A stretch of DNA of 64,000 bases, from the sequence record MN850584.1; one strand, given 5' to 3'. Positions 1 to 64,000 of the stretch are shown here, piece after piece. The stretch comes from Escherichia phage arall. The notes under the pieces are model-generated. The model saw nothing but the letters and a program-made list of their open reading frames with translations, searched no databases and was not told the origin of the DNA. The number at the start of each line of letters is the position of its first letter. Position 1 is the first letter of the stretch. Both the position numbers and the translations under genes were made by a program.

Positions 1-89
1 TCGTTGTGTTTAGTGATGATCCAGAAGATTCTTTCCGTATTGTTCTGGAACCAACTATCACCAATGGTGCAACTTTGGCAAGTGTGTTT
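1..89 (+). CDS. 3' end of upstream gene (partial, frame 3; ...VVFSDDPEDSFRIVLEPTITNGATLASVF*)
   Basis: Open frame running into window start, TAA at 87-89, followed by rho-independent terminator at 111-133. Confidence 0.4.
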
Positions 90-110
90 TAAGTAAGCCA
101 GCAAATAAAA

Positions 111-133
111 ACCCGCTTCGGCGGGTTTTCTTG
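111..133 (+). terminator. Rho-independent terminator (ACCCGC-TTCG-GCGGGT + TTTCTT)
   Basis: GC stem with tetraloop followed by T-run; identical copy at 25028-25049. Confidence 0.75.
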
Positions 134-166
134 CATTAATGCCAGATTTAATAAGAGGAGTAGTAG

Positions 167-1360
167 ATGGCAGCACCAAAATCATGGGAACAATATAAAG
201 AAGAGTGTCAACCTATTGCGAATAATAAAGGGATTGAGATCCTAGGATATGTTGAACCGTTTATAGGTTGTGATACGAAAATGATTCTACGCTGTAGGCA
301 GGAACATGAATGGAAGACTTGTAGTATTAGTAATTTCAAGCACGGTAACAGTTGTCCTATCTGTTCTGGTAAGAAGCCGTTAACATGGGAAACAGAATTG
401 CCGATCTTGGAAGAGATAGCACAGAAGAAGGGGTATCAGGTGTTAGGGTACGTTGGAGAATGGAAAGGGAATAAAACAAAACTTGATTTGTTGTGCCATT
501 GTGGGAATAGATGGCAAAGTACAGCAATTCATCAATTTAAAGGCGGTCGAGGTTGTCCACAATGTAGGGGGGAGAATACAAGGAAGGCACTAACAATGTC
601 CGACGATCAACATATTGCAGATTTCTTTTCTACAGGGAAATTTAAGGAAGGCACTATCTTCACTAACACAGGAACACGGAGTAAAGGATGCAGGCATAGT
701 ATCTGGATGGTTGAATGTCCTGTTTGCTCTCATGATGAATATGTTCAAGCAGGTGTTTGTGATGGTAAATTTTACTCTGAAGGAAATAACCTTAAACGAG
801 GGTGCATTCCGTGTCGTTGTGGGAACTATCGGTATACAGAAGACCAGATCACCTATAGGGTAAAAAAGGAAGTAGAAGGGCAAGGGTATGTCTGGGTAGG
901 TTGGATCGGTAAACCGTCTAGAAGTCACGGTAAGTTTAAATATCTTTGTCTTGTGCATGGGGAACAGACAGGGAGGGCTAATAACTTATTAAGCCTCGGT
1001 CAAGGTTGTCCACAGTGTGCTGGTCATAATCAACAGCAATTATATATTAATATTGTTAAAGATAATGATATTATAGTGGCTCTTAAGTTTGGTATAGCTA
1101 AAGATAGTGATAGGCGATTAAATAGTCAAAATAGTTGTAATATGTTTTTTATGGAGCGTATTTGTTTATATGATTTTAGCACAGTGAAACAATGTAAGGC
1201 TGCTGAAAGAGCTATAAAGAAAAAATTAAAAACTGGTATTTTAACGGAAAGAGAGTTGAAAGACGGTTATACAGAAACAGTAAGTGTTTCTGATTTGGAA
1301 AATCTTCAAGAAATTATTACACAACATGGTGGCAAATTAGTATATAATAAGGAGATGTAA
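167..1360 (+). CDS. Cys-rich repeat protein with C-terminal T5orf172/GIY-YIG-like domain (putative homing-endonuclease-like)
   Basis: RBS AGGAG upstream; three ~55-aa modules each ending GCPQC/SCPIC with upstream CxC/CH pairs; C-terminal LYINIV...KFGIAKD...RRL pattern resembles T5orf172/MUG113 fold; motif recall only. Confidence 0.55.
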   Translation: MAAPKSWEQYKEECQPIANNKGIEILGYVEPFIGCDTKMILRCRQEHEWKTCSISNFKHGNSCPICSGKKPLTWETELPILEEIAQKKGYQVLGYVGEWKGNKTKLDLLCHCGNRWQSTAIHQFKGGRGCPQCRGENTRKALTMSDDQHIADFFSTGKFKEGTIFTNTGTRSKGCRHSIWMVECPVCSHDEYVQAGVCDGKFYSEGNNLKRGCIPCRCGNYRYTEDQITYRVKKEVEGQGYVWVGWIGKPSRSHGKFKYLCLVHGEQTGRANNLLSLGQGCPQCAGHNQQQLYINIVKDNDIIVALKFGIAKDSDRRLNSQNSCNMFFMERICLYDFSTVKQCKAAERAIKKKLKTGILTERELKDGYTETVSVSDLENLQEIITQHGGKLVYNKEM

Positions 1361-1912
1361 ATGCGGATTACTGATAAGTATGTGTTCTTCTTTTCGGCAA
1401 AAGATGAATTTAGCAACTGGTATCTATCATCTTTTATTGAACCTTTAGCTCCCAAGTATAATAATTCTATCACAAGTTCTGTCGAATTTACTTGTGTGGA
1501 ACAATATATGATGTGGAGAAAAGCATGTTTGTTTTATGATTACAATATTGCATCTTCTATTTTAACCGGAGATCTAAGATATACAGGAGAAAAAGAACAA
1601 GCATATTATAAGCGACTAGGTAGATTAGTTAAAGATTATGATGAAGACACCTGGACTTCTTTACGGGAGAAGATTGTCAAACGTGGTTTGTATCTTAAAT
1701 ACACACAAAATGAAGATCTCAAAAATAAACTTATTGCTTACGCAGATAAGGAGTTCGTAGAGGCAAGCCCTTATGATTCTATTTATGGTATCAAAATGGG
1801 GATGTGGGATCGGGACGTGGAAAATAAGGATTGTTGGAAAGGACAAAATCTTTTAGGAAAATGGCATACAGACCTTGCTGTTTATCTAAAAACACAATCT
1901 GATATTTCCTGA
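1361..1912 (+). CDS. NADAR (YbiA/DUF1768)-family protein, putative ADP-ribose-processing hydrolase
   Basis: Start overlaps previous stop (TAAATG); N-terminal FFFSAKDEFSNW and internal EQYMMWRKA, ASPYDSIYGIKMG, GQNLLGKWH match NADAR/YbiA conserved blocks. Confidence 0.7.
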   Translation: MRITDKYVFFFSAKDEFSNWYLSSFIEPLAPKYNNSITSSVEFTCVEQYMMWRKACLFYDYNIASSILTGDLRYTGEKEQAYYKRLGRLVKDYDEDTWTSLREKIVKRGLYLKYTQNEDLKNKLIAYADKEFVEASPYDSIYGIKMGMWDRDVENKDCWKGQNLLGKWHTDLAVYLKTQSDIS

Positions 1913-2130
1913 TATTTTGAAAATTTTTATTTTTATAAAAAGGGGTGTGGTTTCATGTACGGAAATCCACCCTCTGAATAATATATCCAGAGTAAATATT
2001 ATTCTGTACTCTGTTAATAAAGTATTTAATTTGTTTGTTGGACTATGGTATCTGATCTTTAAAAGGTATACTATCTCTTAACTACTACTTATAACAGAAC
2101 AGTAAAATCATTTTTATAAAAAGGATAAAA

Positions 2131-2327
2131 TTATTTAAAGTTTTTACAGATTTTTGGATACAAATTTTGAAAATGAAAAGTTCAAGTTTGGTCAAAATTA
2201 TTTAAAGTTTTTGTACGTATTTCTATCCAGATTTTGAAAATGAAAACTTCAATTTTTTAAAAATTCCCCAGTTTATTTAAAGTTTTTTTGCCTTTTTCCG
2301 TAGAAAAATCAAAAATGAAAAGTTCAA
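2131..2327. repeat. Three direct repeats (~55 bp units: TTATTTAAAGTTTTT...TTTTGAAAATGAAAAGTTCAA)
   Basis: Units start at 2131, 2208 and 2273; each ends with TTGAA-N9-TTCAA inverted motif. Confidence 0.8.
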
Positions 2328-2352
2328 TTTCGTGTTTTTATGGGTGTGCGGA

Positions 2353-2409
2353 TGATAATCATTCTCACTAAGAGAATGAGAATCATTAGCAAATGAGAAT
2401 TTTTCTCAT
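2353..2409. promoter_or_regulatory. Cluster of GATAAT/GAGAAT palindromes (TGATAATCATTCTC; GAGAATGAGAATCATT; ATGAGAA-TTT-TTCTCAT)
   Basis: Perfect 7-3-7 inverted repeat at 2393-2409 plus overlapping dyads; same TGATAATCATTCT motif recurs at 12237, 12295, 13148. Confidence 0.6.
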
Positions 2410-2672
2410 TTAGAGAATAACGCGCAGGGGTGGTGTTTGTCTCGCGCTCCCGTGTCCCCTCGCCATACAATAAGAATAGCATAACCAACAACAAAAGCAA
2501 GCGATTATTTTTATCTTTACATTTCTTTACAAATTTATTTTAGACGAGCTACCGGCGATCAACCTTCCAACCAGTGCCCCCTGGTATGTTAGCCCCGCCT
2601 TTACGCCGTGGGGGTGGCGTTTCCTCTTCTGTATGTAAAACAGTATAAGCCCGATCCCTGGGCTTGTCAAGA

Positions 2673-2939
2673 TTATTTTTTGTTTTCTTGCCAGGATAGG
2701 ACACCTAACCAAAAATACATGTCGCCCCGCGCCCCTGGCGGGATCTTGCTTTCCCCGCCGCCACTGCAAGCCCATAGATAACCATTTACGAACGTATCAA
2801 AGTGATCTATCTCTTCCACCTTATGATTGCCCAGGTTGAGAACGGTTTCAACCTTTAAGCCCGTTGCGCTTGCTACCTGGTGCACCGTGCCGCCTTGCCA
2901 GCCCAATGAGTGCATGAGGTGTAAAGTAGTATTTGTCAT
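2673..2939 (-). CDS. Hypothetical protein in GC-rich island
   Basis: 88-aa ORF (MTNTTLHLMHSLGWQGGTVHQV...) with upstream minus-strand promoter-like TTGCTA-17-TATTAT and AAAGGG RBS; local GC clearly higher than flanks. Confidence 0.4.
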   Translation of the reverse strand: MTNTTLHLMHSLGWQGGTVHQVASATGLKVETVLNLGNHKVEEIDHFDTFVNGYLWACSGGGESKIPPGARGDMYFWLGVLSWQENKK

Positions 2940-2985
2940 GGTATCGCCCTTTCTTTGATGTGCGCCCTGGTTGGCGCGGTAGAAA

Positions 2986-3015
2986 GATAATAGCCCTTTC
3001 CTTTATAGATAGCAA
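2986..3015 (-). promoter_or_regulatory. Sigma70-like promoter (TTGCTA-17-TATTAT) for 2673..2939
   Basis: Consensus-like hexamers on minus strand, divergent from + strand promoter at 3056. Confidence 0.4.
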
Positions 3016-3055
3016 GCAAAAAAAAAGAAATGAAAAAAAGATTAAAAAAAAGGGG

Positions 3056-3084
3056 TTGACGTTCCTCACCTGGTAGCGTATTAT
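3056..3084 (+). promoter_or_regulatory. Sigma70-like promoter (TTGACG-17-TATTAT)
   Basis: Hexamers with 17-nt spacer; divergent partner of minus promoter. Confidence 0.45.
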
Positions 3085-3211
3085 TCATCTTGTCGAGGGG
3101 GGCGAGGCACAACGACAATAAACAAAAGGAGGGCGCAATGTAGGACGGGCAAAGGTGAGGATCTCCATAATCCACCGTCACAATAACATTACTTATAAAA
3201 GGTTGATAACG

Positions 3212-3307
3212 ATGATCAAGAAAGAAAACAGCTTGACGGTTGGAACGATTAACGCTATCATTCTAGCCGTTCCATTTTGGGTTGTAGTAGCGGTTATTAT
3301 CTTTTAA
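3212..3307 (+). CDS. Small hydrophobic peptide (31 aa, MIKKENSLTVGTINAIILAVPFWVVVAVIIF)
   Basis: ATG with AAAGG upstream, single predicted TM helix. Confidence 0.3.
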   Translation: MIKKENSLTVGTINAIILAVPFWVVVAVIIF

Positions 3308-3315
3308 AAATATTC

Positions 3316-3371
3316 TTGACAACGTTTTTTAATCTGATAAGATGTATCACATAGGGCGGCAATAGTGCCGC
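3316..3371 (+). promoter_or_regulatory. Early promoter cassette: TTGACA-16-TAAGAT + 5' hairpin GCGGCA-ATAG-TGCCGC
   Basis: Conserved module CAC-ATAGGGCGG-hairpin then AACAGAAGAGA leader and ATG at 3396. Confidence 0.7.
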
Positions 3372-3395
3372 TCATAACAGAAGAGAGAAATAATC

Positions 3396-3668
3396 ATGGC
3401 ATCATATAGCGCATCAATGATCGTAATGGGTATCACTGGTAAACCTATGCGCGGTGGCGGATCTTTCGCTAACATCAATATTGATGGGCGTTTATCCCTG
3501 GATGCAGCGATCACCGTGGCACGGGAAACATTTAAAAAAGAATGTAATTTCAATAAACAAGATTATCTCGGTTTCGCTATTGAAAAAACCGCGCGCTTTG
3601 TTGATTATAAAAGCCCGAAAATGGTTGATACTACACTAAAAGCGCAAGATGTAGCATTTTTGCTTTAA
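3396..3668 (+). CDS. Hypothetical early protein (90 aa)
   Basis: ORF directly downstream of promoter-hairpin cassette with A/G-rich RBS. Confidence 0.6.
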   Translation: MASYSASMIVMGITGKPMRGGGSFANINIDGRLSLDAAITVARETFKKECNFNKQDYLGFAIEKTARFVDYKSPKMVDTTLKAQDVAFLL

Positions 3669-3671
3669 GGC

Positions 3672-3732
3672 TTGACACTGAAAAATAATTTGGTAATATA
3701 TACTACATAGGGCGGGGAAATGGTTTCCCGCC
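3672..3732 (+). promoter_or_regulatory. Early promoter cassette: TTGACA-16-TAATAT + hairpin GCGGGGAAA-TGG-TTTCCCGC
   Basis: Same module as 3316. Confidence 0.7.
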
Positions 3733-3754
3733 AAATCAAAGAAAGGGTAACACA

Positions 3755-4117
3755 ATGAGCAAGCAAATCAATACTATCATGTTAAACCTGGTATCTTTCC
3801 GCGACGACGTGAAAAATCTTCCACGTGATGCAGTGGATGCACGTATCGAAAGCTATCGCTCACAGATCGCAACGCTACCGCTAAAACGTGATCAACATGC
3901 CGCTAATATGATGCTTAATGCTATGCTTAAAAAGATGATTCAATGTGATCTTACCCTGGCTTATGAATATGCTGGCGATCTCTTTGTAACATATAGCAAG
4001 CCCGTACCAGGTATGAGCACAACCGAAGAATTGCATGCCTTAAATCTGCGACAAGATGCATGGGATAACATGCGCCGTGTTATGGTATGGGTAGAAAGCG
4101 GTAAAATTTACGAATAA
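3755..4117 (+). CDS. Hypothetical early protein (120 aa)
   Basis: ORF after cassette, RBS AAGGG. Confidence 0.6.
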   Translation: MSKQINTIMLNLVSFRDDVKNLPRDAVDARIESYRSQIATLPLKRDQHAANMMLNAMLKKMIQCDLTLAYEYAGDLFVTYSKPVPGMSTTEELHALNLRQDAWDNMRRVMVWVESGKIYE

Positions 4118-4123
4118 AAACGG

Positions 4124-4176
4124 TTGACATTGCACTAAAACCTGATAAGCTATCTTAAAGCGGGAATAGTTCCCGC
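4124..4176 (+). promoter_or_regulatory. Early promoter cassette: TTGACA-16-TAAGCT + hairpin GCGGGAA-TAG-TTCCCGC
   Basis: Module variant with compensatory stem. Confidence 0.65.
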
Positions 4177-4195
4177 TTACATAGGATAAAACTTT

Positions 4196-4342
4196 ATGAA
4201 ACAATATGTAATGAGTATTCACACCAAAAACGGCGCTACTGTTACGACTCCGGCACGGTTTGCACTTGTAAACCGTTGCAAGAGACTAAAACGAGAGCTA
4301 AAAAACAACCGTGCAACGGGCTTTAAACGCTGGGGAGGATAA
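4196..4342 (+). CDS. Small basic protein (48 aa)
   Basis: ATG 20 nt after hairpin; stop precedes GGAGG RBS of next ORF. Confidence 0.45.
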   Translation: MKQYVMSIHTKNGATVTTPARFALVNRCKRLKRELKNNRATGFKRWGG

Positions 4343-4344
4343 TC

Positions 4345-4605
4345 TTGTTTTTTCTAAAAGTTTTTGATAATGTGATCGCTTTTGAACATGCTGCAACGTT
4401 CAACCTGGCGAGATACGCTATCAGGTTTAAAGATAATGTTTATCCCCGTGCTGGTGGCGGTTACACTATCTTTAATCATCGTAACGCTCAATTAACGGAT
4501 ATAACGAATCCAGATCCTGGAGTGTATCGCATAGGTTGGCTACCGTCAAAAGACGCGGCAAGCATGTTTAAGGTATGTAAACTACTAACAGAAGAGGCAA
4601 ATTAG
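4345..4605 (+). CDS. Hypothetical protein (86 aa), probable TTG start
   Basis: GGAGGA 6 nt upstream of TTG at 4345; no in-frame ATG near RBS. Confidence 0.5.
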   Translation: MFFLKVFDNVIAFEHAATFNLARYAIRFKDNVYPRAGGGYTIFNHRNAQLTDITNPDPGVYRIGWLPSKDAASMFKVCKLLTEEAN

Positions 4606-4606
4606 C

Positions 4607-5161
4607 ATGGGGCGTGAGTATGTGATCCAGTCCTGGGTAAAGCATGACGCTAATGATCCGCGCATAATACCAGATGACATGATCGATCACATGGTAGGGT
4701 ATAGCGGGGAGCAGATAGGAAATCGAGCGGCAAAGAGCAACGGCAACACAAAGGCGCGATCCGTTCGCCCTGGTTGGCTGGCAAATGGTAACGCTGACAT
4801 TACAAGCGCCGCAGATCCAAGCGATGACGCTAAAAATAATCCCTTATACAGCATTGATCCGGCTTTTAAGGTGTTAGAAGAATATCCCGCTAAATTAGCC
4901 GCACTAGATAAAGCATACGAAGAAAAACGGGTGGCATGGACTGTATACAACACCGCTAAAATGGTGCTAGATGCAAAATTGATTAAAGCCCAGGAGAAGA
5001 TCAATAAACTTGTTACCATAGCGCAAGAGGAAGACCAGGACGACCAGGAGGAAGAGGAAGAAATCATGCCTATCCTGGAAGAGGAAGAGATCCAGCCATA
5101 CATGCCGACGGAAGAGGAAAAAAGACAAGCCTTAAAAAATTACGAAAATTGTATTGTGTAA
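4607..5161 (+). CDS. Hypothetical protein with strongly acidic C-terminal tail (EDQDDQEEEEEIMPILEEEEIQ)
   Basis: Start overlaps previous stop (TAGCATG); 184 aa. Confidence 0.6.
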   Translation: MGREYVIQSWVKHDANDPRIIPDDMIDHMVGYSGEQIGNRAAKSNGNTKARSVRPGWLANGNADITSAADPSDDAKNNPLYSIDPAFKVLEEYPAKLAALDKAYEEKRVAWTVYNTAKMVLDAKLIKAQEKINKLVTIAQEEDQDDQEEEEEIMPILEEEEIQPYMPTEEEKRQALKNYENCIV

Positions 5162-5164
5162 GGC

Positions 5165-5220
5165 TTGACATATGCAAACAAGCCCCGTAATATGTACCAC
5201 ATAAAGCGGGGCAACGCCCC
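5165..5220 (+). promoter_or_regulatory. Early promoter cassette: TTGACA-17-TAATAT + hairpin GGGGC-AAC-GCCCC
   Basis: Module variant. Confidence 0.6.
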
Positions 5221-5242
5221 ATAAGGTGAAATAAAAAATCAC

Positions 5243-5270
5243 TTGACACCTGAAATCAGTAAGCTATAAT
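5243..5270 (+). promoter_or_regulatory. Sigma70 consensus promoter TTGACA-16-TATAAT (no hairpin)
   Basis: Near-perfect hexamers upstream of 5308. Confidence 0.7.
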
Positions 5271-5307
5271 GCTTATATAAATTAAAGCGTTACTAAGGAA
5301 TAAAATC

Positions 5308-5673
5308 ATGGCTAAAAATATCAATGTTTCTGCTTATGCTACCCTGGCTAACACTGCTAAAATTGAACTATCCAGCATTGAAGCGGTACATATTAGCGCC
5401 CGTCGCTGGTTTCAAAAGTCTTATGGTAATACTTATTTCTCTTTGATGGTTGACGTTGAGATCGGCGGTAAATTGGTCGAAGTGGTTAACGTTCCGTTTC
5501 AATATGGTTATGGTGATCATTTTGATACCGTCGCCCTGGAAGAGTTTAGCAAGGTTATCAACCTGGAAGGTAAAGACTTTTCAAATTATGCTTACCTTTC
5601 CCGTTTTTGCCGTGACAATGGGATCGCTGTATACAGTCATGCAAGCGATGTTAAACGTAAAAAAGATTTATAA
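5308..5673 (+). CDS. Hypothetical early protein (121 aa)
   Basis: RBS AAGGAATAAAATC-ATG; downstream of tandem promoters. Confidence 0.6.
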   Translation: MAKNINVSAYATLANTAKIELSSIEAVHISARRWFQKSYGNTYFSLMVDVEIGGKLVEVVNVPFQYGYGDHFDTVALEEFSKVINLEGKDFSNYAYLSRFCRDNGIAVYSHASDVKRKKDL

Positions 5674-5679
5674 AAAGCA

Positions 5680-5737
5680 TTGACAGCACGAATAAAAAGC
5701 ATATAATACTTATATCGAGAGCGGGAATAGTTCCCGC
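5680..5737 (+). promoter_or_regulatory. Early promoter cassette: TTGACA-16-TATAAT + hairpin GCGGGAA-TAG-TTCCCGC
   Basis: Module. Confidence 0.7.
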
Positions 5738-5761
5738 CTCACTGAAAAAGAGATTAACATC

Positions 5762-6001
5762 ATGGCTAAATCTAAAATGTACAACGGTCACAAAAATAAA
5801 ACTCATTGGAATGTAAGCCTTTGGATCAACAACGATGAAGGTTTTTATAATCTTGCGCGTGAATTTATCGCAGCTAACACCAATAAGAATGACGCAGCGC
5901 GTGATATGATGTTATTTCTTGAAAGTATGGATCAAGATAAAACGCCAGACGGATTCAAGTTCAGTAAAACCGCGATCCGTGCCGCTATGGTTGGAATGTA
6001 A
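5762..6001 (+). CDS. Hypothetical early protein (79 aa)
   Basis: ORF after cassette. Confidence 0.6.
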   Translation: MAKSKMYNGHKNKTHWNVSLWINNDEGFYNLAREFIAANTNKNDAARDMMLFLESMDQDKTPDGFKFSKTAIRAAMVGM

Positions 6002-6096
6002 AGGAGACATAAAAATGAAACATCGTTCGACCTATCTCACAAAACGTTTTAGCTTAGATCATAAATTGGGCTACTACGGAAGAAATAGAAAATAAT

Positions 6097-6155
6097 TTGA
6101 CAACGTTTTAAATTAGTGTAAGATATATCACATAAGGCGGGAAATGGTTTCCCGC
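6097..6155 (+). promoter_or_regulatory. Early promoter cassette: TTGACA-16-TAAGAT + hairpin GCGGGAAA-TGG-TTTCCCGC
   Basis: Module. Confidence 0.7.
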
Positions 6156-6178
6156 CAAATCAAAGAAAGGTTATAATT

Positions 6179-6406
6179 ATGGCTATCGTTATTGTTCGCG
6201 TATCCGGTACGGTTGGAAGCTCCCAGGTAGTAGCAGTTATCACAGAGAAGAAAGGGGATGATCTTCACTCTTCCTTGAATAGCTGGGCGGTCGCTAATTT
6301 TGGTCAGTGGTCGAGCGTCGAGTATATCGAATCCTACCAGGTGCCAACGATTAGCCTGACCGATCTCAACGTTGATCGTCTGTTATGCCTGGATGAATTA
6401 ATCTGA
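6179..6406 (+). CDS. Hypothetical early protein (75 aa)
   Basis: ORF after cassette. Confidence 0.6.
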   Translation: MAIVIVRVSGTVGSSQVVAVITEKKGDDLHSSLNSWAVANFGQWSSVEYIESYQVPTISLTDLNVDRLLCLDELI

Positions 6407-6415
6407 AAAAGATTG

Positions 6416-6471
6416 TTGACACGGGAAAGAAAAAGAGTAAACTGTATTACATAGGGCGGCAATAGTGCCGC
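6416..6471 (+). promoter_or_regulatory. Early promoter cassette: TTGACA-16-TAAACT + hairpin GCGGCA-ATAG-TGCCGC
   Basis: Near-identical to cassette at 3316. Confidence 0.7.
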
Positions 6472-6496
6472 TCATAACAGAAGAGAGATTATCACG

Positions 6497-6712
6497 ATGG
6501 CTAATATCCGCACACTGTTAAAAAATGCAAAGCAAGTTTTATTTTCAGATGACGAATATTTTAATAAAGATATCACAGGCGTGAAAAATCTTAAAGATGT
6601 GAAAGATGTGATAGGTATTCGCGGATCTTTACGTAAAGGTGACACATACGGTAACAAGGTGCAATATAAGTTAGATCAGTTTTATGATTTTACTTTGACA
6701 ATTATTTCATAA
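6497..6712 (+). CDS. Hypothetical early protein (71 aa)
   Basis: ORF after cassette. Confidence 0.6.
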   Translation: MANIRTLLKNAKQVLFSDDEYFNKDITGVKNLKDVKDVIGIRGSLRKGDTYGNKVQYKLDQFYDFTLTIIS

Positions 6713-6718
6713 AACCGC

Positions 6719-6779
6719 TTGCAATCTTAATAAAATAAAGTAAACTAAATTCATCAAGGCGGTGGAATAGCCCACCGCC
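6719..6779 (+). promoter_or_regulatory. Early promoter cassette: TTGCAA-16-TAAACT + hairpin GGCGGTGG-AATAGC-CCACCGCC
   Basis: Module with different stem sequence (covariation). Confidence 0.6.
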
Positions 6780-6803
6780 TAACAAAGAGAAGAGGAAAAT
6801 ATC

Positions 6804-6974
6804 ATGATCACTTTCGCCACCCGTGAAGCCGCTCGCAACGTTGCACGTAAAGTTAACGCCGCCAACCTGGGCGCTACGCTTAAAGCCCCGGTGAAAGATG
6901 AATCAGGTAAATGGATCTTCCCTGGTCTGCGTCACGCTGATAAGCTGGGAACGTTAACGCTAAAAAATAAATAA
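6804..6974 (+). CDS. Small protein (56 aa, MITFATREAARNVARKVNAAN...)
   Basis: ATG 25 nt after hairpin with AGAGGAAAAT RBS; below ORF-track size cut-off. Confidence 0.5.
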   Translation: MITFATREAARNVARKVNAANLGATLKAPVKDESGKWIFPGLRHADKLGTLTLKNK

Positions 6975-6981
6975 GATCCGC

Positions 6982-7039
6982 TTGACAGTAGCATCATTTA
7001 TAAGTAAAGTAACAACAACGGCGGGAAATGGTTTCCCGC
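6982..7039 (+). promoter_or_regulatory. Early promoter cassette: TTGACA-17-TAAAGT + hairpin GCGGGAAA-TGG-TTTCCCGC
   Basis: Module. Confidence 0.7.
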
Positions 7040-7060
7040 CATCAATAAAGAGATAAAATC

Positions 7061-7420
7061 ATGAAATCAGTAAAAGCAATTAAAACCTACATTGTGTCGG
7101 CTATTTCTTTTGAAGGTACTACAACAGAAAAAGAAAAGATCACCGAACTGATGCGCCGTTTTAACTCTGAATACTGGTATCCCGATAATCAAAAACGTTA
7201 CAATTATAACGTGATCAAGGCGATAGCCTCATGGTTACAAGGTTTACCGTCAGACATTAACATCGCCTTTGATTATAACGAGATTGATCATTTATTAATT
7301 GAATGGAAGTACATAAAAGAAACAAGCAAAGAAACAACCGTTACCCGTGAGCGGGAAAATTATTGGTTATATATTGCAAGCATGATCGTAATCCTGGCAA
7401 AACAGCATAACGTGGCGTAA
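7061..7420 (+). CDS. Hypothetical early protein (119 aa)
   Basis: ORF after cassette. Confidence 0.6.
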   Translation: MKSVKAIKTYIVSAISFEGTTTEKEKITELMRRFNSEYWYPDNQKRYNYNVIKAIASWLQGLPSDINIAFDYNEIDHLLIEWKYIKETSKETTVTRERENYWLYIASMIVILAKQHNVA

Positions 7421-7435
7421 TTAAGAGGAAGAAAC

Positions 7436-7573
7436 ATGAACGCATCACAGCAGATCGAAAAATTCAACCGCAGCAAGGCGCGTAAAGATTGGAACGAAGA
7501 GATCACCAAAAAAGGCGACAAGCGGAACAAAACAAAGAGAGATCGCAGCACAAAAAGATACTGGAACGAATAA
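7436..7573 (+). CDS. Small lysine/arginine-rich protein (45 aa)
   Basis: AAGAGGAAGAAAC-ATG; ends just before terminator. Confidence 0.45.
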   Translation: MNASQQIEKFNRSKARKDWNEEITKKGDKRNKTKRDRSTKRYWNE

Positions 7574-7580
7574 CAAAAAA

Positions 7581-7603
7581 GGGCGCAATAAGCGCCCTTT
7601 TAG
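7581..7603 (+). terminator. Rho-independent terminator (GGGCGC-AATAA-GCGCCC + TTTT)
   Basis: GC stem + T-run. Confidence 0.7.
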
Positions 7604-7692
7604 CTTATATAGAGGCTTGTTACCCATAGGCAATGGTAACGCCAGGATAAGCCTATAAATCAACGTTAAACGGCTTTACAGGAGCTTTAAAA

Positions 7693-7875
7693 ATGAAATT
7701 AGACGAAATAAGCAAGGCACTAGCCCAGGGGCAAAGGTTATGCGCCCGATATCGTGATCAATATGGCTTCATAACTAGCGGCGTGATCCTGGGGATTGAA
7801 GGCAATAAGATTTTTATTGACACGTTGAAAAACGTTGTATATAGTGACAATATAATCTCAATAAAACATATATGA
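7693..7875 (+). CDS. Hypothetical protein (60 aa)
   Basis: ORF with RBS AGGAG. Confidence 0.5.
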   Translation: MKLDEISKALAQGQRLCARYRDQYGFITSGVILGIEGNKIFIDTLKNVVYSDNIISIKHI

Positions 7876-7883
7876 GGCAAGAA

Positions 7884-8285
7884 ATGAAAAAATTATTGAT
7901 CGCTGGTTTAATCTCTTTTGGCATGGTTGGAACATCTAGCGCGGCGATATCCTCCACAGTAGCAGAATTAAGCGCCGTTGATGCAATGGAAAACGTCATG
8001 CTTATTAATAATGCGATCCCCGATGAAATCATGGAGGATTCACACATGATCGCTTATGGTGCTGTTACACAACTAACGGCAAAAATAGATAAATCTATTG
8101 TTAACGGCTTAAATGAAGATGTGCCATGTGAAATTATTACCAGTGTGCTGACTACTCAAAATTTTACGCCGTGGTTAAAAAGTATTCAAAAAGTACACAG
8201 TACAGCCGCAGATCGTAGCAATGAAAAACTAGTGTCAGCACTTGCAACGTATACCCTAGCAAAATGCACCGAGATAAAAGATTGA
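7884..8285 (+). CDS. Secreted/periplasmic hypothetical protein (signal peptide MKKLLIAGLISFGMVGTSSA)
   Basis: Start moved to MKKLL (RBS GAGGCAAGAA); classic n-h-c signal peptide with AxA. Confidence 0.55.
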   Translation: MKKLLIAGLISFGMVGTSSAAISSTVAELSAVDAMENVMLINNAIPDEIMEDSHMIAYGAVTQLTAKIDKSIVNGLNEDVPCEIITSVLTTQNFTPWLKSIQKVHSTAADRSNEKLVSALATYTLAKCTEIKD

Positions 8286-8311
8286 CAACATAGAAAGCAC
8301 GTTATAAGATA
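8283..8311 (+). promoter_or_regulatory. Sigma70-like promoter TTGACA-17-TAAGAT
   Basis: Hexamers upstream of 8333. Confidence 0.5.
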
Positions 8312-8332
8312 CACACAACAAAGGAGAACTAC

Positions 8333-8635
8333 ATGAACGGCATAGCTAAAACGTTTTTTCTTTTTTCTGGTGTAAATGATCCATCAATAAAAGTCGATAG
8401 TGTAAAAGAAAACAATACTATCACCGCTAAATTGTTTCAAGATGAAACAAATAACGTGCTAATCATTAATCTTAAAGAAATAACGAAAGGTTATTATACT
8501 ATTGCTTACCATGCGATCTATCATGCGGGTACTAGTGAGGAAGTGCAAACAAGCAACAACGAAAGCGCGGCGCTACCTGGTGATCTGGTGCTGGGCGTTA
8601 TCAGTTTAATTGTCAATGATTTTTTTAAGGAGTAA
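8333..8635 (+). CDS. Hypothetical protein (100 aa), possible N-terminal signal sequence
   Basis: RBS AAGGAGAACTAC-ATG. Confidence 0.55.
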   Translation: MNGIAKTFFLFSGVNDPSIKVDSVKENNTITAKLFQDETNNVLIINLKEITKGYYTIAYHAIYHAGTSEEVQTSNNESAALPGDLVLGVISLIVNDFFKE

Positions 8636-8639
8636 AACC

Positions 8640-8735
8640 ATGCCCTATTTACATTTATTTTTCGGTATCTTATTGACAGGATCTTTTTTCTTCTGTATGC
8701 TTGTTTCTATTGTAAACCACGTTTTAAGACATTAA
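8640..8735 (+). CDS. Small membrane peptide (31 aa)
   Basis: RBS AAGGAG 8 nt upstream; one hydrophobic helix. Confidence 0.35.
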   Translation: MPYLHLFFGILLTGSFFFCMLVSIVNHVLRH

Positions 8736-8744
8736 GGAAACAGC

Positions 8745-8864
8745 ATGAAAATTATTCCCGTACAGTATAGCGTAATAAATCCAGCATATGAGGAAGGAAG
8801 GAAAACAAGCATGGCTTTATGTTGTATTGCTACTATAGCCATGTTGTTATATATTGTGTTTTAA
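8745..8864 (+). CDS. Small membrane peptide (39 aa)
   Basis: RBS AAGGAAACAGC-ATG; C-terminal hydrophobic segment. Confidence 0.35.
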   Translation: MKIIPVQYSVINPAYEEGRKTSMALCCIATIAMLLYIVF

Positions 8865-8893
8865 TAGGTTTTATAGTTGTACGCTTTAAAGGC

Positions 8894-8921
8894 TTGACAA
8901 TTTTTTGTTATGCTTTAAAAT
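8894..8921 (+). promoter_or_regulatory. Sigma70-like promoter TTGACA-16-TAAAAT
   Basis: Hexamers upstream of 8965. Confidence 0.5.
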
Positions 8922-8964
8922 ATATCTTGAAAACGGCAAAGGCCGCAAACAAAAGGGTAAAATT

Positions 8965-9288
8965 ATGAAATCTGTGATCGGTGTTTATTTGGATAACTCT
9001 GATTTTTTCTATCATCGCGCTCGTTTCCTTGATGCGATTGAAATGATAGAATCAGGCTTTAAAGAGTATCGCCTTGCACATGATGACCTAGAAGCATTAC
9101 AGGGCAATAGTGTTTTTACATTGCAAGCGAAAGCACTATGCAAAAGCCGGATCGACATTGCGAGCAAAAAGATAGAACGCGGCATGTCCTGGTTACGCAC
9201 CGCAGAAATCAACATGGGGCAATGGTACGGCGAAAACTTAGAAAATAAACGCACTTTTGTAAATGTAGAAAATCTTAAAGATTATTGA
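8965..9288 (+). CDS. Hypothetical protein (107 aa)
   Basis: Start set at MKSVIG with RBS AAAGGGTAAAATT. Confidence 0.55.
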   Translation: MKSVIGVYLDNSDFFYHRARFLDAIEMIESGFKEYRLAHDDLEALQGNSVFTLQAKALCKSRIDIASKKIERGMSWLRTAEINMGQWYGENLENKRTFVNVENLKDY

Positions 9289-9350
9289 TTGACAGCACAC
9301 CTAACAGATAGTATATTGTATCTCATAGAGCGGGGAAATGGTTTCCCCGC
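9289..9350 (+). promoter_or_regulatory. Early promoter cassette: TTGACA-17-TATATT + hairpin GCGGGGAAA-TGG-TTTCCCCGC
   Basis: Module. Confidence 0.7.
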
Positions 9351-9370
9351 CTTAACAGAAGAGATAAGCT

Positions 9371-9655
9371 ATGAAGATCACAAAAGCACTTTCCAACTAT
9401 GCAGCACGTCGCGGATTATGTTTAACCGTTGAAAATTTAGGGAAAGAAGATTTTTTGTGCTTTTGGGAGCTTGAGAATGATAATGAGTGGATCTTCTCTT
9501 ATTCTATCTGCGAAGATCAAAACGGTTGTTTATTAACCTGGCGCGGTAATATCTATCTACCGGAAGAAATCAAAGAAGAATTACCAGGCACGATCATGAC
9601 TGAGAAACAGCTTAAGGAAGTGATCAATTTTGTAGGGCAAAACATTAAAAAATAA
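9371..9655 (+). CDS. Hypothetical early protein (94 aa)
   Basis: ORF after cassette. Confidence 0.6.
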   Translation: MKITKALSNYAARRGLCLTVENLGKEDFLCFWELENDNEWIFSYSICEDQNGCLLTWRGNIYLPEEIKEELPGTIMTEKQLKEVINFVGQNIKK

Positions 9656-9656
9656 T

Positions 9657-9716
9657 TTGACACTAGGCAAACAACGTAGTAAAGTTTATCACATAGGGCG
9701 GGAAATGGTTTCCCGC
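9657..9716 (+). promoter_or_regulatory. Early promoter cassette: TTGACA-17-TAAAGT + hairpin GCGGGAAA-TGG-TTTCCCGC
   Basis: Module. Confidence 0.7.
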
Positions 9717-9739
9717 TCACAACAGAAGAGAAACAAATC

Positions 9740-9910
9740 ATGATCCCAACTATGTTTTATGTATCGCGCAAAGGTCACAATATTTTTTGGTCTGAAGATT
9801 TAAATGAAGCCATGACGTTTGCCCGTGATCGTGTTGCTATCGGTGGCGTTAACATTACTGTAACCGATGAAAACGGCATTGAATACTATAACGGCGACGA
9901 TGAAGAGTAA
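9740..9910 (+). CDS. Small protein (56 aa)
   Basis: ATG 24 nt after hairpin, RBS AGAGAAACAAATC. Confidence 0.5.
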   Translation: MIPTMFYVSRKGHNIFWSEDLNEAMTFARDRVAIGGVNITVTDENGIEYYNGDDEE

Positions 9911-9918
9911 TTAATGAG

Positions 9919-9939
9919 GCGGGGGGAGTATTCCCCGCC
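9919..9939 (+). promoter_or_regulatory. Conserved 5'-leader hairpin (GGCGGGG-GGAGTAT-TCCCCGCC) without clear -35
   Basis: Same flanking context (…GTCAATAAAGAGG…ATG) as other cassettes. Confidence 0.45.
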
Positions 9940-9958
9940 GTCAATAAAGAGGTAAATC

Positions 9959-10228
9959 ATGAAAATATCATTGGACGTTGCAATCAAGGCCATCGAATCC
10001 GGTTACACCCTGGTAAAAGATGATAAGGCTAAAATAGTGCATCATGTTAACAAGGAAACAGGCGAAAGCATGATCACATATAAAGCCGCCTACTTTCTCC
10101 AATCAGTAGCAGATCCGCGCGTACAACGCCAGGTTACAGCGGCTATTGCTAAAAAATTATGTGCTTTACAGGGCACAAGTTTTAACGAGATCGCCCCGTG
10201 TTTTGACTGGTCGAGCTTGAAAAAATAG
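9959..10228 (+). CDS. Hypothetical early protein (89 aa)
   Basis: ORF after hairpin. Confidence 0.6.
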   Translation: MKISLDVAIKAIESGYTLVKDDKAKIVHHVNKETGESMITYKAAYFLQSVADPRVQRQVTAAIAKKLCALQGTSFNEIAPCFDWSSLKK

Positions 10229-10229
10229 T

Positions 10230-10290
10230 TTGATAATATGCTGTTATCTGGTAAAGTGTACGACATAGGGCGAGGCAATAAGGCAACGCC
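10230..10290 (+). promoter_or_regulatory. Early promoter cassette: TTGATA-16-TAAAGT + hairpin GGGCG-N14-CGCCC
   Basis: Module variant. Confidence 0.5.
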
Positions 10291-10310
10291 CATTAATGAG
10301 GGGTAGAATC

Positions 10311-10415
10311 ATGTTAGAGAAAATTTTCACGGTTGTAATAGTGGGCCTGGCGTTATCGGTTGGATTGGTTGCAACTATGGCTAACATGATCCTATCTTCC
10401 CACGGTATCGGCTAA
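10311..10415 (+). CDS. Small membrane peptide (34 aa)
   Basis: RBS GAGGGGTAGAATC-ATG; hydrophobic. Confidence 0.35.
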   Translation: MLEKIFTVVIVGLALSVGLVATMANMILSSHGIG

Positions 10416-10429
10416 AAGAGAAACACAAC

Positions 10430-10594
10430 ATGAAAACAGAAATCATTATTGAAATCATCAACGGTTATAAAGAAGCCTTTATTTTTGCCGAACCAGCGAC
10501 GGATAACAATGGGGAATATATTGAGAATCTAGACGATTATGATTTTTCTCCTAGCGCCCTGAAATATACACTACTAACACCGCCAACCGTTTAA
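10430..10594 (+). CDS. Small acidic protein (54 aa)
   Basis: RBS AAGAGAAACACAAC-ATG. Confidence 0.4.
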   Translation: MKTEIIIEIINGYKEAFIFAEPATDNNGEYIENLDDYDFSPSALKYTLLTPPTV

Positions 10595-10672
10595 CTGATG
10601 CAGCTAAATTAATGCCATCGGTGCATGCTTACATTGGTGAAGATAATTTGATTTATATTGAATAAAAAGTAT

Positions 10673-10729
10673 TGACACCGATCCCCAATATGTTATTATT
10701 TACCACGTAAGCGGGAAATGGTTTCCCGC
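10673..10729 (+). promoter_or_regulatory. Early promoter cassette: TTGACA-16-TATTAT + hairpin GCGGGAAA-TGG-TTTCCCGC
   Basis: Module. Confidence 0.7.
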
Positions 10730-10753
10730 TAGGTAATCAAAAAGGTAAATACT

Positions 10754-11143
10754 ATGCGCAACCTGGTTTCTGTTTCTAACGTTGAAAAATTCCAATCTTT
10801 ACATGGTATCGTTAACAACGTGGCGCCTTTTTTAGTAAACGGCTTGATTGCAAAGATGAAAAATAAACATCATGCGGCATGGTCTGCTTACTGCTTTGAT
10901 AATGATGAAAAAGCGGCTGAAATGATGTTAAATATGCTGTTAGACAGTGTAGAATCATCTTTACCGGAAAACATCGCAGAAGAGATCACCTATCGTTATA
11001 ATATGGCGATCACTTACCAGGAGGTTGCGCAATTCAATATGATGGACGATGACGAACAACAGGATCAGGAAATGTTTTGGGAGTATGCAGATCGTAAATC
11101 GGCTTTTGATGAAAAGTTAGCGATGTATTATAACGAATATTAA
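10754..11143 (+). CDS. Hypothetical early protein (129 aa), acidic
   Basis: ORF after cassette. Confidence 0.6.
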   Translation: MRNLVSVSNVEKFQSLHGIVNNVAPFLVNGLIAKMKNKHHAAWSAYCFDNDEKAAEMMLNMLLDSVESSLPENIAEEITYRYNMAITYQEVAQFNMMDDDEQQDQEMFWEYADRKSAFDEKLAMYYNEY

Positions 11144-11159
11144 TACACGGTAAAAGAAA

Positions 11160-11184
11160 GGGGCGCACTAAGCGCCCTTTTTTG
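11160..11184 (+). terminator. Rho-independent terminator (GGGCGC-ACTAA-GCGCCC + TTTTTT)
   Basis: GC stem + T-run. Confidence 0.8.
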
Positions 11185-11528
11185 TATTCTTTTTTCACAA
11201 TGGAAGCGACACGTAAAGAATAGGCGTAAAGGTGGCGTAAAACCATCTAAAACCGACTGTAACCGCTTAAACAAGGTAGGAATGATTAATCACCTTACCA
11301 GGATGAAAAAGCTGTTATAAAGCTATCTAGGGCGTTTAAAGCACATAGGAAATAATTTGCTTTTTATCTTGCCTTTTATCCTGCTTTTGATTATTATTAT
11401 GGAACGGGCGGCACCTGGGGACAGGGGAAGATAATCACCGGAAGATCCCGCTATATATTAATAGCTAATACCTATTAAACAACAAAACATCAAAGGTATA
11501 AACTATCAAATCTTTACAATTCTACCTA

Positions 11529-11557
11529 TTGACACCGGATCACGCTTACACTATTAT
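11529..11557 (+). promoter_or_regulatory. Sigma70 promoter TTGACA-17-TATTAT
   Basis: Consensus hexamers; the ORF-track TTG 'start' at 11529 is the -35 element. Confidence 0.65.
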
Positions 11558-11603
11558 TTATCACGTAGGGCAAATCATTTTAAACGGTAAACGAGGAATC
11601 ACC

Positions 11604-11987
11604 ATGAGCAATATCATCAACCTGGCAGCGACTGTAAACGGTAAAGATTTTAACGGCGCTGTAGATCGTGATCCTATGTGGTGCTTATCAGTGTTTAAAG
11701 GCGATCTGGTTGAAGTTAGAACAACCGAAGGTTATAGCGACGATTATAAATGCGAGATCCATTTACATAACTGGTACACGGGTAAAACTTATGCGCTGAA
11801 TCATGCGTTTATCGGGAAAATTGAATATCGCGAGATGATCGACGAAGAAACCGGGCAAGATTTTAGCGAAAACGTTTATATTCGTTCAGAAACATTAGCC
11901 GAACGTTTGATCGAGAAAATGAAAGCAAAAAATAAAATTAATTTAACTCATTGGATTGATATAACAAACGATCCAGCTTATCAGTAA
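11604..11987 (+). CDS. Hypothetical protein (127 aa)
   Basis: ATG with RBS ACGAGGAATCACC; in frame with ORF-track entry. Confidence 0.6.
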   Translation: MSNIINLAATVNGKDFNGAVDRDPMWCLSVFKGDLVEVRTTEGYSDDYKCEIHLHNWYTGKTYALNHAFIGKIEYREMIDEETGQDFSENVYIRSETLAERLIEKMKAKNKINLTHWIDITNDPAYQ

Positions 11988-12003
11988 ATAACATTCCATA
12001 CAA

Positions 12004-12029
12004 GGGCGCACAAAGCGCCCTTTCTTTTT
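12004..12029 (+). terminator. Rho-independent terminator (GGGCGC-ACAAA-GCGCCC + TTTCTTTTT)
   Basis: GC stem + T-run. Confidence 0.8.
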
Positions 12030-12117
12030 ACCTCAATAAAGATGATAGCTTTTACCTATCAAAAACGTTCACCGAAAAAAGTGAATAGATCGCGGTATCG
12101 AGCTAATCAAGGAGCAG

Positions 12118-12258
12118 ATGAATAACCATACCATGAAGATCATAAGGCGCTTACAACGTGTTTTAGACCGCTTATTTTTAATTTCTTCATGCAACTATCT
12201 GGCAAAAACAGCCTTTTTCTTGTCTTTCCTCTTAAATGATAATCATTCTTATTTATAG
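12118..12258 (+). CDS. Possible small ORF (46 aa)
   Basis: Good RBS AAGGAGCAG-ATG but lies in otherwise non-coding AT-rich region. Confidence 0.3.
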   Translation: MNNHTMKIIRRLQRVLDRLFLISSCNYLAKTAFFLSFLLNDNHSYL

Positions 12259-12698
12259 CTGATTATTTATGCAATAAACTGCATAATTCAATAATGATAA
12301 TCATTCTTAACTTATGACCATCTAACCTATAAAATAATAAGTTATCTAACTAAATTAAAACTAATTATCTTACTTTTATTTATAACTTACTGTTACTATC
12401 TCATTGATAACCTTATATTAAACAACAATAACTAATATAAATCATTACTAAGCTAACTATAATCTATCTAACCCTTAAAACTACAACTATAATCTATCGA
12501 ATTGTTGCACAAAGTAACTATTAAATTGTTAGTAACATTGCTAAATAATTAATATCCTATCTATTTATGATCTAATCTTTACCTTCCTATTTATTACCTA
12601 ACTAATCATTTCATACAGTAATCATTGCATACAGTAACTATGACAAGAAATATAATTCGCAAGCGTATCATTAGCAGCCTATGCCGGACACATAGGCG

Positions 12699-12845
12699 GC
12701 TAATATTAACGCAACTACACACCCCACATAATAACCATCGGTGATGGTTATTATTTGTGTTTATGTAGCTTGCAACAATTGCAAGCGCAACAATATACAT
12801 GGTATATTGTATTCCCTTACATTGTTGCGGTGCGTTAATATTAGC
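12699..12845. repeat. Nested inverted-repeat complex
   Basis: Outer 15-bp IR GCTAATATTAACGCA (12699-12713) / TGCGTTAATATTAGC (12831-12845); inner perfect palindromes ATAACCATC-GGT-GATGGTTAT (12731-12751), CTTGCAA-CAA-TTGCAAG (12769-12785), CAATATAC-ATG-GTATATTG (12791-12809), IR CGCAACAAT/ATTGTTGCG. Confidence 0.85.
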
Positions 12846-13147
12846 TAATGTTTAGAACATTGGCTATAATATAAGCTGCATATAATAAGCTATACAATAA
12901 TAAACATGGTGAATAATGACCCTGATGATCATAATGCGCCACCCTCCAGGGGGCGCTATGTGTACACAAAAAATCTTTCTTGTCAAGAAAATATTAACAC
13001 TATTGCGCAAAATTATTTACAACTGAATAGATGATTTTTCATACTATTGCCCCTATAACATACCTCATTTGTTGAGCCTACTTTCTTAAAAGCGCAATAA
13101 ATCAGAATTATCTTGATTTTTAGGGCGTTTTATAGTATAGAAAATAT

Positions 13148-13166
13148 GCAAATGATAATCATTATC
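13148..13166. promoter_or_regulatory. Fur-box-like 19-mer GCAAATGATAATCATTATC
   Basis: 17/19 match to recalled E. coli Fur consensus GATAATGATAATCATTATC. Confidence 0.4.
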
Positions 13167-13332
13167 AGCTATCTTCCACGGGTGGCACTATTTCACGCCA
13201 GATCATTTCATTTGGCAAGGTGTATATAGATGTTTAGACTTGCCAAGCCATTGATTTACTTAGAATTTATCTGTTTTGTTGTGAGTAGTACCTTTCTTGC
13301 TTAGAAAATAATCAAAAGTCTTATAAGTCATT

Positions 13333-13365
13333 GAATGATAATGCAAATGATAATTATTCTCATTG
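13333..13365. promoter_or_regulatory. GATAAT-repeat element (GAATGATAATGCAAATGATAATTATTCTCATTG)
   Basis: Two GATAAT hexamers plus ATTCTCATT half-site shared with 2353-2409 cluster. Confidence 0.4.
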
Positions 13366-13809
13366 ATATTTGAGGGGGACGGTCGGCAGAAATCGGGGGG
13401 CGCTGAAAATCGCGTTAAGCACCTCTCGCAAGCGAGCAGTGTTTTGCGGCAAGTTATTGATATTATTGACTTTACGCTTATGAAAAGGGGGTGTGTCGAA
13501 ATAAATCGGGTATACCGGAAAATTTTTGTGGCATAGATATTTATTTGTCTATATTATGTACAAAGGGGTGTATTAAAAATAATAGGTATATATAGAATAA
13601 TTGATAGGGAAATCCTATACTAAATCCTTCATTAATGATGTTCCTATGTTGCTGTTCTTGTAACAGATGAAAAGACGCTATATGATGTGTGGCATGAGAC
13701 GTAAATTTATAAGATGCAAATAATGCTTGCATTGAATAGAAATGTCTATACACTGTGTTTCATAAGATATGCAATATCGCGCATAACAAACTACTAATGA
13801 GAGGTGTAA

Positions 13810-14127
13810 ATGAGAACCTTAGCTTTGTATATTGATCCTCACTCCATTCGAGAAATGCGAGATGTACAACAGGATTACGAATTCTACCCAGAAATTTGTG
13901 AACGCTATGAAACTATTCTTAGTTCTGTAGAAGATCCAGATACTAGTGAAACAGGTGCTTCCCACTTACTGTGGATGTTGAATGAAATTCAGGATGTGTG
14001 TAATGGTATGTCTGAAACCAAACACCATCGTTGGCTAGGCTATATTCAGGGTGTTATGGTTATGAAAAACCTTATTACAGTGAACGATGAACGTAATGCT
14101 ACACGCCCCGTCTTTAATGGAGCATAA
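13810..14127 (+). CDS. Hypothetical protein (105 aa)
   Basis: First ORF of co-directional array; RBS GAGG. Confidence 0.55.
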   Translation: MRTLALYIDPHSIREMRDVQQDYEFYPEICERYETILSSVEDPDTSETGASHLLWMLNEIQDVCNGMSETKHHRWLGYIQGVMVMKNLITVNDERNATRPVFNGA

Positions 14128-14128
14128 C

Positions 14129-14344
14129 ATGAAAAGCATTCAGGTGTGTATTGAAAATAATTGTGGTTATCTGGGATTGACACACGTTGCTTTCCCTCTT
14201 ATGTTAGATGCCGATATCGCTTACAGCGGAGTTGCTTATGTGTCATTCAAGACAATGAGCCAAGTACCTGGCTGGAAGTGGGGAGTAGTTGATGTTGTTG
14301 AAGGAGAAGATTATGTTTTCCTTCCACACGAATATACTGTTTAA
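14129..14344 (+). CDS. Hypothetical protein (71 aa)
   Basis: Start at MKSIQ with RBS GGAG; ORF-track upstream start overlaps previous gene. Confidence 0.5.
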   Translation: MKSIQVCIENNCGYLGLTHVAFPLMLDADIAYSGVAYVSFKTMSQVPGWKWGVVDVVEGEDYVFLPHEYTV

Positions 14345-14359
14345 AGAGAGGAAAAGAAG

Positions 14360-14530
14360 ATGGATAAACAAACTACTGTGTACTTAGTAACAAAGAATAC
14401 CCCAGGCTGGAGCCAATGCAGCACTGTCCCTTACAAGATCTGTGCAACACTAGCACAACGTGCAGAAGCAGAAGTGAATGCCATGCAATACAGCTATGGT
14501 GAGATCATTCCTTTTACTCTTGAACAATAA
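14360..14530 (+). CDS. Small protein (56 aa)
   Basis: RBS GAGAGGAAAAGAAG-ATG. Confidence 0.45.
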   Translation: MDKQTTVYLVTKNTPGWSQCSTVPYKICATLAQRAEAEVNAMQYSYGEIIPFTLEQ

Positions 14531-14541
14531 GGAGTTGTGTA

Positions 14542-14994
14542 ATGTTTGAAATTGGTAAAGTGTATCGTTTTAAGAACGCATCTTATATCCGTAAGTTTGC
14601 TAATGTGTCTGAGTGCAATAGCAGGATTGCTTCTTTCTTAGGTGATTCCTATTTTCGTGTATTAGATGTGGATGACTGGTATGGTGTCACTGCTTTGCAA
14701 TCCTTAGCAGGAGAACAAGAAATTATCGCTCAAAATGAAGGAGACTTTCTTCAGTGTTACACGTTACTTGCAAAAAGTGAGTTTGAGTATTTTGTAGAAG
14801 TCTTAGAGGAAGCACCAAAAAGTAAACACGAAGAGAAATACCTGCTTGTAGTGGATGGAGTTCCGATCATGGAAACCATCTCCCGTGAGGAAGTTGAAAA
14901 AGAGGCAAAACGTTACAAGCTGGATCGTACACAGAGTGTAGTTGAAGTCTATTCTCTTGTTGGTGTTGCAGATATTAATGTGACCATTGTATAA
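14542..14994 (+). CDS. Hypothetical protein (150 aa)
   Basis: RBS AAGGAG. Confidence 0.6.
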   Translation: MFEIGKVYRFKNASYIRKFANVSECNSRIASFLGDSYFRVLDVDDWYGVTALQSLAGEQEIIAQNEGDFLQCYTLLAKSEFEYFVEVLEEAPKSKHEEKYLLVVDGVPIMETISREEVEKEAKRYKLDRTQSVVEVYSLVGVADINVTIV

Positions 14995-14997
14995 TAT

Positions 14998-15210
14998 ATG
15001 TGTAATGACAGATACATTCTTCGTGTATCTGATAAGTCTCCTATGTTTGACTGGCGGGGCTGGTGGCTACTAGCTCCGATGCAAGGTCTGACAGACGTGG
15101 AAAAGGAGGCTTATGTGTATACAAAAGAAGAGATAGAAGATAACCTTTATTTGACAGATAACATTAAGAATGGTATCTTTGAGTGTAAATTGAAAGGAGA
15201 GGAAGAATGA
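14998..15210 (+). CDS. Hypothetical protein (70 aa)
   Basis: Tightly packed. Confidence 0.5.
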   Translation: MCNDRYILRVSDKSPMFDWRGWWLLAPMQGLTDVEKEAYVYTKEEIEDNLYLTDNIKNGIFECKLKGEEE

Positions 15211-15506
15211 CTATTACAGAAAAACTGCGCTGTATTGCAAAGCAAAGTGGAGAAGGTTTATGGTTTCCTATTGAGGAAATTATTCAGGACTGTTATGATC
15301 AGGCTAAGACTGGCAAATACTCCAAAGCATTTAAACCATCTGTTTTCGGTTTGGATGATTATCCAAAAAATAAACAAGCAAAGAAACGCCAAGTTGATTT
15401 GATTGATCTTGCTATGGAAGCACTACGAGAGCGTGGACTTAGTAAGGTGTATGCTTTAAACACCAAAGAGGGTTTTGTAGATTCAGTGATCGTAGATTGG
15501 CATTAA
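15207..15506 (+). CDS. Hypothetical protein (99 aa)
   Basis: Start overlaps stop (ATGA). Confidence 0.55.
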   Translation: MTITEKLRCIAKQSGEGLWFPIEEIIQDCYDQAKTGKYSKAFKPSVFGLDDYPKNKQAKKRQVDLIDLAMEALRERGLSKVYALNTKEGFVDSVIVDWH

Positions 15507-15515
15507 GGAGAAACC

Positions 15516-15884
15516 ATGCAAGAGAATAGTAAAGTGTGTAGCATGAAAAGCAGCCCCTATTTGCTACAATTTTATGAGTGGTGGTTAGAACAAGAAGATA
15601 CAAACTTTAGCAAAAAGCATTATGGTCTTTGCACGTGTCTTGTAGACTTTTTGTACAATATTGCTTGGATAAAAGATGTTGAGAATGTATCAAAGCTCCA
15701 ATCCTCTGTACGAGAGGAAATGAAGGAACAATTTAAGAAAGCGGGTTTGAACCATTTACATCCGTTTAATACGGATTTCTCGCACTACTTTACGGAAACA
15801 GAACTAGGCATTGCACACCTTAATAAAGAACGTGTACAATGGGTGATTGATCGTATTCGTGATATGGAGGAATACAATGGTTAA
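15516..15884 (+). CDS. Hypothetical protein, paralog family A (LLQFY...HPFN...HLNKERVQWV)
   Basis: RBS AAGGAG; shares blocks with 16794..17378. Confidence 0.6.
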   Translation: MQENSKVCSMKSSPYLLQFYEWWLEQEDTNFSKKHYGLCTCLVDFLYNIAWIKDVENVSKLQSSVREEMKEQFKKAGLNHLHPFNTDFSHYFTETELGIAHLNKERVQWVIDRIRDMEEYNG

Positions 15885-16086
15885 GTTTAAAACTTTCTGT
15901 GCAATCACTGTTTGTCTTATTCTTGCATACGTGTTATTCTCTAGTATCATTCGTTTAGGTGAGTATATGGCAAGAGAAGCTCGTGAAAGTGAAGCTAAAA
16001 AAGAACAGTGCATCGTGTTAAAGCACCAAAGGGATGCTGAAAAATTTCTTGAACAGGATTGTGGGCGCTATGTGAATTATAATTAG
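15877..16086 (+). CDS. Small membrane-anchored protein, paralog family B (…KEQCIVLKHQRDAEKFLEQDC)
   Basis: Start at MVKFKTF overlapping previous stop; similar to 20875..21099. Confidence 0.55.
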   Translation: MVKFKTFCAITVCLILAYVLFSSIIRLGEYMAREARESEAKKEQCIVLKHQRDAEKFLEQDCGRYVNYN

Positions 16087-16095
16087 GAGGGAAGT

Positions 16096-16344
16096 ATGTT
16101 AGATATTTTTACCTTTGATCGTGTTGGTACACCGATTACCGAAGAAGAACGTACCAAAATTGAACAAGAATTGGATGCTTTACGTGCGTCTCTTACAGAC
16201 ACAGCCTCACTACAACGTGAAGCTGCACATCTCACAGAGATCACTGGTATTCAGTGGAGCACGGAGTGGGTTGTAATTACAATTGAAGCGGATATTTGGG
16301 GACATGAAGAGACGCTACGTACCGGAGTAGTAACGGTTTGGTGA
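16096..16344 (+). CDS. Hypothetical protein (82 aa)
   Basis: RBS AGGAGGGAAGT. Confidence 0.55.
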   Translation: MLDIFTFDRVGTPITEEERTKIEQELDALRASLTDTASLQREAAHLTEITGIQWSTEWVVITIEADIWGHEETLRTGVVTVW

Positions 16345-16390
16345 TAGATGTTATTCTTTTGTGTTTCTTGATATATAAATAGGAGGGTTT

Positions 16391-16615
16391 ATGGTAAAAC
16401 GTCTGGAATGGGATGCGTGTACTGCTCACGCTTGCCACTGTGATATTGTTGAAGATCCTAATGGAGAGATGGTGTATTATGAAGATTACGAAGCATTGCA
16501 CAATGCTGTGATTGCTTTACTGGATGATATTAGCTCACGCTATCCAGGACAACAATTCACGTGTCCACATATCCAACTATTAGCCGAACTTACGGAGTAT
16601 CCAAGTGTTCCATAA
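16391..16615 (+). CDS. Hypothetical Cys-containing protein, paralog family C (CDIVxDPxGxxV..DY)
   Basis: RBS AGGAGGG; similar to 21760..22023. Confidence 0.55.
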   Translation: MVKRLEWDACTAHACHCDIVEDPNGEMVYYEDYEALHNAVIALLDDISSRYPGQQFTCPHIQLLAELTEYPSVP

Positions 16616-16616
16616 T

Positions 16617-16784
16617 ATGGGTGTCCCTGAACAACTGCTCTTTATTGTAGGATTAGTAGGCTTATTGGCGGCTGGCGCTAAAGCCGCTTCTCACACGCAT
16701 CACATAATGTTAAGATTTCTGTTCCTACTCCCTTCTATCCTTGTATTATTAGTCATATTGATTGATAACATTTTTCACAATTAA
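16617..16784 (+). CDS. Small membrane protein (55 aa)
   Basis: Start 1 nt after previous stop; two hydrophobic segments. Confidence 0.45.
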   Translation: MGVPEQLLFIVGLVGLLAAGAKAASHTHHIMLRFLFLLPSILVLLVILIDNIFHN

Positions 16785-16793
16785 GGAGAGGTT

Positions 16794-17378
16794 ATGAATA
16801 AAATTATACCAAGCAGTTATGAATTATTGCAGTTTTATGTATATTACTTAGACTGGGTTAATAGATCGAATGTTAAAGACAATGCGATGTTTAGTAAAAA
16901 CATCTGTTTAACAGAAAGTATCTTCCGTTATTGGCACACAGGTAGAAAGTGTACACACAGTGAAGCTATGCGCATTGTAGGAGAATATCTGGAGCAATTG
17001 CAAAAAGCAGAGCTACCTGTCCTTCACCCATTCAATGAATCTAAAGAAGAATTAGAACAAGAGTGTAGAGAAGGTAAGTGCCATTTGAATGAAAAACGTA
17101 TCGAATGGGTGAGGCAACGTTTAGCCGATGCAGGAAAGCCTCCTAGTGACTCTGACTATACGTGGTATGATGTAGAGGGTTTAGTTCAAGGTTTTGAGGC
17201 TTGTGCTATAGATAATACCAACTTTGCCAAAGTTTTATGTGAGGCTTATGATCTGGCAGATAAAATCCGAAATCACGGATGGAAACAAGAGCATAAAGAA
17301 TCATATGAACGCCTTGACAAGATTTTCAAACAGATCTATTCTAACCACAAGAAGATGTTCCAAATGGAGGATGTGTAA
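16794..17378 (+). CDS. Hypothetical protein, paralog family A (194 aa)
   Basis: RBS AAGGAGAGG; LLQFY/HPFN/HLNEKRIEWV blocks. Confidence 0.6.
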   Translation: MNKIIPSSYELLQFYVYYLDWVNRSNVKDNAMFSKNICLTESIFRYWHTGRKCTHSEAMRIVGEYLEQLQKAELPVLHPFNESKEELEQECREGKCHLNEKRIEWVRQRLADAGKPPSDSDYTWYDVEGLVQGFEACAIDNTNFAKVLCEAYDLADKIRNHGWKQEHKESYERLDKIFKQIYSNHKKMFQMEDV

Positions 17379-18064
17379 TGAAAGAGATTATGTTTGAAGG
17401 GCATTGTTACGAAGTTCCAGACAATGCAAATTTCATGGCTCGTGATATCACTGGAGATGTGTTCTGGTTTGAAGATGAACCTATGTTTTCTTCGAACAAA
17501 CACTGGTTTTCACAACAATCTTCTTCGGAAAATATGACTTTTGGCTACGTAGAGCCTAAAGTGCGCTGCAAAGCAGCTTCTTCTTTGGTAAAAATTTCCC
17601 AAGATGATCAAGAAAATACTCAAGATGTTGTTAGTGCGCTACTGAAGTACATTGCAGAACTTGAGAAGAAAATTAAAGAAGCAGAAACTAAGGTGAAAGC
17701 ACGATCAGCAATCATCGAAGCCATGTCTGAACGTATTTTAGAACTAGAAGATTTGTGTGGAGAGGCTTATCAAGTGGTTGGTGCGCTGGCTTGTGAAGCA
17801 CAAATGTTTGAAACTTCAGAACAAGTTTCACATATGTTAGATAATTTGAGTGAATGTAAAATGATTCATGATGATGTATTGCCATTTTGTTGCAATGTTA
17901 ACAAAACAGAGCAAACACAAGATTCAGAAACAGTTTATGTTCCGCTAATGTGTGTTCCAGATCATCTAAAAGGTGTATTCTCTTGTAAATGGTCGCTGTT
18001 GAGCGTTACTAATTGTGGTGAAAACTATTCTGCCAACATTGAATTGCTAAAACACGTTAAATAA
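17378..18064 (+). CDS. Hypothetical protein with central coiled-coil (228 aa)
   Basis: Overlapping stop/start; heptad-like segment LLKYIAELEKKIKEAETKVKA. Confidence 0.6.
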   Translation: MKEIMFEGHCYEVPDNANFMARDITGDVFWFEDEPMFSSNKHWFSQQSSSENMTFGYVEPKVRCKAASSLVKISQDDQENTQDVVSALLKYIAELEKKIKEAETKVKARSAIIEAMSERILELEDLCGEAYQVVGALACEAQMFETSEQVSHMLDNLSECKMIHDDVLPFCCNVNKTEQTQDSETVYVPLMCVPDHLKGVFSCKWSLLSVTNCGENYSANIELLKHVK

Positions 18065-18074
18065 GGAGAGTAAT

Positions 18075-18479
18075 ATGTGGTCTGTTAAAATCAAATATAA
18101 TGCGCAGTATTATGGTGGAAAGCCTTACGAAGTTGTTATTTGTGACTGTATCTCTAAAGAAGTTGCACAGCTTTGTGGCGCTGGTGTTAGTGAAGCTATG
18201 AACAAAATGCATAACTCTACTGTGCGTTACCTGGATCAAGATATTCCAGAAGATGTAAATGACTATGCTTACGAAATTATTTACAGTGAAGGTAAAAAGC
18301 TCTCTATTGAAGATGCACTTAAAGCACTACCTGCTATGTGCAACCCGACACCAGAAGCAGTTAAAGAGATTTTACCAGAATCCAACCCCGATGAATATGC
18401 CTCTATGGTTGCTTCAGATATGTGGAATCTCTGTCGAGAAACTATGATTAAAAATCTGGTGGAAATGGCGCATGAGTAA
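18075..18479 (+). CDS. Hypothetical protein (134 aa)
   Basis: RBS AAGGAGAG. Confidence 0.6.
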   Translation: MWSVKIKYNAQYYGGKPYEVVICDCISKEVAQLCGAGVSEAMNKMHNSTVRYLDQDIPEDVNDYAYEIIYSEGKKLSIEDALKALPAMCNPTPEAVKEILPESNPDEYASMVASDMWNLCRETMIKNLVEMAHE

Positions 18480-18690
18480 AACGCACTTTATACATCCGTT
18501 TGATCCAAAGAACAAGGCGGTTATACACCGCCGTTGGACTGAAACGCGCATTACAAAATGTCCTGTGCCAGCAGCACAGGAATATAACAAAACATATAAA
18601 GCAGAATTTGTGGAGTACACCTTTGTAAATAACAAAGGGAAGGAGGTTTATGTTCCAGAATACTGCCTTTGGATAAAATGGGAGGAATAA
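18472..18690 (+). CDS. Hypothetical protein (72 aa)
   Basis: Overlaps previous gene by 8 nt. Confidence 0.5.
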   Translation: MSKTHFIHPFDPKNKAVIHRRWTETRITKCPVPAAQEYNKTYKAEFVEYTFVNNKGKEVYVPEYCLWIKWEE

Positions 18691-18857
18691 TGCAAACATT
18701 TTTTATCGACAAGTTTAATAAAAATATGAACACGTGGATGGCAACATTCACTATGCAATTTGCGTCATTTAAAGAGGCTCAAGAATGGTGCGATCAGCAC
18801 AAGGATTTTGATTTTTACTATCAAATTAATACAAATCTTTCTCCAGAGGATAAATAA
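18690..18857 (+). CDS. Hypothetical protein (55 aa)
   Basis: Start at MQTFF, RBS GGGAGGAATA, TAATG overlap. Confidence 0.5.
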   Translation: MQTFFIDKFNKNMNTWMATFTMQFASFKEAQEWCDQHKDFDFYYQINTNLSPEDK

Positions 18858-18858
18858 T

Positions 18859-19203
18859 ATGTTGGCTGATATTGAAATCCTTATGTACCGCCAAGGTATG
18901 ATCAAAATGTGGCTGGATTCTTTTAGCAACATATACTGCACAGTGCGATCAGCAGAGGAGCGTAAAACGCTTATTTTATCTGCTATTGTTGATAAACAAC
19001 GTTTCTTCAAAGAAGTTTTGCAAACAGGCTTCTCCGATGCAGGAGTAGAGATTGCAACTCTTAGTCTTGGGGTGCTGTCTTACTTGGAATCCGTTGTTTT
19101 ATATGTCTTCTCTTTAGAAGAACACTTGCAATTTGAAGCATTAAAACTTATCTTAGACGCTGCAATTGACATAGAACAAAATCGAATTGATTCTTTTGAA
19201 TAA
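18859..19203 (+). CDS. Hypothetical protein (114 aa)
   Basis: Start at MLADIE (ORF-track upstream extension lacks RBS). Confidence 0.5.
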   Translation: MLADIEILMYRQGMIKMWLDSFSNIYCTVRSAEERKTLILSAIVDKQRFFKEVLQTGFSDAGVEIATLSLGVLSYLESVVLYVFSLEEHLQFEALKLILDAAIDIEQNRIDSFE

Positions 19204-19219
19204 AAATAAGGAGAAAACC

Positions 19220-19678
19220 ATGCAAGAGGTTAAACATTATCCACATGGTCGTAGTTTTGTAGCTGTATGGCATGTTCCTGCTCGTAATGAACTGTTTTGT
19301 GCATCTTTTCATTACAAAGATGGACAATATTTCACCTATGACGAGACGATGGATGATTTTATCCCAGAGTGCGATCATGGGTATACACCAATGTTCTTTA
19401 AACGTATGAAAGCTCGTTTCTTCGTTACAGATGTTGATGGTGAACCTACTTGGCACATCGAAGAAGATTGGCAAGATTCTGTGGATATTAAAGAAGCCCC
19501 AGAATGGGCTACACTACTGGTACACGTGAAAACCCCTACCCTTGACATTATGGCGTGGGTTAATCATGATGATACCCATTACCAATACATAAACAGTAGC
19601 ACAGAGATTTCTGGTGAGATTATTGGTCGTTGGAAGCCTACGAATCAGGTTGCTATTGTCGGATATAAGACAGTATAA
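19220..19678 (+). CDS. Hypothetical protein (152 aa)
   Basis: Start at MQEVKH with RBS AAGGAGAAAACC. Confidence 0.6.
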   Translation: MQEVKHYPHGRSFVAVWHVPARNELFCASFHYKDGQYFTYDETMDDFIPECDHGYTPMFFKRMKARFFVTDVDGEPTWHIEEDWQDSVDIKEAPEWATLLVHVKTPTLDIMAWVNHDDTHYQYINSSTEISGEIIGRWKPTNQVAIVGYKTV

Positions 19679-19679
19679 T

Positions 19680-19874
19680 ATGAAAAGTAGCGTAGATTGG
19701 GATGATTTATCCGCTTTTGAAAAATGGTTCTTAGGTAGTGGTTGTTATGCAGATGGGGATCTCGAAAGAGATCCTTCTGGAAACTACATTATGCCATTAA
19801 CCCAAGGTTTTTATGAGTGCTGGTGCGCAGCACAAAACAACGTACTGAATAAGGAGACAACACAATGCAATTAA
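19680..19874 (+). CDS. Hypothetical protein (64 aa)
   Basis: Start at MKSSVDW right after previous stop. Confidence 0.5.
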   Translation: MKSSVDWDDLSAFEKWFLGSGCYADGDLERDPSGNYIMPLTQGFYECWCAAQNNVLNKETTQCN

Positions 19875-20104
19875 ACATCGGACAACCAATTTTTGATGCA
19901 GATACTGGTCAATATGCAGTGATTGTTGCTCGTATGAGCGGTGATGACTTTATTGTTTCAGAACTACTGGAATCAGATCCGCAACTGCGTGTGGTTTGTG
20001 ACCTATATCTTCGAGACGAAAGTGATCGCATTGCACTGAAAGAAGATGGTATGCTTTACTACACCTGGACTAGAGATCCTGGTGTAAAGGAGGTAGAGGT
20101 ATAA
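19865..20104 (+). CDS. Hypothetical protein (79 aa)
   Basis: RBS AAGGAGACAACAC. Confidence 0.55.
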   Translation: MQLNIGQPIFDADTGQYAVIVARMSGDDFIVSELLESDPQLRVVCDLYLRDESDRIALKEDGMLYYTWTRDPGVKEVEV

Positions 20105-20403
20105 TGGTAAGGAATAGGGGTTTACATAAAAGAAGACACCTTACTTACTGGCATCGCAAAGTACATGAACCTGTATCAAAGAAAGAATGGCAATACCTTC
20201 CTTATGGAAAGGAGCGAAGGAAGTATTTGTTAGCTCATTTAAGGGTACATGGTTCGCTTCCTGTTAACAGTAAGTGGCAATTGCAAACAGCTTATGACGA
20301 AGATATGAAATATCTGTTAAAGAGAGGCATTATTTGCCTTGTTAAGATAGGACGATGGAAATCTCGTCAATCTTATATCGTACTTAAACAGGAGAAACGA
20401 TGA
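20104..20403 (+). CDS. Basic hypothetical protein (99 aa), possibly nucleic-acid binding
   Basis: RBS AAGGAGGTAGAGG; K/R-rich. Confidence 0.55.
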   Translation: MVRNRGLHKRRHLTYWHRKVHEPVSKKEWQYLPYGKERRKYLLAHLRVHGSLPVNSKWQLQTAYDEDMKYLLKRGIICLVKIGRWKSRQSYIVLKQEKR

Positions 20404-20651
20404 ATATCAAAGATGTTGTAGCATACGTAGAAGATGAAGTTAAAAACCATACAAGTTTACTGAAAGTAATGGTTGTGGTTAAAGATGGTATTGGACAAGT
20501 AAACGTACAACATGTCTTATCTGACACTGTATATAATGTGTTTGAATGTAAAGAAACACCTCATGGAGTACGTGTGGTTTATATTGATAACAATTTCAAA
20601 GAATGTGTGAGACATACCTTAGAAAATGAACTAAGGATCACAATCTTATGA
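20400..20651 (+). CDS. Hypothetical protein (83 aa)
   Basis: ATGA overlap. Confidence 0.55.
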   Translation: MNIKDVVAYVEDEVKNHTSLLKVMVVVKDGIGQVNVQHVLSDTVYNVFECKETPHGVRVVYIDNNFKECVRHTLENELRITIL

Positions 20652-20821
20652 GTTATTATGTTGTACCTTATGCCAATAAGTGGAGAGTAAGAGAAACTTG
20701 TTTTCTGTTCTCCTGGTGGGCTACATTCGGAGATGGCTGTGGAAATGATACAGGGAAGCCTGTAGAGTATGACACAAAAGAAGAATGTGAACAGTGGATA
20801 AAATTAACACAAAGATGTTGA
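20648..20821 (+). CDS. Small Cys/Trp-containing protein (57 aa)
   Basis: ATGA overlap with previous gene. Confidence 0.4.
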   Translation: MSYYVVPYANKWRVRETCFLFSWWATFGDGCGNDTGKPVEYDTKEECEQWIKLTQRC

Positions 20822-20846
20822 CACGATCTTAACTTCTTGTTAGTAT
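20818..20846 (+). promoter_or_regulatory. Sigma70-like promoter TTGACA-17-TAGTAT (internal to array)
   Basis: Hexamers upstream of 20875. Confidence 0.5.
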
Positions 20847-20874
20847 CAATGTGTACTAACGATAAGGAGGGTTT

Positions 20875-21099
20875 ATGAAGTCTGTAAACAAGTTGCAACA
20901 ATTTTTGTTATCAACAGCAATCTTTTTGCTTTTGTTAATTGGTATTCTGTATGGTGCATCTAACTTATACAATCTACATAATGATGTAGAACAGAATAAA
21001 GAGAAGTGCATCATTCTAAAACACAAGAAACAAGCAGAAGATTTCTTAAAGAATAAGTGTTACAACTACATTGATTATGAGGAGACAAACAATGATTAA
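20875..21099 (+). CDS. Small membrane-anchored protein, paralog family B
   Basis: RBS AAGGAGGG; N-terminal TM; KEKCIILKHKKQAEDFLKNKC block. Confidence 0.55.
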   Translation: MKSVNKLQQFLLSTAIFLLLLIGILYGASNLYNLHNDVEQNKEKCIILKHKKQAEDFLKNKCYNYIDYEETNND

Positions 21100-21334
21100 A
21101 GAATTAGGTATGCGAGTATACAGTGAGTGGACTCCAAGCAATGGCCCAGGAGTTGTTGCAGCTAAATGTATCAATGGTCGTATTGAGTACCTGGAAGGGT
21201 ATGAAGATAATGAAGAATTAGTAGATTATGCTAAATCTTTTATTGAAGATGATACAGACTTTATTGTATTATATGATACAGGAGAGTTAGAGTATGGATA
21301 TGATGGAGATGGGGATATCTTTGAACTTCAATAA
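21092..21334 (+). CDS. Acidic hypothetical protein (80 aa)
   Basis: Start at MIKELG with RBS GAGGAG. Confidence 0.5.
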   Translation: MIKELGMRVYSEWTPSNGPGVVAAKCINGRIEYLEGYEDNEELVDYAKSFIEDDTDFIVLYDTGELEYGYDGDGDIFELQ

Positions 21335-21541
21335 GAGTAGTAAGTAAGGTATAAAGAGTATATAGTTAGTTATAGAGTTAGTAACATTACATATACTCTT
21401 TCCATGTATAACATGGAATATTCTCTACCTCGCTATCGCTCGGTATATAAGATTAGGGTAGCATGTTTTTTACGAAAAGTAAAACTGTTTATACCGATTG
21501 ATAGCAGGTTTTTAATAGATTCTATCTGTGAGGAGTAGAAA

Positions 21542-21760
21542 GTGTACAAATTATATAAAGGAAAAGATAAGTTTACGGGTAATACATCTGGTTTCTATGT
21601 AACACCACGCGGCGTTGCCGTATTTGATTGGATTCCTGGTACTCCAGATCGTGAAATGATCTCTCTTGTAAAACTGTCGGAACAAGAGTACACTTACGGT
21701 GACATTACAACATTCTATTCTCGTGCAGAAAATCCAAAACTGATTGCGGAGTGGGAATAA
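21542..21760 (+). CDS. Hypothetical protein (72 aa), GTG start
   Basis: RBS GAGGAG 8 nt upstream of GTG. Confidence 0.5.
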   Translation: MYKLYKGKDKFTGNTSGFYVTPRGVAVFDWIPGTPDREMISLVKLSEQEYTYGDITTFYSRAENPKLIAEWE

Positions 21761-22023
21761 TGGTTACACGATATGATTTAGAGGTGTACAGCCAAGGTGC
21801 TGCTGGTCAATGTGATATTGTACCAGATCCAGAAGGAGACTATGTTCTTCTTGCTGATTACAACAAGCTAGAAGAAAGACTTCTGGCTGTGTATGCTAAA
21901 GAGAACAAAACAATCTGTCCTTATTGCAATGGAATGGGTTGGGTGGTTGCAGATGTTGGACAAATGTATGAGTGTGTACCTTGTAAAACCACAGGCTTTA
22001 TTGAAAAGGATACTGACAAATGA
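21760..22023 (+). CDS. Cys-rich hypothetical protein, paralog family C (CPYCNG...CVPC)
   Basis: TAATG overlap; CxxC pairs suggest Zn binding. Confidence 0.55.
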   Translation: MVTRYDLEVYSQGAAGQCDIVPDPEGDYVLLADYNKLEERLLAVYAKENKTICPYCNGMGWVVADVGQMYECVPCKTTGFIEKDTDK

Positions 22024-22268
22024 CTGTAGCAGATAAAATGAGAGAACTGGCAGAAAACGCAGAACTTAACAAAGCAAAGGAGAGTTTACAAAACATCTAC
22101 GCGTATATTGAAAGAGCAGCTAAAGATGGAGACAGAGAAGCCGCTATATACACGCTTTATCCAACTTTTGTAAAAGTTAGTTTGGATGCTGAAGGTTTTT
22201 CAACTTTTATTGATACAGAAACATCTCATTACGATGAAAACTTTACTCGAATAGTTATTCGATGGTAA
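22020..22268 (+). CDS. Hypothetical protein (82 aa)
   Basis: ATGA overlap. Confidence 0.55.
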   Translation: MTVADKMRELAENAELNKAKESLQNIYAYIERAAKDGDREAAIYTLYPTFVKVSLDAEGFSTFIDTETSHYDENFTRIVIRW

Positions 22269-22373
22269 ATTTCTGATATTTATGCGCCCTGGCTACCTGG
22301 GCGTAATAAATTCAGCTTATATTTGATCCGCGCCTTCGGCGCTTAGGCAAAGCCACGCCACATAGGAGAGTTT

Positions 22374-22784
22374 ATGTTCAAATGGTTAAAAGAGTTTCTA
22401 ACATCTTTGGCAGAACCTAAGCAAGATGTTATTAAAAGCTCTATCACAGGAAAACCGCTTGTTATAGTTACAGGCGTCTTTGGTCATGGGTTTTCTCTTA
22501 AACAAACAGACATAGGTTTACAGGGATGTTTGATTAGTTTTAGAATCACTCAATTAGGAGATAATAGACAAACAATCTTAGACCTTTTCAATGGGGAGTT
22601 TGATGATTATTTATCTAAGAGTGGTAAAGAACGTCTGATCGAACATATAAAACACCGCTATGAGCATGGTGGTTACTACTTAGATACAAAACGTAATGCA
22701 CAAGGTGATCTTGACATAGTTCGTATAGCGTGGGATAATGAATTTAAAACTAAACTTGGTAAACTTCTGGAGGAGTTGTGGTAA
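22374..22784 (+). CDS. Hypothetical protein (136 aa)
   Basis: RBS AGGAGAG. Confidence 0.55.
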   Translation: MFKWLKEFLTSLAEPKQDVIKSSITGKPLVIVTGVFGHGFSLKQTDIGLQGCLISFRITQLGDNRQTILDLFNGEFDDYLSKSGKERLIEHIKHRYEHGGYYLDTKRNAQGDLDIVRIAWDNEFKTKLGKLLEELW

Positions 22785-22960
22785 ATATTAAAACAGGTGA
22801 TATTGTACGTCTTGCCAGTGAAGAAATGTTAATGACTGTAATGGTATCTACCTATGATACTTGCGAAGTGGTATGGTTTGATGTTAATGAACAACTACAG
22901 AAAGCTACATTTGATAAACGTATGCTTCGTAAAGTTGAAGAAGTGAAGGAGGAAGAATAA
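22778..22960 (+). CDS. Hypothetical protein (60 aa)
   Basis: Overlaps previous gene. Confidence 0.5.
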   Translation: MVNIKTGDIVRLASEEMLMTVMVSTYDTCEVVWFDVNEQLQKATFDKRMLRKVEEVKEEE

Positions 22961-22961
22961 T

Positions 22962-23174
22962 ATGACAATGTTGCTTCGTATGTTTGTGTTTCTTATGTTC
23001 TGGATTATCGTTGGTAACGGTATTGTGTTTTTGATTTTTCCTGAAGTAATGACAGGTAATGAAAATAAGGCAGTGCCTTACATTATGCTTATCGGTTACG
23101 GTATTGGTACACTCGGATTACTGTTTGCTGACTGGTTAGTCAATACTTTGTTCTCTAAGTACAGGAACAACTAA
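22962..23174 (+). CDS. Membrane protein (70 aa, two TM segments)
   Basis: RBS AGGAGGAAGAATAAT. Confidence 0.55.
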   Translation: MTMLLRMFVFLMFWIIVGNGIVFLIFPEVMTGNENKAVPYIMLIGYGIGTLGLLFADWLVNTLFSKYRNN

Positions 23175-23175
23175 T

Positions 23176-23448
23176 ATGTCGGAAAAATTACCTAATGTTT
23201 TCTTTTGTTTTGTAGATTGTGTTACACAAGAAATTATAGTTGACGAAGAAGGTATGTTTACTTATTTTGCATCTGAAGAAGAGGCAAAACTGTCAGCTAT
23301 GAAATGTATAAGCCAATTGTCAGTACCTGCTGTCAACAGGTTCGGTATTGCACAGGTGTATAAAACAGTAACAGAGTTTACACCAGATCGAAAACTAACT
23401 TTTCTTAACGTTCACTTTGTTTGTAAGTTTAGTGAACTACGACATTAA
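23176..23448 (+). CDS. Hypothetical protein (90 aa)
   Basis: Start 2 nt after previous stop. Confidence 0.5.
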   Translation: MSEKLPNVFFCFVDCVTQEIIVDEEGMFTYFASEEEAKLSAMKCISQLSVPAVNRFGIAQVYKTVTEFTPDRKLTFLNVHFVCKFSELRH

Positions 23449-23461
23449 ATCAGGAGTGAAA

Positions 23462-24061
23462 ATGAAAGAATATTGGAGTGGTGAGAAGGGCTTACTAAAG
23501 CCAGGAATGCTTTTGCGAGTAAAGAACATGTTGATCACACAGGATTACATAATGCCTAATCCTGGGGCATTAGTAGAATTCCTTACTGCACGAGATCAAC
23601 CTGGGGTTGGTGAAATGTGGATTGTAACGTGGATATCTCTTGATGGTAAGTTGCGCGTTGCTCCTATCGACCCAAAACATTTGGAATCTCCTTACGCCAG
23701 CATTGATTCTCGGATCATAGATTTGGCTAGAGTTTATAAGGCTAGGACTGGTGTAGAATTAGATGTAGAAATTTTAAATCAATGTATTGACTTCTTACCT
23801 GAAAAAGTGCATAATGCACAACAAGAAGATAGCGGTTTAGAAGTTATTCTTCTGAATGATGGGATGTTCTCTGGTTTGGCATCTGTAGATTTTCCAATAA
23901 CATTAAGATTGTTACCTGGGGAATACGTACTGGATGAAACAACTATTGCTATATCCTCTAAAATTTTAGAACTCATTCCAGGTGCAAGGTGTGTTGGTGA
24001 TACCTCTTCCTTGCTGTTTACTCTGAATGAAGAAGCCATTATAGTTAAAAAGGAGAAGTAA
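23462..24061 (+). CDS. Hypothetical protein (199 aa)
   Basis: Start at MKEYW with RBS CAGGAGTGAAA. Confidence 0.6.
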   Translation: MKEYWSGEKGLLKPGMLLRVKNMLITQDYIMPNPGALVEFLTARDQPGVGEMWIVTWISLDGKLRVAPIDPKHLESPYASIDSRIIDLARVYKARTGVELDVEILNQCIDFLPEKVHNAQQEDSGLEVILLNDGMFSGLASVDFPITLRLLPGEYVLDETTIAISSKILELIPGARCVGDTSSLLFTLNEEAIIVKKEK

Positions 24062-24166
24062 ATGATGACGTTTATTGTTGGTGTTGTTGTTGGTTATTTT
24101 GGTCACAAGTACCAGGATGTTATCATCGCTAAAGTTGACGAAGTAATCGAAAAATTTAAACACTAA
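24062..24166 (+). CDS. Small membrane peptide (34 aa)
   Basis: TAAATG overlap; hydrophobic N-terminus. Confidence 0.35.
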   Translation: MMTFIVGVVVGYFGHKYQDVIIAKVDEVIEKFKH

Positions 24167-24217
24167 TTTTCTAAAAGGCTGTACTATTGTGCAGCCTATC
24201 TTTCAAAGGAGAGTAAA

Positions 24218-24391
24218 ATGTTCAAAGATACCAATTATAAATGTGTACATTGTGGTAAATCTTTTGGTGATCACCAAGCTAAAACATTCAATTGTCCACG
24301 AAAAGGGCGAGGTAGCTTTAAAGGTTTTAATCCATCCCACGTTTATTCTCCCAACTACGAGAAACCAGAAGAAGAAAAATTTGTAATCTGA
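24218..24391 (+). CDS. Small zinc-ribbon protein (57 aa; CVHCG...CPRKG)
   Basis: RBS AAGGAGAG; two CxxC-like pairs. Confidence 0.5.
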   Translation: MFKDTNYKCVHCGKSFGDHQAKTFNCPRKGRGSFKGFNPSHVYSPNYEKPEEEKFVI

Positions 24392-24400
24392 GGAGGCAAT

Positions 24401-24688
24401 ATGGAACTAGTACAAGAAGTTTATGAAAAACTAAAAGAAGAGAATCTTGATTGGCCTGAACATGCTCTTATTGTCGTCAAAGATACTAATGGTGAAATAA
24501 AATTCTCAAGTGTAAGTGAAGACGATGTTGTTTTAAGTCCTACAGGATATTATATGAGAGGTGTTACGTGCCTATTCAACACCAAAGTGTATCCTGAAGT
24601 TAAACTTAGTTACGGTGAACCTGATCATCCAGAAATCGTTACACGTAATGAATATGAAAATTATTATTTTGCTCGTGAAAGCAAATAA
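24401..24688 (+). CDS. Hypothetical protein (95 aa)
   Basis: RBS GAGGAGG. Confidence 0.6.
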   Translation: MELVQEVYEKLKEENLDWPEHALIVVKDTNGEIKFSSVSEDDVVLSPTGYYMRGVTCLFNTKVYPEVKLSYGEPDHPEIVTRNEYENYYFARESK

Positions 24689-24696
24689 GGAAAGCT

Positions 24697-25020
24697 ATGC
24701 AAAAAATAAACACTGGTTCTCGTCCTAAACAGAAGCAAACAAAAGCAAGGGTATCTTATGTTGACAACTCTTGTTATAATTTCAAAAATGTTAAAGAAGT
24801 TATCATTGATGAAAAAGAAGGTTTGATTCACATTTCATCTGAACGTTTGAAAGGTAGTGTTACTCTTCGTGAGAATGTATCTATACCTATGAAAGTTGTG
24901 GCTACACTCTGTGTTGATAAACCAGATGTTGTTAACTACTATGTGTTCCGTGATAGTTGTATTTCATTACATAATAAGATTTTTAAATCTTCGCACGTTA
25001 AAACAAAACACATTGTATAA
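24697..25020 (+). CDS. Hypothetical protein (107 aa)
   Basis: RBS AAGGAAAGCT. Confidence 0.6.
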   Translation: MQKINTGSRPKQKQTKARVSYVDNSCYNFKNVKEVIIDEKEGLIHISSERLKGSVTLRENVSIPMKVVATLCVDKPDVVNYYVFRDSCISLHNKIFKSSHVKTKHIV

Positions 25021-25027
25021 CACATAA

Positions 25028-25049
25028 ACCCGCTTCGGCGGGTTTTCTT
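25028..25049 (+). terminator. Rho-independent terminator, identical to 111-133
   Basis: ACCCGC-TTCG-GCGGGT + TTTCTTG. Confidence 0.75.
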
Positions 25050-25094
25050 GTATGTGTGTTTTTATTTGTCTTAGCATAAACAATAGGAGGTATT

Positions 25095-25316
25095 ATGTCT
25101 GTAGTTGTAGAAGGTAGTATTGGTTTCTTAGTAGATAACCCTCACCCTTTCGTGGTTAAGGTTCATATTCAAGAAAAGGTAAGCAACAATACGTGGTTGT
25201 GCTTGTTAGATAGTAAGATACACTCTTATACAGAGGTTTATCTTCACACTTGGCAAATTGGTACGATAACAGCAGAGGATGAATTGATAATTGAACTATA
25301 TGAACGAGATCTGTAG
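25095..25316 (+). CDS. Hypothetical protein (73 aa)
   Basis: RBS AGGAGGT. Confidence 0.55.
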   Translation: MSVVVEGSIGFLVDNPHPFVVKVHIQEKVSNNTWLCLLDSKIHSYTEVYLHTWQIGTITAEDELIIELYERDL

Positions 25317-25396
25317 ATGACTTTATTAGAGAGTATCGTAGTGTTAATCATCTTTATCATTGTTGTCATAGGATATTTTACAGAAGACTAAAATAA

Positions 25397-25429
25397 AGCC
25401 CCTAGAATCGCTTCTAGGGGCTTTTGTTT
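25397..25429. terminator. Bidirectional terminator hairpin (11-bp stem AGCCCCTAGAA/TTCTAGGGGCT) at convergence of + and - blocks
   Basis: Long perfect stem, T-runs on both sides. Confidence 0.7.
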
Positions 25430-25491
25430 GCATTAGATAGGGAAACGTATTACTAAAATAAAAAGTGCGTTAGAATGCGTTACAGGAGGTT

Positions 25492-25749
25492 TTAAGAATG
25501 CATAAAATCTTCTTCAGGGCAGGTTGAGAGATAAGAGATGCACGTTGGGACAACAACAACATTATCTTTAAGGTTTGCAACCAAGCCTTTTGTGATTCCA
25601 GCCACTGCCCCGTTAATATCTGCTTGACGGATACCAAAACCTTGTTGTGCGGATAGATAACAAAATCCCTCACCTTTCTGTTGATTATTATTGAAGTAAT
25701 AAACGTAGTGCATCATAAAATGGTCTTTAACGATTTGTTCTGTGGTCAT
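25492..25749 (-). CDS. Hypothetical protein (85 aa)
   Basis: RBS AGGAGA; last gene of minus block. Confidence 0.5.
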   Translation of the reverse strand: MTTEQIVKDHFMMHYVYYFNNNQQKGEGFCYLSAQQGFGIRQADINGAVAGITKGLVANLKDNVVVVPTCISYLSTCPEEDFMHS

Positions 25750-25760
25750 AATATTCTCCT

Positions 25761-25785
25761 ATAAGAAAAGGGGCTTTCGCCCCTT
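25761..25785 (-). terminator. Hairpin AAAGGGGC-TTTC-GCCCCTT, one of three identical copies
   Basis: GC stem with flanking T/A runs; same 20-mer at 37056 and 50147. Confidence 0.6.
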
Positions 25786-25792
25786 GGTCAAG

Positions 25793-26605
25793 TTACTTAG
25801 TCAAATGATCTTCTATCATTTTTATGAAAGCAGGATTGCTAAAAGCATCTGCTGCCTTTTCTCTGTAAACAAAGACTCCTCTATCTTCGTAAAGAAGAGT
25901 TTCTTCGTAATTAATTCCTGGGTTAACAACAATCATTTTTGTACCCATATTAAGTGCAGGGAATAATTCCCAATTAAAATTGATAACTTGGTTTGAACAT
26001 CCTACTACAACAACCAAATCTTGCATGGTCAAAGTATCAAACAAGTGAGCCATATCTGCATACAAAGGTGCAGCCTCACCAAAAAATACAACATTAGGCT
26101 TCACCCAGTTATAATCATCTATGTTTATACTATTGTAACCAATATCTACCAGTGTTTTGTAATCTCCAGGATGCATACGGTAAACTACTTCAGGAAGATA
26201 CCCGTGCACGTGAATAACAGAATCCCTGTCCACACCTGCTCGCTCTAGTAGATCATCAACGTTTGTTGTCAAGTTTACTACTTGGTTAGGATATTCCTTA
26301 AACCACTTTGCTATTTGAATATGTGCAGCATTAGGTTGTACATCTTTAAGCTCAACACGTCTTTTGTTATAAAATTCGTGTGTTTTGGCATACAAGTCCA
26401 TACCGTTCTCGTCTACACCACCGACCACTGGAAGATCTGGAGATGTTCTCACACGATAACCTGCTTGGAAAGCTCCAATATCGCAGACCTCTTCTAAGTC
26501 ATATTCTTCCCATAAGGCACGACCACTATCTGTGTCTGTTCGGAACGTTCGAATCCCACTGTCTGCACTTAAACCTGCGCCACTAACAAAAATTACTCTT
26601 CGCAT
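25793..26605 (-). CDS. Sir2 (sirtuin)-family protein, Zn-ribbon-less
   Basis: GAGLSADSGIRTFR (sirtuin GAGxSxxSGIPxFR), TTNVDDL (TQNID), HVHG catalytic His, VVFFGE; no Cys4 Zn module; RBS AAGAGGA. Confidence 0.8.
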   Translation of the reverse strand: MRRVIFVSGAGLSADSGIRTFRTDTDSGRALWEEYDLEEVCDIGAFQAGYRVRTSPDLPVVGGVDENGMDLYAKTHEFYNKRRVELKDVQPNAAHIQIAKWFKEYPNQVVNLTTNVDDLLERAGVDRDSVIHVHGYLPEVVYRMHPGDYKTLVDIGYNSINIDDYNWVKPNVVFFGEAAPLYADMAHLFDTLTMQDLVVVVGCSNQVINFNWELFPALNMGTKMIVVNPGINYEETLLYEDRGVFVYREKAADAFSNPAFIKMIEDHLTK

Positions 26606-26616
26606 TCAATATCCTC

Positions 26617-27162
26617 TTAGTAATCATCATCCCAAGAAGATGCGTCGTAACGCTCTTCCTCTTCGAAATCCCAATTAATTTCTACTCCAAAATCTAAAAA
26701 CAATTTAACAATGTTTTCTGTAGAGTAGTATTTATCATAAGCATTAGCTAGTTCCCAATACTTGTCACTCAATTTTTTATATTTAGGATCATTATAGTCA
26801 TAATCTACTTTATAACCATAATCATACATCTCTTGTTTAGCTTTAAGCATAGCTTCTGGTGTAAGAAGATTAGGGAACGGACGATTTCTTTCTTTTAACT
26901 TAGAAGCAATCCAGTTTGCAACATTCGCCACTTCACCATCTCGATTATCACCTAAACAACTTGCATAATCTCCATCTTCGTAAGTGCCTAAATCCCCACA
27001 GACCACATGTACAATACTTGAATACGATCCACACGTTTCACAATCTGAAAAAGTGTCTACTGTTGTAATATCAATAGATAAAACTGGTAAAGCCATAGCT
27101 TCTTTCACACAAGCCTCCTCATATAATAACATATCATCAAAACCCATATATCCTCCACACAA
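26617..27162 (-). CDS. Highly acidic, Tyr/Asp-rich hypothetical protein (181 aa)
   Basis: ORF in operon; composition only. Confidence 0.55.
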   Translation of the reverse strand: MCGGYMGFDDMLLYEEACVKEAMALPVLSIDITTVDTFSDCETCGSYSSIVHVVCGDLGTYEDGDYASCLGDNRDGEVANVANWIASKLKERNRPFPNLLTPEAMLKAKQEMYDYGYKVDYDYNDPKYKKLSDKYWELANAYDKYYSTENIVKLFLDFGVEINWDFEEEERYDASSWDDDY

Positions 27163-27164
27163 AT

Positions 27165-27185
27165 AAAGCCCCTGATTGGGGCTTT
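27165..27185 (-). terminator. Intergenic hairpin AAAGCCCC-TGATT-GGGGCTTT (weak terminator/attenuator)
   Basis: 8-bp GC stem; poor T-run. Confidence 0.4.
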
Positions 27186-27201
27186 GGTTAAGTTTTATGG
27201 A

Positions 27202-27813
27202 TTATACCAGACTTTTAAGGTACTTGTCAAGGGCTTCTTGATCACCTTGACAAACATAGCAACGGAAGTCTTGAGCAGAAGGTTCTTTGTCCTCGTCCCA
27301 ATCCCAATAAACAGTACCTTTATAACGTGAACCTGGGAACTCGAAATATGCCACATGAGTAATATGGTGTGGGCCACCCCAAAATTCTGTAAAAGTAAAT
27401 TGAGGATACGCTGCTTTAACTGTATTCTCAAACCAAGTTTTACGATCTAATGCTTCGTTTATAAAATAAGCATGGCGTTCCATTTCATCCCAATCTTTCC
27501 AAACGCATTTTTCATCCAGAGAAAAAACAAAATCTTCACTGTTAAAATCGTCTGTATCTGATTCCAAAATATCATAATCATGTGCACTAGGTATCCACCA
27601 TCCAGCTTCTAATAGTGCTTTTGCAGGTACAAAACCTTTTTCAGCATATTGATCAAATTCTTTTACTCTACGTACAGTGCAGTATTCATCTTCACCACCA
27701 ATGTCCAGCAGACAAGCACCTTTGCGTCTTGCTGCAAGACCATGTGTATCAAAAACTACAACACTACCTTCACCATCTTCACGATCTACTTGATATGCAA
27801 CTTTTTGAGTCAT
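27202..27813 (-). CDS. Hypothetical protein (203 aa)
   Basis: ORF with ATG; no recognised motifs. Confidence 0.55.
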   Translation of the reverse strand: MTQKVAYQVDREDGEGSVVVFDTHGLAARRKGACLLDIGGEDEYCTVRRVKEFDQYAEKGFVPAKALLEAGWWIPSAHDYDILESDTDDFNSEDFVFSLDEKCVWKDWDEMERHAYFINEALDRKTWFENTVKAAYPQFTFTEFWGGPHHITHVAYFEFPGSRYKGTVYWDWDEDKEPSAQDFRCYVCQGDQEALDKYLKSLV

Positions 27814-27814
27814 A

Positions 27815-27952
27815 TTACCCCCAATGTATATGGGAAATTAACCAAAAGATAAATTCCCAAAAACACCAACCAAGAAAAGTTAATGGAATTATAAAAGCTA
27901 TCAGAGCAGTCTTCCAGCCTTTCCACAATGTTTCCACTATTCCTCCATACAT
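27815..27952 (-). CDS. Possible small membrane protein (45 aa) filling Dcm-27813 gap
   Basis: Hydrophobic ORF exactly spanning intergenic gap; weak RBS. Confidence 0.3.
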   Translation of the reverse strand: MYGGIVETLWKGWKTALIAFIIPLTFLGWCFWEFIFWLISHIHWG

Positions 27953-28926
27953 TTAAGAATATGTGCAATGACAGGTATAGTCCAACCGTTGCCTAACATC
28001 TTATATGCTTGTGTGTTACTACTCACTTTAAAGTAATCATCTGGAACACCTTGTAAGCGGCAACACTCTTTAACCGTTAACTTTCTGTAATGTACGCCTT
28101 CACTCAATTTTTCAAAGGCATCTAGATATCTTCCAGGTGGAATGTAAGCTAATAGTACGTCTTTCGGCACAGTCGTGAGGCAACGAGTTTTTTCACTGTC
28201 CTGAACTTCCAAACAATGTACCAAACGATCAGTTTTAGATGTACTACGTTTGCCATTCTCATTAATTCTACGCCCATATATTGCTGCCGGATAAAAAACC
28301 AGTTGTCTGCGACTCTTTTCAAAATACTGTTCTATATTACCACCTTTGGCATAATTTGCATCTATGCAATAAGCCTTATCTCTGTCTACAATACTATCAT
28401 CTTCAATAATATCTTGCAACACTTCATTGGTAATCTCCCAGGGTTTTATTTCCCAGTTGCACCAGTATAAACGTTGTCTATTCTGTGCCGTGAAATCTGC
28501 GGAGTTAATGAATACGGGATCAACACCTAAGTAACTTGTGATCACGTTTTCCCACTCCACTTTCATCTTAACGTTTTCAAGCATGAACTTAACATTAGGA
28601 TTAAACTTTTTAATATGTTCAAGAATTTCAACATATTCGAAGAATAGCTTAGATCGCGGATCTTGAAAGTTCAAACCCTTACCAGAAGAAGAGAAGCCTT
28701 GACACGGACTACCACCTAACAAAAGATCAATTTCTCCCCACGGGATATCCCATTCTCTCCATTTTGTAACATCACCTAACTGAATAATATCTGGAAAATT
28801 TGCTTGGCTTTCAGCTATGGCAAATTTGTCTAATTCTGAAGCATAATATGTATCTACTTCAATACCTGCACTTTTTAGCGCAAGCATTCCTCCTGACATA
28901 CCATCAAAAAGACTTAAAACTTTCAT
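27937..28926 (-). CDS. DNA (cytosine-5)-methyltransferase
   Basis: Motif I LFDGMSGG, motif IV GSPCQGFS, motif VI ENV, C-terminal NGWTIPV-like block. Confidence 0.85.
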   Translation of the reverse strand: MKVLSLFDGMSGGMLALKSAGIEVDTYYASELDKFAIAESQANFPDIIQLGDVTKWREWDIPWGEIDLLLGGSPCQGFSSSGKGLNFQDPRSKLFFEYVEILEHIKKFNPNVKFMLENVKMKVEWENVITSYLGVDPVFINSADFTAQNRQRLYWCNWEIKPWEITNEVLQDIIEDDSIVDRDKAYCIDANYAKGGNIEQYFEKSRRQLVFYPAAIYGRRINENGKRSTSKTDRLVHCLEVQDSEKTRCLTTVPKDVLLAYIPPGRYLDAFEKLSEGVHYRKLTVKECCRLQGVPDDYFKVSSNTQAYKMLGNGWTIPVIAHILKCMEE

Positions 28927-28928
28927 TA

Positions 28929-29339
28929 TTACTTCTTCTCCTTAACACTAGCTGGTAATTCTGCCTTGAGGCAGAAGTTTAAACGGTAAGCCTCATTCTC
29001 ATTTAAAAGTACAGATTCACACGATAACCAGAACAAGAGATCCTCAATACCAGGGCTGTTAAGCCAACAGTGCAGAAGAGAATGTTGTTCTATATCAATG
29101 TAATTTAGTAACAAGGCTTGTAAGGCGTAACTAGTTCCTGTCGTTTTTGCTTTTTCAAGGATGATATTGTGTTTACTAACAACTTTCTTCTTAAGACCAA
29201 ACCATTTATTAACAACAACAGTCTCTTCTTGTAGTTGTTTTCTTATTTTCTCACATTCTTTAACTACAATCTGCATCTTATCCACTGCTGATTGAAGTTG
29301 TTCTTTTGTTGGGTTTACAAAATAGTCACTATAGTACAT
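28929..29339 (-). CDS. Hypothetical protein (136 aa)
   Basis: ORF in operon. Confidence 0.55.
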   Translation of the reverse strand: MYYSDYFVNPTKEQLQSAVDKMQIVVKECEKIRKQLQEETVVVNKWFGLKKKVVSKHNIILEKAKTTGTSYALQALLLNYIDIEQHSLLHCWLNSPGIEDLLFWLSCESVLLNENEAYRLNFCLKAELPASVKEKK

Positions 29340-29396
29340 GCTAATCTTCTCCTCTTCTGTTTTTCTGTAGTTTATTCGAAAAAACTGGTGTTGTCA

Positions 29397-29424
29397 ACAA
29401 AAAACCCGCCGAAGCGGGTTTATA
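29397..29424 (-). terminator. Terminator hairpin AACCCGC-CGAA-GCGGGTT with T-run on minus strand, followed by TTGACA
   Basis: Variant of 111-133 family; internal terminator/promoter junction in minus block. Confidence 0.6.
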
Positions 29425-29682
29425 TTATTCTACAGGAACTTCTTCACCAAGAGAAACTTCTAAACGGAATGCTTTACTTTCAATACACTCACTACCTTTT
29501 AGAAAATCAAATTGCACTATAGACTGACTTAATAGGATAGATAGAATCACATCACAATCTTCACTAGGAGCTAGATGTTTGTATTCTTCCTTCAAGGTAA
29601 CATCATAAAAACATAAATCCCCTACTCCTAGTTCATCCCATCCTTCCCACGCATCTACAAAGTTAAACTCTAAACCTTTCAT
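29425..29682 (-). CDS. Hypothetical protein (85 aa)
   Basis: ORF. Confidence 0.5.
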   Translation of the reverse strand: MKGLEFNFVDAWEGWDELGVGDLCFYDVTLKEEYKHLAPSEDCDVILSILLSQSIVQFDFLKGSECIESKAFRLEVSLGEEVPVE

Positions 29683-30203
29683 ACAACCTCCTCGTAGTTG
29701 TTATTGTGTTTTACTGTCTCAACATACAATAAAGATTCCATCTGTAATACATTACCAGAAATAATAAACCCGTAAGCCATTTCAGATGTGTCTATATCAT
29801 ATGCCCCGTCTTCCGGTTTAGCAAAGTGTAAAACTATTTCATCTGGGTTTTCTTCATCCCATAGTTTAGAAATTTTCCGAACCAGAATGTTAGCTAAAAT
29901 AGTTGACATTCGGGATAAAGCTGTATCCTCGTATCTTTTAAAACCTAACCAATAGAGGTTAAGAATTTCTACTTCTTCTTGTGTTAAGTTTTTGTCTAAA
30001 GTAATCAGATCTGTAGGATACATCGTTTTTGTTGAACCTACTGTTACAAAACCTGGAGTGTTATGAAAAACAATCTTAACTTTATCACGTATAAAGTTTA
30101 AACCTTGTGCCTCAACTATATATTGTATTGTAGGTACAATATCGTTTGTTACATCAATAAAACTATCTTTAATGACGCTTATATTATTTCTGGACAAGAC
30201 CAT
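29679..30203 (-). CDS. Hypothetical protein (174 aa)
   Basis: ORF, overlapping stop/start. Confidence 0.55.
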   Translation of the reverse strand: MVLSRNNISVIKDSFIDVTNDIVPTIQYIVEAQGLNFIRDKVKIVFHNTPGFVTVGSTKTMYPTDLITLDKNLTQEEVEILNLYWLGFKRYEDTALSRMSTILANILVRKISKLWDEENPDEIVLHFAKPEDGAYDIDTSEMAYGFIISGNVLQMESLLYVETVKHNNNYEEVV

Positions 30204-30762
30204 TCTCCTCTAAAATAGGCTTAATAAATTCGAAAATTTGTTTTTTACTTTTATCTCGAATATTAAAACAAGGAACATTAAACTTTTTAGCCAACATCCA
30301 AGCTGTTCTTGTACCACCTAAAGGATCTCCATTTTTATCTGTATTTGCACAAGCTAAAAGAAAACAAGATGGTTTTGGATTCTCAAGATCTCTTCCAAGA
30401 ACTTGGTGGATATTTCTTTGATGTAATTTTTTAGCACCTTGAGATAATCTGTCCCAAGCTGGATGCAATTCTTTTGCATATTGCAAGGTTAGAGCATAGT
30501 TTACACTATCTGGTCTGTCAAGAACAATAACCTCTCCCTCTATTTCATTACCTTTAAACGAGAGCCAAGGGATGTATATTTCTTTCTTTGTATTGTTCCC
30601 ACTATCATATACCCCGCATTCAAATGCGGAATCTGCACCTTCTGCTTTACCAGATCGCAAAATGAACCATGTAGATAACCATTTTGCAACAGATACCATA
30701 GTATCCCATTCTTCGTCTGTAATATCTCTGCTACCAACACCTGTGTAGAATAAATCGCTCAT
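30184..30762 (-). CDS. DprA/Smf-like Rossmann-fold (SLOG-superfamily) protein
   Basis: Start at MSDLFY (RBS AAGGAG); TGVGSR ... SGKAEGAD pattern typical of DprA/LOG/SLOG nucleotide-binding folds; motif recall only. Confidence 0.4.
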   Translation of the reverse strand: MSDLFYTGVGSRDITDEEWDTMVSVAKWLSTWFILRSGKAEGADSAFECGVYDSGNNTKKEIYIPWLSFKGNEIEGEVIVLDRPDSVNYALTLQYAKELHPAWDRLSQGAKKLHQRNIHQVLGRDLENPKPSCFLLACANTDKNGDPLGGTRTAWMLAKKFNVPCFNIRDKSKKQIFEFIKPILEENGLVQK

Positions 30763-30772
30763 GGTTTTCTCC

Positions 30773-31093
30773 TTAACAAGTAATATTGGGAGTAACAATT
30801 GGATTAACAATTGGAGTAATAGGGTACGTAAACCAAGGGCTTCCAATTTCCCAAGGATAATAAGGTCTACGAGGATCGTATGGAGGAGTTACTTCAGGCT
30901 TTTTCCAAATCTCCGCTAATTGTTTCTTCCATTTATCCCTTGCTGTCTCATTATCTTCATCCAACTGTTCATCATTATCTTTTATTTCTGGTTTTGGAAA
31001 TAAAAGCTCTTTGACTAATTCAACATCTTCCGTCTCAATAGTAGTTTCTTTCGTAAGTTCTCCTACTGTTTCTTTAATTGTGATTTTATACAT
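30773..31093 (-). CDS. Pro/Glu-rich hypothetical protein (106 aa)
   Basis: ORF. Confidence 0.5.
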   Translation of the reverse strand: MYKITIKETVGELTKETTIETEDVELVKELLFPKPEIKDNDEQLDEDNETARDKWKKQLAEIWKKPEVTPPYDPRRPYYPWEIGSPWFTYPITPIVNPIVTPNITC

Positions 31094-31839
31094 TAGTCCT
31101 CCTCTAAAGTAGAATAAAATTGTAACGTATTTGAATCATCAAAATATGCAAAGGTTAAATTACCATTGAAGCAAGATCCTGTGTCCATATATACCCTATT
31201 ACTGCTAATCACAGGTTTAGGAACATAAGAATGCCCGTGAAATACATAATCTACTCCTGAAACCCTAGGAAGAAGAATCCCTTCAAGTGCGCAATCTATC
31301 ATATCACGATCCCACATTAAAGATTCTGTGAATTGAGAAACTTGCTCTTTATTCATATTCAAACAAAATGGCAAAACTTCTGTCACTGGTAAATGTTCCA
31401 AAACTGAAGGATACCCACCGTGAATAAAGCCTAGTTTCATATTACGATAATTGACAACAAGTACAACAGGTAAATCTTCTAGCATCAAAGCAAGAGCAGT
31501 TGCACCCTCTTCTCCACACTCGTCTAGAACTGTATGGCCTCCGTTCTGAAACCAACATTCGTAATATCGTCTATCACCTTCTAACAACCCTTTAATCATC
31601 ATATCTTCATGATTTCCACGAATACCATAACGATTTAGCTTTCTGGTGAATTCAACAACACAACGAAAATTCTGCTTGCCGCGATCTGTAAGATCTCCTA
31701 AAGATACAACAACATCTTGATCTCGGATACCTAAAGTATTAACACCTTTCTGGTACAAATCAAAGCAACCATGTAAATCACCAATAATAAACAGGTCTTG
31801 ATCATCTTTTACACTAATTTCTTGATATACTAACATCAA
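31093..31839 (-). CDS. Calcineurin-like metallophosphatase (Ser/Thr protein phosphatase family)
   Basis: GDLHG, GDLTDRG, GNHE motifs. Confidence 0.8.
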   Translation of the reverse strand: MMLVYQEISVKDDQDLFIIGDLHGCFDLYQKGVNTLGIRDQDVVVSLGDLTDRGKQNFRCVVEFTRKLNRYGIRGNHEDMMIKGLLEGDRRYYECWFQNGGHTVLDECGEEGATALALMLEDLPVVLVVNYRNMKLGFIHGGYPSVLEHLPVTEVLPFCLNMNKEQVSQFTESLMWDRDMIDCALEGILLPRVSGVDYVFHGHSYVPKPVISSNRVYMDTGSCFNGNLTFAYFDDSNTLQFYSTLEED

Positions 31840-32162
31840 CTCTCCTCAAAATCCATAAGTATAAAGATATTAACTTTACCTTCTATATTATGTTCTACAA
31901 CAAGATCTGCAAATTCTTTGTAGGCTTTTTCTTCTATTTGTTCAATGTGAGACGCTACATCTTTGTATATAGCGTCACCATCTACTTTAACAAGGAGGAA
32001 TAGAGATCTTACTTCAATCTCTTTATTTTTACGGGGTAGAAAATCGACGGCTTCTTGTATACGCCAGCCGAGATACCCTGGAGTCCTTTGAATATCCTCC
32101 AAATGACTTTCTAAGATTTCCCTTCCTTTGTCTATTAAAGCCTGTTCTGTCGTTATTTTCAT
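31836..32162 (-). CDS. Hypothetical protein (108 aa)
   Basis: ORF. Confidence 0.5.
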   Translation of the reverse strand: MKITTEQALIDKGREILESHLEDIQRTPGYLGWRIQEAVDFLPRKNKEIEVRSLFLLVKVDGDAIYKDVASHIEQIEEKAYKEFADLVVEHNIEGKVNIFILMDFEES

Positions 32163-32172
32163 CCCCTTCTCC

Positions 32173-32745
32173 TTAATGTGTTAATGAAACTGCGTAGCTA
32201 AACACAGGTTCAGATATTACATCGGCTACAGTAATAAAAACGTCTTCGTCTTGAGTTGTTTCTACACGACATACAGTTACACCATTCACCACGAATTCAA
32301 CGCAATGTGGAATATCTTCACAAACGAAGGTAGTGTAAGTAACACCCAAAGCATCATACAAAGATTTAACAGTGTTTGCAAGTGCCGCAGTTTCTTCTTT
32401 TTCTGAGACAATGAATGCTGTAACAACAAGATTGTTTGCATAGTTTAGACTGTCCTCTATAGCCAATGATTTACAAGGTAGTAATGCAAAATATTTACCT
32501 GGTTTAATCAGACCTGCTTCCCATTGATTCAAAATTGCCTGGGATGGTTTAGTAATATAAAACAGATTTTCACTTGGGTTATCAATATTACTTCTGGCGA
32601 TACAACGTGAAGGATTATTATTATCAAATACATGATCAAAATCTACACAAACAGGTAAACTGAAAGGTGTGAATTTTTTACCTAATAATCCTATGGCTGA
32701 TAATATGTTTGCTGTGCTTATCTTCCCGTTAAAAGCTAAACGCAT
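32173..32745 (-). CDS. Hypothetical protein (190 aa)
   Basis: ORF. Confidence 0.55.
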   Translation of the reverse strand: MRLAFNGKISTANILSAIGLLGKKFTPFSLPVCVDFDHVFDNNNPSRCIARSNIDNPSENLFYITKPSQAILNQWEAGLIKPGKYFALLPCKSLAIEDSLNYANNLVVTAFIVSEKEETAALANTVKSLYDALGVTYTTFVCEDIPHCVEFVVNGVTVCRVETTQDEDVFITVADVISEPVFSYAVSLTH

Positions 32746-32756
32746 ATTTAACTCCT

Positions 32757-32960
32757 TTAACTAGCAACCGTAACTTCCGAACTTTCTTCTTTCGTACTGT
32801 CTACGATATGCCTGGTGGCAATATACGAGACTTGCCAGTTACCATCTGGTGTAGTCTCAATAAGTACCCTATCTACTTCGAGAAAATGCAAAAATTCAAC
32901 CATCGCTCGCTTCGATAGGAATTGTTTTTTAACAGTCTCCTCAAAAGATTGAACTGCCAT
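32757..32960 (-). CDS. Hypothetical protein (67 aa)
   Basis: ORF. Confidence 0.45.
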   Translation of the reverse strand: MAVQSFEETVKKQFLSKRAMVEFLHFLEVDRVLIETTPDGNWQVSYIATRHIVDSTKEESSEVTVAS

Positions 32961-32969
32961 GTTTCCTCC

Positions 32970-33632
32970 TTATTTAATATTCAATTTTGCACAAAGACGT
33001 TGTACCGCTTTGGCATCGAACAAACTCCCACGAATAGTTCTCTTTCCTGATTCATTCAGATGTTTTGCAATCGTCATATATGGCGTTTTACAAGCTCTGT
33101 ATGCAACTAAAGAATCTTTTAAAGAAAGCGCAAACTCTTTTGAGCGTTTTGCTTCTTCCGTTTTCGTATAATCTGTTCTTTTGTATTTAGGGTTTGCTGC
33201 ACCAAGAAGCGTTCCCTTCGCTTTTGCTACTTTAAGGCTCTTCTTAACACGATCAGATATTGCACGAGCCTCTTCTTCTGCCAGAACTGCTAAAATATTT
33301 ATTATCATATTTTCAGCGGAGGGCATAGTTGCTATTCGTACATTAATCATCTCTAACAAGGTTGCAACAGAAGCTGTGTTACGTCCAAGACGGTCAACCT
33401 TAGCAACAACAAGTGTAGCACCTGTTTCTTTGCAAAGATTAACAGCTTTTACAAGCTCTCTACGTTGCTTCCAATCGCCTTTACCCGAATAAAACTCTGC
33501 AAAGCTACCTACAATAGTATAATTTTCTTGTGAATCCAGGAAGCGTTGGATATCTGCTTCCTGTGATTCTATACCATACTGGTTGCCTTGTTGTTTCTTC
33601 TTAGAAAGTCGATGATACAGTACAAACTTCAT
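32970..33632 (-). CDS. Serine recombinase (resolvase/invertase family) with C-terminal HTH
   Basis: YHRLSKKKQ (catalytic Ser region), VAKVDRLGRN hallmark, ~220 aa. Confidence 0.8.
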   Translation of the reverse strand: MKFVLYHRLSKKKQQGNQYGIESQEADIQRFLDSQENYTIVGSFAEFYSGKGDWKQRRELVKAVNLCKETGATLVVAKVDRLGRNTASVATLLEMINVRIATMPSAENMIINILAVLAEEEARAISDRVKKSLKVAKAKGTLLGAANPKYKRTDYTKTEEAKRSKEFALSLKDSLVAYRACKTPYMTIAKHLNESGKRTIRGSLFDAKAVQRLCAKLNIK

Positions 33633-33689
33633 AATACCCTCCTGTTCTGTTACAGGAAGTATGCACTACCTTAACGTTAAAGTCAACAG

Positions 33690-33905
33690 TTAAGTAGTGG
33701 TAATATCATCTTCTTGAATATCAGGATCAACTTCTGCAAAGATAGCTTCTACAGGAATTTCTTCACCTGCTATTCTAGAAAGAAGCACTGAACCAATAGC
33801 TTTTGCGTGTTCTTCGGATTCCGCATAAACATTAGTCCCTGTGTCTTTTTTCTTAGTTTCGTTAAAATATACCAGATAGTAATTGTATGCCATTATTCTT
33901 CCCAA
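33690..33905 (-). CDS. Hypothetical protein (71 aa)
   Basis: ORF. Confidence 0.5.
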   Translation of the reverse strand: MGRIMAYNYYLVYFNETKKKDTGTNVYAESEEHAKAIGSVLLSRIAGEEIPVEAIFAEVDPDIQEDDITTT

Positions 33906-34144
33906 TCGTTGTTACGAGCATTTTCAAGAACCTTGACAACTTCTGCATACTCTACAGCTAAACCAGCACACACTTCAGCTTGTTTTGCAATTGCTTGTTT
34001 AAAGAACATAGCGATTGCAACACTCTGTGTTGTGTGAATGTTATCTGCTTTAGTTGATACGTGAAGATCAAAATCTTCTTCATCAAAGGTGAGTTCCATA
34101 GTAACAATAAATTTCTCGGTCATAAAAATGCTCCTCTTAAACAA
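33893..34144 (-). CDS. Hypothetical protein (83 aa)
   Basis: ORF. Confidence 0.5.
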   Translation of the reverse strand: MFKRSIFMTEKFIVTMELTFDEEDFDLHVSTKADNIHTTQSVAIAMFFKQAIAKQAEVCAGLAVEYAEVVKVLENARNNDWEE

Positions 34145-34646
34145 AATAGAAAGGTTGAGTTAAACCCAGCCTGTTTTTTGGGTCGTAGACGTACCAAGCA
34201 TATGCTGTCTTATCAGTACCACCTGCAACAAAAGATGGTCGTTCAGAAAGAACAATCAAATTTGTTGGTGGATTCTGTTTATGGAATTCCCTTCGTTTAA
34301 TAGACTCTAGGAAACCAAGACGCAACAAGTATATGCAAACGTCTGCTTCTTTTAAGCTCTTTTGCAAGAACTCAAGTGCAAGTTTGAATGGGGGATTTGT
34401 GATTATAATATCCGGCTTAGTATACCATTCATGGTTAAAATAATCTTTCCCTTCTTCTAACTCACAATATTCTGATCCTTCTGGAAAATGTTGATAAATT
34501 GCAGCAGCAGCGCCTTTACACGGTTCTGCAAAAATAAAACCTTCTTCTTTAAGGTTATTAAAATCTATTACACTAAATAATGCATTTATACATTTTTGTG
34601 GAGTAGGATAGTAATCAGTTGGTGGACGATCATACTTATTTGCCAC
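34137..34646 (-). CDS. Putative N6-adenine (amino-) DNA methyltransferase, small
   Basis: IIITNPPF (motif IV NPPF) preceded by AEPCKGAAA (AdoMet-binding-like). Confidence 0.6.
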   Translation of the reverse strand: MANKYDRPPTDYYPTPQKCINALFSVIDFNNLKEEGFIFAEPCKGAAAAIYQHFPEGSEYCELEEGKDYFNHEWYTKPDIIITNPPFKLALEFLQKSLKEADVCIYLLRLGFLESIKRREFHKQNPPTNLIVLSERPSFVAGGTDKTAYAWYVYDPKNRLGLTQPFYFV

Positions 34647-35064
34647 TACTTAAAATCTCCTCTTTTGTGATTTCAGGGTCTTCTTCAAAAACCATAATAT
34701 CTCTTAAGAACGTTAATTCTTCCATAGATACTGGTATTGTATCTTCTTCTGTTTTTCGTTTACATAAATCGTCAAGAAAGTTTTTAAAGTTTTCTGACAA
34801 ATCGTAAAATTTCAACAGTTGATAATCACAGGAGGAGATCCTATCTAGTTCTAACATTCTTTCTAAGATATTTTCTGTGTTGCCATACAGCACACGAACT
34901 TCTCCGAAAGGGTTGACTGAATATTGTGAAGTTCTGAACCATCCCTTTTTAGATACAGTGTAACGCTGTTCTGCTAAACTTTCAATAAAATTTTTAGCTC
35001 TTTTACAGTTTTGTTCTAAAGAGTAGTAGGCTTTTTCTACAAAGGTTACAGGTACTGGTAACAT
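34636..35064 (-). CDS. Hypothetical protein (142 aa)
   Basis: ORF. Confidence 0.5.
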   Translation of the reverse strand: MLPVPVTFVEKAYYSLEQNCKRAKNFIESLAEQRYTVSKKGWFRTSQYSVNPFGEVRVLYGNTENILERMLELDRISSCDYQLLKFYDLSENFKNFLDDLCKRKTEEDTIPVSMEELTFLRDIMVFEEDPEITKEEILSSGK

Positions 35065-35105
35065 ATCTCCTCCTAATAAACCCCCTTGAGGGGGTTTGTG
35101 TTAGA

Positions 35106-35759
35106 TTAATTATCAGAGGATACTTTATCAAGTTTTTCAGAGACTGTCAATACTTTTTCTTGTGATTCTTTCATTTCTGCTAAAATACTTTCAGCTTCAT
35201 CACTATCAGGATCACCAGTCAACAGCATACTAATTAGTTGCTCCTTGCTGAAGTTCAGAATATCTTCCGCTGTTAGTTCCAGTTGTTCTTCGATCTCTTC
35301 AATAAAAGTTTCACCACCGGAAAAAGCATCTCGTAGTTTTGCAACTTCCATCGCTTCTTCTGGAGTTGCCCCTGCATCTAAAGCTGCTAAAGCAAAATCT
35401 GCCCCACTACCAACAGCATAATAATCTTCAGTTAAAGGATATGCTCGCGTTGGATTATTACCCTCGTGCATATAAATTTTACCGTCTGGGTGAACAACCA
35501 ATGCCACAAACTCTTCATCTTCTTTATCAGGATCTGACTGGATCACCAAACCTGGGATTGTCTCTTGTGCTGCTTGGCATTGTAAGTTTTGTTCGAACCA
35601 AGAAAAGAAAGTCAGGATAGAAGACAGACGTCCTGCACCACCAACAAGGTAATCCCCAATTTTACGCACTTTCTTGAAATTTAAAGTGTCTACACGACTA
35701 CCTACTGTTACTTTACCATCAGATAGAATTTTGTTATGTGTTGCAATAATTGTTGTCAT
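35106..35759 (-). CDS. HslV-like N-terminal-nucleophile (proteasome beta-type) peptidase
   Basis: MTTII (Thr right after Met), SDGKVTVG, KKVRKI, GGAGRLSSILTFFSWFE, AVGSGADFALAA match recalled HslV blocks; acidic C-terminal extension. Confidence 0.7.
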   Translation of the reverse strand: MTTIIATHNKILSDGKVTVGSRVDTLNFKKVRKIGDYLVGGAGRLSSILTFFSWFEQNLQCQAAQETIPGLVIQSDPDKEDEEFVALVVHPDGKIYMHEGNNPTRAYPLTEDYYAVGSGADFALAALDAGATPEEAMEVAKLRDAFSGGETFIEEIEEQLELTAEDILNFSKEQLISMLLTGDPDSDEAESILAEMKESQEKVLTVSEKLDKVSSDN

Positions 35760-36250
35760 TGTACTTCCTCCTGTAGTGTTTTAAGGACTGCTTTACCACC
35801 GCTTACATATTTACGGAGGTAATCAATAGCTCTTAGTGTTTCTTTATCCACAAGAATTTTATTAGTTCTTGTCAATGGATGATTCAGTAAGTCACTGCAA
35901 TTTCTTACTAACATAGATTTCTTGTGAAAGATACTGCTAAGAAAAAGAAGTTTAGAATCTTCTTCATCAATCAGGAGTAATTCTGAATTAGACCCAGCTA
36001 CATTTATTATACACTCAAACAAGCCTTCTTGACTATCAGATAATTCCTGGTAATATTTAGTTAGCCAATCCTCTCCTTTTAACCAACTAAAAAACATCTG
36101 AACTTTTTGCAAAGTTGTCATGTTCTCTAAACGAAGAGATATTTCTTTTTCAATCTTGTCAATATAAATCTGTCTAAACTCATTCGGCTTAACTAAGCCA
36201 GCTTGATAGCATTCATCAATACCATTGCGATCAATCTCAATTAGCGTCAT
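35756..36250 (-). CDS. Hypothetical protein (164 aa)
   Basis: ORF; not HslU-like. Confidence 0.55.
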   Translation of the reverse strand: MTLIEIDRNGIDECYQAGLVKPNEFRQIYIDKIEKEISLRLENMTTLQKVQMFFSWLKGEDWLTKYYQELSDSQEGLFECIINVAGSNSELLLIDEEDSKLLFLSSIFHKKSMLVRNCSDLLNHPLTRTNKILVDKETLRAIDYLRKYVSGGKAVLKTLQEEVQ

Positions 36251-36286
36251 TTAACCTCCATAATAGGCATCCTTGCCTTGTAATTA

Positions 36287-37039
36287 TTAATATACTTCCG
36301 TGATGAACTGAGACAAACGGGAACGTTGGTTATCAGCAGTTGTCATTTCAACATAACCAATAAAATCTACAATAGCTTCCCTTTCTCCTTCTTCGTTAAT
36401 AGGAACAACACGATCTAACAAATCACCTAACCCGTTAGCTCTTCGTTTAATTGCATATGTTTGATTAACATCGCCCATAATGACAATACGTGTATTAAGA
36501 CCTGCTCGCTCAAGGAGAAGTTTTACTGTATTTGGTGACATAAGTTGAACTTCATCAATAAGAATAATACTGTTATCCCACGTAGCACCTAGTGCATAGT
36601 TTGGAATATTAAGTTCAATTTTGCCACTTGCAATATCGTTTTCCAATTTATTTGCAGTCATAAACTGTTGGAAAATTCTTTTAGTTGATTCGTAGTGTGC
36701 TGCTAGTTTATCAGTCTTATCTCCAGATAAGAAACCAATTTGATCATCACCTACTTCTGTCGGGTTTTTAAGGAAAATCAACTTTCTGAAATCACCAGCT
36801 TTAAGCATTTGCAATGCTTTCCATAGTGCTGTTGTCGTTTTTCCTGTTCCTGCTGGGGCATTAACAATGGTTAAATCATTCCAAACCATGCTTCTTACAA
36901 TAGCTTCTTGATTCCCAACAGGGGTAAATTCATCAAGACGGTAATCATCATTTCCTACTGCTTTAGCCGCATAACGACTGGCACGTTTGTCATCATTGGC
37001 TGCTGATTGACGACGAGCCTTTGCGGTTTTATTTCCCAT
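36287..37039 (-). CDS. phoH: PhoH-like ATPase
   Basis: Walker A VNAPAGTGKTT, Walker B ILIDEVQ, typical PhoH size. Confidence 0.85.
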   Translation of the reverse strand: MGNKTAKARRQSAANDDKRASRYAAKAVGNDDYRLDEFTPVGNQEAIVRSMVWNDLTIVNAPAGTGKTTTALWKALQMLKAGDFRKLIFLKNPTEVGDDQIGFLSGDKTDKLAAHYESTKRIFQQFMTANKLENDIASGKIELNIPNYALGATWDNSIILIDEVQLMSPNTVKLLLERAGLNTRIVIMGDVNQTYAIKRRANGLGDLLDRVVPINEEGEREAIVDFIGYVEMTTADNQRSRLSQFITEVY

Positions 37040-37055
37040 GTTTGCACTCCTTATA

Positions 37056-37078
37056 AAAGGGGCTTTCGCCCCTTTGTT
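37056..37078. terminator. Hairpin AAAGGGGC-TTTC-GCCCCTTT (copy 2 of 3), bidirectional-type
   Basis: Between lysozyme stop and phoH start. Confidence 0.6.
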
Positions 37079-37578
37079 TAGTTATAAGCGTCTAATGTTC
37101 CAGTTTTAAGTACCTGAATTACACGCTCTGCGCGATTAGGCGTTTGGCGATACCATTTACTTTTACGTAAATTTATAGAGGCTTGAGTATAATATGAATT
37201 ACTCACTAAAGTCAAGCTATTTTTGAAAGATTCTGCACCTTTCAATCCCATTTGAAATACCATATTGATAATAGCCATTTTACGATTAGGACTTACTTTA
37301 TCGTAAATAGGAGATAATATGGTACTTGAATGGATTTGTTGTATCGCTTTCTTTACGTCACTTTCAAAGATTCTTCTAGCTTCCGCTTCAGTAATAACTC
37401 CATTGGTTTTTCTACCTACTAAGTTATCAAGAATGCGTATAGCTTCTGCTTTATCTTTGCGTTTTGTCAGAAGGTGTCCAATACCAACTGTCCAATACCC
37501 TTCGGTATCAGGATATACAGTTAGCTTTAGTCCTTCATCAAAACGTAACATATCAAACACATCAACTACTTTAGCCAT
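37078..37578 (-). CDS. T4-type lysozyme (GH24 endolysin)
   Basis: DMLRFDEGLKLTVYPDTEGYWTVGIGHLLTK...WYRQTPNRAERV closely parallels recalled T4 gpe. Confidence 0.9.
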   Translation of the reverse strand: MAKVVDVFDMLRFDEGLKLTVYPDTEGYWTVGIGHLLTKRKDKAEAIRILDNLVGRKTNGVITEAEARRIFESDVKKAIQQIHSSTILSPIYDKVSPNRKMAIINMVFQMGLKGAESFKNSLTLVSNSYYTQASINLRKSKWYRQTPNRAERVIQVLKTGTLDAYN

Positions 37579-37590
37579 GTTTTCCTTATA

Positions 37591-37734
37591 TCAGTCGCCC
37601 TCCCCATGATCTAGCTCTTGAAACAGTAGGTGTTCAGGAGACATTTCACGTTTAGGCTTCGTCTTTTTAGTTTGGGACTTAAGCTCTGTTGCCAAAGCAC
37701 GAGAAAAGATCTTACGTTTCTGTTTACCTTTCAT
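37591..37734 (-). CDS. Possible small lysine-rich protein (47 aa)
   Basis: ORF in gap between glutaredoxin and lysozyme. Confidence 0.3.
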   Translation of the reverse strand: MKGKQKRKIFSRALATELKSQTKKTKPKREMSPEHLLFQELDHGEGD

Positions 37735-37738
37735 ATTG

Positions 37739-38005
37739 TTACTCCGCAATCTGAGCCATGAATTCACGTAGTTCAGAAAAACCTCCTACGTGGGTTAGCT
37801 GTTCACCATCTTCCACAAAAATCTGAGGAAATGTGCGTGGTAGAACACCTGTTTTCTCTAAAACCAGATTCTGAATCTGATCTAAAGAATAGTCTTCATC
37901 TAAGGTAAGATATTTAAAATCCTGTTCACGCTGTTCTAGTAGAATCTTAGCGTTAGTGCAGAAAGGACAATTTGGTTTACCGTAGATAATAAAATTCATT
38001 TTCAC
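37739..38005 (-). CDS. Glutaredoxin-like protein (CPFC active site)
   Basis: IIYGKPNCPFCTNAK, ~88 aa thioredoxin fold size. Confidence 0.8.
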   Translation of the reverse strand: MKMNFIIYGKPNCPFCTNAKILLEQREQDFKYLTLDEDYSLDQIQNLVLEKTGVLPRTFPQIFVEDGEQLTHVGGFSELREFMAQIAE

Positions 38006-38832
38006 TCCTTGTTTAAAAGTATAGTTAAAGTTCTTACAATACCGCTATCAACACTTCGCGGATTTAAAGTAGGATCTGTTTTTAAATAAGATGTTGCTGG
38101 TCTGACTGCTTTGGAATTATAGGTTGAAGCAGATACAGGATTAACTGTAACAGATAAATCTATAACAAGAAATATCTTTCGTGCAAAATCATACCAAGAA
38201 ATATAATCTGCACCTGCATAGTGTACAACTTTACTATTTACACCATCTTTTACAAGTTTAAAAATTGTTTCTGCAAGATCAGGTGCATAAGTAGGACATG
38301 ACAAATGATCACATACTACATTAAATTCTTTTTGACCACCGTTGTAGCGTTCCAACATAGTTTTCAAAAAGTTATGTCCAAATTCACTATAAACAGAAGC
38401 TGTTCTGATAATAAGTGCTGTAGGACAAACTGTTTGTACTAAAGTTTCACCTAATTGTTTACTGTAACCGTAGGTGTTCAAGGGGTTTGTTTTACTATCT
38501 TCTGTGCCAGCAACATGCCCATCAAAAACATAGTCTGTTGAAATATGTACAAACTGTATCAGTAAATCATTACATGCTTTGGCAATGTTTGTTGCACCGT
38601 ATGCATTAACATTTATACAGGTGTTAACATCTTCTTCAGCTTTATCTACTGCCGTGTAAGCCGCACAATTCACAACAACATCAGGCACGTGCTGTACAAG
38701 ACTATTCATAACATCTTTAAAGTTGGTAATGTCTATATCACTTGCTTCAATCAAAATAACATCTTCGGGCGCAACTTTTGCCAAAGACTGTCCTAATTGA
38801 CCTTTTGAACCAAAGATTAAAAATTTTGTCAA
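38002..38832 (-). CDS. rmlD: dTDP-4-dehydrorhamnose reductase
   Basis: N-terminal GxxGQLG Rossmann, HISTDYVFDG, YGYSK. Confidence 0.85.
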   Translation of the reverse strand: MTKFLIFGSKGQLGQSLAKVAPEDVILIEASDIDITNFKDVMNSLVQHVPDVVVNCAAYTAVDKAEEDVNTCINVNAYGATNIAKACNDLLIQFVHISTDYVFDGHVAGTEDSKTNPLNTYGYSKQLGETLVQTVCPTALIIRTASVYSEFGHNFLKTMLERYNGGQKEFNVVCDHLSCPTYAPDLAETIFKLVKDGVNSKVVHYAGADYISWYDFARKIFLVIDLSVTVNPVSASTYNSKAVRPATSYLKTDPTLNPRSVDSGIVRTLTILLNKE

Positions 38833-39383
38833 AATATGATCTCCTTTAGTGTTTTGGCTTGCTGATCTTTTTGTGACAAGATAGGTTTAAAATTAATATC
38901 ATTAAAGATTAAATCAAAACCCCAATCAATATTGATATCTGGATCATTCCACGCAAGACTACACTCTGAAGTCGGATCGTAATATTCTGTACATTTATAT
39001 TCAAAATCAGCAATGTCACTAATCACAACAAAGCCATGAGCGAAACCAGGAGGAATCCAAAATTGTGTTTTATTCTTTTCAGATAAGAGAACACCTACCC
39101 ATTCTCCAAATGTTGGACTACCAACCCTAATATCTACAGCAACATCATAAACTTCACCACGAACACAACGTACTAACTTCCCTTGTGGGTTTTTCTTTTG
39201 AAAATGAAGCCCACGTAGAACTCCTCGAATAGAACGTGAATGGTTATCTTGGACAAAGTTTTGTTTACCTATGTATTGATCATATAAAGCCTGATTAAAA
39301 CTTTCTAAGAAAAAACCACGTTCATCTCCGTAAACGTCAGGTTGAATGATCAACAAATCTTCGATTTTTGTTGCTTGAATCAT
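38829..39383 (-). CDS. rmlC: dTDP-4-dehydrorhamnose 3,5-epimerase
   Basis: GDERGFFLESF and cupin-like blocks, 184 aa. Confidence 0.85.
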   Translation of the reverse strand: MIQATKIEDLLIIQPDVYGDERGFFLESFNQALYDQYIGKQNFVQDNHSRSIRGVLRGLHFQKKNPQGKLVRCVRGEVYDVAVDIRVGSPTFGEWVGVLLSEKNKTQFWIPPGFAHGFVVISDIADFEYKCTEYYDPTSECSLAWNDPDINIDWGFDLIFNDINFKPILSQKDQQAKTLKEIIF

Positions 39384-39395
39384 TTAATTTCCCCT

Positions 39396-40265
39396 TTATT
39401 TTAATTTAAGTAAATACTTACCGTAGTCTGTTTTACTTAAAACCTCTCCAGAACTTTTTACAGAGTCTAAAGTAATCCATTCATTTTTAAAAGCAATCTC
39501 TTCCAGGCATGCAACCTTCATACCTTGTTGCTTTTCTATTGCATGAACAAATTGAGATGCTTCCATAAGACTTTCATGTGTTCCTGTATCCAGCCAAGTG
39601 AAACCTCTTCCTAGTTTACAGACACGTAAAGCCTTTTCTTTCCAGTACATCTCATTTATATCTGTAATCTCTAACTCCCCTCTAGCAGAAGGTTTAACGC
39701 TTTTAGCTTTCTGTACAACAGAATTATCGTAAAAGTACAAGCCTGTGATTGCATAGTTGCTTTTTGGTGCTTTTGGTTTTTCTTCAATACTCACCACTGT
39801 ACCTTCAGAATCAAACTCAACAACACCAAATCTTTCAGGATCATTTACGTGATACCCAAAAATATTAGCTCCACCATTCTTTTCAATATGTTCTTTAGCA
39901 GAATCTAAAATGCTACCAAAACTCTGACCAAAGAATAAATTATCACCTAGCACAAGTGCTACAGAATCTTCACCAATAAAGTTCTCACCAATAATAAACG
40001 CTTCTGCTAAACCTCTTGGGCTATCCTGTATTGCATACTGTAAGGAAATACCAAAAGAAGAACCATCACCTAGAAGATTTACAAAATTAATTTGATCTTC
40101 TGGTGTTGTAATTATTAGTATTTCCCTAATTCCAGAAAGCATTAGGACAGAGAGTGGATAATAAATCATAGGCTTATCATAAATTGGTAATAGTTGTTTA
40201 CTAACCCCTTTAGTAACTGGGTAAAGTCTTGTTCCACTACCACCTGCTAAGATAATACCTTTCAT
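39396..40265 (-). CDS. rmlA: Glucose-1-phosphate thymidylyltransferase
   Basis: [52 protein letters not shown] near-identical to recalled RmlA N-terminus. Confidence 0.92.
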
Positions 40266-40273
40266 ACTCCTCC

Positions 40274-41263
40274 TTAAACTTTATTTTCCCACCACTCTTT
40301 GTTATCTACATACCAATCAATGGTTGAATAAAGTTTTTCTTCAAATGTGCCTTTAGCTTTCCACCCTAATTCCTTTTCAATCTTATAAGGATTCACTTCG
40401 TATCTTAAATCATGTCCAGGTCTATCTGTAACCATTTCAATGAGGCTACAAGCATCTGTTTCAGATGGATACACCGCATCCATATAATCACAAATCATAT
40501 AGATTACATCAATATTAGTTCTAGGGTTTCTGCTCCCAATATTATATGTTTCTCCAGATTTGCCTTTAGTTACTACTAGGTGTAATGCTTCTGCGTGATC
40601 GTCAACGTATAACCAATCTCTTACTTGAAGACCATTGCCATAAACAGGGATTGGTTTATGCATCAAGATATTTGTTATCGTTTTAGGTATTAGTTTTTCT
40701 GGATGATGATATGCTCCAAAATTATTTGAACAATTTGTTATAACTGTCGGAATACCATAAGTACGATGCCATGCTCTTACCAAATGATCGCTTGCAGCTT
40801 TAGATGCAGCATATGGACTACTTGGTTTATAAGGATTCTGTTCTGTAAACGGATAATCCCCTTCTTCCATATCACCATACACTTCATCTGTTGAAATATG
40901 ATGGAACATTTTAAGATTTGATTTATCTCCCATTAAACGAACAGCTTCTAGAAGATTAAATGTTCCAACAATATTTGAATTTATAAAAACACTCGGTGAT
41001 GCTATTGAATTATCTACGTGACTCTCTGCTGCAAGATGCATTATATAATCTGGATTAACATCTGCCACAATCTTAGCAGTTAACTGCGCATTTGTCAAGT
41101 CAACACGACAAAACTTTACATTAGGTGTTTCTGATAAATTTCTAGGGTCTGAAGCGTAACCCCATTTATCTATAACGTAAATATCATTCTTAGTATTTTT
41201 AGCCAGGAAACGAACTACTGCACTTCCAATAAAGCCTAAACCACCTGTTACTAAGTATTTCAT
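40274..41263 (-). CDS. rmlB: dTDP-glucose 4,6-dehydratase
   Basis: [60 protein letters not shown]. Confidence 0.92.
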
Positions 41264-41457
41264 TTAGTCTCCTTCCAATTATTCCCTTCAGTAAAAATAA
41301 TACCTTCATAAAACAACCATCTGGAACCTTTTTCAACAGGAACAGGAATCTCTTCTTCAGTAAAGTTATAAACCTCTCTAGCATCTTCTAAAAGTGATGC
41401 AAATGTTTTTGGACTTACTGTTACGCGAGGAGCATTGATCAGTTGATCTAGCATCAT
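41260..41457 (-). CDS. Hypothetical protein (65 aa)
   Basis: Start at MMLDQ with RBS GGAGGA; stop overlaps rmlB start. Confidence 0.45.
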   Translation of the reverse strand: MMLDQLINAPRVTVSPKTFASLLEDAREVYNFTEEEIPVPVEKGSRWLFYEGIIFTEGNNWKETK

Positions 41458-41470
41458 TCTACTATCCTCC

Positions 41471-41797
41471 TTACCAAACGTGTTGAGAAATAATAGTTTC
41501 CGTTTCAATGTTATATTTTTCAAGAAGTTGTGCGTAGGCTTCTTTTGCATTCTTATTTAGTTGCTCAAGATCTACAGCTATACTTCCTTCGCCACCTTCT
41601 AAATAAATGCCATATATGCAATAAGATTCATCAGCATCATAGAAAGGAGAGATACGGCTTAAATCAAGACCTTCTTGTAAGAACCAATTAAAATCTCCAT
41701 CAAATTCTTCTTCAATTCTAGGATCTTCTCCTACAGCCTCTTCCCATTTATTAAAAGGTGCACCCTGTAACATACGCCATGCAATATCAACCCCCAC
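41471..41797 (-). CDS. Hypothetical protein (108 aa)
   Basis: ORF. Confidence 0.5.
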   Translation of the reverse strand: MGVDIAWRMLQGAPFNKWEEAVGEDPRIEEEFDGDFNWFLQEGLDLSRISPFYDADESYCIYGIYLEGGEGSIAVDLEQLNKNAKEAYAQLLEKYNIETETIISQHVW

Positions 41798-41933
41798 TAT
41801 CTTCCTCCTCTTCTTTTTCTTCTGTATGAACGAAACCTAAGCCGTTACAATTCCAACAAGGAATAAATTGTTCCATACTAACAATAAAATTCCCAGTGCC
41901 GCCGCAGATAGGACAAATACTTACATCGTCCAT
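41787..41933 (-). CDS. Possible small zinc-ribbon protein (48 aa; CPICGG...CWNCNG)
   Basis: Two CxxC pairs; fills gap, no strong RBS. Confidence 0.3.
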   Translation of the reverse strand: MDDVSICPICGGTGNFIVSMEQFIPCWNCNGLGFVHTEEKEEEEDSGG

Positions 41934-41935
41934 TA

Positions 41936-42118
41936 TTAAAGCTCCTCAATCTTTTCTAACATCTGTTTTAACTCATTCTCTGTTAACAGAATTTCTGTGA
42001 TACCATCATAAGTTTCTACCATCAGAGTAAAACATTTCTCTCCATCTGAACATACAAAAGCACCACCTTCATCTTCTGTTAAGTCAGAATTAATATCTAC
42101 ATCAACAAAATCAATCAT
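41936..42118 (-). CDS. Hypothetical acidic protein (60 aa)
   Basis: ATG with RBS AAGGAG. Confidence 0.45.
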   Translation of the reverse strand: MIDFVDVDINSDLTEDEGGAFVCSDGEKCFTLMVETYDGITEILLTENELKQMLEKIEEL

Positions 42119-42329
42119 CTTTTTCTCCTTTGATAATTTCAAACTTGGCTACACCATTAACTATAATATGACCGCAAGACAGAACTCCTAGCCAATGATC
42201 ACCATTCTTTTTTAAACGTTTACCGTAAACATCACAGAAACCATTCTGTAATTCGGAAGCCTCGTAAGAGGCTCCCTTTTCGAAAACGTCTTTGAAGTCA
42301 GAAATTAATCCAACACAAAGTAGTTTCAT
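42111..42329 (-). CDS. Hypothetical protein (72 aa)
   Basis: ORF. Confidence 0.5.
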   Translation of the reverse strand: MKLLCVGLISDFKDVFEKGASYEASELQNGFCDVYGKRLKKNGDHWLGVLSCGHIIVNGVAKFEIIKGEKDD

Positions 42330-43414
42330 TAAAAGTCTAACTCCTCGTCATCACTTACATCTTTATTTGCTGAATTCAGTTTGTAAGCTGTAATTTGGAT
42401 CTCTTGTGCTGCTGCTTGAATTTGATCTGGATTTAACCAAACATCCATCCAAGGCAGTGGACTTTTCTTCGGTGCACGGAATTTGTGTTTCATTTTCAGT
42501 CTGCGATAGATAGGCGCGGCATTGAAGTAAACCCAAAGTTTGAACAACTCTGCGTTACCACCAACGATAACCCTTCCTTCACTAAACAGATAGTCACACC
42601 AATCTTCCTCTTGTCCAACTACCGTATCAAGAATTTCTGTCAGAACGTCGATATTGTCTTCGTATACTTTTCTCCAAACAGGATCTTTCAGCAGTGCATC
42701 AATAATAGCATAATCCATTTTAACGTGCAATAGTTCATCCAACATAATTTTTTGAATGAGTTTAGCTGCACCTACAAACAATTGCTGCTCTGCTAAGGCA
42801 AATGTTGCAGCAAAAGAGGAGATGAACTGAATACCTTCCAGACCGATAAGTGCAATCATTCCTTTCAGGATCAGTAGACGAAGGTTATCATCCTTCTCAA
42901 TCAGACCTAGAGCATATTTATGTCCTGCCTCTGCCAGATCACTCATTATCTCTTCAACTATACCCATCCTCTGGAAGATTCTTTCATTCTCCATGATCTG
43001 ATCGATAACTTCATTCGGATTAGGGATACACTGACGAATAATTTCAGAATATGTCAAAGCGTGTAAAACTTCCATTTCTGATTGCTTCATCATCATTGCA
43101 CATGCTTCGTTGTTGCTTAAAAATGGTGCAAACAAAGTGATGATTGATTTAGCAAGTGAATCATTTTCCCATTGGAAAGATAGGTTTTTGATCATAACAT
43201 CATAGTTGCTTTTAGAACAAGCTACGAAATCTTTTCGTGTCTGATCTAAGTTTACTTCGTTTTCATCCCAATCTTGCTGTTTTTGTAGTTTGTACAGACG
43301 ATGCATTTCTGGGTATGTTACGTTAATAGAATCAAAAATACCTAACTGTTCTCCCAAAAATACAGGGTAGAAACCTTCTTTGTAAGTGTCGTTGTATAAA
43401 TTAATTGCTGCCAT
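42329..43414 (-). CDS. nrdB: Ribonucleotide reductase class Ia beta subunit
   Basis: Ferritin-like di-iron blocks and size as in NrdB. Confidence 0.88.
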   Translation of the reverse strand: MAAINLYNDTYKEGFYPVFLGEQLGIFDSINVTYPEMHRLYKLQKQQDWDENEVNLDQTRKDFVACSKSNYDVMIKNLSFQWENDSLAKSIITLFAPFLSNNEACAMMMKQSEMEVLHALTYSEIIRQCIPNPNEVIDQIMENERIFQRMGIVEEIMSDLAEAGHKYALGLIEKDDNLRLLILKGMIALIGLEGIQFISSFAATFALAEQQLFVGAAKLIQKIMLDELLHVKMDYAIIDALLKDPVWRKVYEDNIDVLTEILDTVVGQEEDWCDYLFSEGRVIVGGNAELFKLWVYFNAAPIYRRLKMKHKFRAPKKSPLPWMDVWLNPDQIQAAAQEIQITAYKLNSANKDVSDDEELDF

Positions 43415-43736
43415 TTAAATCCTCCACAATATCACACATTGCTTTTATTGTATCAATGTGTTCTCTCTCCATACCATTCTCTATGTAAGCCTTCTCTAAT
43501 GCGTTCCATACACTCTTTGTGAGTAGTACAGTAACTTCTCCCTCATATCTTGCCCTGGTTAAAGCATACCAGGTAGCTATGGGATCATTGGAAGCCCATA
43601 TTTCAACACTGGAAAATTGAAAACCTGCAATATAATGACAACACCAATCGAATGTAAAATCTTTACTCTCTACCAGTGTATAATTTCCCCAGCGTCTTTG
43701 TGGTGTTGCCCCAGGTAATACAACTAATGTAGGCAT
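43401..43736 (-). CDS. Hypothetical protein between nrdA and nrdB (111 aa)
   Basis: ORF. Confidence 0.5.
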   Translation of the reverse strand: MPTLVVLPGATPQRRWGNYTLVESKDFTFDWCCHYIAGFQFSSVEIWASNDPIATWYALTRARYEGEVTVLLTKSVWNALEKAYIENGMEREHIDTIKAMCDIVEDLNGSN

Positions 43737-43745
43737 ATTCCTCCT

Positions 43746-43769
43746 TAAGAAAGGGGGACAAAGCCCCCT
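43746..43769 (-). terminator. Hairpin AGGGGG-N6-CCCCCT + TTTCTT after nrdA
   Basis: GC stem, T-run on minus strand. Confidence 0.55.
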
Positions 43770-43776
43770 AGTTTCA

Positions 43777-46041
43777 TTACATTTTACAGGCGCTACACCC
43801 CTCGTCTTCAGAATCTTCTTGAGCGAGTGAGGATGCCGATTTTGTTCTGCTATTTAGATAGTACAAAGACTTACCACCAAGTTTTGCAAACTGAAGAATA
43901 TATTGCATTTCTGATTTAATGGATAAACGACCACCTTCCATCTTAGAATAGTCAATCCACTTATCACATGATGCACCTTGATCTAAGAATTTAGTCAACA
44001 GTCCATATGCTTCAGCCATATCTTTATCTGGTGTATCCCAAGCCGATTGGTAAATATCTTTTAGTTTATCGTAGTCTGGCACAATAAACAGAACATTACC
44101 CTTTTGGCTTTGTTTATAAACTATAGTATCACGTACAGGATACACAGAGTTAGTCGTATTACTTACAAGACTACTGGACTCATTCGGAGCAATAGCTGCT
44201 AATACACTATTTCGGATACCACCTTGTGCAATTATATCTTGTCGTAAACCTTCCCAATCCATTTTAAGTTTAAAATTGCCAATATCGTCTACAGCTTTAG
44301 CGTAGGTATCAATAGGCAACCATCCTTCAGGCCATTTGGTTTTATGCATCCATTCTGCATTACCTTTCTCTTTTGCCAAACGAAGAGAAGCTCTTGCTAA
44401 CCAATAATAATGTCTTTCTGCTAATTCGTGAATTAGTTTTTTGCCGTAAGGATCTGAATAAGTAACAAAATTACTTGCCAGATAATGTGCAAGGTTTGTA
44501 ATACCTACACCGATAGACCTACGTGCTTTAGCAGTGATTTCGTTATGTTTAAACGGATACTTCATTGTTTCAATAACATTATCAATAGTCAGAACGGTAT
44601 AATATGCAACATCTTCATATTCTTCTGGTGTAACACGACCAGCTACAATAGAAGACAGGAAGCATAATGCCAATTCTTGATCTTCTGTATTCTCACCTGT
44701 GAAAAGATCAGTCATATTGTGAAATGCTTTCGTAGGTAAGAAAATTTCTTGGCACAAGTTTGACTGGTAAATAACATCCTTAAACGGAGTATGCTTATTA
44801 GCATTATCCGCAAAGAACATATAAATACGTCCTGTCTCTGCTCTTTGTGTAATAATTTCTGCCAGAAGATCTCGTGCTTTTACAAACTTCTTCTTAATTC
44901 GTTTGCGACTAACTTTTTCATATACTTCTTCAAACTCTTCCTCGCTTTTATAAAGCGCCTCATAGAGTTCTGGTGCTTCGTCATAACTGACTAGCATCCA
45001 ATCTTTACCTTTTGCTGCACGGCGCAGGAAAGCATTGTTTACTACAATAGAGTAATCAAGTTTATCTACTCGTTTTTCACTAACAGTAGTTGGATTTTTC
45101 AAACGTACCAGATCTTCAAAATCAGGTTCTAGTATTGTAAACGTTACTGTTGCACTTCCACCACGACTTGCTTGTTTTGATGCTCCAACACTTGTCTCCA
45201 TCCATTTCAGATATGGTAAAAGACCACCGTGAACGATACGGTTGTTCTTAACACCTTGTCCTGTGGCACGGGTTTGAAGGTTAACACCAATACCTGCATT
45301 ATTCAATGTATATTCATGCGCAAGATAGTTAGCAATTGCTAAAGATTCTGCTGTATCGTCTGCTCTAAACAGACAACAAGAAGCACTACCTTTAATCTTA
45401 GTACGCAAAGTTGTTAAATAAGGCGATGGTAAATTAATCTTAAGATCACTTACGTAGGTATATAGACGTTTAATGTCTTCTACTCTGCGATCTTTTGGTT
45501 GAATTTCCATTACCTTCATTGCTACACCAATGAATAAAAACTGTGGTGATTCAAAAACAACATCATTGATCGCATCTTTCACAAGATACTTATCAACCAT
45601 CTGGCGCAGTACGGAATAACCATAAGTTAGGTTTTTATCGTGATTGACAATTTTACCAATCTCAATAATTTCTTCTTCTGTATAATCCATTTTTCCCCAA
45701 TAGCCTTTACTTACAGACATATTGTAGAAATCCAGGAGGGAGGGGATATTGTGATATCCCCCATGAGCCTGTTTATAAATCATACCAAGAAGTAACCGAC
45801 CTGCCATATCACTATATGCCTGATCTTTCTTATCAATACATGCTGCTATCATAGCTTTATGTAAATCACGAGTAGGCACACCGTCGTAACAACGTTTAAC
45901 AGCTTCGAGTTCAATTTCAGACCAATTTAATTTACCAGCAGCAAACTCTGACCATTTACGAAGTTTTTCTGGATTAAATTCTTCTTTCTTGCCGTTTGTT
46001 TTTGTTACATAACGGATAGATTTGCTTAGATACTGAGTCAC
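43777..46041 (-). CDS. nrdA: Ribonucleotide reductase class Ia alpha subunit
   Basis: N-terminal ATP-cone-like region; SNLCQEIFLPT, C-terminal EGCSACKM tail; co-linear with recalled E. coli NrdA. Confidence 0.93.
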   Translation of the reverse strand: MTQYLSKSIRYVTKTNGKKEEFNPEKLRKWSEFAAGKLNWSEIELEAVKRCYDGVPTRDLHKAMIAACIDKKDQAYSDMAGRLLLGMIYKQAHGGYHNIPSLLDFYNMSVSKGYWGKMDYTEEEIIEIGKIVNHDKNLTYGYSVLRQMVDKYLVKDAINDVVFESPQFLFIGVAMKVMEIQPKDRRVEDIKRLYTYVSDLKINLPSPYLTTLRTKIKGSASCCLFRADDTAESLAIANYLAHEYTLNNAGIGVNLQTRATGQGVKNNRIVHGGLLPYLKWMETSVGASKQASRGGSATVTFTILEPDFEDLVRLKNPTTVSEKRVDKLDYSIVVNNAFLRRAAKGKDWMLVSYDEAPELYEALYKSEEEFEEVYEKVSRKRIKKKFVKARDLLAEIITQRAETGRIYMFFADNANKHTPFKDVIYQSNLCQEIFLPTKAFHNMTDLFTGENTEDQELALCFLSSIVAGRVTPEEYEDVAYYTVLTIDNVIETMKYPFKHNEITAKARRSIGVGITNLAHYLASNFVTYSDPYGKKLIHELAERHYYWLARASLRLAKEKGNAEWMHKTKWPEGWLPIDTYAKAVDDIGNFKLKMDWEGLRQDIIAQGGIRNSVLAAIAPNESSSLVSNTTNSVYPVRDTIVYKQSQKGNVLFIVPDYDKLKDIYQSAWDTPDKDMAEAYGLLTKFLDQGASCDKWIDYSKMEGGRLSIKSEMQYILQFAKLGGKSLYYLNSRTKSASSLAQEDSEDEGCSACKM

Positions 46042-46052
46042 TTCCTCTCCTA

Positions 46053-46313
46053 TTAATTATGCATATTTAGAACATCTACATCATAACCGCCACGCATCTC
46101 ATTATATAAGCCATTTGCGTATAGAAAACCTTCAAAATGATCTATACCTTCAAAACCTTTTGCCTTTGCTTTGCGGTCTGCTTCTTGTCTTTTTGGGGAT
46201 AATCTTTTAGATGTATCAAGGATAACTGTTACATTGCAACCTAATGTTTCATCAAAATAGACTTCAATTTCACAGCCTTCATATTTATTACTTTCTGTCA
46301 TTTGGCCTCTCAA
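46053..46313 (-). CDS. Hypothetical protein (86 aa)
   Basis: ORF. Confidence 0.5.
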   Translation of the reverse strand: MRGQMTESNKYEGCEIEVYFDETLGCNVTVILDTSKRLSPKRQEADRKAKAKGFEGIDHFEGFLYANGLYNEMRGGYDVDVLNMHN

Positions 46314-46724
46314 TTAGAATTCAGAATCATCATCTCGTGATGGATCATGTTCATTTCCGAAGTCTTCCATTTTGATATGAGAGCTACCCCAACCTGTAAA
46401 ATCTTCTTCTCCAAAGTGCAAAATATCTACACCTTGATAGATTCGCTTATATTTATAGTCTTGTCGAACTGGGAAAGTATACAATGTAGTATTTGCAAAC
46501 ACCACACGTCGATTGTTGTTACTACGAATATTAACACCACGTTCTACTGTATAATGTCCATCGGTAGACATACCAAGCATTACTAATGCTGCTCGCAATG
46601 TAGTGTTATGATACTCGTGAGGAATTTTTCCTCCGTGTTTTTTAGCCATTTCTTTCCAGATCGGTGTAGCCTTAATGGTAGACATACTTACGGTCGCCCA
46701 AACGGTTGTATTAATTAGTGACAT
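46314..46724 (-). CDS. Hypothetical protein (136 aa)
   Basis: ORF. Confidence 0.5.
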   Translation of the reverse strand: MSLINTTVWATVSMSTIKATPIWKEMAKKHGGKIPHEYHNTTLRAALVMLGMSTDGHYTVERGVNIRSNNNRRVVFANTTLYTFPVRQDYKYKRIYQGVDILHFGEEDFTGWGSSHIKMEDFGNEHDPSRDDDSEF

Positions 46725-46822
46725 AAATTCTCCTTCTCTCTTTTTAAGGAGAGCTACGCTCTCCTAACGTTAGCCTATACTACACGAATCTCAATTAAAA
46801 GTCAACTATAATTTTAAGTTGA

Positions 46823-47794
46823 TCACCATTTTGTATGGTTAGTCAAAAGTTGACGATGTTGAATCCAAGCGCAGAAGTTTCCACTCCACAAACGATGTTT
46901 ACGATCCATATGTGTAATACCTTCTTCCCAAGAAGTAGGGAACGGAGGAATATTAATACCACCTTTCTGTTGTTTTAATCCTGACAAATCCATTTCTTTC
47001 ATTGGCGTTGCCTGGTGTTCAAACGGAGATGCATGTACCTTTTGTCCAGACAGCAAACGAGAATAGATATCCAATGCTTTATCTTTAGTATCATTCAACT
47101 TACGATAACTTACCTGAGCGCAACAAGAAGCTGAAATAGCTTTTGCTTCCTCTTCTGTCAACATTTTCTCGTTGGAGAAGGTTTCACCCAAGAAATAACG
47201 GATCATACCAGTTTCTGGATCTCGATCACGATTAACGTAAGGTGTATGCCATTCCCCTGGGAAAAGAAGATATGGTTCAGAAGATTCATACAGTTTTTTA
47301 ATTTCTTTAGCAAGAGCCTCAATAGTAGGATCTGCATCAGCATCTACACGCAACCACAAGAAGTTTTCTAGCTCTGTAGTGGTTACTACAGTCTTCATAC
47401 GCTGGAATGGTTCTAGTAGGCGGTTTGCAACCTGTTTATGATAACCAGCAAGGGCAAACTCTTCTGCAAAACGTGCAGCACTTAGTGCAGCCAAGTCCCA
47501 CCATTCTTTTGCAGTGTAACCTGCATCAATCAGGGCATCGTGATCTGTGCCTTTATCTTGCATACCTGGTTGGTTAGCACCAAAACGATAAGGACGTGCT
47601 GGAGATTGCCGTACCATTTCAATTAGAGTTTTAACAGGGATAGCTCGACTTGATGCAGCATTACGAGAAAACAAACGATGCGTCATCAATTCAGAGTGAA
47701 TGATTCGAGGATATTCAAGTTCAAAGGTAACAATATCCTTACCTTCAGATGTTTGAGAGTGTGCAATAATTTTTGCTGAAATAGAATCTGTCAT
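46823..47794 (-). CDS. thyX: Flavin-dependent thymidylate synthase
   Basis: ThyX signature region MTHRLFSRNAASSRAIP (RHRxxxxxS). Confidence 0.82.
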   Translation of the reverse strand: MTDSISAKIIAHSQTSEGKDIVTFELEYPRIIHSELMTHRLFSRNAASSRAIPVKTLIEMVRQSPARPYRFGANQPGMQDKGTDHDALIDAGYTAKEWWDLAALSAARFAEEFALAGYHKQVANRLLEPFQRMKTVVTTTELENFLWLRVDADADPTIEALAKEIKKLYESSEPYLLFPGEWHTPYVNRDRDPETGMIRYFLGETFSNEKMLTEEEAKAISASCCAQVSYRKLNDTKDKALDIYSRLLSGQKVHASPFEHQATPMKEMDLSGLKQQKGGINIPPFPTSWEEGITHMDRKHRLWSGNFCAWIQHRQLLTNHTKW

Positions 47795-47803
47795 TATTTC
47801 TCC

Positions 47804-48394
47804 TTAAGGTAGTAAAATACTTTCAATTTCTTCCCACTGATTATCTAAACCAGTGATAATTACATTAGGAAGTTTCTTTAACTCTTCCAAGTACGGATCT
47901 TCATAAATAGTGTTGAAATATATTTTCAACGTTTCATCTGGGAATAGGACAAGATTTTCAGCCCTATCATCAATAGTTACGTCGCAAGGCAATAAGTATT
48001 TTTCTTTTGTTGCGAAAAAACCATTACCAGATGTTCTACTAAAATCCACTTTATCTAAAGATCGTGTTACGTGTCTATATTTAGAACTAAGGTGTCCACC
48101 CTTAGTGTGGCTTGCTATAGATATATTAGCTCCATTTGCAATTATACGATGAACAACATCTGTACTATTAGGTACTACTCCCATAGTATCATATAGATGT
48201 TGGTTATCCCAAAAAGAGTAAGGATCTACACCAAATTGCTTTTTAAAATCAGGAAAATATTTCGTAATATCATAATGCACAGTCTTTTGTGTCTTATCAA
48301 ACTTGATATTAGATCTACTTACCGCATTTAACCAACTCAACCATTCTATATCGGCAGGAGCTATTACTAAATCCCAATCACATACTAGACGCAT
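47804..48394 (-). CDS. Putative HAD-family 5'(3')-deoxyribonucleotidase
   Basis: Start at MRLVCDWDLV (HAD motif I DxD near N-terminus, RBS AGGAG); C-terminal TIDDRAEN; motif recall only. Confidence 0.45.
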   Translation of the reverse strand: MRLVCDWDLVIAPADIEWLSWLNAVSRSNIKFDKTQKTVHYDITKYFPDFKKQFGVDPYSFWDNQHLYDTMGVVPNSTDVVHRIIANGANISIASHTKGGHLSSKYRHVTRSLDKVDFSRTSGNGFFATKEKYLLPCDVTIDDRAENLVLFPDETLKIYFNTIYEDPYLEELKKLPNVIITGLDNQWEEIESILLP

Positions 48395-48941
48395 TATTTC
48401 TCCTGTTATAACATTTTCTACACATTGTTTCGTAAATGTCTTCTCCTCCAATAACAATCTGTTCTTTAGAGTCGATAAGTCTAGCATTGAAAATAGCTTT
48501 TCTTCCACATTTACAAATGCTTTTCAATTCTGTAATTGAATCTGCTATGGCTAATAACCGTTCAGAACCTTCAAACAATTCTGTAGCAAAATCTGTTTTA
48601 AGTCCATAGCAGAATACAGGAATATCGTAATTATCTACCACATCTCCAAGAATGTCAACCATATCTTTAGTTAGGAATTGTGATTCGTCCACAAATACTG
48701 CATCTACTGGATTTTCTTTAAGCTGTGTATAAATTTCCAGCATATCTTCTTTTGTTTTAACTGGTTTTGCTTCCTCTTTAATACCTATCCTAGAAGCAAT
48801 AGCACAACCAGATCTGGTATCTAAAGCTGAAGTTAAAAGAAGAACTTTCATATTTCTTTCTTTATAGTTCCAAGCTGTTTGTAGCAGATGTGTGCTTTTA
48901 CCACTGTTCATTGGACTATATCGGAAATAAAGTTTAGCCAT
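48378..48941 (-). CDS. tdk: Thymidine kinase
   Basis: P-loop SPMNSGKST, C-terminal Zn-ribbon CKCGRKA; typical Tdk size. Confidence 0.85.
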   Translation of the reverse strand: MAKLYFRYSPMNSGKSTHLLQTAWNYKERNMKVLLLTSALDTRSGCAIASRIGIKEEAKPVKTKEDMLEIYTQLKENPVDAVFVDESQFLTKDMVDILGDVVDNYDIPVFCYGLKTDFATELFEGSERLLAIADSITELKSICKCGRKAIFNARLIDSKEQIVIGGEDIYETMCRKCYNRRNNASSM

Positions 48942-48983
48942 ATTTTCTCCTCTAACGCTCCCATTTGTGGGAGCGATAATACT

Positions 48984-49562
48984 TTATTTTTTCTCTTCGT
49001 CAAGAAGAATTTTTACTATTTGTTTTCTTCGCTTACTTACTGTACTTTCTGGTGAAATTCCGCGCTTCGTTAGCCAATTTTTATCCTTTTTAGACTGGCA
49101 TAAAGCTATCGCTTCTTTCTCCGCTTTTGCTTCCCTGAATGTCATATCGTGCTTGTCAGCATAAGCCAGGATAGCGTTACACTGCTTACAAACTACACGC
49201 AGGTCGTCTTCTGTTACGTACAATAGGCGTGAAACAAAACTTGGGATATCTTCATAACAGGTTAATGTACCTGCTGCATTAATATGGTCTACTTGAAAGT
49301 CTTTCATACCTCCTGTATGTCCACACAATTCACATTTACAATTCCAAACCTGTTTCGGTTTGCCTGTTTTCTTATCTAAAACTATATTTCCATCTTTATC
49401 CAACCTATCCGCTTTAAATCGTACAGATTGGATCTTTTTTATCTTATTCGGGTGTCTCACCCATGCTTTCCTTAAGCAACCCCTTAAATATGTATAAAAG
49501 GCTGCTTGAGTTTTCCAAGGTGTTCCATCTCCCCAAATAACTTTAGGTTCTTTATTTTCCAA
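48984..49562 (-). CDS. HNH endonuclease
   Basis: CELCGH...QVDHINAAG...CKQCN HNH motif. Confidence 0.7.
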   Translation of the reverse strand: MENKEPKVIWGDGTPWKTQAAFYTYLRGCLRKAWVRHPNKIKKIQSVRFKADRLDKDGNIVLDKKTGKPKQVWNCKCELCGHTGGMKDFQVDHINAAGTLTCYEDIPSFVSRLLYVTEDDLRVVCKQCNAILAYADKHDMTFREAKAEKEAIALCQSKKDKNWLTKRGISPESTVSKRRKQIVKILLDEEKK

Positions 49563-49746
49563 TAGTGCTCACCTTTTTAGCTACATAATCTCCAGGTGGA
49601 ATGTTATATTTAAAGAAAAGCATACGGTCTAAACCAGCTTTACACATGTTTTCTGGGATTGTGATTGTATATAGGAGTTTATCTCCACGTTTATTGTATA
49701 TTTTATATACTTCACCCTCTCCGTATTGTTTACCGTGAGAAGCCAT
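49552..49746 (-). CDS. Hypothetical protein (64 aa)
   Basis: ORF. Confidence 0.45.
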   Translation of the reverse strand: MASHGKQYGEGEVYKIYNKRGDKLLYTITIPENMCKAGLDRMLFFKYNIPPGDYVAKKVSTIGK

Positions 49747-50131
49747 CTACGCTCTCCTTCAATGTTTCAATAGCATCTGCTGCTTCAATATACTTACCTT
49801 TGTACATTGCTTTTAAAGCCTTACGAACAAGATCATCGTCTGTGTATAAATCAATTAGCTGATTAGCTAACTCAATTTTTACAGGATTTTTTAAGTTAGG
49901 GTAGGCTTCATACAACATATTGTAATACTTATCACTTAATTCTTTTTCAATATGAATAACGTGAATCGCTTTGTTTAGGTTGATCACACGATCACCTTTG
50001 TTTCGACAAGCATACTTAGCTAACTTAGTGAAACAAGGAGTTGCACCAATTAGATATGCAAGTTCCAAAGGTTGCATACGCATACGTTTGTAGTGATCAC
50101 CATCAATTTGAATATCCAGTGCTGTAGTCAT
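49730..50131 (-). CDS. Hypothetical protein (133 aa)
   Basis: ORF. Confidence 0.5.
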   Translation of the reverse strand: MTTALDIQIDGDHYKRMRMQPLELAYLIGATPCFTKLAKYACRNKGDRVINLNKAIHVIHIEKELSDKYYNMLYEAYPNLKNPVKIELANQLIDLYTDDDLVRKALKAMYKGKYIEAADAIETLKESVDGFSR

Positions 50132-50146
50132 AAATCCTCCAAAAAT

Positions 50147-50170
50147 AAAGGGGCTTTCGCCCCTTTTTAT
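50147..50170. terminator. Hairpin AAAGGGGC-TTTC-GCCCCTTTTT (copy 3 of 3), bidirectional-type
   Basis: GC stem flanked by T/A runs on both strands. Confidence 0.6.
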
Positions 50171-51132
50171 TAAATTCCAATAACAGTGTTTACACGCTTC
50201 TCTTTGCTACGCAAATTAACACGTCCACGAGACAGGCTATTACATGATGTGCATCTTAGCACTTGGAATGTACTAACCGCTGTTGTGTAAACCTTACCAG
50301 GAACAACTTCAAGGTGCTCTTTACCGCAACGAGGACAACGAAGTTTTTCATCGTCATAGAATGCAGATACGTTAGGATGTTGTGGAATCCATGCACGAAG
50401 TTTGATGTAAAGATCTCTAAGAGAAACAACATCACCATCATTGTATGTTTGCATACGGAAGAAGGCATGTCTATCTCCTTCACAACATGCTTTCCACAAA
50501 GGAAAACCTTCATTATCAAGTTTAAAGTTTTCTGTATCAAAATACAAACACATTTCTTTAAGCGCATTAGAAGGTAGTGCAAACTGCTTCTTAGCTGCCT
50601 TGAGTGTATCAATTACAACATAATGTGATGGTGGCTCCATACCGTGAAAAGCAAAACGTTGGTTAATATAAGCCTTATCAAACTTAATACCATTGTGCGC
50701 GATCACAATATCTGCATCGTCAAGTAAGTGCCAGAGATCTTGACATAATTCCCAATCATCTGTATGATCTATGTCAAACAAAGGGTAATTGCTAAGGTTC
50801 TTACCTTCTACTTCCCCTGTTTCTAAATCAGCAGATGAATAGGAAAGCAAGTAACCTCGACGAATAACTTGTTCAGGTGCAATAAAGGCTTTGAAACGTG
50901 AGAAGCTATACACAATCTCCGGTGCTGTCTCTACGTCAATAATTTTAATTACTGGCCCACCTTTATCTTGCGGAGCACCGCGATGTGGTGAATTTACACG
51001 AGCTAAGTAATCATTTACTGTGCTCTTCTTAGTAGAACTTCCCAACACCTCTTGTGCAATCTTACGCGAAGAATAACCTTGTGCTTTCATAGATACAATC
51101 AAGGCTTTCTGTTCGTCTGTTAATTTACTCAA
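50170..51132 (-). CDS. DEDD-type 3'-5' exonuclease with N-terminal HTH and C-terminal Zn-ribbon
   Basis: IIDVETAP (Exo I), IAHNGIKFD (Exo II), CPRCG...CTSCN. Confidence 0.6.
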   Translation of the reverse strand: MSKLTDEQKALIVSMKAQGYSSRKIAQEVLGSSTKKSTVNDYLARVNSPHRGAPQDKGGPVIKIIDVETAPEIVYSFSRFKAFIAPEQVIRRGYLLSYSSADLETGEVEGKNLSNYPLFDIDHTDDWELCQDLWHLLDDADIVIAHNGIKFDKAYINQRFAFHGMEPPSHYVVIDTLKAAKKQFALPSNALKEMCLYFDTENFKLDNEGFPLWKACCEGDRHAFFRMQTYNDGDVVSLRDLYIKLRAWIPQHPNVSAFYDDEKLRCPRCGKEHLEVVPGKVYTTAVSTFQVLRCTSCNSLSRGRVNLRSKEKRVNTVIGI

Positions 51133-52163
51133 TGTTCCTCCTGCTCTGAAATATATGCTTGTAGCATACTTTCAAAAGTTGTTTCATCATTCGCCCAACG
51201 TTTCATATATACCAACTGAAAAATTGTCTCTATCCATTCGTCAGTTGTCATCTCTACTTCTTCACCATCCCAAGAAGTAAATTTAACGCCATCTGGGAAC
51301 CATTCATAATACTGATCTTTAACTGTCTGAAAAAGTTCAGCCTGTGTTTTACATTTGGAAATAAGATTAAAGCAAGTAATATCTCCAAACTTAACATCGA
51401 AATCTTGGTAAGGTCGAATACTATCTGTCTTATCGCCCATTAGCATTTGATAAGCTAACCAGTAACTACCCCAACCCTTAACTTCTTTTTTCTTACCTTT
51501 TTCTACGATCCAGATATCACCAATAGATTCATCAATCAGAATAACACAAGGATTTTTATAAACACCATCCTCTTTATAAAAGTTAAAGAGTAAACTTGGT
51601 GTGTGTAAGCTATCTTTGTCGATAGATGCTACAATATGAGAAAACTTACCAGTTTCCTTGTAGGCTTTATACCCTGCATATCCATAGATTTCTAAAGCAT
51701 CATCTGCCTCAATACCAGTAACAACGTCACCGTTATGTTTTTCAACTAGATAATCTTTAGTATCTGATAATTGGATTGGTCTTAAATCTGATCGCTCTGA
51801 TTTATATTCTTTTGGCATTTTGAAAGAATGCCGGAAGGTTTTTCCTACCCCGATGACACCGCAATACTTTTGAAGTTTTAGGTGATCCACCATCTGGGTT
51901 ATTTTTGTCTTTGCAGCTTGAAACGTAAAAGAAATATTCTCTGGGACTATTTGAACATCTTTTATTTCAAAATCTTCTTTGGAGAACAACTTCTTACCAG
52001 CAGCTTCGCGTTGCGCGTTAAGTGCTCCTAACCATCCTCCAATATTTTTTGAAGATTTACCCCAAAAATCTGTTCTTGTTTCAAACTCTTTTACATTACC
52101 GGAAGCCTTGTGTACAGCGTGGATTTTTCTTTGTTCTAAAGCTGAAGACGCTTGGAACGCCAC
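51129..52163 (-). CDS. FEN-type 5'-3' exonuclease/flap endonuclease
   Basis: GIEADDALEIYGY (GxEADD), LMGDKTDSIRP (H3TH-like). Confidence 0.65.
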   Translation of the reverse strand: MAFQASSALEQRKIHAVHKASGNVKEFETRTDFWGKSSKNIGGWLGALNAQREAAGKKLFSKEDFEIKDVQIVPENISFTFQAAKTKITQMVDHLKLQKYCGVIGVGKTFRHSFKMPKEYKSERSDLRPIQLSDTKDYLVEKHNGDVVTGIEADDALEIYGYAGYKAYKETGKFSHIVASIDKDSLHTPSLLFNFYKEDGVYKNPCVILIDESIGDIWIVEKGKKKEVKGWGSYWLAYQMLMGDKTDSIRPYQDFDVKFGDITCFNLISKCKTQAELFQTVKDQYYEWFPDGVKFTSWDGEEVEMTTDEWIETIFQLVYMKRWANDETTFESMLQAYISEQEEH

Positions 52164-52255
52164 TTGATCGTAGTCTATTGCAAGAATTGTGTTCTCGTCA
52201 ACATATTTGTGCAGGTCTTCCGGTTGGATTAAAATGTAACCGCTAATATTACCTC

Positions 52256-52468
52256 CTATTCATCATCTGAACTCTCTGTTGAGAATGTTCGTGTGTAGGG
52301 ACACTGACGACTTGCAGAAACCTCTATAACCTTGTCGTACATACCGTTAGAGTAAAAACAGTATTTTGTACTTCCAGAAACTTGTTCTCCAGAATTAATT
52401 AAAGTTATTTGACCAGCATAAGAATAAGAACTGATTACTAAAAGTAAACCGACAAGAAGTTTTTTCAT
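52256..52468 (-). CDS. Small secreted protein (signal peptide MKKLLVGLLLVISSYSYA)
   Basis: n-h-c signal peptide, 70 aa. Confidence 0.55.
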   Translation of the reverse strand: MKKLLVGLLLVISSYSYAGQITLINSGEQVSGSTKYCFYSNGMYDKVIEVSASRQCPYTRTFSTESSDDE

Positions 52469-52543
52469 TGGTGTGTCTCCTTAAAAGCCCACCTAACTAA
52501 GTAGGTAGGCATATTAACACATATTAAATTAGTAAGTCAAGTA

Positions 52544-53428
52544 TTATTTTTGAATAGTTGACTTAATAAGGTCTTGCATAATACCACGGATTTCATTAAA
52601 GCACAGAAGGACAGATGCTTCAAAAGATCCTTCTTCATCGTTAAAGTATTTAGGGAATTTAATACCACTCAACTTAAATTCTTTATCAACAATAAAGTTA
52701 ACGAAACCGTCATATTCCAGGCCAATGGCAACAACGTGCTTACCATCTTCCATAAGTTCTACTGCACGAGATTCATAAAGGGATTCTTTACTCCATACAA
52801 CCACACCTTCAGAATCTTCAAGTTTAATATAATTACCAAGGGTCAGTCGTTCAGCCTCATGTTCTTCTAAGATGGTATCAAAACCTTTAATAATGGCTTC
52901 TTCGTGTACACTAAACGGCAGAACTGGGAAAGTACCCAACACCTCACGAAGAAACACAGCAATATCTTCACTAATTTTCTTAGTACCATTAAGAACGTAG
53001 GTAATACTGTTCTCAGTGTCTACAACAACATAGTTATAGAAATCATCTGCCTCTGTTTCTGGGAGCAGAGAAAACACGATATCAGCCTCAATTGCTTTTT
53101 TACTTTCTTTATCCAAGAAGAATTCTTTAGTAGGATTTGCAGCAATAAACTCTTGTTCCATCTCTTGGAGTTTTTCATTAAGAATGCGTTTAACTTTTTT
53201 CTTGTTAACTTTCTTAACAGATTGCCCTACTTTAATAACCTCTAAACCAGAGAACACTTTTACATAGGAACCATCATCTTCAAAACGAACAAGACCAATG
53301 GTATGTGCTTGTTGACCCTGTGCCACAACAAAATCCAGCGGTTTGTCTGTTACTGTGTTCAGTGCGGAAATAGACAGACCATCACCAGAAATCAGGGTTA
53401 CGCAAGATTTGAAATTTTTAGCAAACAT
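52544..53428 (-). CDS. RdgC-like recombination-associated protein
   Basis: LGTFPVLPFS vs recalled RdgC LGSLPVVPLS, SLLP block, C-terminal similarity; ~300 aa. Confidence 0.5.
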   Translation of the reverse strand: MFAKNFKSCVTLISGDGLSISALNTVTDKPLDFVVAQGQQAHTIGLVRFEDDGSYVKVFSGLEVIKVGQSVKKVNKKKVKRILNEKLQEMEQEFIAANPTKEFFLDKESKKAIEADIVFSLLPETEADDFYNYVVVDTENSITYVLNGTKKISEDIAVFLREVLGTFPVLPFSVHEEAIIKGFDTILEEHEAERLTLGNYIKLEDSEGVVVWSKESLYESRAVELMEDGKHVVAIGLEYDGFVNFIVDKEFKLSGIKFPKYFNDEEGSFEASVLLCFNEIRGIMQDLIKSTIQK

Positions 53429-53438
53429 AGTTTTCTCC

Positions 53439-53717
53439 TCAAATAATAACTACAAAATATTTTACACCATCATATTCGACAATATGATCAGGATATTTAA
53501 ATCCTTTATAAGATTTACCAAACAGACTAACAGCCTCATTAGCTTTGTTTTGCGGATTACTCAGCCACTGTTCTTCTGTGTAAAACTTAAACTCTGTTCT
53601 CTTACCTTCTTTTTCTAAACCAACAATTTCCTGTGTGATATCTTCAATACCTGCATTCTTCAAGGATTTGATTACCTGACGCAAACCGTGTTTAAAGATA
53701 TCTTCTGCTGTTAACAT
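53439..53717 (-). CDS. Hypothetical protein (92 aa)
   Basis: ORF. Confidence 0.5.
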   Translation of the reverse strand: MLTAEDIFKHGLRQVIKSLKNAGIEDITQEIVGLEKEGKRTEFKFYTEEQWLSNPQNKANEAVSLFGKSYKGFKYPDHIVEYDGVKYFVVII

Positions 53718-53730
53718 AATACCTCCAATA

Positions 53731-53754
53731 AGCCCCCGAAGGGGCTTTATTTCT
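53731..53754. terminator. Hairpin AGCCCC-CGAA-GGGGCT + TTATTTCTT
   Basis: GC stem; T-run is on + strand though flanking genes are on -. Confidence 0.45.
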
Positions 53755-54476
53755 TAAGCAATGATTGCTGCGATATTAGGTTTAACAAAGGTAGATGGTT
53801 TCATAATTTTACCTTTGTCATCAAAGAATACGTACACCTTTTGAACTTCGTTATATACAGCATGTACCCCAGTATAAGAACCTTCTGCACGATCTTTGCT
53901 TCGCATCTCGATAGCATCGCACTCTTTTTCAAGAGCTTCAATAATATCCTTAGTTTCCCAAATAGCCAGGAGTTGCTTCTTGGTAGGATACTTGGACTCA
54001 TTGCTATTCAACACTTCACGCATAACCTTCTTCTCGTTATAAACAGAACGCACCAAAGTATCTCGTGCCATACGGGTAAGTGTAAGAGACATTAAGGCAA
54101 ATTGCAAGTCATTTTCTACCATTTTATCAAATTCAATGATAACATCGTAAATGTTTTCTGCCAGAACATCTCCTGTCGGCATTTCCAGAGCTTTATCAAC
54201 ACCTTCTTTACCAAAGAACATAAATGCCAGGTAGGATGCTACCACAAAAATATCTGCTGCTGCATCAAGTAATTCAACGTGATCATTTTCCTGTGCTGCT
54301 GCTTGAAACTCTTTAAGTTCTTCTCGTACAAAAGAAAGTTGAGCTTCAAACATCTCTTGAGTAAATTCTGGAGTTACTCCACCGCGTGCCTTAGCATTCC
54401 AAGCAACAATTTGATCGGCAGCTTTGATAAAGAAGCTATTGTCCACTTTTACTTGTTTGAAAAAATTCTCGATCAT
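53754..54476 (-). CDS. Hypothetical protein, possibly all-alpha NTP pyrophosphohydrolase (MazG-like)
   Basis: Spaced acidic residues in helices (ELKEF...ELLDAAADI); weak. Confidence 0.3.
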   Translation of the reverse strand: MIENFFKQVKVDNSFFIKAADQIVAWNAKARGGVTPEFTQEMFEAQLSFVREELKEFQAAAQENDHVELLDAAADIFVVASYLAFMFFGKEGVDKALEMPTGDVLAENIYDVIIEFDKMVENDLQFALMSLTLTRMARDTLVRSVYNEKKVMREVLNSNESKYPTKKQLLAIWETKDIIEALEKECDAIEMRSKDRAEGSYTGVHAVYNEVQKVYVFFDDKGKIMKPSTFVKPNIAAIIA

Positions 54477-54485
54477 TGTTTCTCC

Positions 54486-54665
54486 TTATTTAAAATATTG
54501 TTCTAACAAAACACTAATGCGAACTACCGATTCGCCCATATACGCCCCAGCACAGAGGAAAACAACAAATCTACAAAAATTGCAGTACCATTTGTCCACT
54601 GGAAACGAGGCTAACATTATAATTGCAATAGCAATTAACATCATAAGAACTGTTACTAATACCAT
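54486..54665 (-). CDS. Small membrane protein (59 aa)
   Basis: RBS AAGAGG, two hydrophobic segments; fills 200-bp gap. Confidence 0.5.
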   Translation of the reverse strand: MVLVTVLMMLIAIAIIMLASFPVDKWYCNFCRFVVFLCAGAYMGESVVRISVLLEQYFK

Positions 54666-54673
54666 ATTACCTC

Positions 54674-55789
54674 TTACTCTGCTGGTTCCCAAGTACCTGG
54701 AATCATCTTACGTAAACGGACACCTGTTGGTTTCGTAGGTATTCCACCATCGGAAAACTCTTCATACTCAATCTCAACAAATTTACCAATTAACATTTCA
54801 GCATTTTCTGCTTTACGATAGTTAATAGTTTCGTCTGAATCCTTACGCATCAGGAATTCGACTACTTTACCATTTTCCATCTCTCCTGTCAATACCCCGT
54901 CACCATTTTTATCACGCTTTGCACTTACCACTTTAACTTCAAGCGTCTGGCGTGGTTTACGTTTAATAACATCATAAGAACGTTTATCAAATTCGTAAAC
55001 ACCTTTTGCATTACGATACACCACACCTTCCGCTTTCTCACGTAGAGCTTTTGCATAGAAAGCATCAAACTGTTCTTGGTTTTCAATGTACTCTGTATGT
55101 ACTACACAAATAAGTTCATCTAAACCTTTGTCTTCAACAACTTCTTTTAGAGCAGCCAAAACTTGAACCCTCTTCTCAAATGGTACAGATGCCACAGGAA
55201 CATCATATACATAGTATTTAAGAAGTGGTGTGTTAGCATTATGCTTTTTCCACGCACTATTAATTTGTTGAAGGCTAAGAACACCCAAGCCAGCAAAAAC
55301 TTCACCGTCAAGAGGATGACCAACTACTTCTTTAATAAAGGTTGGAATTTCTTCCCAGTGAGGTGGAAGTTTATATACCTCCCCAGCTTTAGATAAACAT
55401 TCACCTTGCATGTTAATCATTGAACGTAGACCATTCAATTTATATTGTGCATAACCTGGGAACAAAACACGGTCAGCATAATCTTTATAATCCTGACATT
55501 TCATGGGTGTGGAAGGAACATGGTTTTCAGCTTCCTCTTTTGTTTTATAGTACCCATTCTTAAGTTGCTTTGTCCATTTGGCAAGAGCTTCTATTTCAGC
55601 TTGTTCTTCTGCTGTTGTTTCATTTGAGCGACCAATATTTTTAGGTTCTGCCGTATAAGATTTGCTAGTGATCTTTCCACCTAATTGACCATGAGCAACA
55701 GTTACAACACTACCTTCGGTATAGACTGACCACTGTCTAATTTTACCTGTAGAAGTTTTACCATATAATGTAGGATTAGTTTGTTTCAT
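54674..55789 (-). CDS. ATP-dependent DNA ligase-like nucleotidyltransferase
   Basis: Start at MKQTNP (RBS GGAGG); KLNGLR (motif I variant), LDGEVF (III), EGVVYR (IV), VIKRK (V), C-terminal OB-like region. Confidence 0.6.
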   Translation of the reverse strand: MKQTNPTLYGKTSTGKIRQWSVYTEGSVVTVAHGQLGGKITSKSYTAEPKNIGRSNETTAEEQAEIEALAKWTKQLKNGYYKTKEEAENHVPSTPMKCQDYKDYADRVLFPGYAQYKLNGLRSMINMQGECLSKAGEVYKLPPHWEEIPTFIKEVVGHPLDGEVFAGLGVLSLQQINSAWKKHNANTPLLKYYVYDVPVASVPFEKRVQVLAALKEVVEDKGLDELICVVHTEYIENQEQFDAFYAKALREKAEGVVYRNAKGVYEFDKRSYDVIKRKPRQTLEVKVVSAKRDKNGDGVLTGEMENGKVVEFLMRKDSDETINYRKAENAEMLIGKFVEIEYEEFSDGGIPTKPTGVRLRKMIPGTWEPAE

Positions 55790-55979
55790 CTTTAACCTCC
55801 AGTTGCGAAAGAACCCATTTAGCCATTTCAATTTCACCGTGTAGTCTGCCTAGTTCATAGGCATCATCAATATTACCACCAGTGTAATCATCCACCATAA
55901 AGTAAGGATCTTCACTACTGTTAGGCGCGTTTGCAATTCTCGTTAGTTCTTCAATAAATGTCATAGTTAACCTTACCAA
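55776..55979 (-). CDS. Hypothetical protein (67 aa)
   Basis: ORF. Confidence 0.5.
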   Translation of the reverse strand: MVRLTMTFIEELTRIANAPNSSEDPYFMVDDYTGGNIDDAYELGRLHGEIEMAKWVLSQLEVKDETN

Positions 55980-56197
55980 TTATACACAAGAGTTTGAATT
56001 TGTTCCATCAAATCTTCAAGATCTGTATCAACATATTCAGAAGATGTTGCCATAAAGTATGTAATCATTGTGAACCCTTCCGAAGAAAGGGCATCAAGGA
56101 TATCATTAAACATATCTTCCATTTCAGTATTCTCACCAAATGAGAATAACATTTGTTGATCTTCGCTTACACCTTTAACATAGATAGCTGTACTCAT
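55973..56197 (-). CDS. Hypothetical acidic protein (74 aa)
   Basis: ORF. Confidence 0.5.
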   Translation of the reverse strand: MSTAIYVKGVSEDQQMLFSFGENTEMEDMFNDILDALSSEGFTMITYFMATSSEYVDTDLEDLMEQIQTLVYNW

Positions 56198-56200
56198 ATA

Positions 56201-56521
56201 TTAATCCTTAAGACGTTCATTTAAATCTGCAATAACATCACCTAAATCTTCACATTCCAGCGTTAACTCTGAAACTTGTCCACTCAAATAAGAAACTTCT
56301 TCGTTTAGATCTGAAATAATGTTTTCTAATGAATCTACTTGGTCATCATATGCACGTTTTGTTTCTTCAAGTTCTTCCGTAAGATCATTAATCAAACGGA
56401 GCAAAGATAAGATATAGCCGTCTCCTGTCTCGTTCCTCCACTCACTTCCATAGCGATAAATAATAATTTTACCATCATCGACTACTGTAAAATACTTACC
56501 TTTACCAGAATAAATTTCCAT
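56201..56521 (-). CDS. Coiled-coil hypothetical protein (106 aa)
   Basis: ORF. Confidence 0.5.
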   Translation of the reverse strand: MEIYSGKGKYFTVVDDGKIIIYRYGSEWRNETGDGYILSLLRLINDLTEELEETKRAYDDQVDSLENIISDLNEEVSYLSGQVSELTLECEDLGDVIADLNERLKD

Positions 56522-56530
56522 AAATTCTCC

Positions 56531-56935
56531 TTATTGTAGCTTAAGTGAACTGCGAAGACGTTTCTCTTGCTGATCACGAATATGTTGTGGAACCTCATGA
56601 ATTGAGTCGTTACCGTGCCTATTTTCAACAACTAAAGAGATAACTTGATAACCAAACTCTTCAGCAAGAGTTAAATAAGGTTTAAGTTCTTTCTCTGTGG
56701 TTGAAGTGTTAGAGACAATAATCTTTTTAATATTAGATGCCATAGCATCACGAACAATACTCTGACACCATGCGTGGGCTTTACCTACATTTTCTGGCTT
56801 CCAATCGTAAACACCCCTTTCTGTGTAATGGTATTGATCTGCCTCACAGATAGGCCAATAACCTTCAGAAATAATTTCTGCTACTGTAGATTTACCTGCA
56901 CCTGAAACACCACGTAAAATGATAAGTTGTTTCAT
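56531..56935 (-). CDS. P-loop polynucleotide kinase (Pnk kinase-domain-like)
   Basis: IILRGVSGAGKST (Walker A), IIVSNT; parallels recalled T4 Pnk kinase domain. Confidence 0.65.
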   Translation of the reverse strand: MKQLIILRGVSGAGKSTVAEIISEGYWPICEADQYHYTERGVYDWKPENVGKAHAWCQSIVRDAMASNIKKIIVSNTSTTEKELKPYLTLAEEFGYQVISLVVENRHGNDSIHEVPQHIRDQQEKRLRSSLKLQ

Positions 56936-57868
56936 TTAGCCTCCAAAGAAGTTTTCTATTTCTTTACGTCGCTCTTGTGGAGCTAGAGCAGCCCATTGAA
57001 CCTTCGTAAAATTATTTCGAAGCCATTCTATCAAAGTATAATATTCTTCGTCAACAATTTGTTTAGCATTATTTGGGTTGTCCCAAATCATATCCCACTT
57101 CTTATTACCACCACGCATAAGGAACTTCTTAGCAAGATAGTATGGTGACTTAATTTTTAAGAGTAAGTTAAACGGGTAGTTTGTTTCACGAACAACAAAG
57201 CCTTCGTGTCTACAATGTTTAGACATTTCAACAACATCTGAAAATTTAATCATCGGATAAACTTCAGGACGTTTAAATTTTGTAATAGATGCAATCCCAT
57301 CAAGAACACCTTCAGGTAACATGAAACTTGTCCCATCAAGATTTTGAATTCTTGCTCCAATTAAGTATGCGCCTGGTTCTTCTTCGACAATATGTGGATC
57401 AGAAGGATCACAGATTTCAAAAAGGAAAGTTGCTTTTGCACTTTCTGTCCACTTAATGAAATACTCTATGTCATCACACTCGGAAACAATACGGTTCTTG
57501 GCAATAGTTGCAAAGTCTGACTCTAGGCTCCCTGTTGTTGATACAACAAGTTTCCCTTTGTACACACCTACAGATGCCATAAAACCGTTTACTTTACGGA
57601 CAGCATCTACAAATTCATCTCCTGGAAGATCTGTACCATTCTCAAAACGATTAAAGATTTTAGTAAAAGGCCAAATAACAATATTATCTTCTGAGTCAAC
57701 AACCAACCCACGACAATCTAAAAGTCGTTTGTCAACGTTCCACAAGTTATCCCAGAATACATTGTTTTTGTATTTAAGTACAGCAAGACCAGCATACTCT
57801 CCAGATTTAACTTCTTTTTTATGCACTAAACCTTTTGCAATCAGGTCATCACAATTGAACTTAGCCAC
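56936..57868 (-). CDS. RNA ligase-like nucleotidyltransferase (GTG start)
   Basis: RKVNGFMA (motif I KxNG), HEGFVVRE (motif IV), LLLKIKSPYY (motif V); RBS AAGGAG. Confidence 0.55.
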   Translation of the reverse strand: MAKFNCDDLIAKGLVHKKEVKSGEYAGLAVLKYKNNVFWDNLWNVDKRLLDCRGLVVDSEDNIVIWPFTKIFNRFENGTDLPGDEFVDAVRKVNGFMASVGVYKGKLVVSTTGSLESDFATIAKNRIVSECDDIEYFIKWTESAKATFLFEICDPSDPHIVEEEPGAYLIGARIQNLDGTSFMLPEGVLDGIASITKFKRPEVYPMIKFSDVVEMSKHCRHEGFVVRETNYPFNLLLKIKSPYYLAKKFLMRGGNKKWDMIWDNPNNAKQIVDEEYYTLIEWLRNNFTKVQWAALAPQERRKEIENFFGG

Positions 57869-57869
57869 C

Positions 57870-58421
57870 TTAATCTCCTTTGATTATCTTATGATGGTCT
57901 ACAACAATAATATCACGCTTATCCATAATAGAGATGATTTCGTCAAAATGCAAGATTTTCCCGTGTGCATCCCAACCAACATCCAACATTTTCCCATACA
58001 AATGATCAGGGAATGATCCGTGAGAGTGTCCGTGTAGCATGATTGATCCATGCCCTTGTTTATTCCAGGCAGCCATAGGGTAATGACTTAAGACGAAGAA
58101 CAATTTCTGATATTTCACTTCGTCATAATACACAACTTCTCCATACTCTGCAAGCACTTTTCTGTGTTTACTGTAATCATGGTTCCCAACACAGTAAGTA
58201 ATATCCCCTTGGAGACGGGAAGCAATCTTACGGGTATCTTCTTCAGTCCCGAAACAGAAGTCCCCAAGATGGTACATCTTTACTCCTGGTGTTGTGGCAC
58301 ATTTATTCCATGCTTCGATCAGTGCTTCTGTCATATGCTCCATATCTTCCCACGGGCGATATTCAGGAGCAAACTCTCGGATACGTTTGTGCATAAAATG
58401 CAAATCACTTGTAATAAACAT
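57870..58421 (-). CDS. Calcineurin-like metallophosphoesterase (putative RNA 3'-end healing phosphatase)
   Basis: DLHFMH, GDFCFG, GNHD, HGHSHG motifs. Confidence 0.75.
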   Translation of the reverse strand: MFITSDLHFMHKRIREFAPEYRPWEDMEHMTEALIEAWNKCATTPGVKMYHLGDFCFGTEEDTRKIASRLQGDITYCVGNHDYSKHRKVLAEYGEVVYYDEVKYQKLFFVLSHYPMAAWNKQGHGSIMLHGHSHGSFPDHLYGKMLDVGWDAHGKILHFDEIISIMDKRDIIVVDHHKIIKGD

Positions 58422-58783
58422 TAGTATAATCCCTCGCTGAATAGTTCACTGTTGTGACCATTTCTTTCGTAGTTAATTTGTTTGGCGTTATCTGCAATGA
58501 CATAAGCATCTTTGCGACTCCACCAGTTATAATACTGATCAATAAACCCTTGATTATCAGGTAAGCAAAACAGTTTATCGATCAATCCTGCATCTTTTAA
58601 AACATTAAGTTGTGCAGATAGTACAGGATTTGCATGCCTAACACAAGGAATAATTAACTCTTCACCATTGTTAAGAATATACTTGTTCGCAGCGCAGACT
58701 ATAACACGTTGAGCATAGTGATCCTCACCAATCCAAGTGAGAGGTTGGTAACAAATATCATGTTGATTAGTAGCGCACATCAA
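58421..58783 (-). CDS. Hypothetical protein (120 aa)
   Basis: ORF. Confidence 0.5.
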   Translation of the reverse strand: MMCATNQHDICYQPLTWIGEDHYAQRVIVCAANKYILNNGEELIIPCVRHANPVLSAQLNVLKDAGLIDKLFCLPDNQGFIDQYYNWWSRKDAYVIADNAKQINYERNGHNSELFSEGLY

Positions 58784-58938
58784 TTTTCTCCATACTCTTT
58801 TAGTCTATCAGCTAAAAAACTGTAATCAGGAAGTAAAAGATCATTACTCGTATCGCTCCAATTTTCTTCCTCTCTATAGATAAAATGCCCTTCATCCTCT
58901 TCTTGCTCTGACCAGACTGAGTAATGCATAACACCTAC

Positions 58939-59313
58939 TTAATAGTTAACACGTTTAATTTCAACACCATAGGATGCAATAAAATTTTCCTTAGCTAACA
59001 TATATTTACCAGCAGCAGAAGGATTTGATGTATGAACATAGATAGTTTTAAGAGCATCCCATTCACCTGCGTACAACATACATTCTACGTCTAAGAACGC
59101 ATGATATCCTTCTTGATCTTCTCCAAGATCATTATCGAAGTGTATCTCTGAAATATTATTGAAATTATCTTCATCTGAAACAAAAGATGACCAATCCCCA
59201 AAAGATTTTAACCAAATGGCATCCTCATAACCATAATCTTTAGGATCTCTTAAATCGTCTAACCAAAGAATTTTAGCCACTATCAACCCCCTTCCTGTTT
59301 CTCTTCTTTCCAA
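58939..59313 (-). CDS. Hypothetical protein (124 aa)
   Basis: ORF. Confidence 0.5.
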   Translation of the reverse strand: MERRETGRGLIVAKILWLDDLRDPKDYGYEDAIWLKSFGDWSSFVSDEDNFNNISEIHFDNDLGEDQEGYHAFLDVECMLYAGEWDALKTIYVHTSNPSAAGKYMLAKENFIASYGVEIKRVNY

Positions 59314-59474
59314 GTTTTACCTTTATCTACCAATTGCTTAGAAACAGCAAATCTTTCTCCATTGACATAAAACAGATAAAGAATAAAGGATTTTCCTATA
59401 GTTACAGTATCTACTACTTCTGCACGCTTTACACCTTGCATGTATTTGGCTTTACCTGAATAAATAAGGAACAT
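59283..59474 (-). CDS. Hypothetical protein (63 aa)
   Basis: ORF. Confidence 0.45.
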   Translation of the reverse strand: MFLIYSGKAKYMQGVKRAEVVDTVTIGKSFILYLFYVNGERFAVSKQLVDKGKTWKEEKQEGG

Positions 59475-59752
59475 TATTTATTCCTTTTGTTGTTGATCAC
59501 ATCTAAAGCTGTGTAAGGTTTGTTTGTACCACTGTATTCAAGAATAATTGGTGCATGTTCATAGACAAACTCAAAAGTACCATACACAGAATCTGCAACT
59601 GAAATAAGCATTTCAGTGCCTTCATCGTTCTTAATTAATGAAAACCTTGCCCCTGGTTTATTGAGCACTTCATATTTCTTACCTACTGTCAGCAAACCTG
59701 AATACCATTCATTTTGCACAACAGACAAACACTTCAGGTAGGTTTTTCTCAT
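59474..59752 (-). CDS. Hypothetical protein (92 aa)
   Basis: ORF. Confidence 0.5.
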   Translation of the reverse strand: MRKTYLKCLSVVQNEWYSGLLTVGKKYEVLNKPGARFSLIKNDEGTEMLISVADSVYGTFEFVYEHAPIILEYSGTNKPYTALDVINNKRNK

Positions 59753-60090
59753 TTCTTTTTGCTCCTTCTTTTAGGCTTCTCATATAAACCTAACACAGCC
59801 GACTCTTTTGCACAAATAGGAACTGATTTCATTCCTCGTTTTTTAGCTTCTGGTAGATTCAAAACCCACCAGCCAAACCAATACAATTCATCTTCTGTGA
59901 AAGGATCTGCCATAGGATCTGCTTCACGTTCTTCAAATTTAGCAAGAGCTTCTTCTATCTTTTCTATTGGAGTATCAAAGACAAAAGCCTCTGTGTCAAA
60001 TTTTTGTTTCTTAGGAGCGGCCTTTGCCGCCCCATCTTTAGATGCGTGCTTTGTTACGGATCGCTTCTTCGGTGTTTTCGCCATCAACAA
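59749..60090 (-). CDS. Hypothetical protein with basic termini (113 aa)
   Basis: ORF. Confidence 0.5.
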   Translation of the reverse strand: MLMAKTPKKRSVTKHASKDGAAKAAPKKQKFDTEAFVFDTPIEKIEEALAKFEEREADPMADPFTEDELYWFGWWVLNLPEAKKRGMKSVPICAKESAVLGLYEKPKRRSKKK

Positions 60091-60277
60091 CCTCCATACG
60101 GTGTAAGAAATCTTGCTGGAATCGCCAATACTGTTGACCAGTCCTTACATCTTCGTAGATCACAACAGGATCAAATACTTTAGATACACCCGCTGGTTTA
60201 GGAAAGCCAACTACACGATATAAACCACCTTTGCTAATACAAGAATATGTTACATCAGTTAAAATTTCTTTTTTCAT
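60038..60277 (-). CDS. Hypothetical protein (79 aa)
   Basis: ORF. Confidence 0.5.
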   Translation of the reverse strand: MKKEILTDVTYSCISKGGLYRVVGFPKPAGVSKVFDPVVIYEDVRTGQQYWRFQQDFLHRMEVVDGENTEEAIRNKARI

Positions 60278-60471
60278 TTTTTAATAAACTCCAAAACAGG
60301 TACGTGATCAGCAGTCAAAGTTACACAATTGTAACTTACCTTTTCAACTTCAGAGAATGCTTCAACCCAAAGTAAGAAATTCTCTTTAGCTTCTTCATAA
60401 TTCAATGTTGACTTAACAACATGGAACTCACCAAGAATTACTCTATAGATTGTTTGCATAGTTTGATTCAT
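60274..60471 (-). CDS. Hypothetical protein (65 aa)
   Basis: ORF. Confidence 0.5.
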   Translation of the reverse strand: MNQTMQTIYRVILGEFHVVKSTLNYEEAKENFLLWVEAFSEVEKVSYNCVTLTADHVPVLEFIKK

Positions 60472-60537
60472 TTATTTTTCCTTTGTTTAGAATGTGTTAA
60501 ACAATCGCAAATGCTTGTGACGCACTTTGTGATCCCA

Positions 60538-60906
60538 CTAATTAACGTCAGCACTATGATTGTTGAGAGTATAGGATACTCCATCGCCCAAGTCAACATG
60601 AATCTCAACTCCTAACTGTCTTTCTAATGGTAAACGTTTTGAGAATTGATAATTACAAAGTTTGCAATCTAAGTCAAGCAACTCATGTTTGCTTAAGCCT
60701 GGAATGATAACTTTGCTTCCCACTGTCCACTCAATACCTTCAAAGTTATCTCTTCTTTTCAAAATGTCAAGTAAGAAGATGATTTGTTGCCATTCCGTAG
60801 ACAAGTCTTCTTCATAGAACGCAGAACAAAAAGTTTTATCATCGTAGAAAGCATACATTATGCTTCCATCTATTGTTTCACTTCTAACGTAGCGTGTGAC
60901 CCTCAT
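60538..60906 (-). CDS. Hypothetical protein, first gene of minus-strand block (122 aa)
   Basis: RBS AGGAGGGAAT; upstream divergent promoter region. Confidence 0.55.
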   Translation of the reverse strand: MRVTRYVRSETIDGSIMYAFYDDKTFCSAFYEEDLSTEWQQIIFLLDILKRRDNFEGIEWTVGSKVIIPGLSKHELLDLDCKLCNYQFSKRLPLERQLGVEIHVDLGDGVSYTLNNHSADVN

Positions 60907-61247
60907 TATTCCCTCCTATACGGCTCTGTAACGAGCTAATGGCCTTTAAGATATGCAATCACCTTACCTCACAGTAAAACTCGTTACAATCGTTTTTAGG
61001 AGGTTTAGGTTGTACTTAAAAATAATCTAAAAAGGTGTTGACAAACGCAAAAAAGTATGCTACCCTAACCCCCGAAAAACGCCGAGCGCAGCGAGGGGGT
61101 GTTATCTAATCTTGTGATACATGATCTAACAGACAACTGAGTAGTCTACATATAGCACTATGTTATGTCTATAATACTAACATACATGCTCTATACTAAC
61201 AATAGATTCTTTATTAATTTTATTATTAATTAAATAATAAATATCTA

Positions 61248-61276
61248 TTGACTTTAGATCTATCTGTATGTAGAGT
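61248..61276 (+). promoter_or_regulatory. Sigma70-like promoter TTGACT-17-TAGAGT
   Basis: Hexamers 40 nt upstream of 61316, RBS AAGGAG. Confidence 0.55.
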
Positions 61277-61315
61277 AGAAAACATAAAGTCCGAACTCAA
61301 CTAAGGAGATAAACA

Positions 61316-62209
61316 ATGAAAGTTAGTATTCTACATGGTGTTGACTGTTATGTTACTGATGTAGACGTTAAAGTCTTTACATTCTCTGGTGGAGAACAAC
61401 ATGTTCAACTAGATACGAATCTATCAGGTTTCAATCATGCTACAGACAGAATCTTACTCTCTTTAGAAGTAAGATCTGCTAAAGACTTGATGACTTTGGT
61501 TATGACTAAGAATGCATTGGACAATATGCTATATCATAAACCATATTGTGTTGATTTGCTCATGTTGTATGTGCCATATGCACGACAAGACAGAGTGTGT
61601 GAACCTGGGGAAGCATTCGGAGTTAAAGCATTTGCTTCTATAATTAATTCATTAAATTTCTCACGTGTTATCGTTGCTGATCCACATAGTGATGTTACTC
61701 CAGCGGTGTTTGACAGACTCTGTGTAATACCTCAAGAAGAGATTGCTTACGAAACTTTAAAGTGGAAGTTACGTATGGAGAATTTTGCTCTTGTTAGTCC
61801 TGATGGTGGTGCTCTTAAGAAAATATTTAAATTATCTAAGAAAATGTCTTTAGATGTGTTCTGTGCAGAGAAGGTTAGAGATACTGCAACAGGTGCTATT
61901 GTTCGTACAGACATTTCTGTACAGGATTTCAATAAGCGTAACCTGATGATCGTAGATGATATCTGTGACGGCGGTAGAACTTTTATTGAATTGGCTAAAG
62001 TGCTACGTGCTCGTAACGCAGGTAAGATTGAGTTATATGTTACACACGGTATCTTTTCTAAAGGTCTTAAAGAGTTAAGTGAGCACTTTGACTGCATTCA
62101 TTCTCTTAATGTGTGGGAAGATAACATCCAAGAAGATTCCGGTGTTCTTGTTAAGAATCAGTCAGATTTGCAACAACAAATTGTATCTCCATACGTGTGG
62201 AATTTTTAA
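61316..62209 (+). CDS. Ribose-phosphate pyrophosphokinase (Prs)-family protein; candidate ADP-ribose pyrophosphokinase of NARP1-type pathway
   Basis: VPYARQDRV, ADPHS, VSPDGGA, MIVDDICDGGRTFIEL...YVTHGIFSKG parallel recalled Prs; adjacent to NAMPT-like gene. Confidence 0.8.
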   Translation: MKVSILHGVDCYVTDVDVKVFTFSGGEQHVQLDTNLSGFNHATDRILLSLEVRSAKDLMTLVMTKNALDNMLYHKPYCVDLLMLYVPYARQDRVCEPGEAFGVKAFASIINSLNFSRVIVADPHSDVTPAVFDRLCVIPQEEIAYETLKWKLRMENFALVSPDGGALKKIFKLSKKMSLDVFCAEKVRDTATGAIVRTDISVQDFNKRNLMIVDDICDGGRTFIELAKVLRARNAGKIELYVTHGIFSKGLKELSEHFDCIHSLNVWEDNIQEDSGVLVKNQSDLQQQIVSPYVWNF

Positions 62210-62219
62210 ATAATAAGTG

Positions 62220-62254
62220 TTGACAATAGGGAGTATGCTTAGTAAGATACTCCC
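62220..62254 (+). promoter_or_regulatory. Sigma70-like promoter TTGACA-17-TAAGAT overlapped by palindrome GGGAGTAT-N10-ATACTCCC
   Basis: 8-bp inverted repeat spans spacer and -10. Confidence 0.55.
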
Positions 62255-62280
62255 ACACTAACAAACAAGGAGACATAACT

Positions 62281-64000
62281 ATGAATATTTTTGCACCTTT
62301 TGCTACTGATTGGTATAAACCTGGTCACAAGCAGATGTACAACCAAAATACAAAACTCATTTTCTCTAATTTAACTCCTCGTAATGATAAAAACTTTGCA
62401 CACTATGCAGATCGTGAAGCACGTGGTGTAATTGTTTTAGGTATTCGTCGAGCAGTTACTGATGCTCTTGTAACTATGTGGGATAGCTTCTTTAAAATGT
62501 CTCGTAGTGCAGCAGTAAATAAGTTTTATCGTATGTCTAAAAATGCATTAGGTGCTTCTTCTCCTTCTGCTGAATGTTGGGGAGAATTGCACGATTTAGG
62601 TTATCTTCCGCTGGAAGTTCGATCTCTGCCAGAAGGTGTTTTGTGTCCTATTGGTGTTCCTGTGTTTACTGTGCATAATACTTTAGAAAAATTCTTTTGG
62701 TTAACTAACTATGTGGAAACACTATTGTCAGATGAAACTTGGAAGACAATGACTAATGCTACAGCAGCTTTTCAGTATAAGCGTATTGCTATGGCATATG
62801 CGATGGCAACGTGTGATAATATTGATCACGTTAACTTCCAGTGTCATGATTTTAGCCTACGTGGTTTAAGTAATATTGAAGATGGTTATAAGAGTGGTAT
62901 CGCTCATTTGGCATCGTTCACAGGCACAGATAATATTCTGGCTATTGAAACTGTGCATGATTATTATGGTATTGATTATGATCAGTTTGTTGCAGGTTCT
63001 ATTCCGGCAACAGAACATTCAGTAGCAACGACTAACATTGGAGCTATTGTTGAAGATCTGAAGAAACATTTCCCACATCTTAAAGATGATGTTGATGGGC
63101 TTCGTTATGTAGCAGAGAAAGAGTTTCTTCGCCGCTATATTGAAGAAATTGTTCCAGAAGGTTTTTGTTCATATGTAGCAGATTCTTATGATTACTGGGC
63201 TGTCTTGACTCGCATTCTGGTAGAATTGAAAGAGTCCATTATGTCACGAAATGGTCGTCTTGTTATTCGTCCAGATTCAGGAGATCCGGTTAAAGTTGTT
63301 GCAGGATACAATGTTGAATCTTTTGCTAACTATGAAGACCTTTTAAATAATGGTATTGCTACAGCCACTGAAGTAGTTCATTTGGCTGATGTTAATAAGT
63401 ATTACAATGTTCTTCAGGATTGCAGTGTTGCTGATTGTATTGATGAAACTTATGAGATTCCTTATTGTGAAGCAGTAGGTTCTATTCAAATCCTTTGGGA
63501 AGTGTTTGGTGGTACTATCAACCGAAAAGGCTACAAGGTTCTTGATCAGCACATCGGTATGATTTATGGTGATTCTATTACTGTTGAACGAGAACACGAG
63601 ATCTTACGCCGACTGAAGAAGAAAGGTTTTGCAGCTTCCAATATTGTATTTGGTGTTGGTAGTTATACTTATCAGTTCAATACACGAGATACTTTTGGTT
63701 TTGCTGTTAAAGCAACAGGTAGTATCATCGGTGAACACGAAATTTTGGTAAGTAAGGAGCCTAAAACTGATCCTGGTAAACGCTCTGCAAAAGGTTTTAT
63801 TAAGGTTGTTAAGGATACAAATGGTAAACTTTCTCTTGTGGATAATCTTTCTTTTAAAGATATTCAAGATGAAGACAATGAGTTAAAAGTTATCTTCAGG
63901 GATGGTACGGTTATTACACCACAAGTAGAAGGACGTGATGAAACATTTACTGATATCCGCAACCGTGTTGATGTAGAGGTTCTTCGTACTATGGGAACCA
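62281..64000 (+). CDS. Nicotinamide phosphoribosyltransferase (NAMPT/NadV)-family protein, 3'-truncated by window; candidate nicotinamide ADP-ribose transferase
   Basis: TDWYKPGH (TDSYK), CHDFSLRG, GTDN, VIRPDSGDP, GMIYGDSIT, FGVGS. Confidence 0.8.
   Translation, partial: MNIFAPFATDWYKPGHKQMYNQNTKLIFSNLTPRNDKNFAHYADREARGVIVLGIRRAVTDALVTMWDSFFKMSRSAAVNKFYRMSKNALGASSPSAECWGELHDLGYLPLEVRSLPEGVLCPIGVPVFTVHNTLEKFFWLTNYVETLLSDETWKTMTNATAAFQYKRIAMAYAMATCDNIDHVNFQCHDFSLRGLSNIEDGYKSGIAHLASFTGTDNILAIETVHDYYGIDYDQFVAGSIPATEHSVATTNIGAIVEDLKKHFPHLKDDVDGLRYVAEKEFLRRYIEEIVPEGFCSYVADSYDYWAVLTRILVELKESIMSRNGRLVIRPDSGDPVKVVAGYNVESFANYEDLLNNGIATATEVVHLADVNKYYNVLQDCSVADCIDETYEIPYCEAVGSIQILWEVFGGTINRKGYKVLDQHIGMIYGDSITVEREHEILRRLKKKGFAASNIVFGVGSYTYQFNTRDTFGFAVKATGSIIGEHEILVSKEPKTDPGKRSAKGFIKVVKDTNGKLSLVDNLSFKDIQDEDNELKVIFRDGTVITPQVEGRDETFTDIRNRVDVEVLRTMGT

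What the first reader, a model, noticed from the sequence alone, without database searches (positions are those of the whole stretch)
27937..34646. Two orphan DNA methyltransferases (C5-cytosine and N6-adenine) without cognate nucleases
The Dcm-like gene (27937..28926) and the small NPPF methyltransferase (34137..34646) have no adjacent restriction endonuclease. They are likely anti-restriction genes that self-methylate the phage DNA.
Basis: partly seen in the sequence, partly recalled or inferred. Interest (0 to 1): 0.45.

Follow-up and report, generated by a model that had tools for sequence, protein, structure and literature searches.

The report
Two solitary phage DNA methyltransferase genes
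The window comes from a phi92-like E. coli phage that carries two stand-alone methyltransferase genes; both are already annotated in near-identical published phages, they have no partner nuclease, and published plating data show they do not give broad protection against restriction enzymes.

Summary
The window is a Justusliebigvirus (phi92-like coliphage), 99.6% identical to phage inny.

- **329-aa protein:** a complete C5-cytosine DNA methyltransferase. It matches PF00145 at 1e-43 and has every catalytic motif. It is not an E. coli Dcm orthologue; its nearest solved relatives are DNMT3A/B, M.HaeIII and M.HhaI.
- **169-aa NPPF protein:** a minimal amino-methyltransferase core with no target-recognition domain. 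It has no Pfam, NCBIfam or PDB sequence hit. Its predicted fold matches M.TaqI, MmeI and HsdM, but also METTL5. "N6-adenine DNA" is therefore likely but unproven.
- **Orphan status:** supported. No neighbour is a nuclease, and no neighbour stays with either gene in other phage contexts.
- **Anti-restriction role:** plausible but, if real, narrow. Bas61, a near-identical phage with both genes, is fully blocked by EcoRI, EcoRV and EcoP1.

The genome also lacks 22 of the 64 six-base palindromes, so site avoidance looks like the main passive defence. Target motifs could not be inferred. Both genes and this interpretation are already in public annotations and papers, so the finding is ordinary.

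The parts
27937..28926 (-). 329-aa C5-cytosine DNA methyltransferase (solitary)
   Evidence: PF00145 E=1.1e-43; TIGR00675 141 bits; phrog_116. Residues of motifs I, II, III, IV (P74-C75-Q76), VI (E117-N118-V119), VIII (Q148, R150, R152), IX and X (G312; N313 and G314 >=90% conserved) are invariant or nearly invariant in a 23-sequence alignment and are all present here. Best solved relatives are DNMT3A/B, M.HaeIII and M.HhaI.
34137..34646 (-). 169-aa minimal gamma-class amino-methyltransferase (probable N6-adenine DNA MTase, no TRD)
28929..29339 (-). 136-aa ORF of unknown function, immediately upstream of and co-transcribed with the C5-MTase
   Evidence: phrog_16551, unknown function. Stop codon lies 2 nt before the MTase ATG. 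Only 24% identical to its Phapecoctavirus counterpart, which precedes a different MTase-like gene. Absent upstream of MTase homologues P0122 and P0130, so not an obligatory partner.
29369..29421 (-). Terminator hairpin (29421-29402) followed by a sigma-70-like promoter (TTGACA-17-TAAACT, 29397-29369) ahead of the 136-aa/C5-MTase unit
   Evidence: Consensus scan (17 terminator-like sites against 6.8 in shuffles) and direct reading of the sequence. Pattern match only.
27202..27813 (-). 203-aa downstream neighbour; conserved backbone gene, not a nuclease
34636..35064 (-). 142-aa ORF of unknown function, overlapping the start of the small MTase by 11 nt
   Evidence: phrog_15078, unknown function. 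Homologue present only in Phapecoctavirus (46% identity). The upstream genes of distant MTase homologues are unrelated to it.
35081..35150 (-). Promoter-like site (35150-35122, TTGACA-17-TAAAGT with TG) and terminator hairpin (35093-35081) ahead of the 142-aa/small-MTase unit
   Evidence: Consensus scan and sequence reading. Pattern match only.

Best explanation
The window carries two unlinked, solitary SAM-dependent methyltransferases in the early/middle, minus-strand replication and nucleotide-metabolism block of a phi92-like lytic coliphage. The 329-aa enzyme is an intact C5-cytosine DNA methyltransferase. The 169-aa enzyme is a catalytic-core-only gamma-class amino-methyltransferase, most likely N6-adenine on DNA. 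The most likely mechanism is that each is expressed from host-type promoters during infection and methylates newly replicated phage DNA at its own short motif. Progeny genomes would then enter the next host already protected against restriction systems that recognise that motif. This protection is narrow, not general. It does not cover EcoRI, EcoRV or EcoP1I sites. The phage's broader passive defence is near-complete elimination of GC-containing six-base palindromes. Shown here: gene integrity, fold and motifs, solitary status, conservation. Inferred: DNA as substrate of the small enzyme, methylation of phage DNA in vivo, and the protective role. Unknown: both target motifs.
For: C5-MTase identity and intact catalytic motifs. 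Small MTase fold and motifs; PHROG annotation. Solitary status: no tested neighbour has a nuclease-family hit; the 203-aa neighbour has a non-nuclease fold; neighbours differ in every other context examined. Purifying selection: the small MTase sits at the same syntenic place (PhoH - protease - MTase) in Justusliebigvirus, Phapecoctavirus and Vequintavirus at 98, 87 and 48% identity, with the motif residues invariant across a 48-homologue alignment. Homologues lie in phage replication modules next to primase, RNR and exonuclease genes, which fits a DNA substrate. Both genes have promoter-like sites, terminators and SD sequences. Strong selection from type II restriction on this genome: 14 of 24 GC=4 hexamer palindromes are absent, against 8 of 936 matched non-palindromes. 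The same interpretation is published for this genus (PMC12210895).
Confidence: 0.55

Rival explanations
1. The 169-aa protein is not a DNA methyltransferase. It would instead methylate RNA (rRNA or tRNA m6A, like METTL5/PH1948 or Erm/KsgA) or a protein glutamine (like HemK/Mtq2, which also use NPPY/F). On this reading only one DNA methyltransferase is present.
Against: Sub-threshold Pfam matches are dominated by DNA N6-adenine families: EcoRI_methylase 43 of 48, N6_Mtase 14, Dam 13, Eco57I 11; the non-specific MTS small domain matches 21. Homologues sit in DNA replication modules. PHROG and GenBank annotators call it a DNA MTase, though that is by inference only.
Confidence: 0.17
2. The methyltransferases serve the phage's own biology, not anti-restriction. 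Possible roles are epigenetic timing of gene expression, marking DNA for replication or packaging (as P1 Dam does for pac), or evading host mismatch repair.
For: The small MTase is a syntenic core gene across three genera with different host-defence exposure, as expected for a housekeeping role. The phages remain highly RM-sensitive despite carrying it.
Against: No regulatory motif or methylation-dependent site was identified. The C5-MTase slot is swapped between sister genera, which is typical of arms-race accessory genes rather than housekeeping ones.
Confidence: 0.15
3. The methylation marks phage DNA as self for a phage-encoded nuclease located elsewhere in the genome, which degrades unmethylated host DNA. 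On this reading the MTases are not truly orphan.
For: The genome encodes several exonucleases by the annotation of Bas61 and inny, and the BME3 paper predicts an HNH endonuclease for that related phage. Type II REases are too divergent for family searches to exclude them reliably.
Against: No adjacent candidate exists. The 203-aa neighbour has no nuclease fold. Neighbours are not conserved with either MTase across contexts. No restriction-like gene is annotated in any of the related records viewed.
Confidence: 0.05

Closest known systems
Orphan (solitary) phage DNA methyltransferases, as reviewed by Murphy et al. 2013 (cited in PMC12210895)
   Same: Stand-alone MTase genes in a lytic phage with no cognate endonuclease, presumed to pre-methylate progeny DNA. 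The genes in the window are 98-100% identical to genes already annotated 'Dcm-like C5 cytosine methyltransferase' and 'putative N6 adenine methyltransferase' in Bas61 and about 50 other Justusliebigvirus records.
   Different: No target motif or protective phenotype is known for either. The available phenotype data show sensitivity to EcoRI, EcoRV and EcoP1, not resistance.
Type II C5-cytosine MTases M.HaeIII and M.HhaI, and the DNMT3A/B catalytic domain (PF00145)
   Same: Same ten-motif architecture, with the catalytic PCQ cysteine, ENV and QxRxR motifs. PDB matches have E about 1e-23 to 1e-22.
   Different: Similarity is confined to the catalytic halves. The roughly 120-aa variable region between motifs VIII and IX is specific to a phage and marine clade, at 50-65% identity to Vibrio phage ICP1, jumbo coliphages and marine contigs. 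Specificity therefore cannot be transferred.
E. coli Dcm (CCWGG; NCBIfam NF007772)
   Same: C5-cytosine chemistry. CCWGG sites are abundant in the phage genome (199 in 148 kb).
   Different: Scores 29.9 bits against a cutoff of 710, with only the C-terminal motifs IX-X aligned. CCWGG is equally tolerated in Phapecoctavirus and Vequintavirus, which lack this gene.
Gamma-class N6-adenine DNA MTases (M.TaqI, M.EcoRI, Eco57I/MmeI methylase domains, type I HsdM)
   Different: About 170 aa in total, with no target-recognition domain or specificity subunit. No above-threshold family match. The family has more than 13,000 clusters at 50% identity, nearly all 160-220 aa.
METTL5 / PH1948-type small rRNA m6A methyltransferases
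   Different: 15-18% identity only. Found in the genomic context of phage DNA replication modules. No Trm112-like partner gene is conserved nearby.

Membership tests
C5-cytosine DNA methyltransferase (PF00145 / TIGR00675) | Whole-protein profile score above the curated cutoff | tested here: met
   PF00145 150.3 bits against 22; TIGR00675 141.1 against 100.65.
C5-cytosine DNA methyltransferase (PF00145 / TIGR00675) | Catalytic motifs: I (FxGxG), IV (PCQ cysteine), VI (ENV), VIII (QxRxR), IX and X (GNG) | tested here: met
   F7, G9, P74-C75-Q76, E117-N118-V119, Q148/R150/R152, R281/T284/E287/Q292 and G312 are invariant (N313 and G314 >=90% conserved) among 23 homologues, and all are present in the window protein.
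C5-cytosine DNA methyltransferase (PF00145 / TIGR00675) | Produces m5C at a defined DNA motif | not testable with these tools
   No methylome or biochemical data were found. Comparative site-avoidance analysis gave no genus-specific protected motif.
E. coli Dcm subfamily (NF007772, CCWGG) | Subfamily model score above cutoff | tested here: not met
   29.9 bits against a cutoff of 710; only residues 280-328 align.
Gamma-class N6-adenine DNA methyltransferase | Class I Rossmann MTase fold with motif order X, I, IV and a (D/N)PP(Y/F) motif | tested here: met
Gamma-class N6-adenine DNA methyltransferase | Target-recognition domain or separate specificity subunit | tested here: not met
   The protein is 169 aa, almost all of it catalytic core. 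Family members are 160-220 aa. No conserved neighbouring gene across contexts.
Gamma-class N6-adenine DNA methyltransferase | Above-threshold match to a curated DNA N6-MTase family (N6_Mtase, Eco57I, EcoRI_methylase, Dam, MethyltransfD12) | tested here: not met
   No Pfam or NCBIfam hit at default thresholds. Only sub-threshold hits, for example EcoRI_methylase at 13.6 bits against 26.4. A profile search of PDB gives a best E of 0.014.
Gamma-class N6-adenine DNA methyltransferase | DNA (not RNA or protein) as substrate, with m6A as product | not testable with these tools
   The fold is equally close to rRNA m6A enzymes. The context in replication modules is suggestive only.
Orphan (solitary) methyltransferase | No cognate restriction endonuclease adjacent or consistently co-occurring | tested here: met
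   The neighbours tested have no nuclease-family hits. The 203-aa neighbour has a non-nuclease fold. Neighbours differ in FV3, Kappa, ICP1 and five metagenomic contexts. Caveat: the folds of the 136-aa and 142-aa neighbours were not modelled, and the 45-aa ORF was not tested at all.
Anti-restriction by self-methylation | Phage carrying the genes plates efficiently on RM-positive hosts | tested here: not met
   Published data for Bas61 (experiment 1): pfu 2.7e7 on vector, none on EcoRI, EcoRV or EcoP1, 3e6 on EcoKI, 8e6 on EcoCFT_II. Only six RM systems were tested, so protection against others is not excluded.

The most novel reading that the evidence does not exclude
The 169-aa protein represents a very large family with no Pfam model and no characterised member that I found. 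The family has more than 13,000 clusters at 50% identity, and its members are catalytic-core-only amino-methyltransferases that phages keep as a syntenic core gene. It may not be an anti-restriction enzyme. It could act without a recognition domain on an unusual substrate: single-stranded or replicating DNA at a very short motif, phage or host RNA, or a protein. If so, it would define a new functional class of phage methyltransferase.
Probability: 0.15. Interest if true: 0.55.

Novelty: already known. Interest (0 to 1): 0.2.

Why it matters
As written, the finding adds little. Both genes and the anti-restriction idea are already in GenBank annotations and papers on this genus. Three points would be useful to a specialist:

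1. The label "Dcm-like" should not be read as CCWGG specificity.
2. The small "N6-adenine MTase" is an uncharacterised family with no recognition domain and no Pfam model, yet it is very abundant in phage metagenomes. A single methylome experiment would assign function to thousands of proteins.
3. In this phage lineage methylation is at most a minor layer on top of extreme palindrome avoidance. Sensitivity to EcoRI, EcoRV and EcoP1 remains, which matters when these broad-host-range phages are considered for therapy.

Tried and rejected
1. **Target motif of the C5-MTase from site tolerance.** I compared observed and expected counts of 4-6-bp palindromes in a full Justusliebigvirus genome (has the gene), a Phapecoctavirus genome (has a different 227-aa protein in the slot) and a Vequintavirus genome.
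   - CCWGG, GATC and GCGC are tolerated in all three, so CCWGG abundance cannot be credited to this enzyme.
   - GTAC is less avoided in Justusliebigvirus (436 against 162 and 234). However, GGTACC, AGTACT and CGTACG are all absent there, so no coherent prediction emerged.
2. **A conserved partner or specificity gene for the small MTase.** The 142-aa and 83-aa neighbours have homologues only within the subfamily Stephanstirmvirinae. The upstream genes of distant homologues are unrelated.
3. **The 136-aa ORF as an obligatory partner of the C5-MTase.** It is absent next to the 84% and 60% identical homologues.
5. **Literature search for a methylome of phi92, rV5, ICP1 or BASEL phages.** Nothing was found. 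The phi92 genome paper is not in the library.
6. **Fusion proteins in the small-MTase family as a clue to substrate.** Pfam found nothing informative.
7. **Invertible segment for the nearby serine recombinase.** No convincing inverted repeats.
Full report
**Origin of the window.** Region 27000-35500 is 99.6% identical over its full length to Escherichia phage inny. It is 98-99% identical to about 50 other Justusliebigvirus (phi92-like) genomes, including phi92 itself and BASEL phage EmilieFrey/Bas61. In Bas61 the two genes are already annotated as "Dcm-like C5 cytosine methyltransferase" (bas61_0190) and "putative N6 adenine methyltransferase" (bas61_0203). The window corresponds to the early/middle region of the genome. 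A long minus-strand block runs from about 61 kb down to about 25.4 kb. It encodes nucleotide metabolism, ligases, exonucleases, PhoH, an HslV-like peptidase, a phosphatase, a DprA-like protein, a serine recombinase and a sirtuin.

**Check of the observation.** Both ORFs exist at exactly the stated coordinates, and both have Shine-Dalgarno sequences. A motif scan of every ORF of at least 70 aa in the window found no further (D/N/S)PP(Y/F/W/H) or PCQ+ENV protein. The two genes are 5.2 kb apart with 12 genes between them, so they are independent.

**The 329-aa protein.**
- It matches PF00145 from end to end (E=1.1e-43) and the TIGR00675 superfamily model above its cutoff.
- In an alignment with 22 homologues, the residues that define motifs I, II, III, IV (PCQ, Cys75), VI (ENV), VIII (QxRxR), IX and X are invariant or nearly invariant, and all are present in the window protein. 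The enzyme looks catalytically competent.
- It is not an orthologue of E. coli Dcm: the Dcm subfamily model gives 29.9 bits against a cutoff of 710.
- The best solved relatives are the DNMT3A/B catalytic domains, M.HaeIII and M.HhaI (E about 1e-23), with similarity limited to the catalytic motifs.
- Among sequenced phages the gene is at least 98% identical only within Justusliebigvirus. The next relatives, at 50-52%, are in Vibrio phages (including ICP1) and jumbo coliphages. Metagenomic relatives reach 64%.
- At the syntenic position the sister genus Phapecoctavirus has a different 227-aa Dcm-like protein. That position is flanked by a 69%-identical homologue of the 203-aa gene and a 24%-identical homologue of the 136-aa gene. 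The slot therefore behaves as an exchangeable accessory cassette.
- GC content (0.375) equals that of the genome.

**The 169-aa protein.**
- It has no Pfam, NCBIfam or PDB sequence match. Its only annotated match is phrog_799, "DNA methyltransferase".
- A profile search of 1.84 billion cluster representatives found 13,560 relatives at E<=1e-3. Nearly all of the best 150 are 160-220 aa, so this is a very large family of small stand-alone proteins.
- Invariant residues include T15 (YYPTP), E41-P42-C43 (motif I) and N84-P85-P86 (motif IV; F87 is >=90% conserved), plus R118, R136-P137, F139, D145 and D155; Y149 and W151 are >=90% conserved.
- AlphaFold2 gives a confident Rossmann-fold model (pLDDT 91).
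- Sub-threshold Pfam matches among 48 family members favour DNA N6-adenine families: EcoRI_methylase 43 of 48, N6_Mtase 14, Dam 13, Eco57I 11.
- There is no target-recognition domain.
- The gene occupies the same syntenic position (PhoH - protease - MTase) in Justusliebigvirus, Phapecoctavirus and Vequintavirus, at 98, 87 and 48% identity. It is a conserved core gene of this phage supergroup.
- Distant homologues sit in phage replication and nucleotide-metabolism modules.
- "N6-adenine DNA methyltransferase" is therefore the most likely assignment, but it is not demonstrated.

**Orphan status.**
- None of the flanking ORFs tested hits a nuclease family. The 45-aa ORF at 27815-27952 was not tested.
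- No neighbour is conserved with either methyltransferase in other contexts.
- Both genes appear to belong to short transcription units. Each unit is preceded by a terminator hairpin and a sigma-70-like promoter. These are pattern matches only.

**Function.**
- The anti-restriction reading is the textbook one, and it is already stated for the Justusliebigvirus BME3 (PMC12210895). It is not tested there.
- The BASEL study found Vequintavirinae and phi92-like phages "exceptionally susceptible" to RM systems (PMC8594841).
- Its raw data for Bas61 (experiment 1) show 2.7e7 pfu on the vector control. They show no plaques on EcoRI, EcoRV or EcoP1, 3e6 on EcoKI, 2.7e7 on EcoCFT_I and 8e6 on EcoCFT_II. 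The phage stock had been grown with both methyltransferases present, so neither enzyme methylates adenines or cytosines broadly. Any protection must be confined to other motifs.
- Phage inny was isolated on wild-type MG1655. From established knowledge, that strain carries McrA, McrBC and Mrr. I infer that the m5C pattern, if made, is one these type IV enzymes tolerate. This is inference only.

**Attempt to infer targets.**
- In a complete Justusliebigvirus genome, 22 of the 64 six-base palindromes are absent. Examples are AAGCTT (0 against about 50 expected from base composition) and AGTACT (0 against about 50). GGWCC occurs once against about 115 expected, and CCSGG 4 times against about 69.
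- Among hexamers with four G/C, 14 of 24 palindromes are absent, against 8 of 936 non-palindromes. The window itself shows the same pattern.
- EcoRI and EcoRV sites are retained (34 and 55), which matches the measured sensitivity.
- CCWGG (199), GATC (663) and GCGC (142) are not avoided. The same holds in Phapecoctavirus and Vequintavirus, which lack the 329-aa enzyme. These tolerances therefore cannot be attributed to it; host Dam and Dcm are an equally good explanation. No target motif could be assigned.

**Verdict.**
- Everything in the finding is already present in public annotation and literature, so it is ordinary.
- The residual interest lies in two things. One is the uncharacterised, recognition-domain-less small methyltransferase family. 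The other is the extreme palindrome avoidance of the genome.

Noticed in passing
whole window 1-64000 (and full genome OZ035799.1 = L010-L012): Extreme avoidance of six-base palindromes. In the 148-kb genome 22 of 64 are absent (AAGCTT 0 against about 50 expected, AGTACT 0 against about 50, nearly all GC=4 palindromes 0). GGWCC occurs once against about 115 expected and CCSGG 4 times against about 69. Only 8 of 936 composition-matched non-palindromic hexamers are absent. Three GC=4 palindromes escape avoidance: TGCGCA, CACGTG and GTGCAC. I found no paper describing this for the genus.
   Followed up: partly
window 27202-29339 compared with L007:3115-4839 (Phapecoctavirus Schickermooser): The C5-MTase slot is an exchangeable cassette. 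Phapecoctavirus has an unrelated 227-aa 'Dcm-domain' protein (25% identity over 128 aa, PPC instead of PCQ, no Pfam hit). It lies between a 69%-identical homologue of the 203-aa gene and a 24%-identical homologue of the 136-aa gene.
   Followed up: partly
genome-wide comparison, L010-L018: Sister genera differ sharply in which sites they avoid. AAGCTT is 0 in Justusliebigvirus but 110 in Phapecoctavirus. GGWCC is 1 against 64, GGTACC 0 against 17, and GTAC 436 against 162. This suggests different restriction pressures or different protective modifications.
   Followed up: no
window 32970-33632 (-): A 220-aa serine recombinase/DNA invertase (PF00239, E=8e-22) sits in a lytic phage. It is absent from the syntenic interval of Phapecoctavirus. 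No flanking inverted repeats suggesting an invertible segment were found within 6 kb.
   Followed up: partly
window 25793-26605 (-) and about 61315-64000 (+): A Sir2-family protein (PF02146) is present. By mapping onto the Bas61 annotation, so are a PRPP synthetase and a nicotinamide phosphoribosyltransferase at the right end of the window. This is an NAD+-related gene set that may bear on NAD-depleting host defences.
   Followed up: no
window about 38000-41260 (-): By mapping onto the Bas61 annotation, a four-gene dTDP-rhamnose pathway (RmlA-D-like) lies just upstream of the glutaredoxin gene. The BASEL authors mention it as a possible dTDP glycosylation machinery that evidently does not protect against RM.
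   Followed up: no
window 25024-25046 and 29401-29423; 27201-27230 (-): Two identical 23-nt terminator hairpins (AAACCCGCTTCGGCGGGTTT) lie 4.35 kb apart in opposite orientation. A perfect sigma-70 consensus promoter (TTGACA-18-TATAAT with TG) lies inside the 3' end of the 203-aa gene.
   Followed up: no
GenBank records MG065645, MG065650, MG065682 (L013-L018): Records labelled 'UNVERIFIED: Campylobacter phage A145/B15/A112b' are near-identical to E. coli Justusliebigvirus, Phapecoctavirus and Vequintavirus genomes. The host label is probably wrong.
   Followed up: no
alignment A1; L005:2396-3013 (Vibrio phage Kappa kp12): A subset of the small-MTase family carries a roughly 25-aa four-cysteine zinc-ribbon insertion just before the last conserved strand. 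This includes the homologue in the temperate P2-like vibriophage Kappa/K139. The insertion could be a minimal DNA-binding element.
   Followed up: no

What the first reader, a model, noticed from the sequence alone, without database searches (positions are those of the whole stretch)
30184..30762. Standalone DprA/SLOG-like Rossmann protein, possible nucleotide-signal binder
The TGVGSR and SGxAEGAD pattern is typical of the DprA/LOG/SLOG fold. SLOG domains bind nucleotide-derived ligands and in defence systems sense signalling molecules. A free-standing phage copy might sequester a host immune signal as a sponge, or act in DNA processing as DprA does. This is speculative.
Basis: inference. Interest (0 to 1): 0.5.

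Follow-up and report, generated by a model that had tools for sequence, protein, structure and literature searches.

The report
Phage DprA-like SLOG pocket protein
This is a real and already catalogued gene (phi92 gp047) for a small nucleotide-pocket protein distantly related to the bacterial DNA-uptake protein DprA; it belongs to a very large phage-specific family whose relatives are fused to ADP-ribose-removing enzymes, which suggests a role in countering host defences, but its function has never been tested.

Summary
Window 30184-30762 (minus strand) is a 192-aa gene with a Shine-Dalgarno site. It is 99.5% identical to phi92 gp047, which is already labelled "DprA-like". AlphaFold gives a confident SLOG/Rossmann fold (pLDDT 96.5).

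The protein belongs to a large clade restricted to phages and mobile elements (about 6,000 clusters; about 1,500 phage genomes). This clade is a remote, collinear relative of the DprA Rossmann domain:
- Both published DprA pocket motifs (GSR, LxxRN) are invariant.
- It fails Pfam's DprA threshold.
- It lacks the LOG PGGxGTxxE glutamate.
- It has extra invariant polar residues (R36, W66, H100, H114, Q120).

Relatives are fused to NADAR or DUF4326, or lie next to NADAR, DUF4326, Macro, RNA ligase 2, DNA ligase or a UvrD helicase. This phage also carries a separate, unannotated NADAR gene (window 1361-1912). Its close relatives carry a separate DUF4326 gene.

My preferred reading (about 0.37) is a protein that grips single-stranded nucleic acid or a flipped base and helps protect or repair phage nucleic acid alongside ADP-ribose-removing enzymes. 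A role on soluble ADP-ribose-derived molecules (about 0.3, of which a pure sponge is about 0.1) and a classical RecA-loading role (about 0.15) remain open. The "sponge" idea has no direct support. The finding is known and moderately interesting.

The parts
30184..30762 (-). CDS of the 192-aa DprA-like SLOG protein (phi92 gp047 ortholog), stop codon included
   Evidence: ORF, translation; phrog_768, E=2e-60; 99.5% nt identity to phage inny, 98.8% to phi92; AF2 pLDDT 96.5
30768..30772 (-). Shine-Dalgarno GGAGA, 5 nt upstream of the ATG; overlaps the end of the upstream gene gp048
   Evidence: sequence; phi92 annotation lists an AGGAG ribosome-binding site for gene 047
30727..30744 (-). [quoted passage not shown] It matches DprA signature 'G-S/T/A-R'. 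G10 and R12 are conserved in 99% of 241 sequences
   Evidence: conservation; aligns to GSR/GTR of DprA; role of HpDprA R52
30631..30657 (-). Motif II, R36-S-G-K-A-E-G-A-D44, in the loop after strand 2. It aligns to DprA 'SGLARGID'. R36 is specific to this family
30394..30426 (-). Motif V, L113-H-Q-R-N-I-H-Q-V-L-G123. It matches DprA signature 'F/L/Y-x-x-R-N/D'. R116, N117, Q120 and G123 are 100% conserved and H114 is 99.6% conserved
   Evidence: aligns to FPRRN of E. coli Smf; HpDprA F140/R143/N144 hold the flipped base
30301..30318 (-). Motif VI, G149-G-T-R-T-A154, in the loop after strand 4. It aligns to DprA 'SGSLxT'. There is no acidic residue where LOG has the Glu of PGGxGTxxE
1361..1912 (+). 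Separate NADAR-domain gene (183 aa) in the same phage, annotated only as hypothetical in relatives. It is a candidate functional partner; this is inferred from NADAR-SLOG fusions elsewhere and has not been shown
   Evidence: phmmer vs PDB 8BAU NADAR, E=9.5e-13; YbiA E=0.033; local NADAR HMM, E=3.6e-5; fusions
29679..30203 (-). Downstream gene gp046 (174 aa, phrog_8569, unknown function). Its start overlaps the end of the SLOG gene by 20 nt, so it is probably co-translated
30773..31093 (-). Upstream gene gp048 (106 aa, phrog_15301, unknown function), in the same transcription direction

Best explanation
gp047 is a single-domain member of a clade restricted to phages and mobile elements, on the DprA side of the SLOG superfamily.

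Shown:
- It has a SLOG Rossmannoid fold.
- It is collinear with the DprA Rossmann domain.
- It keeps, invariantly, the two motifs (G-S-R and L-x-x-R-N) that in H. pylori DprA and in ShosA form the small basic pocket where one base of single-stranded DNA inserts.

Inferred: the protein grips single-stranded nucleic acid, or a nucleotide moiety attached to it, through this pocket. It serves as an accessory counter-defence or repair factor that protects or restores phage DNA/RNA after host attack such as base ADP-ribosylation or nicking. It would act alongside ADP-ribose-removing enzymes (the NADAR encoded at window 1361-1912, and DUF4326 elsewhere in the genome) and, in other lineages, alongside ligases. 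In relatives where it is fused to NADAR, it would act as the substrate-holding module. The extra invariant polar residues (R36, W66, H100, H114, Q120) suggest that the pocket recognises something more polar than a plain base, possibly a modified (ADP-ribosylated) nucleotide. They may even support catalysis. It is probably not a RecA loader in the sense of transformation DprA.
For: Fold and homology:
- AF2 pLDDT 96.5.
- 55 of 62 family members give their only recurrent Pfam hit to PF02481 DprA.
- Local hhalign against 81 authentic DprA sequences gives 84% probability, E=7e-6, over 141 collinear columns. It pairs GSR with GSR, RSGxAxGAD with TSGLARGID, LHxRN with FPRRN, and GGTxTA with SGSLxT.

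Pocket:
- Wang 2014 defines 'G-S/T/A-R' and 'F/L/Y-x-x-R-N/D' as the signatures of the ssDNA-binding DprA domain. R52E and R143E reduce binding 315-fold and 173-fold.
- The equivalent ShosA arginines are needed for ssDNA binding and for antitoxin function.
- In the phage family these residues are 96-100% conserved across 241 sequences.

Context:
- Fusions: NADAR-SLOG (P0139, P0203); DUF4326-SLOG or SLOG-DUF4326 (P0204, P0212, P0216, P0071); giant proteins with several SLOG domains plus NADAR (P0121, P0122).
- One gene row reads Macro | DUF4326 | NADAR-SLOG.
- P0121 lies in an anti-restriction region of a conjugative element with ArdC, RadC, SSB and ParB.
- Another row reads DNA ligase - DUF4326 - SLOG.
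- In PAK_P3 the order is DNA ligase ... SLOG ... UvrD helicase.
- In many T4-like genera the gene directly follows RNA ligase 2.
- The same phage type carries SLOG, NADAR and DUF4326 as separate genes.

Partner biochemistry:
- Every NADAR tested removes ADP-ribose from guanine in DNA (PMC11543638, PMC11125620).
- T4 NADAR (AdfN) defeats DarTG1 and may need an unidentified phage co-factor (PMC11825919).
Against: - No binding or activity has been measured for any member of this family.
- The protein fails Pfam's DprA gathering threshold. Single-sequence matches cover only the N-terminal motif. hhalign in global mode gives only 13% probability.
- gp047 is not basic (pI 6.3; family median 7.8).
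- HpDprA needs a dimer with two pockets to hold ssDNA, and I could not test dimerisation here.
- Most SLOG families bind small molecules. The extra polar invariants, and the giant proteins with three different SLOG domains, fit small-ligand recognition at least as well.
- Linkage to NADAR and DUF4326 is sporadic: within 10 kb in 2 and 4 of 80 viral loci. Most members sit among anonymous small ORFs.
Confidence: 0.37

Rival explanations
1. Processor, sensor or sponge of a soluble ligand. The pocket binds a free ADP-ribose-derived or other nucleotide immune signal or toxin (cADPR isomers, ADPR derivatives and the like) and either cleaves it or sequesters it. It would work in series with NADAR, Macro, DUF4326 and Nudix enzymes. 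This is the published computational prediction for viral SLOG domains, and it includes the first reader's sponge idea as the non-catalytic sub-case.
For: - Most characterised SLOG domains bind small molecules. LOG, the MoCo-carrier protein, the ThsA SLOG domain with 3'cADPR and TRPM2 are all among the structural matches.
- Many invariant polar residues lie beyond the DprA motifs: R36, W66, H100, H114, Q120, N167.
- Fusions and neighbourhoods include NADAR, DUF4326 and Macro.
- The giant proteins combine three different SLOG domains with NADAR.
- Iyer et al. 2022 predict that viral SLOGs degrade or sense cADPR-like signals.
- The phage is invested in NAD+/ADPR conflict. It carries Sir2 and a Prs-like plus Nampt-like pair that resembles NARP1.
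- The pI is near neutral.
Against: - The LOG catalytic motif is absent, and no member hits Pfam LOG or YpsA.
- The conserved pocket motifs are the ones that hold a base of ssDNA in DprA.
- The only demonstrated NADAR substrates are ADP-ribosylated bases in nucleic acids.
- Recurrent neighbours include RNA ligase, DNA ligase and a helicase.
- No known sponge (Tad1/2, Acb2 and others) resembles this fold.
- For the pure sponge sub-case specifically there is no supporting evidence at all; I put it at about 0.1.
Confidence: 0.3
2. Genuine DprA-type recombination mediator or ssDNA protector, as the database label says. The protein would dimerise, coat ssDNA and hand it to host RecA or a phage recombinase.
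For: - It shares remote homology and pocket motifs with DprA.
- Some bona fide DprAs are single-domain (Wang 2014).
- Iyer et al. 2021 suggested that phage DprA/Smf copies might serve as extra ssDNA-binding proteins in recombination.
- The gene is conserved as a core gene across the genus and in related genera.
Against: - No RecA, UvsX, Sak or Erf-type recombinase and no SSB is annotated in the phi92-like genome.
- None of the roughly 15 neighbourhoods inspected shows a recombinase.
- T4-like phages that have their own UvsX/UvsY also carry the gene, placed next to RNA ligase 2.
- It fails the Pfam DprA threshold.
- It lacks the SAM and winged-helix accessory domains.
- Fusion partners are ADP-ribose hydrolases, not recombination proteins.
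- For the related phage protein ORF83, EVADES found that the DprA dimerisation and RecA-contact residues are missing and that the predicted RecA interaction is poor. That result does not apply directly to gp047.
Confidence: 0.15
3. LOG-like nucleotide phosphoribohydrolase. The protein would cleave the N-glycosidic bond of AMP or another free nucleotide to reshape nucleotide pools, as EVADES predicted for the anti-Avs3 protein ORF83.
For: - An Arg (R116) and a Thr (T151) occupy positions that correspond by motif register to the LOG Arg and Thr of PGGxGT.
- The gene lies in a region rich in nucleotide-metabolism genes: RNR, thymidylate synthase, thymidine kinase.
Against: - The defining PGGxGTxxE glutamate is absent. 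Positions T+2 and T+3 are Thr (94%) and Ala (99%), never acidic.
- No member hits Pfam PF03641.
- ORF83 differs in motif spacing (23 vs 27-38) and has Asp at T+2, so it belongs to a different clade and its prediction does not transfer.
Confidence: 0.08

Closest known systems
DprA/Smf Rossmann-fold domain (Pfam PF02481; structures 4LJK/4LJR, 3UQZ, 3MAJ)
   Same: - Same fold and strand order, collinear over about 140 residues.
- Both published DprA signature motifs (G-S/T/A-R and F/L/Y-x-x-R-N/D) are present and invariant.
- The SGxAxGxD and G-[GS]-[ST] loops also align.
   Different: - Below the Pfam gathering score, with only 13-21% identity.
- No SAM or winged-helix domains.
- An insert of about 45 residues between strand 3 and the RN helix carries the invariant W66 and H100.
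- Additional invariants R36, H114 and Q120.
- Found in phages and mobile elements, with ADP-ribose-hydrolase fusion partners instead of a competence or RecA context.
ShosA, the DprA-like antitoxin of the ShosTA anti-phage system (PDB 8ZVA; PMC12961424)
   Same: - A DprA-type Rossmann domain used in phage-host conflict and not in transformation.
- Its ssDNA-binding arginines correspond to R12 and R116.
   Different: - ShosA is 328 aa with a SAM domain and a C-terminal dimerisation helix.
- It is host-encoded, pairs with a PRTase toxin and binds RecA.
- gp047 is a bare domain on the phage side. A role as an antitoxin mimic was not tested.
Viral SLOG domains of the NAD+/ADP-ribose network (Iyer, Burroughs, Anantharaman, Aravind 2022, PMC9503650; 2021, PMC7824862)
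   Same: - Standalone phage SLOG proteins enriched in larger phages.
- Fusions to NADAR, Macro and DUF4326 and sporadic links to helicases, exactly as I found for this family.
   Different: - Those papers place most viral SLOGs in the YpsA-like clade and predict action on soluble cADPR-type signals. This family scores closest to DprA and shows no YpsA or YAcAr Pfam signal.
- I could not check whether gp047 is in their dataset, because no supplement is held.
ORF83, a phage anti-type-III-Avs protein annotated Smf/DprA (EVADES preprint 10.1101/2025.06.06.658234)
   Same: - A small standalone phage SLOG protein with an R-N ... G-G-T type pocket.
- Its homologs are fused to DUF4326.
- It is the only SLOG-type phage protein with an experimentally observed anti-defence phenotype.
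   Different: - Different clade. Its best structural match is LOG, not DprA. Its R-to-T spacing is 23 against 27-38 here, and it has Asp where this family has Thr.
- Its Marseillevirus-type relatives match the gp047 model only at TM about 0.45.
- I could not obtain its sequence, so homology was not tested directly.
LOG / PpnN phosphoribohydrolases and the ThsA SLOG sensor domain
   Different: - The LOG catalytic PGGxGTxxE motif is absent.
- ThsA SLOG is a more distant match and is always fused to an effector.

Membership tests
SLOG superfamily (SMF/DprA-LOG Rossmannoid) | Three-layer alpha/beta fold with a five-stranded parallel sheet and ligand-binding loops after strands 1, 2 and 4 | tested here: met
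DprA/Smf (Pfam PF02481) | Score above the Pfam gathering threshold (29.6 bits) | tested here: not met
   gp047 has no hit even at E<=10. Among 5 homologs scanned individually the scores were 24.4-26.8 bits, and the match covered only profile positions 45-97 of 212. One fusion protein, P0245, reached 29.2 bits.
DprA/Smf | Signature motif 1 'G-S/T/A-R' in the loop after the first core strand (Wang 2014) | tested here: met
   G10-S11-R12, conserved in 99%, 94% and 99% of 241 sequences. It aligns to GSR of Smf and GTR of HpDprA.
DprA/Smf | Signature motif 2 'F/L/Y-x-x-R-N/D' on the pocket helix (Wang 2014) | tested here: met
   L113-H-Q-R116-N117: L 96%, R 100%, N 100%. It aligns to FPRRN of Smf.
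DprA/Smf | Profile-level homology across the whole Rossmann domain | tested here: inconclusive
   hhalign in local mode: 84% probability, E=7e-6, 141 columns. In global mode: 13%. Against a single Smf sequence: 12.8% over 40 columns.
DprA/Smf | Accessory SAM and/or C-terminal winged-helix (DML1) domains | tested here: not met
   The protein is 192 aa with one domain. Authentic DprAs retrieved here carry PF17782 and/or PF25317. Some true DprAs are single-domain, so this feature is not strictly required.
DprA/Smf | Homodimerisation, ssDNA binding and RecA interaction | not testable with these tools
   No multimer prediction and no model coordinates were available. This needs biochemistry or AF-Multimer/AF3.
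LOG (Pfam PF03641) | PGGxGTxxE motif with the catalytic Glu | tested here: not met
   The motif here is G-G-T-x-T-A. Positions +2 and +3 after the Thr are Thr (234 of 262 GGT motif matches in 257 sequences; 94% of 241 aligned sequences) and Ala (99%), never acidic. 0 of 62 members hit PF03641.
ThsA-type SLOG signal sensor / phage signal sponges | Closest structural similarity to a known cADPR-binding SLOG or to a known sponge fold (Tad1, Tad2, Acb2) | tested here: not met
Viral ADP-ribose-processing network (SLOG with NADAR, Macro, DUF4326; Iyer 2022) | Recurrent fusion or adjacency of family members to NADAR, Macro or DUF4326, and co-occurrence in the same genome | tested here: met
   Among the 150 top representatives plus P0071 there are 4 NADAR and 4 DUF4326 fusions. 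A Macro|DUF4326|NADAR-SLOG row exists. The same phage type has NADAR and DUF4326. Adjacency is sporadic: 2 and 4 of 80 loci. gp047 itself is unfused.
PADLOC / known defence-system components | Match to a model of a known or candidate defence protein | tested here: not met
   No hit at E<=10.

The most novel reading that the evidence does not exclude
The gp047 family could be a widespread, uncharacterised class of phage counter-defence factor that has converted the DprA base-flipping pocket into a reader, or a hydrolase, of ADP-ribosylated nucleotides in single-stranded DNA or RNA. It would work as the missing substrate-presenting partner of phage NADAR-type de-ADP-ribosylases. The AdfN study suspected an 'additional phage protein' of this kind. 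Under this reading, the standard database label 'recombination mediator' would be wrong for about 1,500 phage genomes.
Probability: 0.15. Interest if true: 0.7.

Novelty: already known. Interest (0 to 1): 0.38.

Why it matters
The family is common. It occurs in about 3% of deposited phage genomes, including phi92/rV5-like, PAK_P3/PaP1-like, many T4-like, N4-like and jumbo phages that are used in phage therapy. It is annotated everywhere as a 'DprA-like DNA recombination-mediator', a label that rests on one short motif match.

If it is instead part of the ADP-ribose-centred counter-defence toolkit, acting on DNA adducts or on soluble signals, three things follow:
- A widespread annotation would be corrected.
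- A candidate partner for phage NADAR enzymes (anti-DarTG) would be identified.
- A new anti-defence gene class would be available for predicting phage host range.

The necessary experiments are simple, because K-12-infecting relatives (inny, alia) exist.

Tried and rejected
- Single-sequence searches of gp047 against Pfam, NCBIfam, PADLOC and PDB sequences found nothing. Only PHROGs and profile methods work.
- I repeated the PDB profile search by mistake and learned nothing new.
- I could not obtain the ORF83 sequence. It is not in the held EVADES supplements, and the PMC id I recalled for Gao 2022 is not held. Its relation to gp047 therefore rests on motif spacing only. I rejected the idea that gp047 is an ORF83 ortholog.
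- Burroughs 2015 (the paper that defined SLOG) is not held.
- Two recurrent fusion modules remain unidentified after Pfam, PDB and PHROG searches and one large homology search. One carries 'VFVFGSNxxGxHGxGAA...YAIPT' (phrog_2072). The other carries 'YEVSxKGDKRFS' (phrog_9995).
- I looked for conserved synteny with NADAR or DUF4326 in 80 viral loci and found only sporadic adjacency. I therefore rejected the idea of an obligate operon.
- I looked for a recombinase or SSB in the phi92-like genome annotation and found none.
- I checked whether T4, T2 or RB69 carry the family, to test the AdfN co-factor idea. None appeared among the listed rows, so the idea is not supported for T-even phages proper. 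Absence is not proven.
Full report
**1. The observation**

- The window is a phi92-like E. coli myovirus of the genus Justusliebigvirus. Region 29000-33000 is 99.5% identical to phage inny and 98.8% identical to phi92.
- The feature is a minus-strand gene. Its ATG is at 30762 and its stop codon at 30186-30184, giving 192 aa.
- A GGAGA ribosome-binding site lies 5 nt upstream of the ATG.
- The gene sits in a tightly packed leftward gene run. gp048 ends 11 nt upstream, and gp046 starts 20 nt before the stop codon.
- Both quoted motifs are present: TGVGSR at residues 7-12 and SGKAEGAD at residues 37-44.
- It is the ortholog of phi92 gp047. The 2012 phi92 annotation already notes a 'potential DNA processing protein like fold', and RefSeq names it 'DprA-like DNA recombination-mediator protein'.
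- That name comes from phrog_768, which gp047 matches at E=2e-60. Pfam, NCBIfam, PADLOC and PDB sequence searches with the single protein found nothing.

**2. Fold and family**

- A 62-sequence alignment gave an AlphaFold2 model with pLDDT 96.5 and pTM 0.92. It has a five-stranded Rossmannoid core.
- Foldseek against the PDB puts H. pylori DprA first (E=7e-6, TM 0.60). Next come the MoCo-carrier protein, S. pneumoniae DprA, ShosA, ThsA, LOG enzymes and YpsA.
- The SLOG superfamily assignment is therefore certain. Structure alone does not resolve the branch.
- Sequence does better. 55 of 62 family members give a weak hit to Pfam DprA, 12 hit SLOG cluster 4, and none hit LOG, YpsA or YAcAr.
- All those DprA hits are below the gathering score and cover only profile positions 45-97 of 212.
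- I compared a 241-sequence family profile with 81 authentic DprA sequences using hhalign. Local mode gave 84% probability, E=7e-6 and 141 collinear columns. It pairs GSR with GSR, RSGxAxGAD with TSGLARGID, LHQRN with FPRRN, and GGTRTA with SGSLVT. Global mode gave only 13%.
- Against predicted viral structures, phage members of the family match at TM 0.7-0.85. The Marseillevirus and YspA/DUF2493 viral SLOGs match at only about 0.45.
- I conclude that this is a distinct, cohesive, phage-centred clade whose nearest cellular relative is the DprA Rossmann domain.

**3. Size and signature of the family**

- An exhaustive profile search found 6,051 representative clusters at E<=1e-3 and 2,092 at E<=1e-30. 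Most are 170-200 aa and standalone.
- tblastn finds the family in 1,510 of 50,697 deposited phage records. These include phi92/rV5-like, PAK_P3/PaP1-like, T4-like, N4-like and jumbo phages.
- Across 241 sequences, the following residues are 94-100% conserved:
  - G10, S11, R12
  - R36, S37, G38, A40, G42, D44
  - P65, W66, F69
  - H100
  - L113, H114, R116, N117, Q120, G123
  - S132
  - G149, G150, T151, T153, A154
  - N167
- Wang et al. 2014 define 'G-S/T/A-R' and 'F/L/Y-x-x-R-N/D' as the two signatures of the ssDNA-binding DprA domain. Together they build a small basic pocket that takes one flipped base. R52E and R143E cut ssDNA affinity 315-fold and 173-fold. LOG is instead marked by PGGxGTxxE.
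- The equivalent arginines of ShosA are required for ssDNA binding and for antitoxin function.
- The phage family has both DprA signatures invariant. It has no acidic residue at the LOG glutamate position.
- It also has invariant polar residues that are not among the two DprA signature motifs of Wang 2014: R36, W66, H100, H114 and Q120. By helical register, H114, N117 and Q120 should face the pocket. This is inference, because I could not inspect coordinates.

**4. Context**

- *Fusions in the top 150 representatives plus P0071.* There are NADAR-SLOG fusions (P0139, P0203). There are DUF4326-SLOG or SLOG-DUF4326 fusions (P0204, P0212, P0216, P0071). Two proteins of about 1,480 aa carry this SLOG plus a YAcAr SLOG, a cluster-4 SLOG and a C-terminal NADAR.
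- *Unidentified fusion modules.* Two further recurrent modules remain unidentified: phrog_2072 and phrog_9995.
- *Neighbourhoods.*
  - One row reads Macro | DUF4326 | NADAR-SLOG.
  - The giant protein lies in an anti-restriction region of a conjugative element with ArdC, two RadC genes, SSB and ParB.
  - Another row reads DNA ligase - DUF4326 - SLOG.
  - In PAK_P3 the order is DNA ligase ... SLOG ... UvrD helicase.
  - A GSP-synthetase-like gene abuts the SLOG gene in two related lineages.
  - In many T4-like genera the gene directly follows RNA ligase 2, overlapping its stop codon.
- *Other members.* They sit among anonymous small ORFs.
- *Linkage frequency.* In 80 viral-contig loci, NADAR lies within about 1 kb in 2 loci and DUF4326 within 10 kb in 4. 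The linkage is sporadic, a Rosetta-stone type of signal and not an operon.
- *This phage.* The three modules are separate genes.
  - The window ORF 1361-1912 is a NADAR protein annotated only as hypothetical (E=9.5e-13 to PDB 8BAU).
  - Relatives carry a DUF4326 protein mislabelled 'NrdA-like'. The local HMM gives E=1e-20, and the gene is conserved in 85 phage records.
  - The window also holds Sir2 and a Prs-like plus Nampt-like pair that resembles the NARP1 NAD+-reconstitution pathway.
  - No recombinase or SSB is annotated anywhere in the genome.

**5. Literature**

- Iyer et al. 2022 surveyed viral NAD+/ADP-ribose systems. They describe standalone viral SLOGs with fusions to Macro, NADAR and DUF4326, and they predict degradation or sensing of cADPR-like signals. 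They note that this is experimentally uncharacterised.
- Iyer et al. 2021 instead suggested that phage DprA/Smf copies may be extra ssDNA-binding proteins.
- EVADES reports ORF83, a phage protein annotated as Smf/DprA that inhibits type III Avs. EVADES predicts that it binds AMP, and its giant-virus homologs are fused to DUF4326.
- ORF83's motif spacing and its Asp residue do not occur in the gp047 family. It is a related clade, not the same one.
- All tested NADARs remove ADP-ribose from guanine in DNA.
- T4 NADAR (AdfN) overcomes DarTG1, and the authors suspect a requirement for an additional phage protein.

**6. Mechanism**

*Shown.*
- The fold.
- Remote, collinear homology to the DprA domain.
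- Invariant DprA pocket motifs.
- Absence of the LOG motif.
- Fusion and neighbourhood links to NADAR, DUF4326 and Macro, and to nucleic-acid ligases and a helicase.
- Co-occurrence of separate NADAR and DUF4326 genes in this phage type.

*Inferred (confidence about 0.37).* The pocket grips single-stranded nucleic acid or a nucleotide moiety attached to it, possibly an ADP-ribosylated base. The protein would act as an accessory factor that protects or repairs phage DNA/RNA, together with de-ADP-ribosylating enzymes and ligases.

*Rivals.*
- Action on soluble ADP-ribose-derived ligands as an enzyme, sensor or sponge: 0.30. The pure sponge version is about 0.1.
- A true RecA-loading DprA: 0.15.
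- A LOG-like nucleotide hydrolase: 0.08.

The evidence does not cleanly separate the first two readings. Small-molecule binding is the norm in the superfamily, and the extra polar invariants and near-neutral pI (6.3) fit it. On the other side, the conserved motifs are exactly the ssDNA and base-pocket motifs, the partners' demonstrated substrates are nucleic-acid adducts, and ligase and helicase neighbours recur.

**7. Verdict**

- The suggestion of a conflict-related nucleotide binder is reasonable and matches a published prediction. The sponge mechanism specifically has no support.
- The gene and its family are already catalogued, and their contextual associations are already published. The finding is therefore not novel in kind.
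- This analysis adds four points:
  - The family is a DprA-side clade that meets the DprA motif definition but fails Pfam membership and the LOG definition.
  - The phage itself encodes unannotated NADAR, and its relatives encode DUF4326.
  - The experimentally characterised ORF83 belongs to a different clade.
  - The 'recombination mediator' label has no contextual support.
- Interest is moderate (0.38). The family is widespread, cheap to test and functionally unresolved, with a plausible route to a new anti-defence function.

Noticed in passing
window 1361-1912 (+): This 183-aa ORF is annotated only as 'hypothetical protein' in relatives (VEcB gp135). It is a NADAR-domain protein: phmmer vs PDB 8BAU gives E=9.5e-13 and E. 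coli YbiA gives E=0.033. Phage NADARs are known anti-DarTG1 enzymes.
   Followed up: partly
outside the window; L012:28863-29246 (-) = NC_052663 126863-127246: VEcB gp157, labelled 'ribonucleotide reductase NrdA-like' (a name taken from T4 nrdA.1), is a DUF4326 protein (local HMM E=1e-20). It is conserved in 85 phage records. The label is misleading.
   Followed up: partly
window 25793-26605 (-): This is a phage-encoded Sir2 protein (PF02146, E=1e-22), 3.6 kb from the SLOG gene. Sir2 stays within 2.7-5.9 kb of the SLOG gene in all phi92/rV5-like relatives sampled (L019-L028). That is lineage synteny, not independent evidence of linkage.
   Followed up: partly
window 61316-62209 (+) and the next gene running to the window end: A Prs-like gene (phrog_619) is followed by a Nampt-like gene (VEcB gp104/gp105). 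The pair looks like the NARP1 NAD+-reconstitution pair Adps + Namat. I did not verify this at the residue level.
   Followed up: no
window 32173-32745 (-): The PHROG-derived name 'histidyl tRNA synthetase' (phrog_4806) for this 190-aa protein has no Pfam support and is probably spurious. A second copy with the same label exists in VEcB (gp163).
   Followed up: no
P0193, P0202, P0253 (C-terminal about 130 aa); P0258-P0377: An unidentified module carries the motif 'VFVFGSNxxGxHGxGAA...YAIPT' (phrog_2072, unknown function). It is fused to the SLOG domain in three proteins and also exists as a very large standalone family (more than 5,600 clusters). It matches nothing in Pfam or the PDB.
   Followed up: partly
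P0197, P0220 (N-terminal about 128 aa): A second unidentified fusion module carries 'YEVSxKGDKRFS...GGTxW' (phrog_9995, unknown function).
   Followed up: partly
L004:8001-12467 (P0121, 1488 aa): This giant polyvalent protein has three different SLOG domains (this family, YAcAr and cluster 4) and a C-terminal NADAR. It lies in an anti-restriction region of a conjugative element, with ParB, an SNF2-like helicase, two RadC genes, ArdC-N+MPTase, DUF2958 and SSB.
   Followed up: partly
L013:4012-5555 (Salmonella phage KM16) and many Klebsiella, Enterobacter and Erwinia T4-like phages: The SLOG gene directly follows RNA ligase 2, with stop/start overlap, across several Straboviridae genera that are 46-77% identical. 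This is conserved synteny pointing to an RNA or nucleic-acid repair context.
   Followed up: partly
L017:3724-5528 and L009:4062-6564: A glutathionylspermidine-synthetase-like ATP-grasp gene (PF03738) lies immediately upstream of the SLOG gene in two related phage lineages. The association is unexplained.
   Followed up: no
/ one search hit lists (e.g. MG065639 'Campylobacter phage A150'): Several records named as Campylobacter phages are about 98% identical to these E. coli phi92-like phages. This suggests mislabelled hosts or contaminated isolates in the public records.
   Followed up: no
P0025 (141 aa), P0033 (108 aa): These truncated or chimeric metagenomic versions of gp047 are 99% identical over half its length, joined to unrelated N- or C-terminal sequence. 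They are probably assembly or frameshift artefacts.
   Followed up: no

What the first reader, a model, noticed from the sequence alone, without database searches (positions are those of the whole stretch)
32970..33632. Small serine recombinase inside a lytic-type genome
This is a resolvase/invertase-type serine recombinase (VDRLGRN, catalytic Ser region) of about 220 aa. It is too small for a large serine integrase and there are no other lysogeny genes in view. It could drive an invertible switch elsewhere in the genome, for example a tail-fibre region, or resolve concatemers.
Basis: partly seen in the sequence, partly recalled or inferred. Interest (0 to 1): 0.55.

Follow-up and report, generated by a model that had tools for sequence, protein, structure and literature searches.

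The report
Orphan serine recombinase in phi92-like phage
The gene is a real, apparently active small DNA recombinase (Phi92_gp053) kept by a whole subfamily of strictly lytic E. coli and Klebsiella phages, but nothing in these genomes looks like the flip-switch it was proposed to drive, so its DNA target remains unknown.

Summary
Window 32970-33632 (minus strand) encodes a 220-aa serine recombinase with an intact, conserved active site. The window is a phi92-like Justusliebigvirus, and the gene is Phi92_gp053, already annotated 'DNA invertase' in RefSeq.

New here:
- The C-terminal DNA-binding domain is not the resolvase/invertase HTH_7. It is the first, helical part of the 'recombinase domain' of large serine integrases, with no zinc ribbon or coiled coil.
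- The gene is fixed across Stephanstirmvirinae (100% to 57% identity), and relatives occur in other large lytic phages.
- It carries its own positionally conserved sigma70-like promoter.
- It sits at different loci in Justusliebigvirus and Phapecoctavirus.
- One Klebsiella phage keeps the C-domain but has a Gin-like catalytic domain.

The invertible-switch reading is not supported. There are no repeat-flanked segments, and the tail-fibre region is collinear in five genomes. The one module found in both orientations (31 vs 24 genomes, outside the window) has no paired sites and imprecise junctions.

The closest non-phage relatives lie on small plasmids beside Rep/Par genes. My best guess, at low confidence, is resolution- or cyclisation-type recombination at a single unidentified site. 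This is a known kind of enzyme with an open substrate question, of moderate-to-low interest.

The parts
32970..33632 (-). Complete CDS of the 220-aa small serine recombinase (orthologue of Phi92_gp053 / YP_009012384), stop codon included
   Evidence: ORF list. Pfam PF00239 E=8.4e-22. 100% identical protein in phi92 and more than 15 other genomes. RefSeq annotation 'DNA invertase'.
33210..33632 (-). Catalytic domain plus E-helix (residues 1-141), with Y6/R8/S10 and D80/R81/R84 (gamma-delta D67/R68/R71 equivalents), E121 and R128
   Evidence: Alignment A1 invariant and near-invariant columns. AlphaFold model pLDDT 88.6 with an alpha/beta core and helix 108-138. Foldseek matches to Sin, TP901-1 and ISC1926 catalytic domains.
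32973..33209 (-). C-terminal DNA-binding domain (residues 142-220): linker plus helical HTH domain, related to the first part of the large-serine-integrase 'recombinase domain'
33658..33686 (-). Sigma70-like promoter element TTGACT-N17-CATACT in the 57-bp gap upstream of the gene. Inferred to be the gene's own promoter, used by host RNA polymerase.
   Evidence: Consensus scan and sequence. An equivalent element sits at the same position upstream of the orthologues in Klebsiella phage phi1_175008 (TTGACA-N17-CATACT) and phAPEC8/Mt1B1_P17 (TTGACA-N17-TAAAGT), even though the gene lies at another locus there. Function is inferred, not shown.
33639..33643 (-). Ribosome-binding site AGGAG
   Evidence: Annotated RBS in the phi92 RefSeq record at the equivalent position. 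Sequence shown.
33671..33680 (.). Perfect 10-bp palindrome TTAACGTTAA in the promoter spacer. Possible operator; significance unknown.
   Evidence: Single copy in the window; 8 of 100 shuffles give at least one. Not conserved in the Klebsiella or Phapecoctavirus orthologue promoters.

Best explanation
Window 32970-33632 encodes a catalytically competent small serine recombinase, the orthologue of Phi92_gp053. It consists of a resolvase-type catalytic domain and E-helix fused to a short helix-turn-helix domain. That domain is homologous to the first part of the 'recombinase domain' of large serine integrases, and the protein has no zinc-ribbon or coiled-coil module. It is a fixed gene of the lytic subfamily Stephanstirmvirinae and is probably transcribed from its own host-type promoter. 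It is not the invertase of a repeat-flanked switch. The most likely mechanism (inferred, not shown) is that dimers bind one short, still unidentified site in phage DNA. They then carry out deletion/resolution-type or intermolecular exchange between directly repeated copies of that site. Such copies exist only transiently, on replicating multimers or concatemers, or possibly at the two ends of the terminally repeated genome. This would be analogous to plasmid multimer resolution or to Cre-lox cyclisation of P1.
For: Shown:
- Intact ORF and Pfam match.
- Catalytic residues conserved down to ~30% identity.
- Confident two-domain model.
- C-domain relates to PF07508 and the large-serine-integrase recombinase domain, not HTH_7.
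- Present in all 55 Justusliebigvirus records at 99-100% identity, in Klebsiella relatives at 78%, in Phapecoctavirus at 57%, and in Vibrio/Shewanella and T4-like lytic contexts at 30-50%.
- Promoter-like element conserved in position even where the gene has moved.
- Klebsiella phage 05F01 keeps the phi92-type C-domain but has a Gin-like catalytic domain with its catalytic serine motif retained. This argues that catalysis combined with this DNA specificity is what selection preserves.

Supporting the resolution-type reading:
- Full-length ~35% homologues sit on small plasmids, including a 7.3-kb plasmid with Rep, ParA and RHH genes.
- The same ~220-aa architecture is abundant.
- A single-copy site would explain why no repeated site is detectable.
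- The genome has fixed ends with ~342-bp direct terminal repeats, according to PMC12210895, mapped to window ~13148-13489.
Against: - No res-like array lies next to the gene. The upstream gap is 57 bp and the downstream gap 9 bp, and local repeats are at chance level.
- The terminal repeat contains no strong dyad and shares nothing above chance with the recombinase promoter region.
- A phage that packages from concatemers has no obvious need for multimer resolution, which could even be counter-productive.
- The plasmid analogy rests on ~35% identity and on gene context only.
- The Schickermooser copy carries ~10 indels, so the gene may be dispensable in culture, unless these are sequencing errors.
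- No experiment of any kind exists.
Confidence: 0.35

Rival explanations
1. It is a DNA invertase, as annotated, that flips a segment of the phage genome. The only candidate seen is the ~1-kb divergent-promoter module (inny 120786-121765, about 2.3-3.3 kb beyond the window's left edge). That module occurs in both orientations within the genus and alternately fuses or separates two small genes.
For: The module is the only non-collinear piece besides the recombinase gene itself in five whole genomes. 31 of 55 genus members have one arrangement and 24 the other, with the same BLAST breakpoint in all 24. Two records of the species VEcB differ in arrangement. Flipped genomes nest among unflipped haplotypes on a tree of the module. 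In one arrangement, inny_188 is a fusion of two otherwise separate PHROG families.
Against: There is no inverted-repeat similarity between the two junctions in any of five genomes; scores equal shuffled controls. The junctions cannot be interconverted by a clean flip: there are 12-15 unrelated bases on the left, and an 18-nt linker plus loss of a start codon on the right. The module is mosaic, so the tree is unreliable. Identity to inny is 93.3-96.3% (module only) for the flipped type and 95.8-100% (whole query; EC.P2 92.3%) for the unflipped type, so sequence tracks arrangement only loosely. The protein lacks the invertase HTH_7 domain and is only remotely similar to Gin/Hin. Nothing invertible lies near the gene.
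Confidence: 0.1
2. The enzyme acts on host DNA rather than phage DNA. It would be an early-expressed recombinase that rearranges or breaks a host site as part of takeover or counter-defence, for example by interfering with host invertible elements.
For: It has a host-type promoter and sits in an early/auxiliary block with methyltransferases, Sir2, NinI phosphatase and HslV-like genes. No phage-borne pair of sites was found. Recent work shows that host Pin-type invertases affect phage adsorption (PMC12529663 and bioRxiv 10.1101/2025.03.28.646004).
Against: There is no positive evidence. Orthologues occur in phages of Escherichia, Klebsiella, Citrobacter, Vibrio and Shewanella, which would need a conserved host target. 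The DNA-binding domain differs from that of Pin/Gin, so cross-reaction with their sites is unlikely.
Confidence: 0.12
3. It is a selfish or recently mobile single-gene cassette (promoter plus recombinase) that moves within and between phage genomes, with little benefit to the phage.
For: There is a precise presence/absence pattern. In Phapecoctavirus the syntenic gp54/gp52 gap holds only a terminator hairpin, and the recombinase lies ~15 kb away on the other strand. In the phi92 type the reciprocal site is empty. One lineage has a mosaic catalytic domain. The Schickermooser copy may be decayed.
Against: The gene is fixed at one locus and 99-100% identical in all 55 Justusliebigvirus records, and present in essentially all Phapecoctavirus records. 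There are no flanking repeats or target duplications. Its 57% divergence falls within the range of its co-diverging neighbours, 32-93%. The active site is under long-term conservation.
Confidence: 0.13
4. It is a domesticated DNA-binding regulator that no longer recombines DNA.
For: No substrate was found. A palindrome lies in its own promoter in the phi92 type.
Against: All catalytic residues are conserved over deep divergence. The lineage that replaced the catalytic domain replaced it with another serine-recombinase domain that keeps its catalytic serine motif, not with nothing. The palindrome is not conserved.
Confidence: 0.05

Closest known systems
Phi92_gp053 (YP_009012384), 'DNA invertase' of Escherichia phage phi92, and its orthologues in Justusliebigvirus and Phapecoctavirus
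   Same: The protein is 100% identical, with the same neighbours (gp54 / gp52 / HisRS-like / NinI phosphatase).
   Different: Nothing differs; this is the same gene in a sister isolate. The public name is a homology-based guess. No functional study was found, and some records mislabel it or deny its presence.
Small resolvases Sin, Tn3 and gamma-delta resolvase
   Same: The catalytic domain fold, the nucleophile and Arg/Asp motifs, the E-helix and the overall size of ~200 aa match.
   Different: The C-terminal domain is PF07508-like, not HTH_7. There is no adjacent multi-subsite res and no transposase or plasmid context. Single-sequence E-values are only ~1e-5.
DNA invertases Gin, Hin, Cin and Pin
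   Same: They belong to the same superfamily and are phage-borne, which is the basis for the public annotation.
   Different: The match is very weak (Gin 3uj3 E=8e-4), whereas the 05F01 mosaic orthologue matches Gin at 3e-21. There is no HTH_7, no neighbouring repeat-flanked segment, and the tail-fibre genes are co-oriented and collinear.
Large serine integrases (Bxb1, phiC31, SPbeta/YokA, TP901-1)
   Same: These are the only proteins that align structurally across both domains. The C-domain corresponds to the first helical part of their recombinase domain.
   Different: The protein is less than half their length and lacks the rest of the recombinase domain, the zinc-ribbon domain and the coiled coil that controls directionality. 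There is no sign of integration: the gene is absent from E. coli genomes.
Unnamed ~220-aa 'recombinase family proteins' on small plasmids (e.g. Phaeobacter pP18_i, Synechococcus pIITB3_2)
   Same: They show a full-length alignment at ~35% identity, so the same two-domain architecture. The plasmid context with Rep, ParA and RHH genes suggests multimer resolution.
   Different: They are on a different replicon type and are uncharacterised themselves, so the functional inference is by context only.
Cre-loxP of phage P1 (functional analogy only; a tyrosine recombinase)
   Same: It is a phage-encoded site-specific recombinase that cyclises terminally redundant incoming DNA and resolves dimers (established knowledge).
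   Different: It belongs to an unrelated enzyme family, and P1 is temperate. No lox-like site has been found in the phi92-type terminal repeat.

Membership tests
Serine recombinase superfamily (PF00239 catalytic domain) | Significant match to the Resolvase N-terminal domain model | tested here: met
   E=8.4e-22, 78.3 bits against a cutoff of 23.3, residues 4-141. All 34 aligned relatives match.
Serine recombinase superfamily (PF00239 catalytic domain) | Nucleophilic Ser in the Y-x-R-x-S motif, plus the D-R-x-x-R motif and E-helix acidic/Arg residues | tested here: met
   Y6, R8, S10, D80, R81, R84, E121 and R128 are invariant or >=90% conserved.
Serine recombinase superfamily (PF00239 catalytic domain) | Alpha/beta catalytic fold followed by a long E-helix | tested here: met
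   AlphaFold model pLDDT 88.6 with helix 108-138. Foldseek probability 1.00 to Sin, TP901-1 and ISC1926 catalytic domains.
Serine recombinase superfamily (PF00239 catalytic domain) | Actual DNA cleavage and strand exchange | not testable with these tools
   This needs biochemistry or genetics.
DNA invertase subfamily (Hin/Gin/Cin/Pin) | C-terminal HTH_7-type DNA-binding domain | tested here: not met
   HTH_7 is not among the listed Pfam families for the 34 members at E<=1; 24 hit PF07508 instead.
DNA invertase subfamily (Hin/Gin/Cin/Pin) | Invertible segment flanked by inverted recombination sites, adjacent to or containing the gene | tested here: not met
   There are no significant inverted repeats within +-6 kb or genome-wide. 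The 15-nt IR candidate is never inverted in 55 genomes. The dimorphic module has no paired sites.
DNA invertase subfamily (Hin/Gin/Cin/Pin) | Close sequence relationship to characterised invertases | tested here: not met
   Gin matches at E=8e-4 only. By contrast, the 05F01 catalytic domain matches at 3e-21.
DNA invertase subfamily (Hin/Gin/Cin/Pin) | Fis-dependent recombinational enhancer | not tested
   No segment exists in which to look for one.
Tn3/gamma-delta/Sin-type resolvases | Multi-subsite res region next to the gene | tested here: not met
   The upstream gap is 57 bp and holds only a promoter-like element. The downstream gap is 9 bp. There are no local repeat families above chance.
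Tn3/gamma-delta/Sin-type resolvases | Transposon or plasmid context | tested here: not met
   The neighbours are phage early/auxiliary genes.
Large serine recombinases / integrases | Complete recombinase domain plus zinc-ribbon domain with embedded coiled coil; length above ~400 aa | tested here: not met
   The protein is 220 aa. Only the first helical part of PF07508 is represented, and the model shows four C-terminal helices and nothing more.
Large serine recombinases / integrases | Integration into a host attB (prophage state) | tested here: not met
   The gene has no copy in 5,426 complete E. coli genomes. The phage family is described as lytic.
Small serine recombinases with a recombinase-domain-type HTH (unnamed; plasmid and phage members) | ~215-240 aa, with end-to-end alignment of both the catalytic and the C-terminal domain | tested here: met
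   Most of the top 150 representatives are 215-240 aa and align over query residues ~2-217. Plasmid homologues cover 96-100% of the query.

The most novel reading that the evidence does not exclude
A whole subfamily of strictly lytic, terminally repeated myophages may depend on an early site-specific serine recombinase to process its own genome. It could cyclise incoming DNA, or exchange between genome copies at a single cryptic site. Less likely, it could flip the divergent-promoter module by a non-canonical reaction that needs no inverted repeats. Either would add a programmed site-specific recombination step to a lytic replication cycle, where none is currently recognised for this group.
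Probability: 0.12. Interest if true: 0.7.

Novelty: new member of a known kind. Interest (0 to 1): 0.33.

Why it matters
phi92- and phAPEC8-like phages are widely proposed for therapy. Genome reports routinely state that they carry no recombinases, or flag this gene as a possible lysogeny marker. Showing that it is a conserved, probably active enzyme of a non-integrase type, never seen integrated in E. coli, helps safety assessments. It also defines a concrete open question: what does a site-specific recombinase do in a purely lytic cycle? The minimal architecture, a catalytic domain plus a short integrase-type HTH, could also interest recombinase engineers if a short target site is found.

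Tried and rejected
1. Long or near-perfect inverted repeats in the window and the whole inny genome. Only terminator hairpins, chance pairs and one pair of diverged inverted paralogues turned up.
2. A genome-wide 12+2+12 palindrome scan. It gave 21 sites against ~9 in shuffles; many are GC-rich terminator-like hairpins and no recurring site family emerged.
3. Local repeats within +-6 kb of the gene. These were at chance level.
4. The palindrome TTAACGTTAA as an operator or site. It is single-copy and not conserved in other genera.
5. A 25-kb megablast inversion screen. It was uninterpretable because of distant hits and record-end splits, so I replaced it with local whole-genome alignment.
6. 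The 15-nt perfect IR pair flanking 117 bp (12699-12845) as an inverton. The orientation is the same in all 55 genomes.
7. The dimorphic module as a recombinase substrate. It has no paired sites and its junctions are imprecise. A tree of the module was confounded by mosaicism.
8. A site in the terminal repeat, or motifs shared with the recombinase promoter. None rose above chance.
9. Rfam over the window. There were no matches.
10. My guess that the 188N gene is DUF2829-like. Pfam does not support it.
11. The Schickermooser 'truncated' copy as proof of dispensability. It cannot be distinguished from sequencing error.

Full report
**What is there.** The ORF is exactly as described: 32970..33632 on the minus strand, ATG start, 220 aa. 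It matches the Pfam Resolvase catalytic domain well above threshold (E=8.4e-22, residues 4-141), and also PHROG 125 'DNA invertase' and PHROG 95 'integrase'.

The window is a phi92-like Escherichia phage (Justusliebigvirus, Stephanstirmvirinae). Over the 5-kb stretch around the gene (window 31000-36000) it is 99.9% identical to phage inny, and over the aligned part of the window about 98.9%. The gene is the orthologue of Phi92_gp053, which RefSeq already calls 'DNA invertase', so the gene itself is not a discovery. No functional study was found. One genome paper on the sister genus states that no specific recombinase is present, and several records label the gene 'methionine ABC transporter ATP-binding protein'.

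**Is it a live enzyme?** I aligned 34 relatives reaching ~30% identity. D80, R81 and R84 (the D67/R68/R71 equivalents of gamma-delta resolvase), E121 and R128 are invariant. Y6, R8 and the nucleophile S10 are >=90% conserved, the exception being an N-terminally truncated entry. The AlphaFold model is confident (pLDDT 88.6). It shows the alpha/beta catalytic core, a long E-helix (108-138), a linker and a helical C-terminal domain. Nothing suggests a dead protein.

**What kind of serine recombinase?** By sequence it is only remotely like characterised small recombinases: Sin, Tn3 and gamma-delta at E~1e-5, and Gin at 8e-4.
- The C-terminal domain is not the HTH_7 of resolvases and invertases. 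24 of 34 family members hit Pfam PF07508 'Recombinase', the domain that follows the catalytic domain in large serine integrases.
- Only large serine integrases (Bxb1, phiC31, SPbeta-type) align structurally over both domains.
- A C-domain profile finds the SPbeta integrase recombinase domain as its first natural PDB hit, at a weak E=0.028.

There is no zinc ribbon or coiled coil. So the architecture is a catalytic domain plus the first helical part of the integrase recombinase domain. This architecture is common: 2,556 50%-identity clusters match at E<=1e-10, and most top hits are 215-240 aa and align end to end. The close, phage-specific clade is small, with 20 clusters at E<=1e-30.

**Distribution and evolution.**
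- The protein is 99-100% identical in all 55 Justusliebigvirus records, 78% in Klebsiella relatives, ~57% in Phapecoctavirus and 50% in Citrobacter phage Tr1. It is 30-49% identical in 130-150-kb Vibrio and Shewanella phages.
- Metagenomic homologues sit on phage-sized contigs. One, at 38% identity, lies next to NAMPT, rIIB, ligase and Dam genes, a large lytic-phage context.
- The gene has no copy in 5,426 complete E. coli genomes.
- In Klebsiella phage phi1_175008 the neighbourhood is the same as here.
- In Phapecoctavirus the syntenic block HslV / MTase / gp55 / gp54 / gp52 / HisRS-like / NinI is intact but lacks the recombinase, and a terminator hairpin fills the gap. The recombinase lies ~15 kb away on the other strand, among small early genes. 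The reciprocal site in the phi92 type is empty.
- No flanking repeats mark either insertion.
- Its 57% identity lies within the range of its neighbours (32-93%), so descent with relocation and independent acquisition cannot be separated.
- A sigma70-like element sits at the same place upstream of the gene at both loci: TTGACT/TTGACA-N17-CATACT or TAAAGT. From this I infer that the gene carries its own host-type promoter.
- Klebsiella phage 05F01 has a mosaic orthologue. Its C-domain is phi92-like, while its catalytic domain is Gin-like (PDB 4m6f, E=3e-21) and keeps its catalytic serine motif. A swap that preserves catalysis plus this DNA-binding domain argues that real recombination at a conserved kind of target is under selection.
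- The Schickermooser copy has ~10 indels relative to phAPEC8. That is either decay or sequencing error.

**Testing the invertible-switch idea.**
- Inverted repeats in the window and in the whole 147-kb inny genome are terminator hairpins or chance-level matches. A palindromic-site scan yields no recurring family, and nothing stands out within +-6 kb of the gene.
- The tail-fibre genes are all co-oriented.
- I aligned inny against three other Justusliebigvirus genomes and one Phapecoctavirus genome. The only pieces in opposite orientation were the recombinase gene itself (in Phapecoctavirus) and a ~1-kb module at the divergent strand switch (inny ~120786-121765), about 2.3-3.3 kb beyond the window's left edge.
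- That module contains two small genes, the divergent promoter gap and a ~67-codon gene. It exists in two arrangements: 31 of 55 genus members have one and 24 the other, and Phapecoctavirus shares the second.
- In the inny arrangement the small gene is fused in frame to the next gene. PHROG confirms that inny_188 is a fusion of two separate families.

This is the best candidate for a switch, but it fails the tests for serine-recombinase inversion. The two junctions share no inverted-repeat similarity in any of five genomes; scores equal shuffles. The junctions are also not interconvertible by a clean flip, because of extra bases, a novel linker and a lost start codon. The module is mosaic, so a tree cannot decide between one and several events. 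I read it as an old rearrangement maintained as two alleles, and I leave ~10% for recombinase involvement.

A second candidate was a perfect 15-nt IR pair around 117 bp in the terminal non-coding region. It has the same orientation in all 55 genomes.

**What it most likely does.** Full-length ~35% homologues occur on plasmids, including a 6.4-kb and a 7.3-kb plasmid. The latter carries Rep, ParA and an RHH protein, the classic setting for a multimer resolvase. The phage has fixed ends with ~342-bp direct terminal repeats according to PhageTerm analysis of BME3 (PMC12210895), and I mapped them to window ~13148-13489. An enzyme that acts on a single site would leave no repeat signature in an assembled genome, which fits the negative searches.

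I therefore favour, at about one chance in three, resolution- or cyclisation-type exchange at one unidentified phage site. Against this:
- There is no res-like array next to the gene.
- The terminal repeat has no strong dyad and no motif shared with the recombinase promoter.
- A concatemer-packaging phage has no obvious need for resolution.

Action on host DNA, a selfish cassette and a non-catalytic regulator remain as rivals.

**Verdict.** The family assignment is correct at superfamily level, but 'invertase' is not supported. The proposed tail-fibre switch is not supported, and a resolution-type role remains possible but unproven. This is a member of a known enzyme kind, already annotated, with an unusual but not rare domain make-up and an open substrate question.

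Noticed in passing
Outside the window: inny MN850601 ~120786-121765 (L004:20786-21765), about 2.3-3.3 kb left of window position 1: A ~1-kb divergent-promoter module (genes 186 and 187, the promoter gap and the small gene 188N) occurs in two orientations: 31 vs 24 of 55 Justusliebigvirus genomes, and Phapecoctavirus has the second type. In one orientation 188N is fused in frame to 188C (phrog_3474 + phrog_11295). The junctions have no inverted repeats and are imprecise.
   Followed up: yes
window 11990-13750: A 1.75-kb gene-free, AT-rich region (GC ~0.33) contains the reported physical genome ends. The BME3 342-bp direct terminal repeat maps to ~13148-13489. By my coordinate arithmetic, several public records (W22, PD114, phi92, UAB_1) end near ~13150-13170 or ~13420-13440, close to but not at the two DTR boundaries.
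   Followed up: partly
window 2351-2387, 12235-12247, 12293-12305, 13151-13163, 13346-13358: The palindrome AATGATAATCATT (<=1 mismatch) occurs at 6 loci against 0.46 expected, and 0 of 100 shuffles reach this. By my own count against the Fur-box consensus GATAATGATAATCATTATC (recalled from memory), the copy at 13148-13166 matches 17 of 19 positions and sits at the terminal-repeat boundary. This may mean host Fur binding or iron-responsive control of early promoters, or a terminase or origin signal.
   Followed up: partly
window 12670-12845: A cluster of nested palindromes: a hairpin at 12670-12704, perfect 12-bp arms at 12728-12754, a further dyad at 12772-12828, all bracketed by a perfect 15-nt inverted repeat (12699-12713 / 12831-12845). 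The part at 12652-12787 is ~82% conserved in Phapecoctavirus, with a compensatory GC->CG change in the first hairpin. It has no Rfam match and is never inverted. It is a candidate origin or packaging element.
   Followed up: partly
L008:2408-3079 (Klebsiella phage 05F01, LC483177): A mosaic recombinase. Its C-terminal domain is phi92-like, fused to a Gin-like catalytic domain (PDB 4m6f, E=3e-21). It has Ser in place of the conserved Asp of the D-R-L-G-R motif.
   Followed up: yes
L007:2300-3046 (Escherichia phage Schickermooser, NC_048196): The recombinase gene is broken by ~10 indels relative to phAPEC8, and only the C-terminal 128 codons are annotated. It is either a natural pseudogene or a sequencing artefact.
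   Followed up: partly
inny 106313-107473 (-) and 123019-124146 (+); the latter ends at about window position 92: Two diverged paralogous genes (one annotated ATPase) lie in inverted orientation 16 kb apart. They were detected as collinear inverted-repeat patches.
   Followed up: no
Public records MG065639, MG065645, MG065656, MG065689, MG065650: Five records named 'Campylobacter phage' with host C. jejuni (the one fetched, A145/MG065645, is flagged UNVERIFIED) are ~98-99% identical to E. coli Justusliebigvirus or Phapecoctavirus genomes, so the host attribution looks doubtful.
   Followed up: no
L014:30284-30955 and records MT496970, OR352955, OR352956, OR062529: The recombinase orthologue is annotated 'methionine ABC transporter ATP-binding protein' in several Phapecoctavirus records, which is an annotation error that has propagated between records.
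   Followed up: partly
inny 119446-120549 (L004:19446-20549), outside the window: A 367-aa gene with HTH_36 and MUG113 (GIY-YIG-related) domains is missing from VEcB, A145 and PD211. It looks like a mobile insertion next to the dimorphic module.
   Followed up: partly
window 26000-42000 (minus-strand block around the finding): The recombinase shares a co-directional block with two DNA methyltransferases, a Sir2-like protein, a DprA-like protein, NinI phosphatase, an HslV-like peptidase, PhoH and a complete dTDP-rhamnose pathway. These are auxiliary and takeover functions rather than core replication genes.
   Followed up: no
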